From Eledone cirrhosa (lineage: Eukaryota), in assembly GCA_964016885.1 (NCBI GenBank), contig OZ024741.1:325748001-325812000 (forward strand): DNA of 64,000 nt, read 5' to 3'. Below the pieces are notes generated by a model, which made no database searches, was not told where the DNA came from, and saw only the letters and a program-made list of their open reading frames with translations. The position numbers and the translations under genes were made by a program. This document shows positions 1 through 64,000 of the stretch, one piece after another (position 1 is the first letter of the stretch; every line of letters starts with the position of its first letter).

Positions 1-3000
1 CACTCCATCAAACACTACCACAAACACACATACCGAAACACCACCACCACCACACAACATACCCTTACCCCACACACCTGACGATGATTATTCATCGACG
101 GATGAAGCTGCTTCTCCTTCTTTAAGTGAAGAGGGAGAACCGCGGAAATCCAAAAAACAAAAAAAGAGACACCACAAAACCCCCAGAACTCCAATCACCA
201 ACACCAACACACAACCACAGACACAAACAACAACACAAACAACACCACAGTCAAACATCCCCCTATCAGCAAAACCAGCACCAACACCACCCCAAACACA
301 AGCACCCACCATAAAAAGAAAACTCCCGGATGAACAACAAACTAAAACAATACAACAAAAACACAAACAACAATACGCATACATCAACACAAACAACAAG
401 AGTTTGATGGAGGTCATCTCCCAAAACCCCAAGGTGGAGACGGAGGGCAAAACTTTCGTCAAGGCAGAATCGTCTCCACACCTTAAACTTATAAGGGTTT
501 CTATGGAAACCTATAAAGACCTGAAAATTAAATTTTCACAGGACGTGGGCAACCCCTGCCACAAACCCATCAACCGCGTCCTGTTGAAAGGTTTCCCCAC
601 CCCACCCAACACCCCATCCAGCACCCAAATGGAGATTGAACAACCCGATCTCCAGGAAACGAAAAGGTAAGTGCACCTTTCGTCCCTTTTCGCCAACTTT
701 TCTTCACCAACATGGCTGGTTTACGAGTTGGAACCGTGAATGTGCGTGGCCTAGGGATGCCCTGGAAACAGGGCCAACTTTTAAACGACCTTAGGTCACA
801 CAGTATGGATGTGATAGCCATCACCGAGTCCAGAATCCACAACAGGCAGCAACTAACCCCCATCTTCGACGACTTTGAGATCTACGCATCTCTCTGTCAG
901 CCAGGAGGTGGAGGTGGAGTGGCTGTCATGTTTCGGAAGAACCTGGACGTCGGAGTACAGCAAGTACACTTGGGCCCGGAGGGTAGACTGGTAGTCCTAG
1001 ACGTGAACAGTATCGGAGGTGGAGCCTTCAGACTGGTGGCCGTTTATGCCCCGACCGGGCAATCGCAATCACGGCCAGACTTCTTTAAGCGTCTAGAGTC
1101 TTTTCTGGGAACGTCTCGCTCCTTACTTTTAGTGGGGGACTGGAATGGTATCCTAGATGCACGATGGGACTATGTGGGAGCATGTCCCAGTAGAGCGGGG
1201 TGCAACAGCGTCAAAACTTTAACTGGCCGATAGGTATCGATTGGATTTCCCGACTGCACCACAGTGGACGTGGGTAAACCGCAGTGGGACATCTAGATCG
1301 TATTTAGATAGGTTCTTCATTAGAGAAAGGGACAAGGATATGTTAAGCTGTCCACGAATGCACATGGTTGCCTATTCAGATCACAAGTTAGTCGTCTGCT
1401 TAGTCAACCGTGATAGAATACATAGACAGGGTCCCGGATACTGGAAGCTGAACGTGTCGTTGCCGGCACGTAAAGCTTACAGTGAACGGATAAGTAAACT
1501 AGTCAAGCAACAGTTAACGGGAGCCATCGTCAACAATAGATGGTGGTACTCTCTCAAGAAAGCAATTAGAATAGAATCGATAGGGTATAGCAGAGAGTTA
1601 GCCTTAGAGAAAAACAGAATAGAAAGAGAACTAGTAGCCAAGGTAGAGGAGGCACTTAGAAGTGGCAACGCGGCTAGAGTGTTAGCGTCGAGAACGGCAC
1701 TGGACCATTTCTTCGATGCGAAACACGAAGGCTGCGTGGTCAGAAGCAAAACACGTGCTCTAGGAATCGAAGGAGCGAAAGCTGTCAGCTGGGCCCGAGT
1801 GGCGGAGGCAAAAAGTGGCAACAAGTCCACGATTCGGTCTTTGAAAGACCAAAACGGACGCGTGCTACTTGACCCCAAGCAAATGTGCGCGGCCTTTCAG
1901 CGGCACTTTGCGCGACTGTTTGAGCAGAACAACGGTGAGGCGAACGGGGCAATGGACTTTAGTTCATACCTCGACGGCCTGCCGCGTCTCTCGAACACGG
2001 ACGCCGAGTTCTGCGAAAGACCGATCACGGACACTGAGATACGGGACGCTCTGGGCCGCTGCGGGAAACGCAAGTCACCCGGTCTAGATGGTCTACCCTA
2101 CGAATTTTATATAGGCATGCCGGACTTGTTCTCTGGCGTCCTCGAAGCCGTCTACTGCAATTGGCAGCAGAACGGGAGAATTCCCAGTTCTGCAGGCAAG
2201 GGCGTAGTAACGCTGATCAGGAAAGACGAGAACAAGGGGGACGAAATTAACAACTTCAGGCCCATAACTCTGCTCAACACAGAGTTAAAGATTTTGGCCA
2301 AGGTGCTAGCGACGAGGTTGGCGCTTGTCGTCGAGAATCTGGTAGGGAAAGCGCAAACGTGTGCACTCCCGACCAGGTCCATACACGACAACCTCCACCT
2401 CATGCGATACATCATAGAGAGGGTGGGTAGTAAACCCGACTTCGGTGGGGCTCTGATCAACTTGGATCAGTCTAAGGCATTCGATAGGGTCGACCATCGA
2501 TACTTGGAAGCGGTTCTCAAGGCGGCCGGTTTCGGTCCCGTGTTCAGAGGATGGATCGAGGCGATGCACACCAGCATCTGCTCGAGGGTCAAGGTGAACG
2601 GCTACCTATCGGAGCCGTTTGCAATCACGCGTTCCATTCGACAGGGATGCCCTCTCTCCTCCATTCTGTATGTATTGACTCTAGAGCCACTACTGCGGAA
2701 ATTGGAGCTGTTGCAGGGCATCCCCCTAGAACCGGGACTGCGCAAAGGGGCGTCGGCTTATGCCGACGACGTGACAGTAATAGTGTCGAGCACCTCGGAA
2801 ATCGGGGTGATCGGCAACATACTGAAAGAATACGAAACGCTGACGGGAGCAAAACTAAACCCAGACAAGTCTGTCGGTTTGCAACTCGGTACGTGGAGAG
2901 GCAAACCGATGACATCCGACAGCGTCGTTGGACGCTGGACGGACGGACCGGTGAAATTGCTCGGGGTCTGGTTCGGTCCAGACCTCCAGGTGGAGAAAAA

Positions 3001-4583
3001 CTGGAACGAGGTCACGGTCAAGGTGTTTGAACTCACTCAGAAGTGGGCAGAGTGCAAACTGTCCTTGAAATGTCGAGTGGAGGTGGCGAACACTTTCATA
3101 GCGTCCGTCATCTACTACCGATTGACTGTCGTGCCTTGTCCCCGTGAACACCTCGCCAAGATGGAACGCATGTTCTTCCAGTTTCTGCTCGGGGTCTGGT
3201 TCGGTCCAGACCTCCAGGTGGAAAAGAACTGGGACGAGGTTACGAACAAGGTGTTTGCACTAACCCAGAAATGGGCCAAGTGTAAGCTGTCCCTAAAAGG
3301 CCGGGCGGAGGTGGCGAACATTTACATAGCGTCCGTACCTTACTACCGCCTGACTGTCGTGCCTTGCCCTAAGGAAACACTCACCACCATGGAATGCATG
3401 CTCTTCCAATTTCTTTGGAAGAAGCGCCCTCCTATGGTGAGAAGATCCATCTGCTGCTAACAACCTTCGAAAGGAGGGCTGGGGATGCCGTGGTTGATGA
3501 TGCGTAGGCACGCATTAAGGCTACGGCACCTACAGGTATCCCTCACTGGTCAACCGGTGTGGGCTCCGTTCGTGAAACGAGCCTTCCCTAGACTCGTCTC
3601 GCTCACCGAGCTGCAGTCCTGGGTCAAGAAAAGATCCGGAAAACTGGGAGACTGGCACACTGAGTGTGCTCAGGCGCTCAGGGCTCTCTGGCAAGCGGGC
3701 CAGGCCATCGGTGGAAAATCCTTCTCATCATTCTATAGAGGGCTGGTGGCTAGCAGGGGCGATGACACCCTTGGAGAGTCGCTGGACATGGAGGAGGACG
3801 AACTGGCCAGCCTGTTCGGTAGGACTTTCGGCCCGGGACCAATGGACAACTTCCAGAAGTCACTAGCCTGGCAGTGCTACCGGGGGGCTCTACCCGTTCG
3901 AGAGAGGCTCTACAGACACGGGCGCCCGGGCAGGGATCCCTCAAAAAAGATTTGCCCTAGATGCGTGCGTCACGAAGAAACCGTTGCGCACGCATTGGTG
4001 CAATGTCCGGGCGTGGCTGATCTGTGGGGCTACGCTGAACGACTGCTGTCGCGGGTGGCGCCGATTCAATTGACCGCCGAGTCCGTGATGACAATCAAAC
4101 CGCCTCCCCTCTTCACAAAGGAAGCAAAGGCGGTTTTTCTGTGCGTGATAGCCATGTTGAAAGAGGTTGTTTGGTGGACACGATTGAAAGGTCTGAGGTC
4201 AGGCAACTTCCTCTCTGGCCATAGTCTGGTCTACTTCTTCCGATATCACTTCGGAAGAAGGATAAGAATGGAGAGAGAGGTGCTTGGCCACAGCCAGTTT
4301 TATGAAACGTGGGTGATAGTGGCGAGAATGGCTCGTGTAAATGGGCCTTCTCTGTATACCATCCTGTAGGTAAAGAAGTGAAGGAGAGGGGAGCACCTTC
4401 TCCATATGCTCCCTGGGCAAAGGATTGCACACTTTTTCGGGGATGTGTGCAACCCCCATCACGTCCCCTCCCTTTTGAGGTTATTTTCGATTATTTTCAT
4501 TTTATACCCTTTTTACTCGATTGTATGTAAACTCCCCCTTTGTATTTGTACCTTCTTTTTATGCCTTTATGGTAAATAAAGAA
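1..4583 (+). mobile_element. L1/Tx1-clade non-LTR retrotransposon (5' end outside window), disrupted
   Basis: ORF1 tail ending at 670; ORF2 with APE endonuclease (TVNVRGL, ITES, LVGDWN, SYLDRF, SDH), RT (SPGLDGL, FRPITLLN, QGCPLS, AYADD) and C-terminal CPRC..EETVAH..QC; 3' UTR ends AATAAAGAAA then (TATC)n. Confidence 0.93.
712..4369 (+). pseudogene. Tx1 ORF2 (APE-RT-zinc finger), broken near 1233 and 3460
   Basis: ORF pieces 712..1233, 1241..3460 and 3485..4369 are consecutive ORF2 domains; contains an in-frame 76-aa duplication. Confidence 0.9.
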
Positions 4584-4674
4584 ATCTATCTATCTATCTA
4601 TCTATATATCTATCTATCTATCTATGTATCTATCTATCTATCTATATATCTATCTATCTATTTATCTCTATATA
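4584..4674 (+). repeat. (TATC)n tail/target between two Tx1 copies
   Basis: Tandem TATC directly after AATAAAGAAA. Confidence 0.9.
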
Positions 4675-5741
4675 TTCCTCACCGGACAACCGGTGCGGGC
4701 CCCGTTCGTGAGGCGAGTCTTCCCACGACTCGTCTCGCTGACAGAGCTGCAGTCCTGGGTCAAGCAAAGACCGAGGAAAATGGGCGACTGGCACATCGAA
4801 TGTGCTCAGGCGCTCACAGCCCTCTGGCAGGCGGACCCGGCGATCAGTGGAGACTCCACTTCGTCATTCTATAGAGGGTTGATCCGCAGCAAGTGCGACA
4901 ACGCGCTCGGTGAAACTCTAGGCTTAGAGGAAGATGAACTGCCCAGTCTGTTCGGTAGGACCTTCCGCCCGTGACCGATGGACAACTTCCAAAATCCCTG
5001 GCCTGGCAGTGCTACTGAGGAGCTCTACCAGTTCGAGACAAGCTCTACAGACATGGGCGCCCGGGCAGGAACCCTGCAAAAAAGATCTCTCCGAGGTGCG
5101 TGCGTAACGAAGAAACCGTCGCGCACGAATTCATACACTGCCTGGGCGTCACTGACCTGTGGGGCTATGTAGAACGACTATTGTCGCGGGTGGGACCAAT
5201 CCGGTTGACCACCGAGTCCATTGTCATGATCAAACCGCCACCCTCCTTCAAAAACGAAGGAGAGGCGGTTTTCCTTTGTGTGATAGCTATGGCGAAAGAG
5301 GTTGTATGGTGGACAAGGTTGAAAGGGCTGAGGTCAGACACCTTTCTCTCCGGCCAACAACTGATTCTTTTTTTCAAATACCACTTTGGAAGAAGAATCA
5401 GGGTGGGGAGAGAGGTGCTGTACCCCAGCAAGTTTTATGAAAGGTGGGTGAAAGTGGCGAGAATGGCCCGAGTGAATGGGCCTTCTCTCTATATCAGCCT
5501 GTAGGTTGAGGAAAAGGAGGAGGAGAGGAAAGGAGTACAAACTCTTCGTACTCCTGGAGATGAGGGTTTCACATTTTTTCGAGGGTATGCGTTACCCATA
5601 TGAACTGTCTCCCCCTATTGGGGAAAATCGACTAATTTTTTAAATTGCATTTGTGATAACATTTTACACGTTTTTATTGTATGTAAACTTCCCCCTTTGT
5701 ATTTGTCCCCTTCTTTTGTGCCCCTGTGGCTAATAAAGAAA
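4675..5741 (+). mobile_element. 5'-truncated Tx1 copy (related subfamily)
   Basis: Homologous to 3539-4583 (LTGQPV.APFV.R.FPRLVSLTELQSWVK ... VARMARVNGPSLY); ends AATAAAGAAA plus (TATC)n. Confidence 0.9.
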
Positions 5742-5890
5742 TATATCTATCTATCTATCTATCTATCTATCTCTATCTCTCTCTCTATATATATATAACT
5801 TACATACACGCACACACACATATATATATGTACGCGGGAACACACAAATTTATATGTATATATTTATGTATATATATGTGCGTATACATG

Positions 5891-5940
<50 letters not shown>

Positions 5941-5945
<5 letters not shown>

Positions 5946-6645
5946 TCAGGTTATCAATAATGTAGTGATAATATATCGTTACGTTAGAGATGAACAACGT
6001 ACGTGCAGGTTTGCTCAACGAGTATAAATTATATTCCGGAGAAAATGTAGAAAGGATGAATATAAAATGAAAGTGCTTTTGTTAAAAAAGGAATTTATTA
6101 GGTATTGACATATGTTTCTGTAACAGACCGAATACCTATGTATCGCTGCTTGCGTAATGCATATACCAGCTGGATACTAGCATTGAAGTTATTTAGTAGC
6201 AATCGAAATCTCCCCCTTCCCCAATTGACACTTTATAATTAATACTACTGCACCAAATGACCAGCCCTGTCCACTGTCCAGTTGGTCAAGTAGAGATTAA
6301 AATTGGCACTCCCAAAATTCTTATTTAGATTTACTCATGGTATACTCATTAGAAACCCATTATATACTTGTTTAGCAGTAAATTAATTTACCATCTGTCA
6401 TATACTATCCCCTCTGTTCCTTCCTCTTTTACTAATATAAATACTTCAATTTTTCTGATTTTATCCAATTTATCCAAAATCTCTGAAGAAGTGACAACTG
6501 ATTATACATTTGCTATCGAATGCTTACTAACATTATATGATTACGCAAGCAGCGATACATAGGTATTCGGTCTGTTACAGAAACATATGTCAATACCTAA
6601 TAAATTCCTTTTTTAACAAAAGCACTTTCATTTTATATTCATCCT

Positions 6646-6650
<5 letters not shown>
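5941..6650 (-). mobile_element. Fold-back non-coding element in (TA)n, Penelope pLTR/retrozyme-like (family 1)
   Basis: 111-bp inverted repeat 6048-6158 / 6540-6650; unpaired tail 5941-6047; (TA)n on both sides; tail and arm similar to 9196-9320. Confidence 0.8.
6476..6596 (+). ncRNA. Hammerhead ribozyme-like motif with long stem II (stem I decayed)
   Basis: CTGAAGA 6483-6489; stem II GTGACA/TGTTAC around a ~90-nt domain; GAAA 6580; palindromic CATATG; GTC site 6589-6591; stem I does not pair. Confidence 0.6.
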
Positions 6651-6744
<94 letters not shown>

Positions 6745-7007
6745 ATGTGCGTGTGCGTATGTGTGTGTGTATCTGTGTTTGTGTGTGTTTAGTTATGTAA
6801 TATATACCATTGTGTAATATGATTGTGCGTTGGATAGCAATTATATATGAAATATTGCGTTTCTTATTTCTAGCTGTTGCTTCGTCAATTCTTATTGCTA
6901 TTATTATATTTTTTGTTGTTGCTATCTTTATTTTGTAATTGCATTGATGTTATACAACAGATCCATGAATGGTGGGTGTGGGGCTAGTGTTGACTTGCGT
7001 AACATTG

Positions 7008-7135
7008 ATCATCATCATCATCATCATCATCACCATCATCATCATCACCATCATCACCATCCTTCTCCTCATCATCATCGTTATCGTTATTATTGTTGTT
7101 GTTGTTGTTGTTGTTAATATTATTATTATTATTAA

Positions 7136-7196
<61 letters not shown>

Positions 7197-7366
7197 TTTA
7201 TTGTTATTATTGTTATTATGTCAAAGAAATGATGAAGTATCTCTTGACTTGCTGCATATGATATAGATTGTAATTATAGCAACACAAAAGTCAAAAGAAC
7301 GATAAACTCCTCAAAAATGATAATAAATATAATATTCCTCAAAGAATTGAATAACGAAGATGATCA

Positions 7367-7438
<72 letters not shown>

Positions 7439-7509
7439 CACTACTACTACTACTACTAATACTACTGCTACTGCTGCTACTACTACTACTACTACCGCTA
7501 CTGCTACTG

Positions 7510-7567
<58 letters not shown>

Positions 7568-7571
7568 AACA

Positions 7572-7635
<64 letters not shown>

Positions 7636-7752
7636 ATGATAATAATAACAACAACGATAATAATAATAATAACAATGATAATGATGGTGATGATGATGAT
7701 GATGACGATGGTGACGATGATGATGATGATAATGATGATGATGATGATGGTA
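7008..7752. repeat. Compound trinucleotide microsatellites (ATC, GTT, ATT, ACT, GAT)
   Basis: Direct reading. Confidence 0.95.
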
Positions 7753-7883
7753 ATATTTCTTTATTGGCCAGAATGCACCAATATAAATGAGACAAAGCAT
7801 CTGATACAATAGACGTAAAAAACATGTGGTTATGGACCTATGCGTGTGCATGCACATACACACATACCCACGCACATATATAT

Positions 7884-7989
<106 letters not shown>

Positions 7990-8152
7990 TATGTAGAAAA
8001 AGATAACACACGAGAGAGAGAGTGTGTGTTTATCAATGTACAGGAAAAACCACCAATGTATGGAATCTATAAACTAAGAAAAATGACGTAGACGCATAAT
8101 AATAAAAAATATAAATCAGACTGAATTTACCCACTTTTATAACTATATATCA

Positions 8153-8231
8153 CACACGTACAAACTCAAAGAGATTTGTTTCGCCAACAGATTAGTGTAT
8201 GGAATGAAACACGCAGGTTGATCAGCGTGTG
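8153..8231 (-). ncRNA. Type I hammerhead ribozyme, G8C-mutated copy
   Basis: Stem I CACACG/CGTGTG; core CTGATCA; GAAA; stem III ACAAA(T)CTC-TTT-GAGTTTGT; GTA site. Confidence 0.7.
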
Positions 8232-8332
8232 ATAAGTTTACTGTCCCATGCTCACATTTCCTTCTCTCTACCACGTGTTGCAATGCAGTTATCTTAAGTT
8301 CCTTTAGAGTTGTCTGGAATGTATTCACTTAC

Positions 8333-8411
8333 CACTTGTTGATGAACCTGCGTGTTTCATTCCATACACTAATCTTTTGGCGAAACAAATCTCTTTGAGT
8401 TTGTACGTGTG
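8333..8411 (+). ncRNA. Type I hammerhead ribozyme, mirror copy (core TTGATGA)
   Basis: TTGATGA 8339-8345, GAAA 8382-8385, GTA 8403-8405; the consensus of the two arms restores CTGATGA. Confidence 0.65.
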
Positions 8412-8685
8412 TTATATATAGTTAAAAAGGTTGGTAAATTCATTCTGATTTATAATTTTAATTATTATGCGACTAACTCACCTTTCTTAGTTTATAGATT
8501 CCATACATTGGTGGTTTTTCCTTACATTGATAAACACACACACTCTCTCTTTCGTATGTTATCTTTTTCTAGATATTATATTTGAAGTGTCCAGGATTCT
8601 TTTTCCTTTGAGCTCATAAATTACAGGGACTAACGCGAGTTTATGACTACGTTAATTTTTTAAAATATACATATGTATATGTATC

Positions 8686-8740
<55 letters not shown>

Positions 8741-8773
8741 GGATTTAAATGGATACAGTTCAGTAAAAGGAAT

Positions 8774-8894
8774 TTATTGACACGTGTTTCAATAACAGTT
8801 ATATAACCTGAAAACGGCTGCTATCTACAAAGTATTAATTATGCAGACACTCAATATTTCAATGTTATTTTCAACTATCATTTCATCAGAATAA
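8774..8894 (-). ncRNA. Mirror copy of the long-stem-II hammerhead
   Basis: Same motif on the minus arm; stem II fully paired over 10 bp (AATGATAGTT/AACTGTTATT, 2 GU). Confidence 0.75.
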
Positions 8895-9091
8895 TCTCAT
8901 TGAGAACTTGTTTGGTTTTTATAGAGAATATTAAGAGGGGGGAGTGAAGTTAGAAGAATAGTTAAGGAAGTGGATAGAAATTTTTGATAGCACTGCTATC
9001 AAAAATTTCTATCCACTTCCTTAACTATTCTTCTAACTTCACTCCCCCCTCTTAATATTCTCTATAAAAACCAAACAAGTTCTCAATGAGA

Positions 9092-9212
9092 TTATTCTGA
9101 TGAAATGATAGTTGAAAATAACATTGAAATATTGAGTGTCTGCATAATTAATACTTTGTAGATAGTAGCCGTTTTCAGGTTATATAACAGTTATTGAAAC
9201 ACGTGTCAATAA
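9092..9212 (+). ncRNA. Type I hammerhead ribozyme with 92-nt stem II domain
   Basis: Stem I TTATT/AATAA; CTGATGA 9097-9103; stem II AATGATAGTT/AACAGTTATT; GAAA 9196; palindrome CACGTG; GTC site ending 9207. Confidence 0.75.
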
Positions 9213-9355
9213 ATTCCTTTTACTGAACTGTATCCATTTAAATCCTTCTATTTTCTCCGGATTACTTTTGAAACTACAACTGGAACCGTCGAGCAAACCC
9301 TACGTGAGCTGTCCATCTACTGTGTGTAATATTCATATTACAACACTACGGAAAA

Positions 9356-9413
<58 letters not shown>

Positions 9414-9415
<2 letters not shown>

Positions 9416-9595
9416 GGAATGCTAAGCTCTGAGGAATGCCAACAGTATGAAACAGAGATCTGTCAGCTTATCTCCCTTTGTTTGCTTAAAAAAGAAGTGA
9501 CATAGTCACTACTTTAAAACAATAGCGTAAGGTCTTCAAAATTCTTTTAATTAAGCATACAGTATATTACCAAATACACTATATATACATTCATA
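9414..9595 (+). mobile_element. Truncated copy of hammerhead element family 3 in (TA)n
   Basis: Near-identical to 10320-10505. Confidence 0.85.
9423..9470 (+). ncRNA. Canonical type I hammerhead ribozyme
   Basis: TAAGCT-CTGAGGA-ATGC CAACA GTAT-GAAA-CAG AGAT CTG-TC-AGCTTA; all core nucleotides intact; predicted cleavage after 9464. Confidence 0.9.
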
Positions 9596-9617
9596 TATAT
9601 ATATATATGTATGTATG

Positions 9618-9749
<132 letters not shown>

Positions 9750-9837
9750 GATACATATATATATATAAATAAAATAAATTAAATGTTATGACTCCGTTAA
9801 TATATTTTTTATATATATATATGTATCTATGTATCTA

Positions 9838-9923
<86 letters not shown>

Positions 9924-10046
9924 TGTATATATAGTGTATTTGGTAATACACTGTATGCTTAAGTAAAAGCATTTTGAAGACCTTACGCTATTGTTTTAAA
10001 GTAGTGACTATGTCACTTACTTCCTTTTTCAACAAACAAAGGGAGA

Positions 10047-10094
10047 TAAGCTGACAGATCTCAGTTTCATACTGTTGGTATTCCTAAGAGCTTA
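10047..10094 (-). ncRNA. Hammerhead copy with G5T core mutation
   Basis: TAAGCT-CTTAGGA-ATAC CAACA GTAT-GAAA-CTGAGATCTG-TC-AGCTTA on minus. Confidence 0.75.
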
Positions 10095-10326
10095 GCACTC
10101 CCTTTGTTTGTTGAAAATTATGAATGTTGGATTCTTATAGAATTCCAGTAATAATCAGGAACTGATTATACAGAGCGGTTGCCGGTCCAGCAAAAATTGA
10201 AAATTAGAATTGGTGTTCTGAAATAACGATGTATATATGAATGTATATATAATGTATTTGGTAATACACTGTATGCTTAATTAAAAGAATCCAACATTCA
10301 TAATTTTCAACAAACAAAGGGAGTGC

Positions 10327-10374
10327 TAAGCTCTGAGGAATACCAACAGCATGAAACAGAGATCTGTCAGCTTA
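10327..10374 (+). ncRNA. Type I hammerhead ribozyme with extended stem I
   Basis: CTGAGGA 10333, GAAA 10353, GTC ending 10368; flanked by a 20-bp helix 10304-10323 / 10376-10395. Confidence 0.88.
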
Positions 10375-10535
10375 TCTCCCTTTGTTTGTTGAAAAAAGAA
10401 GTAAGTGACATAGTCACTACTTTAAAACAATAGCGTAAGGTCTTTAAAATGCTTTTAATTAAGCATACTGTGTATTACCAAATACACTATATATACATTC
10501 ATATATATATCGCTATTTCAGAGCACCAATTCTAA

Positions 10536-11035
<500 letters not shown>

Positions 11036-11038
<3 letters not shown>

Positions 11039-13698
11039 TTAAGGATACTATTTATGGTTATGTATGTAATAAAGCCTTTTATGGTTATATATTTTTTATA
11101 CAAACCCCAAATAGTGAAAGATAGTAATTAATTGCTATCTTATTACCAGTAAGATAAATAGCTCAATGTAGTAACATCTGTTGTTTTACAGAGCAGTTAT
11201 ATAGAGATTACAATAATCAAAGTACTTGACCTCCTTTTCAACACAAGAGACATATAAAAATATATGCACGTATTGACCCACAGTGGGATGACGTCCATCA
11301 ACATGATATAGCATGGCAATTTACATATAAAGGTTAAAGGATAAGAATAAAAATAAAAATAAAACTAAAAATAAAAATAAAAATAAAAATAAAAATAAAA
11401 ATAAAAATAAAAATAAAAATAAAAATAAAGATAAAAATGAAGCATTGGCAGCTTATGAAGATAAAGCAAGAGGAAAGTTTAGAGTAGTCAGTGTATGAAA
11501 CAATCTCACGTGTAGCATGCACGCGTGTCTTATTTATACAGGATTAGAGTGCGTCAGATTGTTACTTGCAGCGTCAGGCAGTTGAAGCAGGCAATTGATA
11601 TTATGTGGGCTGAATTATTAAATCATTTTTTCGTATACACCTGTATGATATACAGTCCCGAATGTAGAGAAACACCAAAATATCAAAAATATCAAACATA
11701 TTATAAAACATATTATATCGTAGGCAAAACAGTACCACTGTCTTCTGGCACACCACCACTCACATAATCCATGAGACGCAATATATAGAACACGGGTCTA
11801 TCGTATAATCCACGATGGTTCAGCATATAACCAAGTTATAAACCATATCATGTCGATTCTTAATTAATAAATCATGTTGTTTAGTTTTGTGTGATGATAT
11901 TATATTCCGGAAGTGTGTGTGTGACCAAGGGAAGTTAATGCGTAAGGGGAGGTAACTAGCTATTTTTCTTAGTTAAATTTATTATCCTAAATTACATTAA
12001 TGGTGTTTCAAATAAGTGCCTATCATATGATGTTATAACTAATTTCTAGATTATGTAACGTATCTATAGGTTACAGTGTTGTCTATTAAGAAGTACTAAA
12101 GGTGTATGTATCAGGATGATTACCTTCCATTAAGGGGTGTCATATCTGAACATTCTATAAGAAGGGTCAGACTCACAAATCAATGTTCTTTGTAAGTGTA
12201 ATTCCACCCGCAGGACCTGGCATGGTCCTATTATTATATATGACTCCCGGTAAGCTCTGGGTCATTGTATGTCCGGCTGCCTGGCAAATTTGGATATCTC
12301 CAGGGTGATCTGGAGATCAAATCTCCCATATAAAGACACCAGTCTGGCCATCAAGCAATACATAAACTCCCATCTCATATATATATATTAAATTAGGTAT
12401 CTTATCTACAAATTAGAGTGGAGTCTACTAATAAGTACTAAGGGAGTTCATATCATGATGGTTACAATCTAATATGGAGTGCCACACCCGGACAATCTAT
12501 AAGAAGAGTCGGACTTCAAAATTAATTATATGGGTCTCACTACTAATAAGGGTCTTATTACTAATAATGGTCTTATTATCATACAAGACTCCCGGCAAGT
12601 TTCGGGTCATTGTATGACTGCATCCCCGGTAAAATTCAAATATCACCAGGGCGGTCCGGGGACCCGTTCTCCCAACACTTACAAAGAACATTGATTTGTG
12701 AGTCTGACCCTTCTTATAGAATGTTCAGATATGACACCCCTTAATGGAAGGTAATCATCCTGATACATACACCTTTAGTACTTCTTAATAGACTACACTG
12801 TAACCTATAGATAAGTTACATAATCTAGAAATTAGTTATAACATCATATGATAGGCACTTATTTGAAACACCATTAATGTAATTTAGGATAATAAATTTA
12901 ACTAAGAAAAATAGCTAGTTACCTCCCCTTACGCATTAACTCCCCTTGGTCACACACACACTTCCGGAATATAATATCATCACACAAAACTAAACAACAT
13001 GATTTATTAATTAAGAATCGACATGATATGGTTTATAACTTGGTTATATGCTGAACCATCGTGGATTATACGATAGACTCGTGGTCTATATATTGCGTCT
13101 CATGGATTATGTGAGTGGTGGTGTACGCGAAGACAGTGGTACTGTTTTGCCTACGATATAATATGTTTTATAATATGTTTGATATTTTTGATATTTTGGT
13201 GTTTCTCTATATTCGGGATTGTATATCATACAGGTGTATACGAAAAAATGATTTAATAATTCAGCCCACATAATATCAATTGCCTGCTTCAACTGCCTGA
13301 CGCTGCAAGTAACAATCTGACGCACTCTAATCCTGTATAAATAAGACACGCGTGCATGCTACACGTGAGATTGTTTCATACACTGACTACTCTAAATGTT
13401 CCTCTTGCTTTATCTTCATAAGCTGCCAATGCTTCATTTTTATCTTTATTTTATTTTTATTTTTATTCTTATCCTTTAACCTTTATATGTAAATTGCCAT
13501 GCTATATCATTTTGATGGACGTCATCCCACTGTGGGTCAATACGTGCATATGTTTTTATATGTCTCTTGTGTTGAAAAGGAGGTCAAGTATGTTATAGAT
13601 AACTTAATAGTTGCTCCGAAGAATCCAAACCTCGGTTTGGAGGAAACAATTGTAAGCAAATAAATGATTTAAACTGAACTTTGATTATTGTAATCTCT
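11036..13698. mobile_element. Large fold-back element (family 4) with ~1-kb inverted arms
   Basis: Arms 11203-12199 / 12675-13698; tail 11036-11200; (TA)n flanks; mirror ORFs 11525..11767(+) and 13107..13349(-). Confidence 0.88.
13611..13659 (+). ncRNA. Type I hammerhead ribozyme, CCGAAGA core
   Basis: TTGCT-CCGAAGA-(A)TCCAAACC TC GGTTTGGA(G)-GAAA-CAATTG-TA-AGCAA; AATAAA overlaps the end of stem I. Confidence 0.8.
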
Positions 13699-13729
13699 CT
13701 CTCTATATATAAATATATTTATATATATA

Positions 13730-13831
<102 letters not shown>

Positions 13832-13932
13832 CGTTCGCACTGATTTTAGGTATCTAGTCTTTAATGCGAAGAAATACCAATGATAATCAGCAGACTACTG
13901 ATGATGGACAGTCGTGGCTCGGTCTATTTTCA

Positions 13933-13970
<38 letters not shown>

Positions 13971-14262
13971 TTGTCCCCAACGTATATGACCGTTTTTGTA
14001 AAATTAAAGGAATTATTACTATTATTGTTATTGTTGCAGTCATTCGTAACAGTTCTATGCTTTATCGTATCTATGGAATTATGAGATTTACTAACATGTC
14101 CCTTCTATTCTAGAGAATTCTACCAAATAATCTATCGTAAAATAGGAAGTGACAGATTTTTCGTTCTTATTTCTTCGTATCTTTATTTAAATTGTCGTTA
14201 TTTATTTCTTATGTTTTACTTCATTTCATTTCTGTTTATGTTTTATTATTTTCTCTTCGATA

Positions 14263-14630
14263 GGGCGGTGGATTGGCAGTATCGGTAGAGGCTCGGACAC
14301 CATGCTTTCCAGCATAGTTACGTCCCTTTACGATCTGAGTTGAAATCCCGCCGAGGTTGACTTTGCCTTTCATCCTTACGGGGTCGATAAAATAAAGTAC
14401 CAGTAATGCACTAGTAATTGCTGGCCTTGTGCCTAAAGTAGAAACAATTATTACTATATATATATTACAGGGTCGATAAAATAAAGAACCAGTAATGCAC
14501 TAGTAATTGCTGGCCTTGTGCCTAAAGTAGAAACAATTATTACTATATATATATTACAGGGTCGATAAAATAAAGTACCAGTAATGTACTGGGTAATTGC
14601 TGGCCTTGTGCCTAAAGTAGAAACAATTAT
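14263..14630 (+). mobile_element. tRNA-derived octopus-type SINE with triplicated 3' half and 18-bp TSD
   Basis: A/B-box-like head (TGGCAGTATCGG; GAGTTGAAATCC); GCCTTTCATCCTTACGGGGTCGATAAAA central domain; 89-bp unit x3; TSD ATTATTTTCTCTTCGATA at 14245-14262 and 14626-14643. Confidence 0.9.
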
Positions 14631-14759
14631 TTTCTCTTCGATAAATTCGTACGATTTTCTAATGCATCACATCACCATGTTGAACCTCCGTGTACCTGAC
14701 GTGTGTAGCTTTGTATCTTCTTATTCGTGATGGTGTGTGTATGAGTGTGGGGATTATTG

Positions 14760-15025
14760 TTATCATCATCATCATCATCATCTTTTCTTCTTCTTCTTCT
14801 TCTTCTTCTTCTTCTTCTTCTTCTTCTTCTTCTTCTTCTTCTTCTTCTTCTTCTTCTTCTTCTTCTTCTTCTTCTTCTTCTTCTTCTTCTGCTGCTGCTG
14901 CTACTGCTGCCTCATCGTCTTTATCTTCTTCATTATCTTTCTCATCACCATCAGCCTTATCATCATCATAATCTTAATCATCGTCGTCGTTGTTGTCATC
15001 ATCATCATCATTATGATCGTTATTC

Positions 15026-15061
<36 letters not shown>

Positions 15062-15247
15062 CCATCTCTTCTTCTTCTTCTTCTTCTTCTTCTTCTTCTT
15101 CTTCTTCTTCTTCTTCTTCTTCTTCTTCTCACTTTCAATGGCCCCCTTAAACAACTGTCTTTGTCTTATTCTCTGTCCTATTATGATAACAAAGATAAAT
15201 TTTACCTGGGAATTCTCAATTTATTTCGTTGTTGCCGTGTTGTTGTT

Positions 15248-15289
<42 letters not shown>

Positions 15290-15377
15290 ATTGTTGTTGC
15301 TGTAGCACTTGTTGTTGCACTTGTTGTTGCAGTTGTTGTTACCGTGGTTATATCCCTTGTTGTTATTGACGCTGTGG

Positions 15378-15408
<31 letters not shown>

Positions 15409-15497
15409 AGCACTTGTTGTTGCACTTGTTGTTGCAGTTGTTGTTACCGTGGTTATATCCGTTGTTGTTATTGACGCTGTGGTTGCTGTTGTTGCCG

Positions 15498-15532
<35 letters not shown>

Positions 15533-15611
15533 GCTGTAGCACTTGTTGTTGCACTTGTTGTTGCAGTTGTTGTTACCGTGGTTATATCCGTTGTTGTTAT
15601 TGACGCTGTGG

Positions 15612-15646
<35 letters not shown>

Positions 15647-15665
15647 ATTCTTGCCGCTGTGGTTG
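14760..15665. repeat. (TTC)n, (ATC)n, (GTT)n microsatellites with a ~120-bp higher-order unit x3
   Basis: GTAGCACTTGTTGTTGCAC...GACGCTGTGG recurs at ~15302, 15407 and 15536. Confidence 0.9.
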
Positions 15666-16095
15666 TTATTTTTTTTGTCAGATATTTTCAATGTTTCTCT
15701 TGTAAAGCAACAATAACAATAACAATTCTTATTTAGTTTTCAATCTGATATATGCTTTTATCGTAATGATATAAAACAAAAAGAATCCCCCCCCCCCCCA
15801 AAAAAAAACAACAACTTTGATTACATGATTACTTAACATAGAGAATTCCCACAAGTTCTTACAAAGGTAATTTTAAATAACAACTCTTGGTTTTGTTTGC
15901 ATGTGGCCCTTCTCCATCTCATCTATTTTGGAAATCCACGTTTCCTATTAAACCTTTCTGTGTGTCATTTTCTGCAAACCTTTCATGTCAAATCTTCTTC
16001 TTTGTAATCTCGTTTTTCACCGTCTCTTACTACATTTATGCAAGGCGGTGAATTGGAAGAGCGCGCTTTTAGTCTTTCATATATCTCAAGAATGA

Positions 16096-16357
16096 AGGCC
16101 CGTGGTTTTGTGGTTATGAGTATTCGGCTCACGATCCTATTCGACGGCGCGTTGTGTCCTTGAGAAAAACACTTTATTTCATTTTGCTTCAGTCCACTCA
16201 CCACGCAAAAACATAGTTGTATCTGTAACTCGAAGGGCCAGCCTTGTCACATTCTATGTCATGCTGAATCTCCCTGTAAAATACGTTAATTTTACGAGCA
16301 GGCTGTTCCATTGATTGTATCAACTGGAACATTCATCGTTGTAACGGACGGAGTGCT
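16096..16357 (+). mobile_element. Second tRNA-derived SINE family (CORE-like GTGTCCTTGAG..CACTT), decayed
   Basis: tRNA-like head GGCCCGTGG..GTGGTTA; central GTTGTGTCCTTGAGAAAAACACTTTATTTCA. Confidence 0.65.
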
Positions 16358-16515
16358 AGTTATATATCTCAACTACAAAATACAAAACTTAACATTTCCG
16401 AATAAATAAAAGAAAACGTGTATAGTGAAAGATTTGGTATTTACCAAAACCAAACTTGAGACATTAGTGTTTCACACCTATCATACCTTCTTCAATAGAG
16501 AAGCCATTTATAGAA

Positions 16516-16555
<40 letters not shown>

Positions 16556-16909
16556 GATATAATGTATATTATACTGTTATATATCATATTATATTATATT
16601 GTATTATATTATATCTTATCATATTATGTGATATTATCGATCAACTAATGGTATTTATATAGACATAACATCAGCCTCAGTTATAATGAAGCTCTCAATT
16701 TCTCAGGTTTCGCAAATATCCGAAAGTTTCTTGAGAACTTTACACTGGTGGGATTTACGTTAAGCTATTTATTGAGTGTTAGGAAATATTTCCAAAGAAA
16801 AAAAAAACAAAAAAAAACATTGAAAACCTAGAAGCGAGGTAATGGAATATAAAAATGACGTAAGATGATGTAAACCAACACTTATTCCATTATTATACAC
16901 ACTCAAACC

Positions 16910-16996
16910 TGGGCGGTTGATTGGCAGAATCGGACAAAATGTTTCGGCCCTTTACGTTCTGCGTTCAAATCCCGCCGAAGTTAGCTTTGCCCTTCA
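16910..16996 (+). mobile_element. SINE 5' fragment
   Basis: GGGCGGTTGATTGGCAGAATCG...GTTCAAATCCCGCCGAAG, homologous to 14263. Confidence 0.75.
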
Positions 16997-17173
16997 TATA
17001 TATATATATATATATATATATCCATACGTACATATATATATGTGTGCATGTATGTATATATATATACATACTACTGTACGTCTGTATACATATATGTATG
17101 TACGTGTACATACTTATATTTAAGTAATAGCCGTACTAAGAGTGGGAAATGAAATTTCGTTTCATTTTTTCCG

Positions 17174-17209
<36 letters not shown>

Positions 17210-17269
17210 TTTTTTACCTGTTTCAGCCACCCGGCTGAGGCCATATATATATTGCATGGAGAACCGTGG

Positions 17270-17380
17270 AAATAATTATAATTGCTTCTACATTTGGCAC
17301 AAGGCCAGCAATTACCCAGTACATTACTGGTACTTTATTTTATCGACCTCGTAAGGATGAAAGGCAAAGTTAACCTCAGC
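17270..17380 (-). mobile_element. SINE 3' fragment
   Basis: Reverse complement of 14350-14450. Confidence 0.8.
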
Positions 17381-17437
17381 GTGTGGAAATAATTATAATG
17401 ATTAAACGATTTATGTAACCCCAGCATCTTATTTTGT

Positions 17438-17497
<60 letters not shown>

Positions 17498-17499
17498 CT

Positions 17500-18520
17500 C
17501 CCATGATTTCAAAAAGCGTGGATGATCTGACAGAGACATCACTTACAAACCCAGGTTCTGAGTCTATGAATCGAGACTTGGATAAATATCGTCATTATAT
17601 CAAAGCCCTGGAAAGATTTCATCAAGCTTGCTTTAACATAATGCTTGACATGAAATGACTCTCTCTATCACAAGACACCAATGTGTTTTAGTGAGCCAAC
17701 ACATTCAGTATTTAAATACTCATCGTACGCAATCAAATCCGTTGATCAGGCCACTTTACTAAGATGGAAGATGACAAGCTACCTAACCAGTTGTTTTACG
17801 GAGAGTTGTAACGTAGTAAACGTCCTAGTTATAAAAATAAGAAATGTTTTAGGCACATCCTCACAAACAACCTTAAGACTAGGTTCAAACTGTAAATGTT
17901 GGAGAATGAGAGCAGGTGACGAAAATTTAGTTGCTTTGGAAAAATGATCTACGATGGTAATAAAGCATTTGAAAGACGGAGAATCGAACACTCCATCTTG
18001 AAGAAAGTGCTTCGTAAACAGGGTTCGAACTCAATCCTAAACACATTTCAGAATAAACATGTCTGTAACGTCTGCAATAGAGTCTATTTGACCAACATCC
18101 GACTTTCTAGCCACACGAGATTTCAGGACAGCAAATCATCATAGGCTGATTATGCTCCAGGTCCTTCCTCAGCAAACTTCAGATAATACGTGTCAATTCT
18201 GTGGATCTGCAGCAGGTGTAATAAACTATATCAGAGTGCACAAAAAGAAAAAGAAATCAGGTTAATGTCAAAATCAAACAAAAGTTTTGCAAAAAATTGC
18301 AAAACTGAAGCTGGATTGAAAAGCCGAAAACGTGCCTACGGGTGCTCATTACAAAACTGAAGAAATGGCCTATTTCTGTACTCACAAAATGGATCGGTAA
18401 AGAATTTACCACAAGCCTGGACCTGAGATGAACAGCTGAACGTGGTAAGTACACCACTCTACTCAGCAGCGTACACACGACGTTGGAGAGTCAAGAGATC
18501 GGTAATGGTAATGGTAACAA
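17500..18520 (+). mobile_element. Decayed RTE-type LINE 3' region
   Basis: YRHYIKALERFHQAC, DDKLPNQLFYGEL and C2H2-like CNVCNRVYLTNIRLSSHTR in shifting frames; short (TAATGG) tail. Confidence 0.7.
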
Positions 18521-18934
18521 TAATTGAAATAGTTGAAGCAGCTTTGAGAAGATACAAGACATATTCATAGAAGATAAATGTATTATAAAGTCACACTATA
18601 AGGTTCTGAATTATACAGTGTTTTCCACGAACTTTTCATAATAAATCGTTTACAGAGTTGACAGGTCCTCAGCAGAGACGGCCTAGACTGACGAGCGAAA
18701 TAAATCTAGTACAAATATATATATACGTATATTTTTTTTTGTTCGTGTGGGCGTGTGTACGTTTATGTAAAGGAAGCGCGTATATGTAATAAATACATAA
18801 TTTACGCGCATTTACAAAAATGTAGGTATACAATAACTGAACTACAAGAAATACATACAGGCATACATCTGTATGTTGACGTGCCTCTCTCTGTCTCTCC
18901 CTGTCTCTCTCTGTCTCTCTTTCACTCTCTCTCG

Positions 18935-19046
<112 letters not shown>

Positions 19047-19143
19047 CTATATTTCTATTCATGAATCACTATTTCTCATACAAACACTATAAATATTTAT
19101 ATATTAATATACATAAACCAAATCATATATGTACACACACACA

Positions 19144-19199
<56 letters not shown>

Positions 19200-19388
19200 T
19201 ATATATATATATATGTATAGAAATACATACATGCATACAGACATATATGCATACATATATCATACATATATCATACATACATACATGCACTCAGGCATGC
19301 ATGCATGCATACATACAACCATACATACGTACGTACATACATACATACATACATACATACATACATACATACATACATACATACATAA

Positions 19389-19594
19389 ATGGTGGCTGCC
19401 AACTCGTTTTCGAGTACGGCCACTACTTTATATCCATGTAGGAGAACCCCTACCGATGGGCTGAACGAGTGTGACTTTTTAGTCCAGCCAGCGACTTGAA
19501 AACTCTGGTACAAACACTACACTTGTGACAATTATTGACACATAGTGCTGGGCCCATGGTACCATGTGACGACAAGTGCAGAGAGATCTCCAGA
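19389..19594 (-). mobile_element. RTE 3'-end fragment in (CATA)n
   Basis: Encodes CSVCTRVFKSLAGLKSHTRSAH; reverse complement of 24768-24973; (TGTA)n tail. Confidence 0.8.
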
Positions 19595-19919
19595 TACATA
19601 CATACATACATACATACATACATACATACATACATACATACATACATACATACATGCATAAATTCTACACTGTAATTTTGTGAGAAACCCGTCCCGCAGA
19701 CAAAACAATAGAGAAAAACAACAAAAGCAACAACAAGAAAACAAACAAACAAACTAATAATGAAAACAAATGAAGAACATACAATAACAATGGCGACTAG
19801 AAGAGAATAAGACAGATCTTTAGAAAATAAACTATCGTTGAAAGACATCACCGCCATTGTAAAAAAGATAATCTCTATTTTAGTAACAAATAGATACTAC
19901 TGTCGACTCTTCCTTATTC

Positions 19920-20770
19920 AATGGTGTATGTTGGATGGCGGTAAGTATAAATGTATGTGTGTGTCTATGTGTGTGAGTGTTTGTGTTAAACTGCATGTGT
20001 GTGTGTATGTGTATGAATGTGTGTGTGTGTATGAAACTGTGTGTGTGTGTGTTGGATGGCGGTTAATATAAATTTATGTGTCTATGTGTGAGCGTTTGTT
20101 TGAAACTGCGTATGTGTGTATGTGTATGAATGTGTGTGTGTGGGTATGAATGTGTGTGTGTGTGTATGTGTGTGTGTGAAACTGGGTGTGTGTGTTGGAT
20201 GGTGGTTAGTATAAATGTTTGTATGTGTCTATGTGTGAGTGTTTGTGTGAAACTGCGTATGTGTGTATGTGTATGAATGTGTGTGTGTGTGAAACTGGGT
20301 GTGTATGTTGAATGGCGGTTAATATAAATGTATGTGGGTTTATGTGTGTGAGTGTTTGTGTGAAACTGCGTGTCTGTGTGTGTGTATATGTGAAAGTAGG
20401 TGTGTATGTGTGCGTGTGTGTGAAACTGTGTGTGTGTGTATGTATCACTGGGTGTGCATGTGTGTGTGTGAAACTGTGTGTGTGTGTATGTGTGACTGGG
20501 TGTGCATGTGTATGTGTGTGTGTGTGTGTGTGTAACTGGGTGTGTGTGTGTATGTGTGACTGGGTGTGCATGTGTGTGTGTGTGTGTATGTGTAACTGGG
20601 TGTATATGGTGGATAGCGCTTAGTATAAATGTATGTGTTTGTGTGTGTGAGTGTTTGTGTAAGACAGCGTGTGTCTGTGTGTATGTGTGTGTGTGTATGT
20701 GAAACTGGGTGTGTATGTATGTATGTCTGTGTGTATGTGAAACTGGGTTTGTATGTATGTATGTGTGTTT
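19920..20770. repeat. GT-rich minisatellite, ~125-bp higher-order units
   Basis: GTTGGATGGCGGTTAATATAAAT and GTGAAACTG recur at ~19930, 20051, 20193, 20307 and 20608. Confidence 0.85.
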
Positions 20771-21018
20771 GTGTGATTGTGTGTGTGCGTGTGTCCATGT
20801 CTGTTTGCGTGTGCGTTTATGTGTATCTTTGTGTCTGTGTGTATGTGTGTATGTATGCGCATGTGCGTGTTTGCTGATTGTTTGCGTGATCGTGTGTGAG
20901 TTCATTTATGCGTGTATGTGTATGTGTGTATGTGCTCAACGTAATTCAATCAGTTCATTGGTATAAATTATATGACGTTGAATCGCTTTCGCCTTTGTCA
21001 GCATTGATTTGTAGGTGA

Positions 21019-21057
<39 letters not shown>

Positions 21058-21189
21058 CAGAGGGAGAGAGAGAGAAGTGGGTTAACAGCCGAAGAGTACG
21101 ATAAAGTATATATACGGAGTGTGTAACCGGGACTGTTCTAACGTGTATTTAGATGAAATATAGAAATAATTGAAAGAGGATATACATAT

Positions 21190-21231
<42 letters not shown>

Positions 21232-21233
<2 letters not shown>

Positions 21234-21940
21234 AGAAACCACCGCAAGATTGCAGAGGAGGAATACGCATAGGCAGATTAGCTGGTACAACCCTCCCTTC
21301 AATAGAGAGGTCTCTGCACCAATAGCTAGGAATTTCTTCACTTTGCTGAAAACACACTTCCCCATACAACATAGGTACTACACCATCATTAATAAGAACA
21401 CAATAAGACTCTCCTACTCCACCACACCTAACTTAGCTAGGAATGTAGCCAACCACCTCCGAACCCAATCCCCGGACTGGGGCCTTGTGTAATTGCCTAA
21501 ATAAAGAAGCCTGCCCACTTGAAAAAAAATGCCTGACAAATGATATCGTATACAAATGTGATGTCATCTCAGGCACCGATGATTGCAATAACAAAAAGAC
21601 TTACATCGGCATGACTTCCAATAACTTTAAGACCCGTTGGTATTCCCATACCCACTCCTTCAGAGGATCGGACAAATCAAACCAGACAACACTCGCCTCC
21701 TATGTTTGGGACCTCAAAAGGAACTCCACCCCCTTCACGCTTAAATGGAAAATACTCCAGAAAGCGCGCTCTTACATCGGAGGACACAAGGGCTGCGACC
21801 TTTGTATCTCAGAGAGCTATCAAATTTTATTCGCCAAGGGCACGCTACTGAACAAACTCACTGAACACTGCCCGAACTGCATGCATAAGAACTTTGCAAT
21901 TTTCAAATACCTTAAGCCAGTGTTAATGCCCGATGGCTAA
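21232..21940 (+). pseudogene. Penelope-like element C-terminus (thumb remnant plus GIY-YIG endonuclease, Naiad-like), 5'-truncated and frameshifted
   Basis: WYNPPFN..INKNTIRLSYS; CNC..CPL..C..IVYKC..KTYIGMT..FKTRW..H..SF..TLASYVWDLK..W.IL..CDLCISE; starts immediately after (TA)n. Confidence 0.88.
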
Positions 21941-22079
21941 AAACGACTTCCCACTTTTAGCCCCTCTACCTCCTTCCCACACCACCCCAGCCCTCCTCAA
22001 CCTGAAATACGGTCACTATGGTTATGTGAGTACCTCTTACATATCTGCATTTTCTGCCTGTAGAGCTGTTTTTATGTGC

Positions 22080-22479
22080 CTGTGTATATGCGTATATTTA
22101 TGAGTAGTTATTTGTATATATGTATATATGTGTATATGTATGTATATGTGTATATATGTATATTTTATATATATGTGTGTGCATATATATATATATAGAT
22201 ATGTATATATGTATATATGCATGTATATATATATATATATGTGTATATGTATATATATGTATATATATATGTGTATGTATGTGTGTATGTGTATATGTAT
22301 GTATGTGTATGTATGTATATATGTATATATCTGTGTATGTATTTATTTATTATTATATATATATTTATATATATATATATATATATGTGTGTATATATAT
22401 TTATGTATATATTTATGTATGTGTATGTTTGTGTATATGTGTGTATATATGTATGTATGTGTGTATGTGTGTATATATA

Positions 22480-22540
<61 letters not shown>

Positions 22541-22892
22541 GTGTGTGTATATATGTGTATATATATATGTATGTGTGTATATGTATGTATTTATATGTAT
22601 GTGTATGAGTGTGTGTGTATGTGTGTGTGTATATGTGTATATATATGTGTGTGTTTGTGTGTATATGTATATGTGTGTATGTATATATATATATATGTAT
22701 ATACATATATATATATATGTATATGTATGTGTATATGTATATATAGGTATATGTATATATATATATGTGTATGCGTATATGTATGTATGTATGTGTGTAT
22801 GTCTGTGTATGTATGTATATATATATACACATACATATATACACATATATACACATACATATATATATATATATATACACATACATGTATAC

Positions 22893-22925
<33 letters not shown>
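22080..22925. repeat. Degenerate (TA)/(TG) microsatellite
   Basis: Direct reading. Confidence 0.95.
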
Positions 22926-22949
22926 TATTAAAAGAATCGCTGCTTTCAC

Positions 22950-23000
<51 letters not shown>

Positions 23001-23005
<5 letters not shown>

Positions 23006-24105
23006 ATAATAATAAATTTGAAGACTAAAATCCAAAGAGGGCTCGATAAGGATAAATATATATCAAATATATAAGAACCGTAGAGCAAATATTTATTAAA
23101 ATAACAGATTAAATTTTAAGCAAAGAATCGCTGCTTTCACCCTTAACTGGATCTTCTGAAACTAACAAAGTCAATCTGTAAACGCAGAAGTGGATATTTC
23201 AAAAAACGTTCCAACCGGAGGAAGACAGGAAGACGATACTTTGGTTCGTGGAAACATTCCCTGGCAAAGAACGGGAAAAAACGAATATAATACGTCATTA
23301 ATAGAGGCTGTGAAAAACAATTACGCGCAAAGACAGAACGACGTTTATGGTATAAAAGAAGTCGTAGACTAATGTTCTCTTAGGTGGTTCATAGAGACGT
23401 TCTCTGGCAATGAACGGAAAAAACGAAGATAATACGTCGTATGTGGAGGGTGGAGAACAATTGCACGCAAAGACAAAACCACGTAAATGGTATAGCAGAA
23501 GTCGTAGACTAAAATTCTAACTAGGAAACCGAATGAATCTCCGCTTCAGAGTTAAGAATAAAGTAAATAAAATACAATACAGAGGTAATAGAAATTAAAT
23601 AAATACATGCACGCATACAAATACGTACATACACAAGCATACGCGAAGACACTTGCCATAGGTATACAAAACCACCAATATAAATATGTGTGTGTGTGTG
23701 TGCGTGTATACAAATAAATAAATAATTAAATAAACGTATATAAATAAATAAATACGTATATAACAAGCGCACACACAGACCTACATGTAATTGTTTTTCA
23801 CAGCCTCTATTAATGACGTATTATATTCGTTTTTTCCCGTTCTTTGCCAGGGAACGTTACCACGAACCAAAGTATCGTCTTCCTGTCTTCCTCCGGTTGC
23901 AACGTTTTTTGAAATATCCACTTCTGCGTTTACAGATTGACTTTGTTAGTTTCAGAAGATCCAGTTAAGGGTGAAAGCAGCGATTCTTTGCTTAAACTTT
24001 AATCTGTTATTTTAATAAATATTTGCTCTACGTTTCTTATGTATTTGATATATATTTATCCTTATTGAGCCCTCTTTGGATTTTAGTCTTCAAATTTATT
24101 ATTAT

Positions 24106-24110
<5 letters not shown>
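23001..24110. mobile_element. Fold-back element in (TA)n (family 5)
   Basis: 324-bp arms 23001-23324 / 23787-24110; internal ~140-bp diverged tandem pair 23243-23512. Confidence 0.88.
23948..23998 (+). ncRNA. Hammerhead-like motif with CAGAAGA core
   Basis: AGTTT-CAGAAGA-TCCAGTTAAGGGT-GAAA-GCAG..TTGC-TT-AAACT; mirror copy at 23113-23163(-); homolog at 57309-57359. Confidence 0.6.
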
Positions 24111-24175
<65 letters not shown>

Positions 24176-24240
24176 ATATGTTTACGTGTATGTATGTATA
24201 TATATGCGTGTATGTATGTGTGTATGTATATATATGTATA

Positions 24241-24335
<95 letters not shown>

Positions 24336-24366
24336 ACATATGTATATATATGTATATATATGTATG

Positions 24367-24975
24367 TCAGGTCACCAGTTGGTGCTACTGGTAACATGTA
24401 TCCCAGTACAACCTGTCTCATGGTCGGGTCGTTGGCGACTAAACTGGCAACCCCACCAAGTTTCTTGGTGAGGAGGGTGACTTTGGACATCCTGCAGGAC
24501 TAAAAACAAAACCCGTCAAAGGGCAAAGGAGCTCTTAAGAGTCAATGGCCATCCAAAATCACCGGGAGAGATGACCCCTTAGCCTTTGTCAAGGCAGAAT
24601 TCTAGGAGAAGGAAAACTCTGATGTAACACCTGCAACCCTGATGGTATCCAATGATGTTGATTTGTTCTTCTTTTTGGTAAATATCATCTTGGTTAAGAG
24701 AGTGGGACTGGCTTTGTGCAGTGCCTTTGCTCACTATAAAAGCTTCACGGCACAGGCATTGCTTTATATCTGGAGATCTCTCTGCACTTGTCGTCACATG
24801 GTACCATGGGCCCAGCACTATGTGTCAATAATTGTCGCAAGTGTAGTGTTTGTACCAGAGTTTTGAAGTCGCTGGCTGGACTAAAAAGTCTCACTCGTTC
24901 AGCGCATCGGTAGGGGTTCTCCTACATGGATATAAAGTAGTGGCCGTACTCGAAAACGAGTTGGCAGCCACCATG
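24367..24975 (+). mobile_element. Internally deleted (bipartite) non-autonomous RTE element
   Basis: RTE-like 5' UTR segment joined to the zinc-finger/3' UTR shared with 19389-19594; (TGTA)n at both ends. Confidence 0.65.
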
Positions 24976-24979
24976 TATG

Positions 24980-25024
<45 letters not shown>

Positions 25025-25074
25025 CTGTGTGTGTGTGGGGGGGGGGGGGAGCGCGCGTGTGTGTGTGTGAGTGT

Positions 25075-25719
25075 GACCAGGGGGAGTTATAAACAATATA
25101 TTGAGAAACACACAGATACATGCGGACTGTTTATAACTCCCCCTGGTCGAGTAATCCTTGAAGTGTAGTGACTGCTGGAAAGCTGCCATTACTCATACTT
25201 CTTGCCTCCTTAACCACCTCTTCTACGGCCTCGATATAAATATCCCCTCCGCCTCCGTGGTATTTTTTTCAGGGTTATAAGGGGCTTAGCTCTGTTTCTT
25301 GACCGTTGTATCACGTGATTGACTCCCCTCCGCCTTTTGGGATTCTATCTCACATCTTATAGACGTGTTCTTTGAAGCTAGTAAAATGAGGTATCCTCTT
25401 GATAAGTCGGCAGACCTCACAAAGGCTCTATATCTCTGTGATGTATTGTTTTTGATTATGCCACGAAACTACGCAGTCGAGGAATCTAGTAGCAGTTTAG
25501 GTATGATACATCTTATTACTAATTATATCTAAATGTTTCTTCTCTCTTCATAATGTACTTTTAGCTCTGATACTGGTTCAGTCTAATCCATTCGGATTGG
25601 TTTGTCCCAGTTATTCATAGAGCAACATCGGTTAAGGTTGGCACCATTAACTCAGGGATGGATGTGGATATATTCATGTATATGTATGTGTCCGCATGTA
25701 TCTATGTGTTTCTCAATAT

Positions 25720-25724
<5 letters not shown>
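25075..25724 (+). mobile_element. Retrozyme-like element (family 6): one 594-nt monomer plus an inverted junction fragment
   Basis: 25075-25127 read on minus joins the end (25690-25724) to the start (25128-25148) of the plus-strand unit. Confidence 0.8.
25394..25483 (+). ncRNA. Type I hammerhead ribozyme, U3-A8 core variant, long stem II
   Basis: TCCTC-TTGATAA-GT(C)GGCA...TGCCAC-GAAA-CT ACGC AG-TC-GAGGA; predicted cleavage after 25478. Confidence 0.78.
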
Positions 25725-25772
<48 letters not shown>

Positions 25773-25888
25773 GAAAAGTATAGAAATTGTTGTAGCGAGA
25801 AGCGAACAGTATTCCATAACATATATGTGACTATATCGTCAAAATGGGAAAATAGTTAACATAAGATATGGGAAAAATAATTCAGACT

Positions 25889-25963
<75 letters not shown>

Positions 25964-26107
25964 TATTTTGGGACGCTCATGTTGCCAGTATTGCCAATAA
26001 AATCTTTATCATTCGTTTGTCAAATTTCTTTCCTCATACATTGAGATCTCTTCAATGATCCTCTGTGCTCTTTTCTGCCTCCTCCTCTTTCTTGTCTGAA
26101 ACTTGTA

Positions 26108-26146
<39 letters not shown>

Positions 26147-26153
<7 letters not shown>

Positions 26154-26319
26154 AAAAAAAGATGAAATCGAAAATGCAACTGGAGACTTATTTAAAATAT
26201 ATATATATACTTTTTTTAAAATAAGACTCCAGTTGCATTTTCGATTTCATCTTTTTTTCTTTATACCTTCAACGTGTATGACACCTCGGTTATTTTTTAT
26301 TTTGTTAAAAAAACCTCAC

Positions 26320-26326
<7 letters not shown>
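26147..26326 (+). mobile_element. Miniature fold-back element in (TA)n
   Basis: ~51-bp arms 26147-26197 / 26214-26265 plus a 60-nt tail; same architecture as the larger ones. Confidence 0.7.
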
Positions 26327-26387
<61 letters not shown>

Positions 26388-27974
26388 ATATATATTTATA
26401 TATATATATATATGTTGAACAATGAAAAGAAAAGGCAAAGTTTTGTGCATAATCAGTTCATTGTTTCTGTTCTGTTTGATAGTATGAACCCAAGTGGACC
26501 AGCATTCCGTCACCAGTGGTTGAAACTGTTCACATCCATTTCGATGATCTATGACCACGGTTAAATTTTACATGTGCCAAGCATTATATTTATTTCTCAT
26601 TGTTTTTAGCCACAGCACACATAATAAACTCGAGTGTCTTCCTTTCATCCGTTCATTTCCGGCGTACAAGTCTGCGTCGTTCATTGACGGCAATAGCTAC
26701 TTAGCTTTCCAGCCTATAATTGATCCATAAACATATAAATCCTATGTTTCTAATGAACGACACTGCTGATGATTTTAAAAATAATTTTGAAAATAATGAC
26801 TGAGAAGGATTTACTAACAGAAACTGACATTATTAAGCTGGTGTTAACGAAGGTTTTTACATAAAATTATGTTGGAAGGTTTTAGATGAATATACATACT
26901 TTATGAGAATCTTTTATATCAAAACCAGAGGCAGTTTCAGGTCATTTGATATCAAATGAGTTAAAATACATAGATAGAAAGGCAGGAGATATTTTTTGTG
27001 TCACAACTTCAGAAAGACAGCAATCCGTTTGAGGAAGAAGCCCCGTGGGGCTGGGTGGCTGTTACAGCAGGTCTCGCTGGCAATACATTGGCCATTCTGT
27101 CTACGTGGCACGACCGACTCACCACCACTCAGATTGGGGTATAGAGTTTGTCCCTCACTTCTCCCTCTCGCCCTTTATTTTTTTGCTTCATTCTCTCTTT
27201 TTTCATTTTCTTCTTTCCCTTTCCATTTCTTTTTTTGTTTCATCTAAATATAACCTTTTTGTCTAACTTTACAATGTTCTTGACTTATTATTCTTGTCAT
27301 GATCTTTCTTTTATTCTTGAGTGATGACAATTTTCTTACAGTTGTATGACGTCATTACTTAGTAATATGCATGCACGCTTAATCGTGAACGTTTTGTTTA
27401 CATTTTGCTATTACAATAGCCCTGAATTTTTACATGCATTAATTCTTGAAATAAAAACAAAATGGTTGCCTTTCAATTGGCTGTTCTGCTGCGTGCTGTA
27501 GTATATATAAGGAAATGTGTCACTAATGTGTCACTTCACTTTTTTTGTTGTTAAAACTGGTTGTTAATTTTTATTATTTTATTTTTTAGTCTTTTACTTT
27601 CTTCTATCTACGCTCGCTCTTCCTTTCATTCTTTATACGTTTATTTACAAATTATTTAGAATCGAACCTATATTAGTAACCCGAGGGCCAGTAGATTCCA
27701 TGCATAATGTACTTTTAAAACATCTGGTATCTGGCATTCAAGTTACTGCTTTATCTTCACATCTATAAAAAGACAAATTATACGTCGCTTTAATCGTTTA
27801 TTGAGTTTTGTTTATCCCGTTCGCACAGGCAATCTACTTATTTCCGTCCCTCCTCTTCTCACTCTTTATATTTCTATTTCATATTCTTCATTCTATCTTC
27901 TGATAAAGGAATAATGTCCAAAATGTTGAGATTCTTTTCCTGTTATTTTAAGCGTTGAACTAATATATATTTTC

Positions 27975-30030
27975 ATTGTGATCTGAATAGGCGGCCATTT
28001 GAAAGTAGGGACAACCTATACTTATCTATTGACCTAATGAAAACCTATCTATATACGATCTAGATGACCCTATGCGGTTGGTCCATGTCCACACTGGCTC
28101 ATTAGGGAAATCTAGTTGCTACCTGTCGGACAGTTGGAACTAGCTGATCAGATACTTGAAGCTTTTGCACCCCCAGTTCCTATCAGCTACTCCCACACAA
28201 TCCCAGCGTGCATCTAAAATGCCATTCCAACCCCCTGCTAACAGTAAAGCGCGAGACGTTCCCGGAAAGGCCTCCATGCGCCTAAAGAAGTCCGGTCCTC
28301 CGATCCCTGCTGAGGCGTAGACAGCCACCAGTCTAAAGACATCACCTTCGCTTTTGTTCACGCCCAAGACCGCCGACATACCGTTCGGGTCACAGAAGAT
28401 CGACCTTACCTCGAGGTACAGGCCTTTTCCAAACAGCACTACACCTACCATCCCAGCTGACTAAGAGATGCGAAGATCTGATAGTCGTTGAAAATGAGGA
28501 CTAGTGCGAACGTGTCATAAATTGTGGTCCTGCTGACGGCAATCACATCCATATCAAATGATCTGAGGTCGTTCAGCAGGCGACCCAACTTCCAGGACGA
28601 CCCCAGGCCACGAACATTTAAACAACCTACTCCCAGGGTGGTCATGATGGCAGGCTAAAATAGAGAGGAAAGGTTTACTTGCCTCTCGGGAGCTTGTCGA
28701 TGACGAGTGGTTCGATCTCCATGGTTGATGGGTTTTCCTTTGGAAATTCCTTTAAATGTCTTGATGCGGGTTACATATTCTGGGTTCCCACGTCCCAAGT
28801 AAAGCTCTTCTTAATCTCTTTGCACCGAACGACATACGTACCATCATTAGATCCTCAGGTACGCGATATGTGCTGATGCCGAATATTCCCCGCCCCTTTT
28901 CCATGTCTTGCCTTCGTGCTATGAGGGCCATCAAATCCGTTTTGTCCCTTATTATTAGCACGAAGTTTTCTTGTTACGTTCTTGTGTTTGTTGTGGTTGT
29001 TTGCGTTTGGGGGATTATGGTAGTGGTGATAGTGTTGGTGTTGTGGAAGTGTTTGTGTTTGTTTTGTGTGCGTGTCTGCATTTTCTGTCGTGTGTGCATG
29101 TGTGCGTGTGTGTGTGAAAGAGATATGTGGAGTGTTTTTGTGTGCTTTTTAATTTGTTTTCTTTTAGCTTCTGGTTTTGCCTCGTCTTTGCTATTGGAAG
29201 TAGAGGTGTCTGTGTCTGTAAGTGTGTCTGTGTGTGTGTCAACGTGTGTATGTTGAGGGGAAGGGAAATGGAAGAGCTTTCTTTGTTTTCCTTCTAGGTA
29301 GTCAAAGTTGGTGGTGGCGTTTCCGTTGGTGTTATTGCTGGTGGTGTTGCCGGTGCTGGTGTTGGTGGTGGTCCCCTCCCCGGTGTCGGCAGCAGTGGAG
29401 GCTTACGAACGTTTGCATTTTTGAGTTGAGGGCTGAAGGCTCGCAAATACGTTGTTTCGCCGCAGACTAAACCATGCGGCCTTTCCCCTTCGGTCATTAC
29501 CTGTAGTGCTGTCCCATTTTGGAGAAGGATGTGGTCCGGGAGTTTTCTCAGGTTCTCAGTCCTGATCTAGAGAATTATCTCCAAGTCAACCATAGAACCG
29601 TGCTCCCTGGCTGTTCTGGTCGCGTCGATCAGGACGACACCTGTCCCTTCCAGAATCACGGAAACCAGAAGCCACCACAAGTCTAGTCCTGGTGGAATCC
29701 TGGGAATGTGGATTCGAACTGTTCTTTTTTCCCATGTGAGAGGGGTACATAATGACCTTGCTGGTTTTGCAAGGGGTCACCGAGTGTTTCATAGCGAGGG
29801 CGTCTGACTTAAACAGCTCCAAGATGGTGCCGTATTGTCGACCCCTCGCTATGTACTCGGTGTCATCTCTGATGCACCGCGGCGCAGCATCAACTTGTGC
29901 TTGGGGAATGATCGCCGCCTTTTTAGTCTGCACTGAAATGCTTCTAAAGACCACCGTTCTTTTATCCACTGCTTCGATGGCTTCTGCCGGGGCGATTACG
30001 TTGGTTTGCTCTTGTTTAATATTTTCCATG
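27975..30030 (-). mobile_element. 3'-truncated, decayed Tx1 LINE (ORF1 plus APE)
   Basis: ORF1 pieces incl. VCGETTYLRAF knuckle remnant; APE MTTLGVGCLNVRGLG..FRLVAVYA..WNGILDARWD. Confidence 0.85.
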
Positions 30031-30561
30031 CCTGGGTCAACTGTTTCTCTTTTTCGCTAACGTCCATGAGGAAGCATGGTCTTTTTGTGGCTGCTGCAGC
30101 AGCGAAAGAGTTCTTGGTGTTGTTCGTGTTGCTGTTGCCGGTGCTGTTGCTGGTCCCATTGTTGTTGGTGATGTTTTATCGACCCCTTAAGGATGAAAGG
30201 CAAAGCTAACCTCGGCGGGATTTGAAATCAGAACATAAAGCGCCATAATGCTGAGTGACAAGCGAATCGTCCCCGTAAATCTGTTGTTTTTTATATGTTT
30301 AAAATACTTGTCTTGAAATAATTGTTGTTGCAAAAGGAACATAAGCTTTTGCCCTCAAGAAGTGAGATATAGTAATACTTGGATCTTTAGCCCAAATACT
30401 TAATTTTTATATTCTAAAGTTGACCCCAAATTTCTTTTACAAATGGAAACGAATAACCCCTCTGCGTACACAGAACGGAACAGGCCAAAAATAATTGCTT
30501 TATAATCGCCACCACCGCCAATTCATCTAACAGCACAACAGACATTACAAATACAGCCACA

Positions 30562-32885
30562 TAATAATGGTTTCTTTATTGGCCACAAGGGCTAACATGA
30601 AGAAAAACATTACAGACGGCACAGGACGATACAAAGTGGATTTTGGCCGTGTAAAAAGGTTATAAAAGACAGAAACGTGTAAAATAAATTAAAAAACAAA
30701 AAAATTCCCCAATAAGGGGGAAGCTTCCAACGGTCACTCGTGGCGAAACCACACAAAAAACCACGGCCACCCTGATCACCCGGGCAAGCGCCCTCTTTCA
30801 GTTTTCCCACTCCTTAGTCTACAGGCGCATCGGACTAGATTCGCCACTTTCACCCACCTTTCAACAAACTTACTAGAAGACAGCACCTTCCTCTCCACCC
30901 TGATTTTCCTCTTCAAGTGAAACTTGAAAAAGTTAATCAGGGATTGGCCGGAGAGGAAAGTGTCCGTCTTCAACCCTTTCAACCTTATCCACCACACAAT
31001 CTCTTTCATCATGGCCACCAGGCAGATGAAGACTGCTTGCCCTTCCTCCTCTTTAAAGGAGGATGGCGGGGTTATCTGCACAATGGACTCAGTCGATAAC
31101 CGGATCTGTCCTACACGTGACAGCAACTGTTCGACATAGCTCCACATGTCAGCAATTCTCGGGCACTGAACGAGTGCGTGCAGGACGGTTTCGCCGTCCT
31201 GCGCGCATCTCGGACGGGCTCGGCTGACAGCACCCCCGTACCTGTAGAGCTTATCCCGAACCGGCAACGCTAGCACCGAAACGGTAGCACTGTCAGGCCA
31301 GGGATTCTGGAAATTGTCCTTAGGCCCCAGGTTGAAAATTCGCTTGAAGAGAGCAAACAGCTGATCGTCTTCGACGCCCAGGGTCTCCCCGAGAACGTCG
31401 TTGCCCTTCCTCTCCACTAGCCCTCTATAGAATGCCAAGGTGGATGTTCCACCGATATCAGTGCCCAGCTGGTGGAGGGCGGTAAGCGCTTGGAGACATT
31501 CCAGCTTCCAAGCGCTATCCCTCGGTCTTTTGCTGATCCAGGACTGCAGCTCCGTCAAGGAGACGAGCTGCGGAAAAGCGTGTCTGGCAAACGGCGACCA
31601 CACCTGTTCACCGTCAAGGAAGCACCAGAGATGTTGCAGCCTCAGCGCATATTTGCGCAACTTCAGCCACGGCATACCCAGTCCTCCACGCAACGGGTTC
31701 CGACAGCAGATGGATCGTTTGATCATGGGAGCACGTCCCTTCCACAAAAAGCGGAAGAGAAGGCGCTCCATTTTAGTCAGAGTTGGACGGGGCAAGGTAC
31801 GACGGTCAGGCGGTAGCAGATGACAGACGCGATGTACGCATTCGCCACCTCCGCTCGACTTTTTTCAGAGATAGCCTCCTCTCAGCCCATTTCTGGGTGA
31901 GAGAAGCCACCCAGATCGTCACCTCGCTCCAGTTTTTCTCCATCTGGTGGTCCGGACCGAACCAGACCCCAAGCAATTTAACCAGTCCTTTCATCCAGCG
32001 CCCCACGATGCTGTCGGACGACATGGACTTGCCTCTCCAGGTGCCGAGTTGCAATCCTACCGACTTTTCCTGGTTTATCTTTGCTCCTGTCACCGCTTCG
32101 TATTCCTTGAGAGCGGTGCCGGGCTTCTGAACGTGTTTGGTGCTCGACACTACCACGGTGACGTCGTTGGCGTAAGCCGACACGGATCTTCCGCATCTCA
32201 GTTCGCGAGGTACCCCCCTCATGGTCTCCAATTTGTGTAGTGATGGCTCGAGGGCCAGTACGTACAACGAGAGAGGACAACCTTGGAGCACCCAGCGCAT
32301 GATGCTGAACGGCTCTGAGAGGTGACCATTCACCCTCACAATCGAGCAGATGTTGCTGTGCATCGCAGCGATCCAGCCTCTAAAAACAGGCCCGAAGCCG
32401 GCCGCCTCGAGGGCCGCAGCCAGGTACCGATGGTCGACCCTGTCAAATGCTTTATATTGATCCAAGTTAATCAGGGCCCCACCTGTGCCAGGTTCCTTAA
32501 CGACCCTGTCTATGATGTATCGCATGAGATGGAGGTGGTTGTGGATGGATCTGTCAGGAAAGGCGCATGTCTGCGCCTCTCTCACCAGATCACCGACGAC
32601 AAGCGTCAATCTCTTTGCTAACACCTTGGCCAAAATCTTGAACTCTGTGTTTAGCAGAGTTATGGGCCTGAAGTTGTCTATAACGTCCCCTTTGTTCGGG
32701 TCTTTTCTCAGCAGCGCCACCGCTCCCTGGGTCACAAAACTGGGAATGCTCCCGTTCTGCTGCCAGTTGCAGTAGAGATCTGCCAAGAGGTCGCCGAACA
32801 AGTCTGGCATGTACGCATAAAGCTCGTAGTGTAGATCATCCAAACCTGGCGATTTACCTCTCGTACAGTTAGACATCGCTTCCAC
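30562..32885 (-). mobile_element. Tx1 LINE 3' half (RT to 3' UTR)
   Basis: ORFs 31806..32885 and 30776..31795; ends AATAAAGAAACCATTATTA. Confidence 0.9.
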
Positions 32886-32892
32886 ATAAATA

Positions 32893-33007
32893 TAATAATT
32901 GTTTCTACTTTAGGCACAAGGCCAGAAATTACTCAGTGCATTACTGGTACTTTATTTTATCGACCCCGTAAGGATGAAAGGCAAAGTCAACCTCAGCGGG
33001 ATTTGAA
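32893..33007 (-). mobile_element. SINE 3' part
   Basis: Homologous to the 14263 family. Confidence 0.8.
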
Positions 33008-33486
33008 TAATGATTTCTTTCTTTATTATTTAAAAAAAAAAAAAAAATAATAAGTAAGCGGAAGGAACTTAGATGGCAACTTGGCTACAAGATTTGTAGT
33101 AGCAATCACCTACATACATACACAGACTAACGCAACACCCCACTCGAGCCCGTTGTTATGGCTACAAAGTTTAGTTTAGACGAATCAAAATACAAAAACA
33201 GCCACAACTACAACAACAACAACACTAGCAGTCCAAGTGACTTCAAAAAGTAGTCATTAATCTATTTATAGACTGATGTTGCTGGCCTGAAAAAAAAGAA
33301 AAAAAAAGAAAAAAAAGAAGAAAAGAACTATCACAAAAATCAAAACAAAAAAAAACAGCCACTGACATCAAACAATTACATTGACACCCACGCCGCCACT
33401 ACCACCACCACCACTACAACAGAAGTATTTGGAAAAGTAACAATAAAAAAAAATGATAATAATGATTTTATTATTAACTACACAAG

Positions 33487-33709
33487 GGGCGGTGGATTGG
33501 CAGTATCGGTAGGGCGTCGGATAACATGCTTTGCAGTATAGAGTTACAGCCCTTTATGATCTGAGTTCAAATCCCCCCGAGGTTAAATTTGCCTTTCATC
33601 CTTATAGGGTAGATAAAATAAAGTACCAGTCACGCACTGGTGTCGATTTAATAGACTTTTCCCGCCCCCAAAATTGTTGGCCTTATGCCTATATAAGAAA
33701 CCATTATTA
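33487..33709 (+). mobile_element. Full-length SINE
   Basis: GGGCGGTGGATTGGCAGTATCGG...GAGTTCAAATCC...AAGAAACCATTATTA. Confidence 0.88.
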
Positions 33710-33764
33710 GCCACACAGAGCTCACATTAAGAAAACATTAAAGACGGCACAAAGATCTTTAAGG

Positions 33765-33982
33765 GTAATAATTGTTTCTACTTTTGGTACAAGGCCAGCA
33801 AGTACCCAGTGTATTATTGGTACTTTATTTTATCGACCCCGTAAGGATTAAAGGCAAAGTTAACCTCGGCGGGATTAGGGGTAATAATTGTTTCTACTTT
33901 TTGGCACAAGGCCAGCAAATACCCAGCGCATTACTGGTACTTTATTTTATCGAGCCCGTAAGGATGAAAGGCAAAGTTAACA
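33765..33982 (-). mobile_element. Two tandem SINE 3' halves
   Basis: Two ~117-bp units starting at 33762 and 33879. Confidence 0.8.
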
Positions 33983-33984
33983 TC

Positions 33985-35829
33985 ATATGAACTGCCAAAT
34001 CCGGTGATGGTGCCTTAAATTCATTAAACCTCTTTATGAGTGCGTGTTGAACCTAAATAGTTCAAATAGGAGGCTGGAACTTCATGTGAAGGACTCTCAC
34101 CCGACAAGTACTCCTTGGCCCAGCAGCAGGGATCTGGCTGTCATCCAAATACTGTTGATGTTGGAAGGCGAAGAAGGAACGAGGCAAGAACCAACTGGAC
34201 GAAGGAATTGAATAAAACTGTAATGAAATGTTATTTGAAAAATGATCCCACTAAGAAATACTATAGGAAACGAATGCATAAACTCTGGAACGATATTGGT
34301 CTATTTAAATTAGGTGAACAAAATCTAGCAGGTCAGGCTCGTGTAATAAAAACTAATGGATGGATAAGCGAGTTGGAATTAGTGGAACTGAGCAGAGAGA
34401 ATGAGCTGGAAATGGAAGGAAGAGTAGATAAGGCAAATGAGCCTGTAGAAAAAAATGAGGGTGAAGTGGTTTGGAGTCCTGAGGATGTAACCAACGAAGA
34501 CAATGATTTAATTGTTGAGATAAATAACATCTGGAGTAAAGATATGGCCATTGAGAAATGAACTCTAACGGGCTAGGGCAAAATTTTGTTGATATTCTGA
34601 ATTTAATGGATGGTGGTAAAAATGAATAATGATAGTGGAAATCCTATGAATTTAAGATTTGTAGACAGAAACAAGTTAAAAAAAACGACAGTAAGGTAAA
34701 CAAGATCGTCCCATACTTGAGGTAAAGAATCTTCAACAATGTAACAAGATCCTTAAAGCAGCCTCAAATGTGGTGAAAAAGTCACTTTGTATCAAAACGA
34801 GAGAAAACAGATGAGAAAAGACAGAACCTTGGTGGAAGAAGCGGTTGAATGGTCAAACAAAGAAAATAAGAAAATACACCGGGAAACTTATGTCTTTATT
34901 GAACGGAACATTACAAAACATAATTACTAAGGATAGACTGATAAGGAACTACAACACAAAGGGAAAAAAGCTAAATAGTTAATAAGTTAAAAGTGCAAAA
35001 ATTAAAAGATATGAGAGCAGAGTTTGCCAGTATAGACAAAACCGCATATTTGAAAACAACTGGATGTTATCGCAACAACTTGAAGGAAAAGAAAGAGACA
35101 ATGCTATTTTTGAGGCTGAACGGACCAACACATTTTGGAGAGGGATAATAGCCGGGTAGAGTGGATTGAGACTGTTAAAAAGGAGGTTAATGAACAAACA
35201 CACCAACACCTGATTTGAGTATCACGGTTGAAACCCTTACAATAAATTAATCAACTGGAAATCATTAGGCCCAGATGGTGTGCAAGGATATGGGACTAAA
35301 AATATAATGTTCAATTACTGTTTGGTATCGGGTGAAGTCCTGCAGTGGTTGACAAGATGTACCACAGTTCTAAAAGACCAAACGAAAGGAAACGATGTTA
35401 CCAACTATAAGCCTATCACATGCCTGTTCTTGGCGTAGAAACTGCTAACAACCATTATGTCTGAGAAAATCTACTACCACCTCAACATAAACAACCGGAG
35501 GATCAGAAAGGATGCTGAAAGAAGTCCCGTGGTACAAAAAGCAGTTGTGGTCACTGAAAAAGGTGGTGGTAACACCAATAATAGTTGGAATGTTGGGAAC
35601 AAGGAGTAGATATCTTGAGAATAACATTAAACAAATAGGGATTGCAATGCGGATGGAACACTTACAAAAACAGCATTGCTTGGAACAGCTCGAATACTCC
35701 GGAGGGTACTCGAAGTATAATGGGTGCTACCCCAGTTCACTGGTAGTGAACAGCTAACACTAATACCACTAACACTAATACCACTAATCTCCAGCGTTAG
35801 AAGCTGAGCGAAGAAACAACAACAACAAC

Positions 35830-35869
<40 letters not shown>
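33985..35869 (+). mobile_element. Decayed, internally deleted R4/Dong LINE
   Basis: N-terminus homologous to the 45202 ORF (RTNWTKELNKTVMKCYLK); jumps from early RT to REL-terminal VVVTPIIVGMLG; (AAT)n tail. Confidence 0.85.
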
Positions 35870-35872
<3 letters not shown>

Positions 35873-38800
35873 CTTTCTTTATTAACCACAAGGGTTTACA
35901 TAAAGTATACATTAAGGACAGTACATGACAATACAGGACAGTACAAATGAGGATGTAAGAAAAAAATAACAATGAAAAATTCCCCAATACGGGGGAGACT
36001 TCCGAGGGACATTCGTGGAGAAAGCCCATTAAAAAAGCCACAGTGACCCTGACCACCAGGGCAAGTGCCCTCTCACAGTTTTCCACCTTTAATTTACAGA
36101 CACATACTCAGAGTAGGCCCATTCACTCGGGCCATTCTTGCCTCTCTCACCCATCTTTCAACAAAATTCTGGGAAGAGAGCACTTCCCTCTCTATTCTGA
36201 TTTTCCTTTTCAAATGAAATTTGAAAAAGTTAATCAGGGCATCACCGAAGAGGTAAGTGCTCGTCTTCAGCCCTTTCAAACGTGTCCACAATACTATCTC
36301 TTTCGCCATGGCCACCAGACAAATAAAAACTGCCTGCCCTTCCCGGCTAAAGGAAGAGGGCGGGGCAATCCCCATGATGGACTCAGCTGCTAGCTGGATC
36401 AGTCCTACACGCGACAGCAGATGTTCGACATAAACCCACAAGTCAGAAATGCTCGGACACTGGACGAGTGCGTGCAGGACGGTTTCGTCGCCCTGCGCGC
36501 ATCTTGGACACGCCCGCTTGACGGCACCTCCATGCCTGTAGAGTTTATCCCGAACTGGCAAAGCTCCTCGGTAGCACTGCCAGGCCAGGGATTTCTGGAA
36601 GTTGTCCATAGGCCCCGGCCCGAAATTTCTTCCGAAGAGATTGGCTAGTTAATTTTCGTCGACGCCTAGAGTTTCCCCAAGTACGTCGTCGCTCTTCCCC
36701 TCCACTAATCCTCTATAGAACGCCAAGGTGGAGTTTCCACCGATCACATCGCCCAATTGGTCGAGGGCTGTGAGCGCCTGAAGACATTCCAGTCTCCAAG
36801 CGCTTCCTCTCGGTCTTCCCTAGACCCAGGACTGCAGCTCCGTCAAGGAGACGAGCTGGGGAAAGACGCGTCTAGCAAACGGCGACCACACCTGAGCACC
36901 GTCGAGGAAGAGGTGGAGATGTCGTAGCCTGAGCGCGTGTCTGTGCATCATCAGCCACGGAATGCCCAGCCCTCCACCATAGCGGGTGTTGACAGTAGAT
37001 GGACCGCCTGACCATCGGAGCGCGTCCCTTCCACAAAAAGCGAAAGAGCAAGCGCTCCAGCGCAGTCAGGCGGGGCTTAGGACAAGGTACGACGGTCAGG
37101 TGGTAGTAGATGACGGACGCTATGTACGCGTTAGTCATCTCCGCTCGACCTTTCAGGGATAGTTTCCTCTCCGCCCAATTTTGGGTGAGAGAAGCCACCC
37201 TGCTCGTCACCTCGTCCAAGTTCTTGTCCGTCTGGAGGTCCGGACCGAACCAGATCCCTAGCAATTTAACCGGTCCGTCTTTCTATCGCCCGACGACGCT
37301 GTTGGGCGGCATGGACCTGCCTCTCCAGGTGACGAGATGCAGGCCCACTGACTTTTCCTGGTTGATCATTGCTCCTGTCACCGCTTCGTATTCTCTTAGT
37401 GTAGTGCCGATCGCCTCGATGTGTTTGGCGTTCGACACCACTACGGTGACATCGTCCGCATATGCTGACACGGATCTTCCGCATCCTAGTTCGCGCGGGA
37501 CGCCCCTCAAGGTCTCCAGTTTGTGCAGTAATGGCTCGAGAGTCAATACGTACAAGAGGGACGAGAGGGGATATCCTTGGCGGACCGAGCGCATGATGTT
37601 GAACGGTTCCGAAAGGTGACCGTTCACTCTCACCACAGAGCAGATGTCGCTGTGCGTGGCAGCGATCCAGCCTCTGAAGACGGGCCCAAAGCCAGCCGCC
37701 CCCAGGACTGCCGCTAGGTAACGATGGTCGACCCTATCAAAAGCTTTCGACTGATCTAAATTGATAAAGGACCCACCCGTGCCAGGTTCCTTAGCTACCC
37801 TCTCCACGATGTATCGCATGAGGTGGAGGTTGTCGTGGATGGATCTGTCGGGAATGGCGCATGTCTGCGCCTCTCCCACCAGACCACCAACGACAAGCGC
37901 CAACCTCTTTGCTAGCACCTTGGCCCAAATCTTGAACTCTGTGTTTAGCAGAGTTATGGACCTGAAATTATCTATGTTATCCCTCTTGCTCGGATCCTTT
38001 CTCAGTGCCACAGCTCATCGGCTCACAGAGCTGGGAATTATCCCGTTCTGTTGCCAGTTGTAGTAGACGTCCGCCAAGAGGCCTCCGAACCAGTCTGGTA
38101 TCTGTACGTAAAGTTCATAGGGCAGAGCATCCAAACCAGGCGATTTACCCATTGTGCAGCCAGTCATTGCCTCCCGTACTTCAGCGGCTGTTATCGGCTT
38201 TTCGCAACACTCCGCCTCAGTGGCTGAGAACCGCGGCAGTCCGTCGATGTAGACACTAAAGTCCATCCCTCGATCCGGCCCGCCGCTGCCCCCGAACAGC
38301 TGAGCGAAGTGTCGCTGAAAAGCTTCACACATTTGCCCTGGATCGAGTAGCATGCGCCCGTCGTGGTCCACCAAAGACGGGATCGTGGCTTTGTTGCCAC
38401 GACGCGCCTCCGCCACTCGGGCCCATTGAACGGCTTTCGTCCCATCGAGTCTGAGAGCACGCACCCTAGCTCTGACAACGCAGCCTTCGTGCTTTGCATT
38501 GAAGAATTGGTCAAGGGCCAATTTCGCCGCAACTACGTCGGTCGCGATGCCTTTGCTAAGCGCCTCGTCTAATTTTCTAACTAGTTCTCCTTCTGCTCTA
38601 TTTTTCTCTATTACTAAAACCTTACTAAACCTAATGAACTCTATTCTAATCGCTCTTTTCAGAGCAAACCACCACTTGTTGTTGAATATGGCCCCCGTCA
38701 TCGCCCACTTAACAAGTTCGCTAATCCGGTCTCTGTAGTCCTTGCGCGCTGGTAAGGATGCGTTTAGCTTCCAGAAGCCGGGTCCTCGTCTATGCAGCCT

Positions 38801-41715
38801 ATCTAAGTCAAGCACACAGATCACGAATTTGTGGTCCGTGTAGCTGACTATCTTGAATTGTGGACAGCCTATGCTAGACCTATCTATTTCCCTACAAAAT
38901 ACTCTATCTAGATATGATCTTGATGACCCTATGTGATTTGTCCAAGTCCACATTGGCACATTCGGAAAATCCAATCGGTACCTGTCAGACAGTTCAAAAC
39001 GCCTGAGCAGGTTGGTGAGGCTCTTGCACCCTCCTCCCCTATCCGCTAGTCCCACACAGTCCTAGCGTGCATCTAAGATCCCGTTCCAGTTGCCCACTAA
39101 CACTAAAGAACGCGACGTTCCAAGAAAGGTCTCCAGACGCCGGAAGAAATCAGGCCGCCCTGCTCCTGTCGGGGCATAGACGGCCACTATCCTGTAAACT
39201 TGCCCGTCTCCGCTGGTCACGTCCAGCACCACCAACTAACCTTCTGGGTCCAGGAAGATGGCCCGTATGGCGAGATCCAAACTTCTCCGAAAAAGCACAG
39301 CAACTCCTCCCTCCGATCCAGGACGGCTGGGAGATGCGTACACATCGTAGCCGCCTAAGATCGGTGCGAAGGCCCGTGCTTCGGAGATTCTGGTCTCGCT
39401 GATGGCTACTACATCTATGTTTAGTGACCTGAGGTCGTTGAGCAGGTGGCCCTGCTTCCATGACGACCCCAAGCCACGCGCATTTATGCTGCCTATTTTG
39501 AGTGAGGTCATGTTGAAATGAGTGGAAAAGATGGGAAAGACCACTTACATTACTTCTCGTAGAGGAAGGATGGTTTCTCCATCCTTTTCACTGCTTGTGG
39601 CCTCCTCCGGAAGGATGTCCTTATAAATACTCCTGGAGAGTGCTTGTCAGAAGTCTCCGATGTCTTTGGGGAATTTTTGTTTTAGTGTCGTGTACGTTTT
39701 CTGTGCGATGCGAGTGATTTGTATGTGTGGAGGTGGTGTGAACTTTTGGGGTGTTGTGTAGTCTCTTTCTGTGATGCTGGTGTTGTGTTGGATGTAGTGT
39801 AATAGTTGGTTGTTGTGCAAATTTAATGCTGTGTAGTGTGTATCGTTTTGGTTTTGTTTTGTTTGCGTTTGTTATGGGTTTGTTTCTGTTTCGCTTTTTG
39901 GTGACTATTGTGGTGTTGGTGATGGTGGTGTTGGGGTTAATGATGGTGATGGTGTTGGTGTTCGTGGTGATGGGGTTGGTGATGCTGGTGTGGATGGTGG
40001 AATAGCTGTCCTAACTTTTTTGTGTGATAGTTTATTTGTTTCCTTCTGTATTTTGTTTTTGGAGGGGGAAGGAAGAGGATTTTTTCTTTTTTGGCTTCTT
40101 TTTCTTTTTTGTTTTTTTTTCTGATACCGTTTCCCACTCCTCGTCGTCACAATCTCTCTCCAGTTGCGATAGGTCGGGGAGTGGAAAATCCTCCACATGC
40201 GTTGGTTTTGGTTGTAGCGTGGTGGATGGTGTAGGCGCTGGTGCTAGTTCTGGCGCGTTGGGTGGTGGTGGTGGTGTTGGTTTTGCTACTGTTGCTGGGA
40301 TTGTTGCTGCTACAGTTGCTTCTGTTGTTGCAGCTACAGTTGTTGCTGCCATTTCTGCTGCTGGTGGTGTTGATGGTTGAGTCACTGGGGTGGGTAAGGG
40401 AGGTGGCCTCAACTTTTTAACATGAGGGCAGAAAGCCCTTAGGTGGGTTACTTCACCACAAACGACACGCCTAGGCCTTCTACTCTCGACGATTACGGTG
40501 AGGTGGCTGCCGTCAGTGAGGTCTATTACCTCTGGGATCTCCTCAATGCTTTTTTGGTCCGCTTGGATCAGGATCTCCATCCCAGATCCGGACCATTTCT
40601 CCTGCTTTTCTTTCGCTATTTCGATTATCTTGGTGTTGGCCTCGATGCCGGTGAGGACGGCAGCCATTAGCCAGGGAGTTTCGATGGCCGGTGGAACGTG
40701 GGTCATCCTGATCTTCACGAGTCTCTGGCCACAATAGCTTGGGACGAGTATGAAGTCGTCACTTCTTCATGGGGCCATGGAGTGTTCTCTGGCCTCCTGT
40801 GGTGTTCCAAAGAACACGTCCAGGGCTCCATATTTCTGCCCTCGTTTGATGTGGGTTTTTTTGCCCACACATGTCCCAAAGCGTTTTGCATTTGGGACTC
40901 TGATGCCCGTTCCACTCGGCGCGATTTTATGTTAATCGTCCGATAAGACACGGTGCATAGGCGCCGAAGCTCTATTTTATTATGTGTGTATGTGTGTGTG
41001 GGGGGGGGGGAGGCTGACCCTTTCCATCTTTCTTTATCATTCTCTTGGCTTCATCTAAATCCTCCTGAGTTACCTGGATTATTTCGCATTGTTTGGCTGC
41101 TTTGGCAAACGACACGGTTTGTTATTCTCATTGTTGTTGTTGCTGTTGTTGTTATTGTTATTTTTGTTATTGTTATTTTTAGTATCAGTTGTGGTGGTGG
41201 TGGCGTCAGTGGTGTTCGGTGTGGAAGAGTCGATTCTGGGTGAATCCATTTCGATGTCACGAGATAATTTCTTTTGTTTCTGTTGTCCCTGTGGTGGTGG
41301 TGGGGGTGGCGGCTTCAACACCTGCAGTCATTGGTAATGGCGGGAAATGGAAATGAATGTCTGCATGAGACAAATTTAAATTATTGCTACTGCTTATATT
41401 TTTAGTGTTGGCAAACGTAGTAATATTTACAATGGTGGTGTTGGTGTGAGGTGTTAGTTTGTGAGGAAGGCTGTCAGCCTGGTGTAGCTGTGAGTCATCC
41501 ATGTTTTTTCAAACTAATATTTTGTTTGCTAATTATAAAAGTTTAAATTTTGGGCTCAAGGCCCCAATCTTTTTGAGTGTCCTTTTCCGAAAGCAAATTA
41601 TGTGACCTTATAAACACTTAACAACAAAAATGTTCCATAAATGGCAATTTGAAACAACTGAAAACAACAAACCTTTGCGGAGCTCACGATGATACGATTT
41701 CCTACGTAGGTCGCC
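35870..41715 (-). mobile_element. Full-length but disrupted Tx1 LINE, bounded by (TAA)n on both sides
   Basis: 5' UTR from 41715; ORF1 from ~41502 with knuckle VVCGEVTHLRAFCP; ORF2 from ~39511 (APE, RT AYADD, CPRC zinc finger) to 36094; 3' AATAAAGAAAGC(ATT)n. Confidence 0.92.
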
Positions 41716-41776
<61 letters not shown>

Positions 41777-43376
41777 GTTGGGAAAGGGAGGGCTTACCAT
41801 CAATCACCTCCTCTTCATGGACGATCTTAAGCTCTTCGGGAAGAGTGAGAAGGAGTTGGATGTGCTTGTTGACACTGTCCGTATTTTCAGCCAGCAATGA
41901 TATATGTATGTAATTTGGTATTAGTAAGTATGGAGTCATTGTGATGAGGAGGGGTAAGTTGAGCAGAAGTAACGGAATCCAGATATCAACAGGTGAGATG
42001 ATGAAGGAAATTGACTCTGAGGAAGGATACAAGTATTTGGGCGTTCTGGAGGCTGATGACATCAAGAACAAAAAAATGAAGGAATTGATAAGAACTGAAT
42101 ACCTTCGGAGAGTAAGGAGCGTATTAAAGTCACATCTGAACAGTAGGAATGCCATAAGTGCTGTAAATTCCCGAGCTGTGTCTATTATTAGGTACAGTGC
42201 GGGAATTATGAGATGGAATGTTGCTGAACAAAAAGAAATGGATAGGAAGACTAGAAAGCTATTGACTATCTACAACATGTTCCACAAGAAATGTGATGTC
42301 GATAGACTCTACTTAAGGAGATCTGAGGGTGGAAGAGGTCTTATCAGCATAGAGGACTGTGTTCAGATGGAGAAAAACAACCTACACAAATACGTGACTG
42401 ATAGTAAGGAGCCAATTCTCAGAACTGTACTGAAGGAGGGGACAATAGGCCAGGGGATGTCCAAGGAGGAAATAACATCAAGGAGAAAGAGCAGCCTTCA
42501 GGAAAAATCCCTTCATAGTACCATCTTTGAGAGAACTGAATTTAGAGATCCACAGACAAGGAATGGTTGAAAAGAGGAGGCCTTAAAAAGGCTACAGAAG
42601 GAATGTTAATGGCTACGCAGAAGCAGGCCCTCAAAACGAAGTGGTTGAAACACCACATTTACAAGGAGGAGGCTAGCCCACTGTGCAGGATCTGTGGAGA
42701 GAGAGAGAGAGAGAGAGAGAGGAGATTGTGGCTCACATTGTATCCGAGTGTAAATACCTAGCCCAGACTCACTATAAGGGCTGGAGACATGATGTGATGG
42801 GCAGGGTGATCCACTGGCACCTATGCAAAGTAAACAATTTACCACATTCTGAGAAGTGGTATGAGCATAAGCCAGAGGCGGTGATAGAAAACGATCAGGT
42901 GAAGGTGCTGTGGGATTTTAGGATACAGACGGACAAGAAACTGGAACACAATAGACCTGACCTGGTGGTTTTGGACAAAGAAAAAAGATCGTGCCTGATT
43001 GTGGATGTGGCCTGCCCATTCGACACGAGAGTGCAAGAGAAGGAGATGGAGAAAATTAACCGATACCAGGACTTAAAGTGGGAGGTAAAAAGGATTTGGA
43101 ACTGCCATGAAGTCAAAGTGATCCCGATTATCATAGGCGCACTAGGGACTATCTCAAAAAGTTTCCAGGGATGGTTAAAGAAAATTGGCCCCTTCACGCT
43201 TTTTGGAACGCTTCAAAAGGCATGCTTGCTGGGAACAGCAAGAACCCTCCGATACGTCCTGAATATCTGAGGCTGCAGGTAGTGGCTTGATATTCATTTC
43301 AACAAACTTTCCAGTTAATTAACATCAATGACTGAGACTCAAAGAGTAATAACAATAATAATAATAATAATAATAA
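41777..43376 (+). mobile_element. 5'-truncated R4/Dong LINE, family A
   Basis: FMDDLK, CRICG..HIVSEC, HNRPDLVV..DVACPFD..EK..KINRY; (TAA)n on both sides. Confidence 0.92.
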
Positions 43377-43377
43377 A

Positions 43378-43748
43378 AAAAACATTAACAAAATTGAGCA
43401 TGTATAAGGACCTGGAGATAGAAATTGGAAAAATGTGGAAATTGAGAACTAAAACAATACCAGTGGTTGTAGGCGCTCTAGGAATGATACCTAAGGGGTC
43501 TAATGATTACTTATCGCAAATCCCAGGAAACCCGCGTATAGGAGAAATACAAAAGATAGTACTAATGGGAACTGCCCATATACTAAGAAAGGTTCTGTCA
43601 ATATAAGTACATCACAAGTCTAAACACTAAGGATGCATGTGTGTGTATGTATGTTCTTTCTTGAGCATGGCGGACCTTGTTGTCTCTTGAGGTCACTGGT
43701 TGTGACTTGGTGATAACTCGTATGAACATAAAGCAAGATAAATCCAAC

Positions 43749-43800
<52 letters not shown>
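43378..43800 (+). mobile_element. Short 5'-truncated R4/Dong LINE, family B
   Basis: Near-identical to 53279-53670; (TAA)n tail. Confidence 0.92.
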
Positions 43801-43809
43801 GGGAATAAA

Positions 43810-44990
43810 TAAGGGAAGAAGACGCACGAGGTGACGGAGGTCATGAAATCGCTCCCGTAAGTTTTGAATTTTTAACATATTTAAATCATTTGTGAAATAA
43901 CAACTCTTAGTACAAATGCTACGTAAAGCACCCGGCTTGAGCCCCAAAAAAATTCGGACCCAAAATATATTGTTATAAGGCTCAAATATTCAAATATTCA
44001 ACTTTGTATTGTACACTGTATATCCAAAAAAAATGGCTATAAATGGAAGAAGAAGAACCCCCCCCCCCTCCTCTCCTCTGGCTACACTATATAGGACAGC
44101 TAAACTCACCAACACCAGAAACTAGATACACCACCCACCCCATCATCTGTGTACACTAAACACAACAGCATTTTCACCTTCACCGCCACCGCTCACTACG
44201 GCCATCATTACCACCACTATCCCATCACCGCCGCCACCACCCCTTGACTCCTTCACTGCTGCTGCCACCGCTACAGCACCATCACTACAGTAATACGGCT
44301 CAAATATTCAAATATTCAACTTTGTATTGTACACTGTATATCCAAAAAAAAAAAATAAATAAATAAAATGGCTATAAATGGAAGAAGAAGAACCCCCCCC
44401 CCTCCTCTCCTCTGGCTACACTATATAGGACAGCGAAACTCACCAACACCAGAAACTAGATACACCACCCACCCCATCATCTGTGTACACTAAACACAAC
44501 AGCATTTTCACCTTCACCGCCACCGCTCACTACGGCCATCATTACCACCACTATCCCATCACCGCCGCCACCACACCCTGACTCCTTCACTGCTGCTGCC
44601 ACCGCTACAGCACCATCACTACAGTAATACGGTCGCATCACCGCCACCACTGCCTCGGTATCGACATCACCACCACCACTGTCTCAGTATCGCCAACGCC
44701 GCCAGTCTCTGCTGGCTACCACTTCCACATTATAGAATTCCTACTACTAACAAAGAGGAAGGCATCAAAATATATAGATAGACTCAAAAGAAAAAAGAAA
44801 AAACAAACAACAAAAGCAGCACAGCAACAACAGTAAAAAACGAGAAAAACAGAGAAAAACAAAAACAAAAAAAGAAACCCCAAAAACGTAAAGAAAATAA
44901 GAATGAAGAGAGAAGCAGGCGGACGGACAGAGAAGAGGGGGGAAAAAGTAAAACTTAAAAAACAAAAACTAAGTCAGACATTCGAATACT
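43810..44990 (+). mobile_element. Probable LINE (Tx1-like) 5' segment with ~320-bp tandem duplication
   Basis: Homologous to 48721-49330; short motif sharing with the Tx1 5' UTR at 41500-41715(-); duplication 43979-44296 / 44297-44630. Confidence 0.5.
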
Positions 44991-45049
44991 ACATTACAAT
45001 GAAACTTATGCTTATTCATTTTTGGGGCCCTTTCTGCCCGTGTGTTTGT

Positions 45050-48000
45050 TTGTTTATGTGTGTCCGTATACAGCGTGGTGATAATGTCACACAAGGGCCA
45101 AGTGGGATGGCGGATCCACAGATGGCTATGTAAACATACATTCGCCAATCCTCGATAAGAGTGTTTAAATATCGAACATAAACAGTTCGAATAACGGTGA
45201 AATGGAGACTAGAACGTCATGTGACAGACTCTCACCCAACAGGTGCCCCCTGGCTCAGCAGCAGGAACCTGACTGTCAACCAAATACTGCTGATGTTGGA
45301 GGAAGAAGAAGAAGGAAAGGGGCCAGAACCAACTGGACGAAAGAATTGAATAGAACTGTTATGCAATGCTACCTGAAAAGTAACCCCAAGGAGAGGGGCT
45401 ACAGGAGACGGATGCATAACATCTGGAACGAGATTGGTTTATTTAAATTAGATGAACAAAAATTGGCCGGGCAGGCTCGGGTAATAAGAACTAATGGGTG
45501 GATAAGCGAGCTGGAACTGGAGGAACTGAGCAGAGAGAATGGCTTGGAGATGGCGGGTGTAGTATGCCAGACAAGCGAGCCAGCGGGAAATGAAGGTGAG
45601 GAGGTCCTGAGAACGGAGGAACCACCCGAAGCAGACAATGATCTGAATACTGAGATAAATAATACCTGGAACAGAGATACGGCCACTGAGGAGATGAATG
45701 CTGACGGGCTAGGACAAGATTCGGTTGACATCCTAAATTTAGTGGTAGATGAGTTGAACAATGATAGTGGGAGACCTATGAACCTAAGATTTGTAGACAG
45801 GAAAAAGTTAAAAGAAACAACAGCTAAGGTAAACAAAGTCATCCCATACCTTGAGGCGAGGAGTCTTCACCAGTGCAACAATATCCTCAAAGCAACAGCA
45901 AATACGGTGAGGAAACTACTTGGTATAAAAGCGAGAGGAAACAACAGACAAGAAAGAGCAGAGCCGTGGTGGAAGAAGCGACTGAGTGGGCAAATCGGGG
46001 AAATGAGAAATGACATAGGAAAGCTTGAGTCACTACTGAATGGGACACTAAAAAACATAGGCACTAAAAATAGACTGGAAATAAAATACAAAACTAGGAG
46101 TAAAAAGCTAAATATTATCATAGAGGAATTGAAGCAACGCATTGTAGCAAAGAGTGCCAAAATCAGGCGATACGAGAACAGAGTCAGTCAGTATAAACAG
46201 AACCGCATGTTCGACAACAACCAGAAGATGCTGTTTGGACAGCTTGAGGGGAAAGAAAGAGGCAACGACTTGATCCCTGGGGCGGAACAAGCTAAAACAT
46301 TCTGGAGAGGAATATGGGAGCAGGATGTTAGACACAATGCCCAGGCAGGGTGGATTGAGACAGTACAGAGGGAGATCGGTGAGCAGGCACAGCAACAGAC
46401 TGATTTGAGTATCACAGTTGAAACTCTTAAGGGGCAAGCCAAAAAACTAACCAACTGGAAATCACCAGGCCCAGATGGTGTGCAGGGGTATTGGATTAAA
46501 CATTTAACATCCCTCCACCCGAAGCTGACGGCCATGTTCAATGACTGCTTGGTGTCGGGTGAGGTGCCAGAGTGGTTGACAAAAGGTACCACAGTTCTGA
46601 TAATGAAAGACCGAATCAAGGGTAATGATGTTACCAACTATAGACCTATCACATGTCTGCCCGTAATGTGGAAACTGTTGACGAGCATTGTGTCTGAGGA
46701 AATCTACCATCACCTCCACACAAACAACTTGTTGCCGGACGAACAGAAAGGATGCCGAAAGAAGTCACGTGGTACAAAGGACCAGTTGCTTATTGATAAG
46801 ATGGTAATGGGGAATTGCAGGAGGAGACACACTGATCTTGCCATGGGATGGATAGACTACAGAAAGGCATTTGACATGGTGCCTCATTCCTGGATCACCA
46901 AAAGCCTGGAGATCTTCAGGGTGGCAGATAACATCAGACAGTTGCTGGGCAGGAGTATGGGGTCCTGGGAGACAGAGTTGACATCAACTGGAGTATCCTT
47001 GGGAAGCGTGAAGATCAAGAGAGGTATCTTCCAGGGAGATAGCCTGTCCCCTCTGTTGTTTGTCCTTGCCCTGATGCCCTTGACCATTATGCTGCGAAAA
47101 GTGAGAGCAGGATACAAGTTGGGAAGGGGAGAGCTTACCATCAATCACCTCCTCTTCATGGACGATCTTAAGCTATTCGGGAAAAGTGAGAAGGAGTTGG
47201 ATGTGCTTGTTGACACTGTCCGTATTTTCAGCAGTGATATATGTATGCAGTTTGGTATTGGTAAATGTGGAGTCATTGTGATGAGGAGGGGTAGGTTGAG
47301 CAGAAGTAACGGGATCCAGATACCAACAGGTGAGATGATAAAGGAAATTGACTCTGAGGAAGGATACAAGTATTTGGGCGTTCTGGAGGCTGATGGCATC
47401 AAGAACAAAAAAATGAAGGAATTGTTAAGAACTGAATACATTCGGAGAGTAAGGAGCGTATTGAAGTCACATCTGAACAGCAGAAATGCCATAAGCGCAG
47501 TAAATTCCCGAGCTGTCTATTATTAGGTACAGTGCGGGAATTCTGAGATGGAATGTTGCTGAACAAAAAGAAATGGATAGGAAGACTAGGAAGCTATTGA
47601 CTATCTACAACATGTTCCACAAGAGGAGTGATGTCGATAGACTCTACCTAAGGAGATCTGAGGGTGGAAGAGGGCTTATCAGCATAGAGGACTGTGTTCA
47701 GATGGAGAAAAACAACCTATACAAATACGTGACCTATAGTAAGGAGCCAATGCTCAGAGCTGTACTGAAGGAGGGGACAGTAGGCCAGGGGATACCCAAG
47801 GAGGAAATAACATCAAGGAGGAAGAGCAGCCTTAAGGGAAAATCCCTTCATAGTACCTTCTTTGAGAAAACTGAATTTAGAGATCCACAGACATGGAACT
47901 GGTTGAGAAGAGGAGACCTCAAAAAGGCTACAGAAGGAATGCTAATGGCTGCGCAGGAGCAGGCCCTCAAAACGAAGTGGTTGAAGCACCATATCTACAA

Positions 48001-48678
48001 GGAGGAGGCTAGCCCACTGTGCAGGATCTGTGGAGAGAGAGAGGAGACTGTGGCTCACATTGTGTCCGAGTGTAAACACCTAGCCCAGACCCACTATAAG
48101 GGCTGGAGACACGATGTGATGGGCAGGGTGATCCACTGGCACCTGTGCAAAGTAAACAATCTACCACATTCTGAGAAATGGTATGAGCATAGGCCAGAGG
48201 CGGTGATGGAGAACAGTCAGGTGAAGGTGCTGTGGGATTTTAGGATACAGACGGACAAAAAACTGGAACACAATAGACCTGACCTGGTGGTTGTGGACAA
48301 AGAAAAAAGATCGTGCCTGATTGTGGATGTGGCCTGCCCGTTCGACACGAGAGTGCAAGAGAAGGAGAGGGAGAAAATTAACCGATACCAGGACCTAAAG
48401 TGGGAGGTGAAAAGGATTTGGAACTGCCATGAAGTCAAAGTGAACCCGATTGTCATAGGCGCACTGGGGACTATCTCCAAAGGTTTCCAGGGATGGTTAA
48501 AGAAAATCGGCCCCTTCACGCTTTTTGGAACGCTTCAAAAGGCATGCTTGCTTGGAACGGCAAGAACCCTCCGATACGTCCTGAATATCTGAGGCTGCAG
48601 GTAGTGGCTTGATACTCAATCCAACGGACTTTCCAGTTAACCAACATCAATGACTGAGATTCAAGGAATAACAATAAC

Positions 48679-48710
<32 letters not shown>
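45050..48710 (+). mobile_element. Full-length R4/Dong-clade LINE, family A
   Basis: Single long ORF with RT (QGDSLSPLLF, FMDD), CCHC and PD-(D/E)xK-type REL endonuclease; (TAA)n tail; 5' boundary approximate. Confidence 0.93.
45202..48592 (+). pseudogene. RT-REL polyprotein with one frameshift (~47516)
   Basis: ORFs 45202..47526 and 47573..48592; sister copy reads GCTGTGTCTATT (42175) versus GCTGTCTATT here. Confidence 0.92.
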
Positions 48711-48720
48711 GAAGAAGAAG

Positions 48721-49330
48721 AAGGGAAGAAGACGCACGAGGTGGTAGAAGGTCATGAAATCGCTCCCGTAAGTTTTTGATTTTTAACATATTTAAATCAA
48801 TTGTGAAATAACAATTCTTAGTACAAATGTTGCATAAACCACCGAATGAAGTCCCATAAAATTTCGGATCCATATTATATTGTTATATCGCTCAAATATT
48901 CAATTTTGTATTATATATTTTGTATTAAAAAAAAGAAAATGGTTATAAATGGAAGAAAACACCCTCTGTCTACACTATATAGAACAGCCAAATAACAGCA
49001 ATTTCACCAACACCAGAAACTTGATACACCACCTATCCCATCACACTAAATATAACAGTCAGATAACGGCAATTTCACCACCACCACCATCAATCCCAGC
49101 ATCATAATAATAATTACTATTATTATTGTCTCAAATTTTAACAAAATGTTTAATTCCAATTTTACGGGAATATGTCAACACAATATATATTAAACATACG
49201 AACACAAACTCATAGACACTACATATCACAACACTCAGTAACCACAACGCCACCGCCGCCACCACCCCATCCATCATTGCTACCACTATCCCATCGCCGC
49301 CGCCACCACTCCTTCATTGCTACCACGACT
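48721..49330 (+). mobile_element. Second copy of the 43810 segment
   Basis: AAGGGAAGAAGACGCACGAGGTG...GAAATCGCTCCCGTAAG shared, diverged downstream. Confidence 0.6.
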
Positions 49331-49699
49331 ATTCCCCTGTTAACTTGAGAGAGAAAGGGGAAGGTGGCGGTATCACTAGACAAGGCTAGCAAAAGATATA
49401 AATAGATTGACTTAGTGAACTGGCCACCGGCCAAACGTCAACATCAACAACTATGGGACTGCTGGCTCACCCCTTCCTCACCAACAATATAAAAAGCCCC
49501 GGCACCACCACCGACATAGCCAACAACAATAACAGGCAACTACAGCAAAAAGTATATTATATTATTGTAATGCACTGGGTGATTGCTGGCCTTGTGCCTG
49601 GAGTGGAGACAATTATTAATAATTTCATTCTTAAGCCGCACAATGCTCACATTAAGGAACCACCCATGATAATAACAATTTAAAAAAACAACAAAAAGA

Positions 49700-52600
49700 A
49701 AACCCCGTGACCAAGAAATACCGGGATGGCGGCCGGCGGGGAATAGCCGTGTCTCTAGGGAAGAACGACCCCTCTAGTCTTGGTTGACACTCGTTCTAGA
49801 AGTGGTAACACGAAATGATTACCCCTTGGCGGATAAGGATAAAACGCGACAAAATAAAGTAAATGTCTAATGATAAAATCTCATACCGGATCGGCCGGCA
49901 CCCGGGTAAAAAAGAGCCGCGTCCCTCAGAGACGAACCAGACTGGGGTCTAAAAATCAGCTAATGGTTCAAACCTTCCCATCACTTCGGAGCTGGAGACC
50001 TCCCATAACCGGAATACTCCTACTGTTGGCCCTCCATGCTCACCGCCAAGAAATCCAAAGAAAAAGAGAGAAATATGGTCAAGGGAAGATAATAAAGAAG
50101 TCCTTGAGGCTTTCTACACTGCCATGTACTACCCATCAAATACATCGAATACAGAACAGACATATATCAACTGGAAAAAGAAACATCCCGAAAACAGAGG
50201 CTATATTGACAGTAACAAACTAGCCAATATACGAAGAAATATTGTATGAAAAAAGTTACTAACTGATATAGAAATTGATCAGATCAAGCTTTTAGCACAA
50301 AGTCAGCGAAGGGAAAATGAAACATGTGTCAGTGAAAACGAGGTAAACTGTAACACTTCGATTCCCAGGGTTGGGGCGGAATCACTGGCAACAGAACAAA
50401 TTAAAGAAAGGATCGAAAAAGTAGAGGGAGTGCATGCTCAGGATGAAACTCCAAATGAAAATAATGAGATCGTAAATGATAAAGAAATGAATGAGAATGA
50501 ACTTGCCAACTTGAAGGATGAAATTATGATCGAATGGATGAAAATGAAAGAATCTGACATGGGGCAACGAGACACCCTCCCTAAGATCCAGAACTCCAAA
50601 CAGAACCAAAAGATAATACACAAGACTAACATAATTCTCAAAAACATTATCATCACAAACAAACTAAACATTACTGATTTAAATCATCTCTATTATGCAT
50701 CGGCTAAAGTCACCACTCACTTATGTGGAGTGAAGATGAAAAAACAAAGGAATTCCCACAAGAAATCTACTTGGCAAGAGAACATCAATCGCTAAATAAA
50801 CCTTCTCCGATCTGACATAGAAATTTTAACAAACTATAAAGTAGGTGAACATGTTAAACAAACTAAACTTAGAAAATTGAAAAAAAAGTACAGTATAAAA
50901 TCAACATGTGACATAGACATGCTGATAGAAATAATCAAGCAAAAAGTGTCGGCCAAAGCTGCTCGTATAAGGCGCTTTGAAAAACGATCTAGATTCTATA
51001 AGGACAATAATATGTTCAAAAACAACCAAAGAAACTTCTACAGAAAAATTGGTAAGTCAACAATAACTGCTAAATCAATACCACCCAAGGAGGAAGTGCA
51101 AGAATTCTGGGAAAAGATCTGGGCCGAAGAAAAAGTTCATAACATACATGCCCCATGGATAGACAGACAAATGAAAGATACAGCTCACCTTGAGGAACAA
51201 ATATGGGAAAGTATAACAGTTGAACAGTTGCGCTTGGCTCTAAGAAAAACCAGCAAATGGAAATCCCCAGGAAAAGACAAAATACAAAACTTTTGGATAA
51301 ATGCCTTCACAGAGTCTCATGAGCTGTTAGCCCAACTTTACAATGAAATAGTTAAGAAGCCAGAAAAGATACCATCATGGCTAGTTAACGGCATTACCTT
51401 CCTGCTCCCGAAGAATGATGAGACAAATAATCCCAAAAATTACAGACCGATAACTTGCTTGACCACAATGTATAAAATTTTAACATCAGTCCTAACTGAA
51501 TACACATATGACCACCTGATAACAAATGACCTATTTCCCATTGAGCAGAAAGGGTGTAAACGAGGCTCATATGGCTGTAAGGATCAGCTTCTGGTTAACA
51601 AAATGATACTGGAAGATTGTCATAATAGACACAAAAATCTATCGATTGCTTGGATAGATTATAAAAAAGCATCCGATAGTTTGCCACACAGTTGGATTGA
51701 AAAATGTTTAGAGATTTTCAAAATATCCCCCGTTGTCAGGAGGTTTTTGTCATTCAGTATGAAGACATGGAAAACGACACTCCTTTTGAATAGTGAAACA
51801 CTGGAAGCTGGAGAAGTTAATATTAATTGTGGAATTTTTCAGGGTGACTCTTTATCACCGCTTTTATTCTGCATCGCACTTATACCATTAAGTAAAATGC
51901 TCAATGAAACAAAACATGGATATAAAGTCTATGACAAAACCATTAATCACCTGTTCTACATGGATGACCTGAAACTATTTACAAAAAATGATGAACAATT
52001 GCAAGGGCTATTATCCACTGTGGAGCAGTTCAGTGATGACATTAAAATGGAGTTTGGACTAGATAAATGCGCCAAAGCAACGTTCACCAGAGGAAAGCTG
52101 CTGAAGAGTTCAGACATTAATCGTGATCGGGGCAACGTGATAAGAGAACTTGATCAAGAAAAAACTTACAAATATCTAGGTGTTTGTGAAGGAGACGGAA
52201 TCAAGCACTCGACAATGAGGGAAAGGATAAGGAAGGAATGTTACCGCAGAGTAAGAGCAATCTTAAGAACGGAATTGAATGCAAGGAATAGGATCGATGC
52301 CATAAACACGCTTGCCATACCAGTAGTAACCTACAGTTACAATGTCATCAACTGGTCAAGCACAGAGATCCGTAGGCTCGATACAAACATTCGAAAATTC
52401 TTAACCATGCACAGAATGCATCACCCTAAGGCAGATATAGATAGAATATATCTCCCTAGGAAAGAAGGAGGACGTGGGTTAATCCAGTTAGACATTGATT
52501 GAAAACTGCAACAATTGGATTATCTACATATCTAAGGGAATCACATGATTGGATGATCAAACTCGTTTTGAAACACGAAAGCATCAAAAGATCATATTCC

Positions 52601-53671
52601 ATTACAAAAGATGCACAAAGATACAGTAATGGACTACAAATTTCAGAAGTCCCATTTACTGCTGAAATGGAAAACACAGAAAAAGCAAAGCAGGTAAAAG
52701 TAACTGCAAAGAAAGAACTGCTACAGAAACTGGCTAAGAAATGGCAAGAAAAGCCTCTGTATGGAAAATACCCAGAGCGAGCTAACAATCCTGATGTTGA
52801 CAAAACTTTAACCCATCAGTGGTTGGCATCCTCTGGACTGAAATCGGAGACTGAAGGACTGATTATATCAGCACAAGATCAGTGTCTGCCAACAAAAAAT
52901 TACCAAGCCAACATAATAAAAAATGGATGCAGCCCATTATGCCGTGTATGCAAAAAACAACCAGAGACCATTGACCATATAATTTCAATGTGCAGTCCTA
53001 TAGCTCCAACCGAATACCTAAACAGGCATGACAGAGCTGCACAATATATACATTGGATAATGTGTAAGCATTTTGACCTTCCCCATCAAAAGAGTTGGTG
53101 GGAGCATCAACCACCTCCCATACTTGAAAAAGATCCCATCTCAATCTTGTGGAACTTTAGCATCCAAACAGACCGAAAAATAGATGCAAATAGACCTGAT
53201 ATAATATTGAAGGACTTTAAAAAGAGGGTATGCCTGCTAATTGATATGTCTGTTCCAATAGACAAGAATGTATCTATAAAAACATTTGAAAAATTGAGCA
53301 AGTATAAGGACCTGGAGATAGAAATTGGAAAAATGTGGAAATTGAGAACTAAAACAATACCAGTGGTTGTAGGCGCTCTGGGAATGATACCTAAGGGGTC
53401 TAATGATTACTTATCGCAAATCCCAGGAAACCCGCGTATAGGAGAAATACAAAAGATAGTACTAATGGGAACTGCCCATATACTAAGGAAGATTCTGTCA
53501 ATATAAGTACATCACAAGTCTAAACACTAAGGATGCATGTGTGAGTATGTATGTTCTTTCTTGAACATGGCGGACCTTGTTGTCTCTTGAGGTCACTGGT
53601 TGTGACTTGGTGATAACTCGTATGAACATAAAGCAAGATAAATGCAACTGTAATAATAATAATAATAATAA
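49700..53671 (+). mobile_element. Full-length R4/Dong-clade LINE, family B, several disruptions
   Basis: ORF pieces 50430..50795, 50877..52502 (YMDD) and 52499..53506 (CRVC..HIISMC, ANRPDII); (TAA)n tail. Confidence 0.92.
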
Positions 53672-53997
53672 TTTTACTGAAATATGTATAGTGATGCTGT
53701 ATATGCTATTTGTGCAGCTATTCTTATTGCAGCTTATGCAGTTTCCGAAATAGATAATCCTATTCAGTTGTCATTGTCTGTGTTATGTTTTCCTCTAATG
53801 TATATCCAGTCACGCAGAAGTGTACATGGATTGCTCTTAGCGTTTTACACATTTAGATTAATCGTGACAACATAGTTTTGTATATACTAACTATATACCT
53901 CTATGCACGCATGATTCTCAGGCGTACGCAAACATACCCTATAAGGCTAGATATACAAAACACACACACACACACATATATGTATGTATATATATGA

Positions 53998-54028
<31 letters not shown>

Positions 54029-54371
54029 TGTATGTATGTATGTATGTATGTATGTATGTATCTATGTATGTGTATATATATATATATAACGGTCGTATGT
54101 GTATGAGTGTATGTGTATGCATTGAATTAGGCATGTCTTTTACTATCTTTGTAAATATATATGCATATTTCCCCTTCTCCTTCACTCTCTTACCTCCTCT
54201 TTCTCTGTCTGCCTGACAGTCTGTCTGTATGTCTTCCCCCCCACCTCTATATACATATATGTGTCTGTCTGTACATTGAATATGTTTTATAGATGTAAAT
54301 GCATATAATGTATATAATTCTTTAGGATTATTTGTATTAACATAAGTGTTGTAGTATGTATGTATGTGAAC

Positions 54372-54464
<93 letters not shown>

Positions 54465-54873
54465 CACATATATATATATATATATACATATATATGTATA
54501 TATAAATACTTGTTGGTATTGAAAAGTTGAATTATCGTATATATGAATGATGAACAACTACTTTCCCTGATTCATATGTAGGAGTATATATTAGAGATAC
54601 TTAGATAGTTGCATATTTGTATGCATCTACAGAATATTTGTATGCATCTACAGAAAACATATTTATCTGTGTAATTATAAGCAGATGCATGCATTTCAGT
54701 ATCTTATCGTGACAAGGTTTATTTTTCTGTGTGTATGTGAGTGACTGTGTGTATGTATGTGCGAGGGAATGTATGGATCACTTCTCTATTTTTCTAGTTC
54801 CTCTTTTGTCTCTCCCTATCTTTTTCTGTCTATATATTATTATCCCCCCACACATATATACACACACACACTC

Positions 54874-54942
<69 letters not shown>

Positions 54943-56115
54943 TTCCGGTCGTGATAGGGTTATGAACCTTGTTATTACTTATGCTTGCTATAAAAATGTT
55001 AAAAATTCGTGTGAAAGTGGATACACAAATAAACATTAATATGCATATATTTGTACCTTTTGTCATTACTGAAATCGACATTTCTGTACAACTACGATAA
55101 GCAATACAAACATGAAAAGGATGCAATGGATACAAAATATTTAGGTTTTTAATAAACTCACTTTTTATATTTTACATTCTTTGTTTATTTTCTGTATTTT
55201 GAACAGAAGAAAGTAGTGAGAAAACTGGAAAAAAGTAATTACAAAAATGTGAACTAAGTACATCGGTCCACATTTCCCACTCATTGAACAACTAAAATTG
55301 ATTTAAAAGTCATGCGACATACGAGAAAGACGAAAATAAGTTGTATGAATATAACTTAACAATCGTCCTAAAACTAGGATCTATCATAGCAAACCCGATT
55401 GGCGAAATACATAGCCTACGTATCTTCCTAGACACCTTTCTAGGCGAGTCAGACCTGTTTGACTAATATAGTTTTCATGACAACCCTTACATGCTATAAT
55501 ATATATTAAATTGTATGAACATAGGTCGCTTTTTGTGATGTCTTAAGTTTCAGTAATAAAAACATTTCCTTTTTAGATACACTAATACCAAAAGAAACAC
55601 ATTACGTCTTTACAAAAATACTCAGGGATGGCTCTGATCTTCCCCCTGTTGTTTTCCTTTAATTTAGTGGTGATTCTGCGTTACCCTTCAGATAACCCGA
55701 AAGAAGGAAACCTTGGGGATTTAAATCAGGTCTGTGTGGGGCTCCATACAAAATCAGTCTCCAAACTGATCATACGAATCCCTAAGTTATTTTTCAGTCT
55801 GTATTCTGTAGGGGTACTTCTTAAAATCCTCTTTGACAACCCTTCTGCAATTTTCTCTGTATTTATCTATAATCTTCCGTGTTAAGTTTGGTAAATTACG
55901 TTTCAAACACCAACAAAAAGAAAAGGTTAGTTATATTACTAATTCTCTCTAAATTCCTGATTATTTTCAGAATAAATTGACATACATAGCCAGTGTAGTT
56001 TATTAGAATTATGATAACGAAAGAAAGTTTTTGTCTTTATCTAAAATCCTCTACCATAATTTTACGTTAGGACTATATTGTTAATTTATATTCCAAACAT
56101 TAGTATAGTAATGAA

Positions 56116-56308
56116 ATAATTGTTTCTACTTTTGGAACAAGGCCAGCAATTATCGCAATGCATAACTAATACTTTATTTTATTGACTCCGTAAGAATTAA
56201 AGGCAAAGTTAACCTCGGCGGAATTTGAACTCAGATCATAAAGGACCGTAACTCTCTGCTGCAAAGCATGGTGTCCGACCCTCTACCGATACTGCCAATC
56301 CACCGCCC
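56116..56308 (-). mobile_element. Full-length SINE
   Basis: Reverse complement of the 14263 family. Confidence 0.88.
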
Positions 56309-56319
56309 TTTAATAATAA

Positions 56320-56760
56320 CTAGCAGAGGTACCCGGCGTTGCTCGGGTATTAAATAGCAGTTATGTATACCATTTATGTTAATACTTCAGTGCTGCTTCG
56401 AAAACTATACTTTTAGAAAATCATCGGCTTTTTCCAAAAGGGGATTCTTGCCCCCAGGGTCCCCTACTCGATATGTGCCAATTCTGAGAGTTCACATTCA
56501 TCTGTAGAACAAACGTAGCCCTTGTGTCAAGTTTTGTGAAAATCGGTTGCGAACTCCAGAAGTTAAGACGTTTTGTTGCATTGCACTGCAGTGCTTCAGT
56601 CGACTCCAAGGAAGTGGTTAAAGGGGGTTATCTGCCGGGAGACCTTATAATCAATATCTGGAAAAATGAAAGTGCCCATGACCATCCGGAGTACATAAGT
56701 AACCTATGTCTTAAGTTTGGTGAAAATACTGTAGAAATGCATAAGGTTTATACACATACG
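56320..56760 (-). mobile_element. Non-autonomous Helitron 3' portion
   Basis: CTAG terminus at 56320 with subterminal hairpin ACCCGGCGTTGCTCGGGT; 5' extent uncertain. Confidence 0.6.
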
Positions 56761-56896
56761 CGTGCGTGCGCGCGCATGTGTGTGTGCGTGTGTATTTGTG
56801 TGTGCGTATGCATATGTATGTGTATGTCCGTCGGCGCATACGTATGTACTGGCCTAAATCTTCACTATTTACTTTTACTATTTTAAGGCAAAGTTA

Positions 56897-57005
56897 AAAT
56901 CCCGTCGAGGTTAACTTTGCCTTTTATCCTTACGAGGTCGATAAAATAAAGTACCAGTAATGTACTGGGTAATTGATGGCCTTGTGCCAAAAGTAGAAAC
57001 AACTA
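56897..57005 (+). mobile_element. SINE 3' part
   Basis: Homologous to the 14263 family. Confidence 0.8.
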
Positions 57006-57009
57006 TTTT

Positions 57010-57362
57010 AATAACCTCTGTCATTTTCGTTTACAATTTTATTTACATTATTCTTAAACTCCGGGGCTGGAAATCATTCGGTTATTTTAAATAGAATATT
57101 AGTCTAACGACTCCATTTACACCATAATTTTGGTATTGTCTTTGCATGAAATTGTTCTTCTCAGTCCACATAACGACGTATTATCCTCCCTTTTTTCCCG
57201 TTCATTACCAGGGAACGTCATCACGAACCAAAATATCGTCTTCCTGTTTTCATTCGGTTGCAACGTTTCTCGAAATATTTAATTCTGCGTCCACAGATAG
57301 AATTTATTAGTTTCAGAAGATCCCGTTAATGTTGAAAGCAGCGATTCTTTGCTTAAACTTTC
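57010..57362 (+). mobile_element. Diverged copy of family 5 element
   Basis: Homologous to 23790-24000 and to the reverse complement of 23390-23590, including the CAGAAGA..GAAAGCAGCG motif. Confidence 0.75.
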
Positions 57363-57398
57363 TTTCTTTCTCAACTCCTCTGCATTTTTTCTCATACC

Positions 57399-57431
<33 letters not shown>

Positions 57432-57492
57432 ACTCATACACCCTGTCTCTCTCTTCCTCCTACAGAATGGAGAACAATAAAGAACGGGCAGA

Positions 57493-57614
<122 letters not shown>

Positions 57615-59360
57615 TGTGTGTGTGTGTGTGAACCAGCGTTCGTCGCCATTCGCTCTCTCTCTCTGACTCTCTATCTGATTATCTTGTACGTCTCTCTGTA
57701 TAACGACCTATCTCACTCTCTCTCTCTACATCTCCCTTTCTCTCTTTAGATGTATATGTATATGTGTGTGTGATATATATATATAGAGAGAGTTGTATGT
57801 AGTTTCATAGATTTTTGAGGGTATAAACAGAGTATATAAATAAATTTACAGTAGAATAACATAACAAATATATTTTAAATATATACATAAACTACAATAT
57901 TAAAGAAAATGCAAAGGAAGGGAGCCAATACCAGAGCAAAAGACAGCAACGTCGCGAGTACTGGGCAACCTCTCTAATTTTGAGGCAAGCCAGCACACTC
58001 GCAGCGTTGCCTCGGGTGATGACGAGGCTGATGCGCTGAAATATTGTTTTAAAAGACTTTTTAATGGAAATGAAGCAAAATGGAAGCTTAATGTTGAAAC
58101 TTCGAACTCATGAATTTTGCAGGTTAAAATTTAGCTGGCCCGAAAACTGTTCGCGTATTTTTGTACCTTTGCTCGTTTATTCGTAACGTAAATAGATAAA
58201 CAAATGACGCCATAAAAGGGAAATAACTCGTCTCTCATCTCTATTTATACATTTGAACTGAAAAATCAATACATTACAAATTCGATTTTTGCACTTGGCG
58301 TGGGTCGATTTGAAAAATCTTTTGACCGATGTCTCCGCCGGCCCTTCATCTATAGGTGTAGCAATTTCACCGAAATTTGAACGTACGGTTTAAGAGGAGA
58401 TGTGTGTCGACCGTTTTAGTAGACAGACAGACAGACAACCTAAGTTTTATATATATAGACTAGCAAATCTAGTGTATATACTGATATTGTTGAGATTTGG
58501 ATGAGAAATGTTTTCGGCACCACATGTTCACCGTCTCTCGGTGTGTCCTTTATGCATGTATAAATATATATGTTATCTATACGGTGAAATCTTTGAAATA
58601 AATATATGTTAAAACGAAAAAGGAGAAAATAAATAACTGGCGGTTAGAAAAAAATATTCCTATGAAATTTGAATCATACCATTAGGTGTGAATAAGGAAA
58701 TATTTTTTTATTGTCAAAACAAATGTTCAAAAGTTAAACTTCAATTTTTTTAATTATTTCCAATTTTTTCATGAAATTGAACACTGGACATTGGCTGCTA
58801 GAAATGGAAATTAAATCGTATTTAATTGTATTTAAATTTCTAACCTTATTTTATTATTTATATTTTTTCAATAAGAAATAAAAAAAAACAACAAAAAAAA
58901 TTGAAGAAAAAAATTGAACAAATCAAACGTAGATTATGGAACTGCGCAATCTGATTAATAAATTACCTCATCAGCAGCAACCTTCTTCAAATGGTCCTTA
59001 TTATCAGCAGCAACAACCACAAATTAAATGGCAACCTTCTTCAAACCACAAATTCAATGGCAACCTTCTTCGCATGGTGTCAAGTCAGAACCGCCTCGAA
59101 CTGGTTACTTCTGGCTTGTGCAAGGTGTCTCTATAGCAACCAGCGATTCCCTCGGCCTCAGTGACAAAAGTCAGTGGAGAGGGGAAGGTAATGTTTCTGT
59201 AGCACGTGTTTTAGCGTCTATTCACTCTCTCTCCCTCTCTCCCTCCCACTATCCCCCTCTCGTAGTCTGTCTCTTTCTTTCACTCTCACTCTCTCTCTAC
59301 GCACGTGTTTCCACTGTCGGTCTGACAGACAGAGAAATTGCTGGTTATATATATAAGTAG

Positions 59361-59749
59361 ATTGTTTCTACGTTTGGCACAAGGCCAGCACATAATGACC
59401 CAGTACATTACTGGTACTTTATTTTATCGACCCCGTAAGAATGAAAGGCAAAGTTAACCTCGGCGGAATTTGAACTCAGATCATAAAGCGCCGTAACTCT
59501 CTGCTGCAAAGCATGGCGTCCGACCCTCTACCGATACTGCGAATCCACCGCCCTTTAATAATAATTGTTTCTACTTTTAGCACAAGGCCAGCAATACCCA
59601 GTACATTACTGGTACTTTATTTTATCGACCCAGTAAGAATGAAAGGCAAAGTTAACCTCGACGGGATTTGAACTCAGATCGTAAAGGGACGTAACTATGC
59701 TAGAAAGCATGGCGTCCGCGCCTCTACCGATACTGCCAATTCACCGCCC
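59361..59749 (-). mobile_element. Two head-to-tail full-length SINEs
   Basis: 59361-59553 and 59556-59749, each preceded on its own strand by ATTATTAAA. Confidence 0.9.
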
Positions 59750-60610
59750 TTTAATAATAATGAAATAATGATATTACTAAATCTTTCCAATTTCTTTATC
59801 AATTGCAAAATAAATTGAAACATATAGGCGTGTATTTTGCTAGAAATATAATTAGAAATGGGTTTAAGTGTTTATACTCATCTAAAAAACATTACATCAT
59901 AATTTTATGAAAGGACGTTTGTTAAGTTATGTTCCAAACACCACCTTAAAAATGAAAAAAAAGTATATTACTAAAACCTTTCAACATCTTGATTATTTTC
60001 AATATGAATTGAAAAAATGGGCAGTCTATTTATTAGTAATATGTTGACTGAAGGATTAAATTATATTCTGAACAATGAGAAATGTTATTTATATTACAAC
60101 ATCCCTCTACAGTCATGATTATTTTCGTAATTAATTGAAACATATTCGTAGGCCAGGTATTTCATTCGAAATATAGTAAAAAAGGGTTAATAGTTGTTCT
60201 CTCGTACATTGGCTATTTCAAGAGACGGTTGAGAGAATGATAAATATGTGCGGTTAAGAAAAAAAAACAAAACAAAAAACACAACAACAAAAGCAACAAA
60301 TAAAAAAACAGGAGTAGAAAGGAGAGAAGATGTTTATTGAAAGAATAATAGTTAAAAGGCTTTTAGATGAAACGGCGATTTTCCTTTTAGAAAGACCAAT
60401 GGCAAAGTAAAAAGTGAGATGTTAAGGTTAAGATTGTATTTGATAAATGTCAAATTTGAACCGTTCAAAATAAAGAACAAATGCTATCAATATTTTTTGT
60501 TCTTAGTTGACAGTAGACACCCACACAGAGACACATACACACACACACGCACATACACACATACACATGTACGCATATAGGCGTATATACGTGTGTGTAT
60601 GTGTGCGAAC

Positions 60611-60669
<59 letters not shown>

Positions 60670-60760
60670 GAGACACACACATACAGACACATACATACAC
60701 ACATACACACAAACACACACACATACATACACGCACACACGCACACATACACGCACACAT

Positions 60761-60842
<82 letters not shown>

Positions 60843-61280
60843 TATATACATATATAAAAATGTCCATATATGTATTTAATATAGAGCTGAGTTGATGAGT
60901 GTAGGACGCTTAAAGAACTTAAGAGAGTAATTCGTAAGCGGAAAAGTCTGGCTCGCAGTGTTATTAGAGAGGAATCTATGTAAAATTTATTGCTCATGAT
61001 AGGACAGTTGGTTGTGGCCATTTTGAAGTATATCAACGATGGCGGAAATAATGCTAGGTCAGTCGTCTGACAAGGGAGATGATAACCAGCATTGACACGA
61101 AGTTTTCTAGTACATACATTCGCAGGTCTCAATAATTGTATGGAACTATTGTCCATGCTAGCATGTATATGCATATATATATATATATATGTACACACAG
61201 ACACACATACACACACACATACTCGCACACACACACACACACACACACACGCGCGCACACGCACACACACGCACGCACAC

Positions 61281-61360
<80 letters not shown>

Positions 61361-61460
61361 TATGTAGTATATATGAATCAAGGCGGATTCAGTAAGAAGC
61401 TGGTTAGACCATTAATTAACGGAGTAATCAATACTTGGGGTAGTAGAGTGTGGTTATATA

Positions 61461-61557
61461 AATGAGTGAGAACCCAGACGGCTGAGCTTCTTTCAACAGT
61501 TAGTTCGGACTAGTTGTTGAAAAGGCAGGAGCTCAGCCGTCGGGATACCGACTCATT
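61461..61557 (+). other. ~97-nt imperfect hairpin
   Basis: GACGGCTGAGCTTC/GGAGCTCAGCCGTC and TTTCAACAGTTAGT-TCGG-ACTAGTTGTTGAAA. Confidence 0.75.
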
Positions 61558-61732
61558 CATATATATGTCTCTCATCGATTTCGAAGTATTAGGATCTGAA
61601 CAACCTATTCAGTTCATTCAGTTTCCATGTTTTTATCGGCATGACATTTTAGACCTGCCAAAGATTTGCAAAGAAATCGACAGATCGTGCAAGGGTGAGG
61701 TTTACCGGATAATGTTTCTGGTATGTTTGATG

Positions 61733-61764
<32 letters not shown>

Positions 61765-62311
61765 CTAAAGACCAGAAAAAAGAGTCAGAAAAATCGATAG
61801 TCACTGCGCAGATTGGTGTGACGAAAGTTCTTGGATGGAAGAATGAAGATAAAGTGAAAGTTATATAGTGTGTGTTCAATTGGCAAATTTACCAAATATA
61901 ACAATATCGGTCTCTACAGACGATTTCAAATCAAGATTCTTGCTGAACAAATACATAAACCTAATATATATATTTATATTTATATTACGCCCAACCTAAG
62001 AGAAGAGGAAAGCAAAACTTAATTAGAATGTAAAGGTAAAATTAATCAGGTTCGAGGGTTTTACAAAAAAAAAGAGTGAAATCTTCCATGCGGACAGGAA
62101 GGGATTATTTTACTCCTAGACTTAAGGAGACTAATATAAATTACTATGCTCAATGTTACCCTTTTTAGAGACCAGAGTTAGAATTTCTTAATGTTTCATT
62201 CTTAAAAATGTGTAGATGCGCATAAAATATCTAGTTTTAATTTTATGTAATTAAAGAATTTACGCAAGTAAAGGATTTAATTACAAGTTACAGCTTCACA
62301 TTTATATACTA

Positions 62312-63181
62312 CTAGCAGTGGTACTCGGCGTTGCACGGGATAAGGTATTTTGGAAGGCGGGCCGCCAACGGACTTAATCGTGGAAAAACTGCATGCCTGG
62401 ACAATATGTAAAGAAAATAAACCGAATACTCAGATGGCTGGATAATCTTTAAAATTTTCCTCGTTGAAGCAGGAAAAATGCAAGTTTTCACCTAATGCTG
62501 GCCCTAGGAGATCAAGAAAATGAATTTTTTTTATGTGCATAATATGCCTTGAAATTTCGGAAAAATCGGTTAGACGTAATGCCTCCAAAAAGCCCTAAAA
62601 AGTTGATAAAAAAATGAAGTTTTTCACCTAATGCGGGCCCTAAGCCATAAAAAAGTTGGATTTTCTTTGCTCACGGTATGAAGAAGAGACTGACCAATAC
62701 ATAGTTACACTTTCAAGGAAATCAGTCTGACGTAACTGGCCCTACGAGATCAAAAGGTTGAATTAACATTCCCTGAAACATAAGTATACACATGTAAAAT
62801 TTTTAAAAAAATCCGTTGGGTACTTCTCGAGTTTTAGGGATTCAAACTCACAGACACACACACACACACAGACAGACATCCTCAGGGAAGTGACATAATG
62901 CACACAGCCAGACATACAGACATATATTATAAGGGCGCGACGTTATATGTATGTATCTATCTAAAAAGAGAAAGACTAAGAATTATAGAGAGAGATCGCT
63001 AAATCGCCTAATGTGGTCCCTAGGGTATTGAAAATTTGAAATTCTTTTTGTTCAGAACACTCCCTGAAACATAAGTATTACATGTGTAAAGTTTGAAAAC
63101 AGTCGGTTGGGTGCTTCTCTAGTTTTCGGGATTCAAACTCACACACACACAGACAGACATCCTCAGTTTTATATATATAGA
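62312..63181 (-). mobile_element. Non-autonomous Helitron
   Basis: On minus: 5' TCTATATATATA at 63181; 3' hairpin CCCGTGCAACGCCGAG then CTAG|T at 62312; internal duplication ~62765-62885 / 63057-63166. Confidence 0.72.
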
Positions 63182-63458
63182 CATTACTTCTAAGACAATC
63201 TTCTCTAAGGGGACATAGGTCGGGGACCTTACAGTTACAATTGGTTACCGGATTTATAATATTAAGAGGTTTACTTGATATATTACTCTAGTACTGTAAA
63301 AGGTTTCTATTGTACGATGACTTACAATAATTATTAACTTCTGTATTGTCTATAATATTGTTAGTACTATTGTTATACTCATTATCTACAACTGTTGGAA
63401 GGTTCTGTGAAGGAGGTTTCTGTTCTCATTTATATAAGTTTATTTAATTATTATTATA

Positions 63459-63638
63459 TTGATTGGTAGTATCGGTAGAGAGTCGGACACCATGCTTTGA
63501 CGCATAGAGTTACAGCCCTTGCCATTCTGAGTTAAAATCCCGCCGAGGTTAACTTTGTTTTTCATCCTTACGGACTCGATAAAATAAAGTACCAGTAATG
63601 CACTGGATAATTGTTGGCCTTGTGCCAAAAGTAGAAAC
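63459..63638 (+). mobile_element. SINE
   Basis: Homologous to the 14263 family. Confidence 0.85.
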
Positions 63639-64000
63639 ATAGCCAAATATTAGGTGTCGTAGAGAAAGATAATTTGATATCATTTTTGTTTATTATACTA
63701 TAGTATTTATGTCACTGGGAAACATATTTTTCTAAAATGCTAAAAAATATTGTAGGTATATGGGACGCTATGTGAACTCCGTATGGAGGATTAAATCATA
63801 TATATTCCTTCTATTCTTCTTTCTTACTTGATTTACTAAATGTTTGACTGTAGAGACATTTACTAATGGATTAGTATTGTTATTATTCTTACAAAAATTA
63901 TTATTTCGATTAATATTATTGGTCAAAATTGAGCCTTGAAACCTTAGGTAGCACTTTTGTTCCATGTATGAACATAACTGAATAATATATCAGCTCTGAT

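Follow-up and report, generated by a model that had tools for sequence, protein, structure and literature searches.

The window, that is the whole stretch of 64,000 nucleotides of Eledone cirrhosa DNA analysed here (contig OZ024741.1, positions 325,748,001 to 325,812,000), contains at 8738-9358 an insertion of a repeat that we call family A and at 5940-6649 an insertion of its sister, family B. In each, two truncated ends stand in inverted orientation and a single arm has the optional tail, and both carry a hammerhead motif whose stem II is drawn out into a rod of about 90 nt. The host genome is 3.0 Gb in size and rich in TA microsatellites.

8738..9358, unstranded: family A insertion, two 5'-truncated 3' ends, head-to-head joint at 8993, (TA)n on either side
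8738..8992, minus: left arm; stops at the short terminus, ~40 nt beyond the predicted cut site
8994..9358, plus: right arm; stops at the long terminus, ~150 nt beyond the cut site
9249-9358, plus: 110-nt tail of the right arm
8774..8894, minus: second, family-typical hammerhead copy; core 8889-8883, GAAAC..GUC 8790-8779
9063..9070, plus: TATA-like box, 34 nt 5' of the core (putative promoter)
9092..9096, plus: stem I, 5' strand TTATT
9097..9103, plus: core box CUGAUGA (DNA CTGATGA)
9104..9195, plus: 92-nt stem II, an irregular unbranched rod
9123..9178, plus: internal loop 1; A9123-U9124 bulge, pair U9125-A9177, A9123 facing G9178
9135..9165, plus: internal loop 2; A9135-G9136 bulge, pair U9137-A9164, A9135 facing G9165
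9196..9207, plus: GAAA box and palindromic stem III ACACGUGU, the whole segment reading GAAACACGTGTC; cut predicted after C9207
9208..9213, plus: stem I, 3' strand, doubling as an AAUAAA hexamer (putative poly(A) signal)
5940..6649, unstranded: family B insertion in (TA)n, inverted truncated arm plus direct arm
5940-about 6160: family B inverted arm, with the long tail
to 6649: family B direct arm, with the short end
6477..6598, plus: family B hammerhead; core 6483-6489, rod 6490-6579 (90 nt), weak or bulged stem I
6580-6591, plus: family B GAAA box, stem III and cut segment, GAAACAUAUGUC (= GAAACATATGTC)
9421-9470, plus; 10325-10375, plus; about 10060-10100, minus: compact hammerheads of another repeat family
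21253-21940, plus: fragment of another Hydra-type RT/GIY-YIG ORF (1,439 candidates)
11410-13464: long inverted repeat of another element, 790 nt at 98%
22953-24158: long inverted repeat of another element, 372 nt at 98%
about 8000-8600: imperfect inverted pair of another element
17276-17405, 32893-33022, 33766-34012, 56115-56244, 59360-59687: dispersed SINE-like repeat, 75-130 nt
640-4369, 30776-32909, 36872-39061, 45169-48592, 50250-53506: near-complete LINE ORFs, which we take to be L1/Tx1-like and RTE/NeSL-like

The two window insertions and their surroundings

The first-pass annotation had placed the two core boxes of family A 92 nt apart and closed them with a TTATT/AATAA stem I, and these positions are correct (9097-9103, 9196-9207, 9092-9096 and 9208-9212). 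Its 10-bp helix (9104-9113/9186-9195) is fully paired in the typical family member, but only nine of the ten pairs form in the plus copy. The segment 8774-9212 reads as a palindrome about position 8993, in which two of 258 pairs are mismatched, and hence includes a second hammerhead copy on the minus strand (8894-8774). Both mismatches are private changes of the plus copy, at 9166 and 9189, that weaken its stem II; at 9189 it has an A, where 29 of 30 genomic family A copies, which pair fully, have a T. In fold predictions the base of stem II opens in the plus copy and UUAUUGA pairs with UCAAUAA instead, the minus copy folds into the full rod, and RNA reading through the insertion forms a 255-bp hairpin that buries both motifs. 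Judged by this modelled hairpin and the predicted misfolding of the plus copy, the family A insertion in the window is likely an inert by-product. A first look at the genome gave 831 candidates for family A, the best 40 of which are 96-100% identical; family copies share a 3' end that runs into (TA)n and differ in their 5' ends. An AAUAAA hexamer lies 0-10 nt past the predicted cut in many families (A, B, C, E, M and several compact ones) and is absent in family F; in family A the hexamer doubles as stem I's 3' strand, and competition between cleavage and polyadenylation could result.

The relative at 6483, in which the 90-nt spacing had been noticed at the outset, is sister family B (1,329 genome candidates; 70% protein identity to family A). 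Its core box reads CTGAAGA, and its 90-nt rod contains the same two internal loops as that of family A. The helices of the two families had been described as different; they are in fact homologous (ATGAYA/TGTTAT versus GTGACA/TGTTAC) and differ by one compensatory change from A-U to G-C. Stem I of family B consists of one contiguous pair in 20 of 22 distinct copies (three to four pairs with a bulge), and the family is young and abundant despite this near-absence.

Other repeats carry related structures. The compact hammerheads at 9421-10375 possess a 6-pair stem I, a 13-nt arm and a 12-nt palindromic stem III (ACAGAGAUCUGU); they are inverted copies in (TA)n, and the minus copy has a changed core. 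The family of the ORF fragment at 21253-21940 ends in a hammerhead with a 12-nt arm and a 7-nt stem III loop region (L327, L328, L333). A fold-back repeat of 150-200 nt (L164-L168; for example L164, minus strand, about 3900-4150), whose arms hold the CUGAGGA complement as well as GAAACGUACGUA, resembles a long-arm hammerhead but lacks stem I; it may derive from one. The hammerhead pattern was not found in the inverted repeats at 11410-13464, 22953-24158 and about 8000-8600.

The ribozyme core and the element that carries it

The core boxes CUGANGA, GAAA and NUH are present in this order in 30/30 family A copies at a spacing of 92-93 nt and in 30/30 family B copies at 90 nt, these copies having been chosen by overall DNA similarity. 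The spacing and the bridging helix, on whose conservation in other genomic copies the first-pass annotation had staked its reading, are both kept. Pattern searches of the genome returned 2,857 matches for the A-type palindrome (none in the reversed control), 2,490 (control 64), 294 (3), 95 (16) and 12,753 (62) for other patterns with a 70-125-nt spacing, and 12,497 (1,323) for the compact pattern with 8-30 nt. Long-arm hammerheads (48-116 nt) accordingly occur in many families, with ~18,000 pattern matches genome-wide, a count that is overstated, since the fold-back family without stem I (6/6) and an RTE coding stretch match by coincidence.

For the analysis of covariation, 241 distinct pattern matches were reduced to 37 clusters and then to 19 groups, about 18 singletons with poor stems being excluded; the stems were not part of the search patterns, but part of the sample had been picked on stem III palindromes. 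Stem I has a mean of 3.9 pairs across the 19 groups, compared with 2.62 when partners are swapped, and the base of stem II has 5.58 compared with 4.04; in both cases none of 20,000 permutations was as high. Within families A, B and C, 94% of the cells in the core-flanking stems are paired and five of nine pairs are compensatory (slid controls, 27-44% paired). Across the 19 groups, covariation with the core extends to stems I, II and III, and it is these stems, which the search patterns had left open, that mark the long motif as a hammerhead. The original description, a Penelope hammerhead with a palindromic, dimer-type stem III and a ~90-nt spacing maintained in a diverged relative by covariation, is supported in both respects: the motif is of type I, the spacing of ~90 nt is kept, and compensatory changes run across families. 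In full units of families A, B, C and F, it is the sole CUGANGA of the non-coding part.

The stems themselves vary considerably. Stem I comprises five A-U pairs in family A (36/39 copies), 7-10 pairs in F, three in C and one in B; it does not form in constrained monomer folds of A, B and C, though it covaries across the groups. The G10.1-C11.1 pair is missing in A and C, which have A-U there, and follows one extra base as G-C in B and D. Stem III palindromes (ACGT, ATAT, GTAC, CATG and GATC in A/B/C/D/F) give duplexes of -7.0 to -11.2 kcal/mol; that of ACACGUGU has -10.3 kcal/mol and appears when the typical family A copy is folded in tandem without constraints. No Rfam hammerhead model was among the 150 matches listed for the window or the 87 matches on five loci (E<=10), all of which were AT-hairpin miRNA noise. 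A compact alternative fold of family A (22-nt arm, GAAAUAUU) was rejected, as its stem I has two pairs and neither B nor C has a counterpart.

Full copies encode a reverse transcriptase (RT; YRDD) plus, at the C terminus, a GIY-YIG endonuclease (EN), with RWK, DKT and CxCx5C motifs. A single ORF of 794 amino acids contains YRDD and YYVGST..R..H, an assignment made from the motifs and from visual comparison with published Hydra proteins; two full ORFs gave no match in Pfam. By the criteria of PMC8557442, the traits of the Hydra clade of Penelope-like elements (PLEs) are present: RWK, DKT, the CxCx5C linker, CxxC in the EN domain and a C-terminal EN. Traits of EN+ PLEs are likewise found, namely tandem pseudo-LTRs, an inverted 5'-truncated copy and an optional tail. 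Insertion favours (TA)n, ends running into TA repeats in 45/49 copies of family A, 58/62 of B and 44/50 of C, and the tandem units of these families are 3.1-3.6 kb long. Past the predicted cut, the 3' ends cluster in two places: in family A at about +40 nt (13 of 49) and +150 nt (28 of 49), in B at +55/+165 and in C at +50/+195. Since all copies end 40-195 nt beyond the cut site, their templates were intact or had been re-ligated there. DNA contig matches bore out the family and its two ends; among the matches listed, none was an RNA record carrying the stretch, and no relatives were found in metagenome contigs.

Two other identities were discarded: a SECIS element, as the intact ORFs have no in-frame UGA, and a non-LTR retrozyme, which would consist of non-coding units in tandem, each a few hundred nt long and with a hammerhead of its own, as A-C are the ends of coding elements of 3.1-3.6 kb. 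Linkage to an ORF was seen for A, B, C, E, F and J and was not seen for D (0/10), H, I, K, M and N. Family D, which lacks an ORF upstream in 10/10 loci, may on this sequence criterion be a retrozyme; it is an old repeat with a 71-nt arm (L101-L130, L225-L259), some copies of which have a second CUGANGA 16-19 nt upstream. In a tree built from database homologues only, A-C group together (100/99), and F with J likewise (100/99), inside a 10-row clade (97/93). One family inside this 10-row clade has an arm of ~20 nt, and in an outgroup family the arm measures 12 nt (3/10 downstream fetches). Sister Hydra families amplify with arms this short; the clade can therefore do without the long form, and arm length is labile.

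A TATA-like box lies at -35 to -50 in 43/50 copies of family A, 34/42 of B and 9/29 of C, and in a family with a 12-nt arm, its place being -40 to -50 in B, C and this last family; it is absent upstream of the core in F, E, H and K. A promoter at this place would start the RNA just 5' of the motif in A, B and C, and one might then suppose that the motif has lost its cleavage, and that rod and core persist in the pseudo-LTR as a structural signal (a promoter-proximal leader, RT recruitment or RNA stability). The near-absence of stem I in family B and the templates that were intact at the cut site fit this proposal. We nevertheless consider it improbable, since core, stem I and palindromic stem III covary in 19 groups, as would be required for catalysis in a dimer but not for a simple hairpin.

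The long stem II and its recurrent internal loop

What had been taken for an inserted domain is not a separate branched domain, as the insert folded into a single unbranched rod in 6/6 folds (families A, B, C and F). Its folding z-scores are -2.3 to -6.6 in A, B, C, D and F and weak in H, J, Q and R. The inserts of A, B and C align with one another (53-64%, z 2.2-7.2), but their 300 nt of upstream sequence show no such similarity (z about 0); 46 of 118 fourfold sites are identical among A/B/C, and the 200 nt downstream of the insert are also conserved. By these alignments, the insert is more constrained than the upstream UTR. The rods of B and C, when compared, are 96% paired with three compensatory pairs of 13, and an arm length of 88-93 nt has been held in A, B and C despite protein identities of 62-70%. 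The rod of family D is 87% paired with 13 compensatory pairs of 32, yet RNAalifold preferred another, small hairpin.

The most conspicuous feature of the rod is a 2x1 internal loop, 5'-A-N-U / A-G-3', that was spotted by eye before it was tested. It is present in nine of the 19 groups, and these nine are related and represent perhaps three to four independent lineages; the next commonest 2x1 or 1x2 type occurs in two. The best fold can accommodate it in 34/34 inserts of A, 15/16 of B, 17/21 of C, 5/10 of E, 29/33 of F, 2/2 of J and 2/3 of K, compared with 22 of 760 shuffles (3%) and one reversed sequence. It occurs twice each in A, B and C, and its distance from the core is 14-42 nt. The loop was not found in D (0/40), H, I and N, nor in the single copies P, Q and R. 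In family M (58-63-nt arms), a held-out set fetched after the loop had been recognized, 10 of 24 matches pass the fold test; across 18 aligned copies the seven loop columns are 78-100% conserved (insert mean 67%), and the flanking helices covary. A likeness to loop E or C-loop motifs was considered and does not fit.

The suggestion of a regulatory, protein-binding or tertiary-contact module can be narrowed by these observations. The recurrent loop agrees with a protein-binding or structural role, and the tertiary part of the suggestion found no partner: the apical loops are 3-12 nt long, and no pseudoknot or loop-loop complement is conserved in the flanks. The internal loop likely binds a protein.

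The length of the arm could have another origin, namely growth by small duplications that was tolerated, with selection keeping only the pairing and the loop being inherited without a partner. Stem II ranges from 11 to 116 nt across families, and family F varies between 99 and 116 nt through a tandem repeat in the tip. No alignment was obtained between the A/B/C inserts and those of F/J/K (B-F z 0.7), and sisters with compact arms exist. Against such drift speaks the same loop at different places in inserts that cannot be aligned, and twice in A/B/C, as does the fact that the loop columns outlast the surrounding helices in family M. Moreover, shortening is rare, with 20 shortened copies of family F compared with about 12,750 long-window matches, and 88-93 nt are held across A, B and C. 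Hence, we regard tolerated growth as possible but somewhat unlikely. An arm length that compensates for A-U-rich stems was rejected, as it fails for a 48-nt family with a G-C-rich base. Family F (L211, L212, L216) is the most abundant long-arm family and accounts for most of the 12,753 matches; its units of 6.5-6.7 kb have a 3' UTR of >3 kb, a 7-10-pair stem I and a splice-donor-like GGUAUGU in the arm.

The insert might instead hold a short spliceosomal intron, the removal of which would leave a compact hammerhead, comparable to the intron beside the Drosophila virilis Penelope hammerhead. GT...AG pairs 42-54 nt apart exist in E, F, J, K and O-S, and the donor in F is a good one. An intron of 42 nt would be very short. 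The main A subfamily (L205) has a donor-like GT and a pyrimidine-rich AG, and splicing there would leave a 9-bp hairpin. PLEs are described as keeping introns (PMC2377424). However, the A subfamily of the window, B and C have no donor at the matching place, the GT-AG junction is the breakpoint in 0/20 shortened copies of F, and no such joint was seen in the DNA contigs. The conserved UAG and GUA are, furthermore, the two strands of the internal loop. Splicing of this kind is very improbable.

We favour, at a probability of roughly 55%, a pseudo-LTR hammerhead that cuts slowly as a dimer and whose rod serves as a folding scaffold and as a binding site for the element's own RT-endonuclease. Stem II would have grown into a conserved rod of ~90 nt in the pseudo-LTR hammerhead of a Hydra-clade element. 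In the tandem elements of families A-C, one transcript would carry two motifs, which the palindromic stem III would join into a double hammerhead that cuts slowly; the TATA-like box would set the start of transcription just 5' of the motif. If cleavage takes place after C17, the upstream piece would keep the rod at its 3' end, and a 5'-OH RNA that starts ~210 nt ahead of the ORF's ATG would be released. New genomic copies would arise from RNA in which the cut site is unbroken or has been re-ligated. The rod with its A.G loops would both scaffold folding and bind the RT-endonuclease.

A bolder proposal would make the A.G/bulge/U-A loop the recognition site of the telomerase-related RT-endonuclease and the hammerhead a protein-loading platform with cleavage switched on by binding, thousands of which would have been missed in cephalopod-like genomes by size-limited searches; we hold this to be unlikely. 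What is new is a stem II of ~90 nt with a recurrent loop, and hence a structural variant of a known ribozyme in a known class of elements.

Comparison with known hammerheads

The comparisons that follow draw on the available parts of the cited sources. The closest relatives are the hammerheads of Hydra PLEs (Craig et al. 2021, PMC8557442), with which the motif shares a type I architecture near the 3' end, an extra unpaired base on each side of stem II, a tiny palindromic stem III, (TA)n targets, the inverted truncated copy and RWK/DKT/CxCx5C. Many published Hydra motifs also lack G10.1-C11.1. The difference lies in the arm: the 26 Hydra rows of File S2 in that study have 12-26 nt between the boxes and the Octopus bimaculoides family has 23 nt, whereas the families here have 88-93 nt, up to 116 nt, and recurrent internal loops, an arm of ~90 nt being some four times as long as those published. 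The 3' UTR is ~1 kb and the tail 110 nt here, compared with a published Hydra PLE tail of 30-40 nt. No report of a ~90-nt stem II in PLE hammerheads was found in the searchable literature, which excludes most subscription papers.

The descriptor search of that study limited the spacer to 7-17 nt. Rfam and such descriptor searches miss a class that, by pattern matches, is no less numerous here than the compact one (~18,000 versus 12,497), and claims that some clades are without hammerheads may therefore need to be re-checked. Within this one genome, stem II arms form a natural series of 12 to 116 nt, which, given intact ORFs and a small conserved loop, offers direct test constructs. It bears on the question of protein-assisted ribozymes, on how a telomerase-related RT picks its RNA and, with that, on the role of hammerheads in PLEs.

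Metazoan PLE hammerheads of the minimal type (Cervera and De la Pena 2014, PMC4209133) likewise have a dimer-type stem III, a short stem I, an unpaired base after A9 and a low expected activity, but their 'large' helix II has 6-8 bp, and G10.1-C11.1 is conserved, unlike in families A and C. Cleavage as a dimer at low rates has been shown for other PLE hammerheads (PMC4209133; reviewed in PMC6765202). The non-canonical long-loop hammerheads of spike-moss PLE-X and the 'half cores' of Naiad (PMC8557442) also have distant boxes (~48-54 nt and 35-50 nt, respectively) on which descriptors fail; they are half as long, belong to other clades and, in the parts of the study drawn on, are described without covariation analysis or a loop motif.

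Anolis Poseidon (Frangieh et al. 2024, PMC11167929) resembles the present families in the two RT start sites past the cut that define the tail, and in a model of protein-assisted cleavage; its compact stem II overlaps the start codon, whereas the motif here lies ~210 nt 5' of the ATG. Protein help for the cleavage of PLE hammerheads has been reported there: the Anolis motif cut only when the element's protein was present, and hammerhead cleavage was dispensable for insertion in vitro. By analogy, protein-dependent cutting in Anolis would make the conserved loop a natural candidate binding site. The discontinuous hammerhead of mammalian CLEC2 (PMC6765202), finally, also has a long insert and adjoins a poly(A) signal, but its insert of hundreds of nt splits enzyme and substrate within a host gene, whereas the insert described here is a paired stem II within a transposon.

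What the first reader, a model, noticed from the sequence alone, without database searches (positions are those of the whole stretch)
25075..25724. 594-nt circularly permuted monomer carrying a U3-A8 variant hammerhead
Seen: the plus unit runs 25128-25721. The inverted 53-nt piece in front (25075-25127) reads across the end-to-start junction (…CTCAATATATTGT|TTATAACTCCCCCTGGTC), so the template was circular or tandem with a 594-nt period. The single hammerhead has TTGATAA instead of CTGATGA, a double change that preserves the 3-8 pair, plus a ~59-nt stem II domain. Established: the 3-8 tertiary pair tolerates U-A. Inference: a retrozyme/circRNA larger than typical metazoan ones.
Basis: partly seen in the sequence, partly recalled or inferred. 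Interest (0 to 1): 0.85.

Follow-up and report, generated by a model that had tools for sequence, protein, structure and literature searches.

The report
Mini Penelope retroelement with two starts
This is one damaged copy of a roughly 594-base, non-coding jumping element with thousands of copies that carries a predicted self-cutting RNA motif of an already known variant type; the unusual part is that its mirror-image insertions almost always end at two different fixed points about 165 bases apart, four times the spacing known for such elements, which likely records how the copying enzyme starts on both DNA strands.

Summary
In detail: a 594-nt unit (25128-25721), an inverted 53-nt piece that reads across the unit junction (52/53), and a type I hammerhead motif with a U3-A8 core and a 59-nt stem II domain. 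U3-A8 is the family state (6,311 genome matches; C3-G8 0), but it is already described in nature, also in Penelope-like elements (PLEs). The unit belongs to an ORF-less family found as tandem and head-to-head insertions in (TA)n: a non-autonomous PLE (non-LTR retrozyme). 594 nt lies inside the published size range. This copy has one hammerhead, a broken loop-3 palindrome and a truncated left arm, so it is unlikely to make a circle. New: arms end at two fixed sites about 165 nt apart (published 'tail' 30-40 nt). In 31 of 31 head-to-head insertions with canonical ends, one arm uses each site; 16 of 31 cannot be fold-back copies; 0 of 89 arms stop at the ribozyme cut. This points to paired priming at two sites on an uncut or circular RNA. 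Cleavage, circular RNA and the driver element are not shown.

The parts
25075..25127 (-). Remnant of the inverted (left) arm: unit 563-594 plus 1-21. Its outer end is non-canonical; by the family rule it would have run to end E1 (unit ~430), so about 409 nt were probably lost (inferred)
   Evidence: 52/53 match across the junction; family rule; left flank is (TG)n/G-run, not (TA)n
25128..25724 (+). Direct (right) arm, one full unit, ending at E2
   Evidence: 94-98% identity to the 39 other best full-length copies scored
25394..25483 (+). Type I hammerhead motif, predicted cut 25478/25479
   Evidence: pairing checked; core and stems 4/44 variable columns vs 148/562 elsewhere across four subfamily representatives, Fisher p=0.006
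25399..25405 (+). Core with U3-A8 in place of C3-G8
   Evidence: 6,311 U3-A8, 8 C3-A8, 8 U3-G8, 0 C3-G8 in the same 19-nt context
25406..25464 (+). 59-nt stem II domain: 6-bp stem with bulged C, closing an inner hairpin 25420-34/25440-54
   Evidence: the bulge is the only commonly variable core/stem II column (C106:T14); covariation not clearly above shuffles (21/500)
25468..25477 (+). Stem III/loop 3. A perfect 10-nt palindrome in the family (would allow dimer cleavage); broken here by a T>C change at 25474
   Evidence: 29 of 30 close copies keep T; self-duplex -12.9 vs -3.5 kcal/mol
25525..25558 (+). Conserved run-up to alternative 3' end E1 (unit ~427-432, 79 nt after the cut); internal in this copy
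   Evidence: 49 of 107 census arms end here; contig loose ends into (TA)n at 25557; 1/34 variable columns
25558..25722 (+). ~165-nt 'tail' between E1 and E2, predicted to fold into hairpins 25564-25623, 25630-25652 and 25656-25703
   Evidence: z -4.5 to -5.0, 0 of 200 shuffles as stable; 99.5% of cells paired in 18 sequences but covariation not above shuffles (34/500)
25689..25724 (+). Conserved run-up to 3' end E2 (unit ~594-600), the end used by this arm
   Evidence: 52 of 107 census arms end here; 0/25 variable columns; contig loose ends at 25721
25725..25769 (.). (TA)n target microsatellite
   Evidence: same flank at nearly all canonical ends printed

Best explanation
This is a decayed copy of a high-copy, ORF-less family of ~594-nt units found as tandem and head-to-head insertions in (TA)n, likely a non-autonomous Penelope-like element (non-LTR retrozyme) moved by the RT-endonuclease of an autonomous PLE. 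Shown: copy number, tandem period, (TA)n flanks, two fixed 3' ends ~165 nt apart, one of each end per head-to-head insertion, arms that run through the ribozyme site. Inferred mechanism: a PLE protein (probably a dimer) nicks both strands of (TA)n and primes two cDNAs, one at E1 and one at E2, on RNA that is intact at the hammerhead site; the two cDNAs are joined at their truncated ends. The template is most likely a hammerhead-cut, re-ligated monomer circle made from loci with two or more units (about 55%), otherwise an uncut multimer transcript. The long tail probably folds out so that the two start sites sit about as close as in ordinary PLEs. The driver is probably a Neptune-type PLE but was not identified.
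For: Copy number 5,905-8,423 by three exact patterns, reversed controls 0. Census of 72 insertions on C1: 101 of 107 arms end at E1 or E2; 35 two-armed, 31 of 31 with two canonical ends are E1+E2 (16 left-E1, 15 left-E2; binomial p 5e-10), 4 have a non-canonical end; single arms 17 E1, 19 E2, 1 other. Replicates: 17 E1+E2 and 3 with another end among the 20 two-armed top hits (one locus shared with the census); 18 E1+E2, 1 E1+E1, 1 other in loci. In 16 of 31 neither arm is contained in the other and 3 are disjoint. 0 of 89 arms that reach the cut stop within 8 nt of it; 45 of 107 exceed 600 nt. Variants private to a locus: 33 shared by all its units (22 across both arms), 82 single, 2 partial. 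Autonomous RT+GIY-YIG families in the same genome show the same rule with 40-nt (7 of 7 pairs read) and ~63-nt tails (12 of 13). Literature: PLE partial tandems, inverted 5' copy, 30-40 bp tail often at one end, (TA)n bias (PMC8557442, passages); tail = distance between two RT start sites in vitro, predicted dimer (PMC11167929, parts 1-2 of 4).
Against: No autonomous element sharing DNA sequence with the unit was found among families A, B, N, Hydra-like or among 83 short-stem U3-A8 pattern matches; similarity of the cut-to-E1 segment to the Neptune-type U3-A8 family is not significant (p=0.56). 12 of the 33 shared private variants come from one locus of a thinly sampled subfamily, median within-locus divergence (0.44%) is only a little below nearest-other-locus divergence (0.62%), and homogeneous donor arrays could mimic a circle. 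Covariation in the tail and stem II extension is not above shuffles. One E1+E1 (28-nt arm) and one E2+E2 in the control family. Target-site duplications cannot be read in (TA)n. In PAc the hammerhead was dispensable for insertion in vitro and no strand difference in RT start site was seen.
Confidence: 0.82

Rival explanations
1. The copies are ordinary 5'-truncated pseudo-LTR stubs of an autonomous PLE, not a family of their own.
For: This is the usual origin of scattered PLE hammerheads (PMC4209133, parts 1-2 of 4) and the verdict of several earlier scan notes in other genomes.
Against: The unit closes on itself with a 585-597 nt period in five subfamilies down to 81% identity; arms reach 2,907 nt of pure unit repeats; the 107 census arms map to unit multimers and their printed 5' flanks are microsatellite, the partner arm or unrelated repeats.
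Confidence: 0.05
2. The two ends come from one priming event: the inverted arm is a fold-back copy of the first cDNA, trimmed by the endonuclease at the other site.
For: Self-priming and EN-mediated resolution are proposed in PMC3846280 and PMC8557442 (passages); 15 of 31 pairs have one arm inside the other; both arms share private variants.
Against: 16 of 31 pairs have sequence in each arm that the other lacks, 3 are disjoint; later trimming of both 5' ends could rescue the model only in part.
Confidence: 0.2
3. The template is always an uncut linear multimer read from genomic arrays; the hammerhead is nearly inactive or acts only late, and no circle exists.
For: No arm stops at the cut; PAc uses unprocessed RNA in vitro; 8 of 9 Xenopus retrozyme dimers did not cleave; minimal PLE hammerheads cleave poorly.
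Against: Core and stems are conserved against the rest of the unit (p=0.006), the dimer palindrome is kept in all subfamilies, and private variants are shared by all units of a locus far more often than by some (33 vs 2).
Confidence: 0.4
4. A satellite spread by DNA-level mechanisms (unequal exchange, extrachromosomal circles) with an incidental hammerhead.
For: Tandem units; satellite expansion is discussed for retrozymes.
Against: Dispersed short insertions about 1 per Mb, fixed 3' ends, variable 5' ends, head-to-head arms and (TA)n targets identical to resident autonomous PLEs.
Confidence: 0.03

Closest known systems
Metazoan non-LTR retrozymes (Cervera and de la Pena 2020, PMC7229834; Li, Clavereau and Pollet, bioRxiv 10.64898/2026.07.22.740005)
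   Same: Non-coding tandem units with one type I hammerhead each, low GC (40%), monomers to multimers, co-occurring with PLEs; length inside the 51-972 bp range of the preprint.
   Different: Longer than the ~200-400 nt RNAs tested in 2020; U3-A8 core and 59-nt stem II domain; PLE-type head-to-head arms and two fixed ends are documented here; circular RNA and a homologous parent pLTR are not shown.
EN+ Penelope-like element insertions with pLTR, inverted 5' copy and 'tail' (PMC8557442, PMC3846280; PAc in vitro, PMC11167929)
   Same: Partial tandems, inverted 5'-truncated copy, (TA)n target, hammerhead upstream of two alternative 3' ends, tail at one end only.
   Different: No ORF; tail ~165 nt instead of 30-40 nt; the one-of-each rule is counted here rather than described as 'often' or 'optional'.
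PLE hammerheads with U3-A8 (Schistosoma Cercyon, PMC4209133; natural U3-A8 covariation, PMC3088659)
   Same: U3-A8 core, bulge near the 5' side of stem II, small palindromic helix III.
   Different: Helix II there is 7-8 bp; here it carries a 59-nt domain. Activity of this motif is untested.
Neptune-type autonomous PLE in the same genome (L210, L219, L380)
   Same: U3-A8 core, palindromic stem III, E1 77-81 nt after the cut (79 here), (TA)n target, one-of-each ends.
   Different: Short stem II, ~63-nt tail, 776-aa RT+GIY-YIG frame; no significant DNA similarity in the cut-to-E1 segment. Clade name from recalled motifs (linker Zn-finger), no tree built.

Membership tests
Type I hammerhead ribozyme | Core C/U3-UGANG/A8-A, GAAA, UH with 3-8 pair | tested here: met
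   U3-A8 in 6,311 vs 16 single changes
Type I hammerhead ribozyme | Three stems, stem I open | tested here: met
   one two-sided change in stem I, conservation p=0.006
Type I hammerhead ribozyme | Match to an Rfam hammerhead model | tested here: not met
   no hit at gathering score or E<=10; the long stem II probably defeats the models (inferred)
Type I hammerhead ribozyme | Self-cleavage | not testable with these tools
   needs a transcription assay
Non-LTR retrozyme | Tandem units each with a type I hammerhead | tested here: met
   met by the family; the window copy has one motif and would count as a solo monomer under the definition
Non-LTR retrozyme | No protein coding | tested here: met
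   no ORF of 120 aa or more overlaps the unit; a short frame from the ATG before the hammerhead is 17 aa in one subfamily and 48 aa in another
Non-LTR retrozyme | Expressed as circular and linear monomer RNA | not testable with these tools
   no RNA holder listed; indirect genomic signs only
Penelope-like element insertion | Partial tandem plus inverted 5'-truncated copy | tested here: met
   35 of 72 census insertions two-armed head-to-head; 45 of 107 arms over 600 nt
Penelope-like element insertion | Optional tail at one end, 30-40 bp | tested here: inconclusive
   tail behaviour met (31 of 31), length not met (~165 nt)
Penelope-like element insertion | Microsatellite targeting | tested here: met
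   (TA)n flanks
Penelope-like element insertion | Target-site duplication | tested here: inconclusive
   not readable inside (TA)n; same limit noted
Autonomous PLE | RT plus GIY-YIG ORF | tested here: not met
   so non-autonomous
Non-autonomous derivative of a named PLE family | Sequence homology to a parent pLTR | tested here: not met
   none among the five autonomous families examined; other families in the genome were not enumerated

The most novel reading that the evidence does not exclude
PLE integration is a concerted, asymmetric two-strand reaction: one protein dimer holds one RNA and primes the two DNA strands at two different sites chosen by RNA structure, not by linear distance. This family has stretched the spacer to 165 nt by looping out hairpins and is copied round a ribozyme-made circle, so it is a natural minimal substrate that reveals the mechanism.
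Probability: 0.35. Interest if true: 0.7.

Novelty: new variant of a known kind. Interest (0 to 1): 0.45.

Why it matters
How Penelope-like elements build their inverted, tailed insertions is named as an open problem in PMC8557442, and only one element has been reconstituted in vitro (PMC11167929). A young, ORF-less family with thousands of copies and widely spaced ends makes the two start sites easy to tell apart and gives countable rules (one of each end, arms not mere fold-backs, read-through of the ribozyme site). It also ties a retrozyme to PLE machinery by insertion anatomy rather than by homology, and shows hammerheads with long stem II domains that Rfam misses.

Tried and rejected
RNA evidence: no RNA holder listed; the three runs laid were contigs of one sample and only echo the two ends. 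Driver search: a Pfam accession recalled from memory was not in the library; protein searches with four PLE fragments and one DNA search gave five autonomous families, none with DNA similarity to the unit in the loci compared (for the U3-A8 Neptune-type family only the cut-to-E1 segment was compared); pattern searches for short-stem relatives gave deletion copies, the Neptune-type family and singletons; a search for a different continuation after E1 gave family copies only (29 of 30 loci mapped). Two apparent chimeras with other PLEs (L023, L301) have short shared letters at the joint and read best as later deletions. A coding reason for U3-A8 was dropped (frame not kept). A peak of 5' ends at the cut was absent (1 in unit 344-360 vs 3.6 expected). 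A stop of E2 arms at E1 seen in the top-hit set (9 of 23, p 5e-5) did not repeat in the census (2 vs 5 expected). Paper searches for prior description; none listed a paper describing a tail above 40 nt or a count of opposite ends, but the library lacks most subscription papers (e.g. the 2004-2008 Penelope papers), I read the key papers in part, and supplements were not seen (those of the bioRxiv preprint are closed; Repbase-type consensus files in supplements may hold this family or long tails). The term 'octopus' came from a recalled resemblance of local repeats and was not tested. Earlier scan notes by place and sequence: none.

Full report
1. Observation. The reverse complement of 25075-25127 matches the junction of a 594-nt unit at 52 of 53 letters. 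The hammerhead motif has all three stems, a U3-A8 core and a 59-nt stem II domain, with the cut predicted at 25478/25479; the constrained fold costs 0.8 kcal/mol over the minimum. Rfam finds no hammerhead here. The window is repeat-rich, with several LINE-type RT frames and many microsatellites.

2. It is a family. A DNA search of the own genome gave 3,252 candidates, 40 scored, all near full length at 94-100%. Exact patterns give 5,905 (hammerhead), 8,423 (E1 run-up) and 6,463 (E2 run-up) matches, reversed controls 0. In one 19-nt context the core is U3-A8 6,311 times, C3-A8 8, U3-G8 8, C3-G8 0. Four subfamily representatives are 79-96% identical and an older one is 81% identical to the window unit, still tandem (periods 591 and 585) and with U3-A8 in one unit of each locus. 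Core and stems vary at 4 of 44 columns against 148 of 562 elsewhere (p=0.006); across 119-129 unit copies the bulged C is the only commonly variable position of the core and stem II. Loop 3 is a 10-nt palindrome in 29 of 30 close copies; the window copy breaks it. Covariation in 13 hammerhead sequences is weak (1 two-sided pair; score reached by 21 of 500 shuffles).

3. Insertion anatomy. I took the insertion clusters listed on C1 up to 60.3 Mb (lists cut at 100 rows, exact matches only; two later clusters were not fetched, one local duplicate counted once, one weak 60-nt hit and one middle piece dropped): 72 insertions, 107 arms. 49 arms end at unit ~430 (E1), 52 at ~594-600 (E2), 6 elsewhere; canonical ends abut (TA)n. 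35 insertions are head-to-head. All 31 with two canonical ends have one E1 and one E2 (p 5e-10 against free choice, and single arms use the two ends 17:19). Further sets agree: 17 of 20 two-armed top hits are E1+E2, 3 have another end; 18 E1+E2, 1 E1+E1, 1 other. In 16 of the 31 neither arm lies inside the other and 3 are disjoint, so both arms were likely templated from RNA. None of 89 arms that reach the cut stops within 8 nt of it; 45 of 107 exceed 600 nt, the longest 2,907 nt. Among 39 loci with repeated coverage, locus-private variants are shared by all units 33 times (22 across both arms; 12 from one thinly sampled locus), single 82 times, partial twice. This fits a one-unit template such as a circle, but homogeneous donor arrays are not excluded.

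4. Controls in the same genome. An active autonomous family (3,127-nt unit, RT plus GIY-YIG) has two ends 40 nt apart, opposite in the 7 pairs where both can be read. A Neptune-type family with its own U3-A8 hammerhead has ends ~63 nt apart, opposite in 12 of 13 pairs, and its first end lies 77-81 nt after the cut, against 79 here and about 80 in a second ORF-less 483-nt family. A third autonomous family has a 56-nt tail. So the rule is general for PLEs here and the tail is elastic: 40, 56, ~63, ~110 (one example) and ~165 nt. The 165-nt tail folds strongly (z -4.5, 0 of 200 shuffles), leaving 16-40 unpaired exterior bases; pairs are kept in 99.5% of cells across 18 sequences, mostly by one-sided changes, with covariation not above shuffles (34 of 500). 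That hairpins restore a normal spacing is a hypothesis.

5. The window copy. Its right arm is one full unit ending at E2 in (TA)n. Its left arm should end at E1 but stops at unit 21 beside (TG)n; the intact form would have been a ~430-bp inverted repeat with a 32-nt spacer, and loss of most of one arm is the simplest reading (inferred). With one hammerhead, a broken palindrome and about six near-private changes it is an unlikely source of circles.

6. Mechanism. Shown: ends, pairing rule, read-through, tandem period. From literature: PLE tails mark two RT start sites and the protein is predicted to be a dimer that nicks AT-rich DNA on both strands (PMC11167929, parts 1-2 of 4). Inferred: a resident PLE protein primes one strand at E1 and the other at E2 on uncut or re-ligated unit RNA; dimer cleavage through the palindrome followed by ligation (as for retrozymes, PMC7229834, passages and Discussion) would supply the circle. 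No parent element was found; a Neptune-type driver is a guess from core and spacing.

7. What is known. U3-A8 occurs in nature and is stated to be active in vitro (PMC3088659, section 8 and passages) and was found in ~1,300 Schistosoma PLE motifs (PMC4209133, parts 1-2 of 4). Non-LTR retrozyme families span 51-972 bp and are argued to be non-autonomous PLEs (bioRxiv 10.64898/2026.07.22.740005, parts 1-3 of 5). Tandem/inverted structure, 30-40 bp tail often at one end, (TA)n bias and non-autonomous PLEs are in PMC8557442 and PMC3846280 (passages). My searches listed no paper giving a tail this long or a count of opposite ends; coverage is incomplete and supplements were not seen.

8. Verdict. 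A real element of a known kind. Interest 0.45.

Noticed in passing
window 26150-26326: Small head-to-head fragment of the Neptune-type U3-A8 PLE in (TA)n, left arm ending at its first end and right arm at its second; hammerhead not included.
   Followed up: partly
L210:5901-8760, L219, L380: Autonomous Neptune-type PLE with a short-stem U3-A8 hammerhead, a second U3-A8 family in this genome; 2,058 DNA candidates, best 40 at 96-100%.
   Followed up: partly
L104:1610-2487; L121; L210:449-955; L052/L053: Second ORF-less tandem family, period 483, C3-G8 hammerhead with a 53-nt stem II domain and palindromic stem III; ends ~80 and ~190 nt after the cut.
   Followed up: partly
L051:2654 (+) and L105:1668 (-): Single hammerhead-like motifs with 97-nt and 49-nt stem II domains; long stem II seems common here and would escape usual descriptors.
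   Followed up: no
L092-L105: Very young autonomous PLE (many copies 99-100% identical) whose minimal hammerhead mostly has C at position 4 instead of U (38 identical motifs).
   Followed up: no
window 22953-23324 and 23787-24158: 372-nt arms 98% complementary, flanked by (TA)n; a frequent repeat in other loci, probably another head-to-head insertion.
   Followed up: no
window 21230-22100: 3' fragment of a Hydra-like PLE followed by the long (TA/TG) tract that is part of that family's 3' region; clade name from recalled motifs.
   Followed up: partly
L004, L005, L009, L013, L014, L016, L019, L020, L023: In the window's subfamily 9 of 23 long E2 arms have their 5' break at unit 423-440, at E1 on the second pass (p 5e-5); not seen in the census. 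Unexplained.
   Followed up: partly
L190, L203, L206: Abundant Neptune-type family with an extra upstream frame, a 1-1.5 kb simple-repeat 3' region and no motif passing my hammerhead scan.
   Followed up: no
window 640-4369, 30776-32909, 35959-39061, 45169-48592, 50250-53506: Five broken LINE-type elements (RVT_1, one with Exo_endo_phos; zf-RVT in three).
   Followed up: no
L038:5705-5765: The joint of a 5+3-unit head-to-head array holds a run of 10-nt repeats of an element motif, like RT slippage.
   Followed up: no
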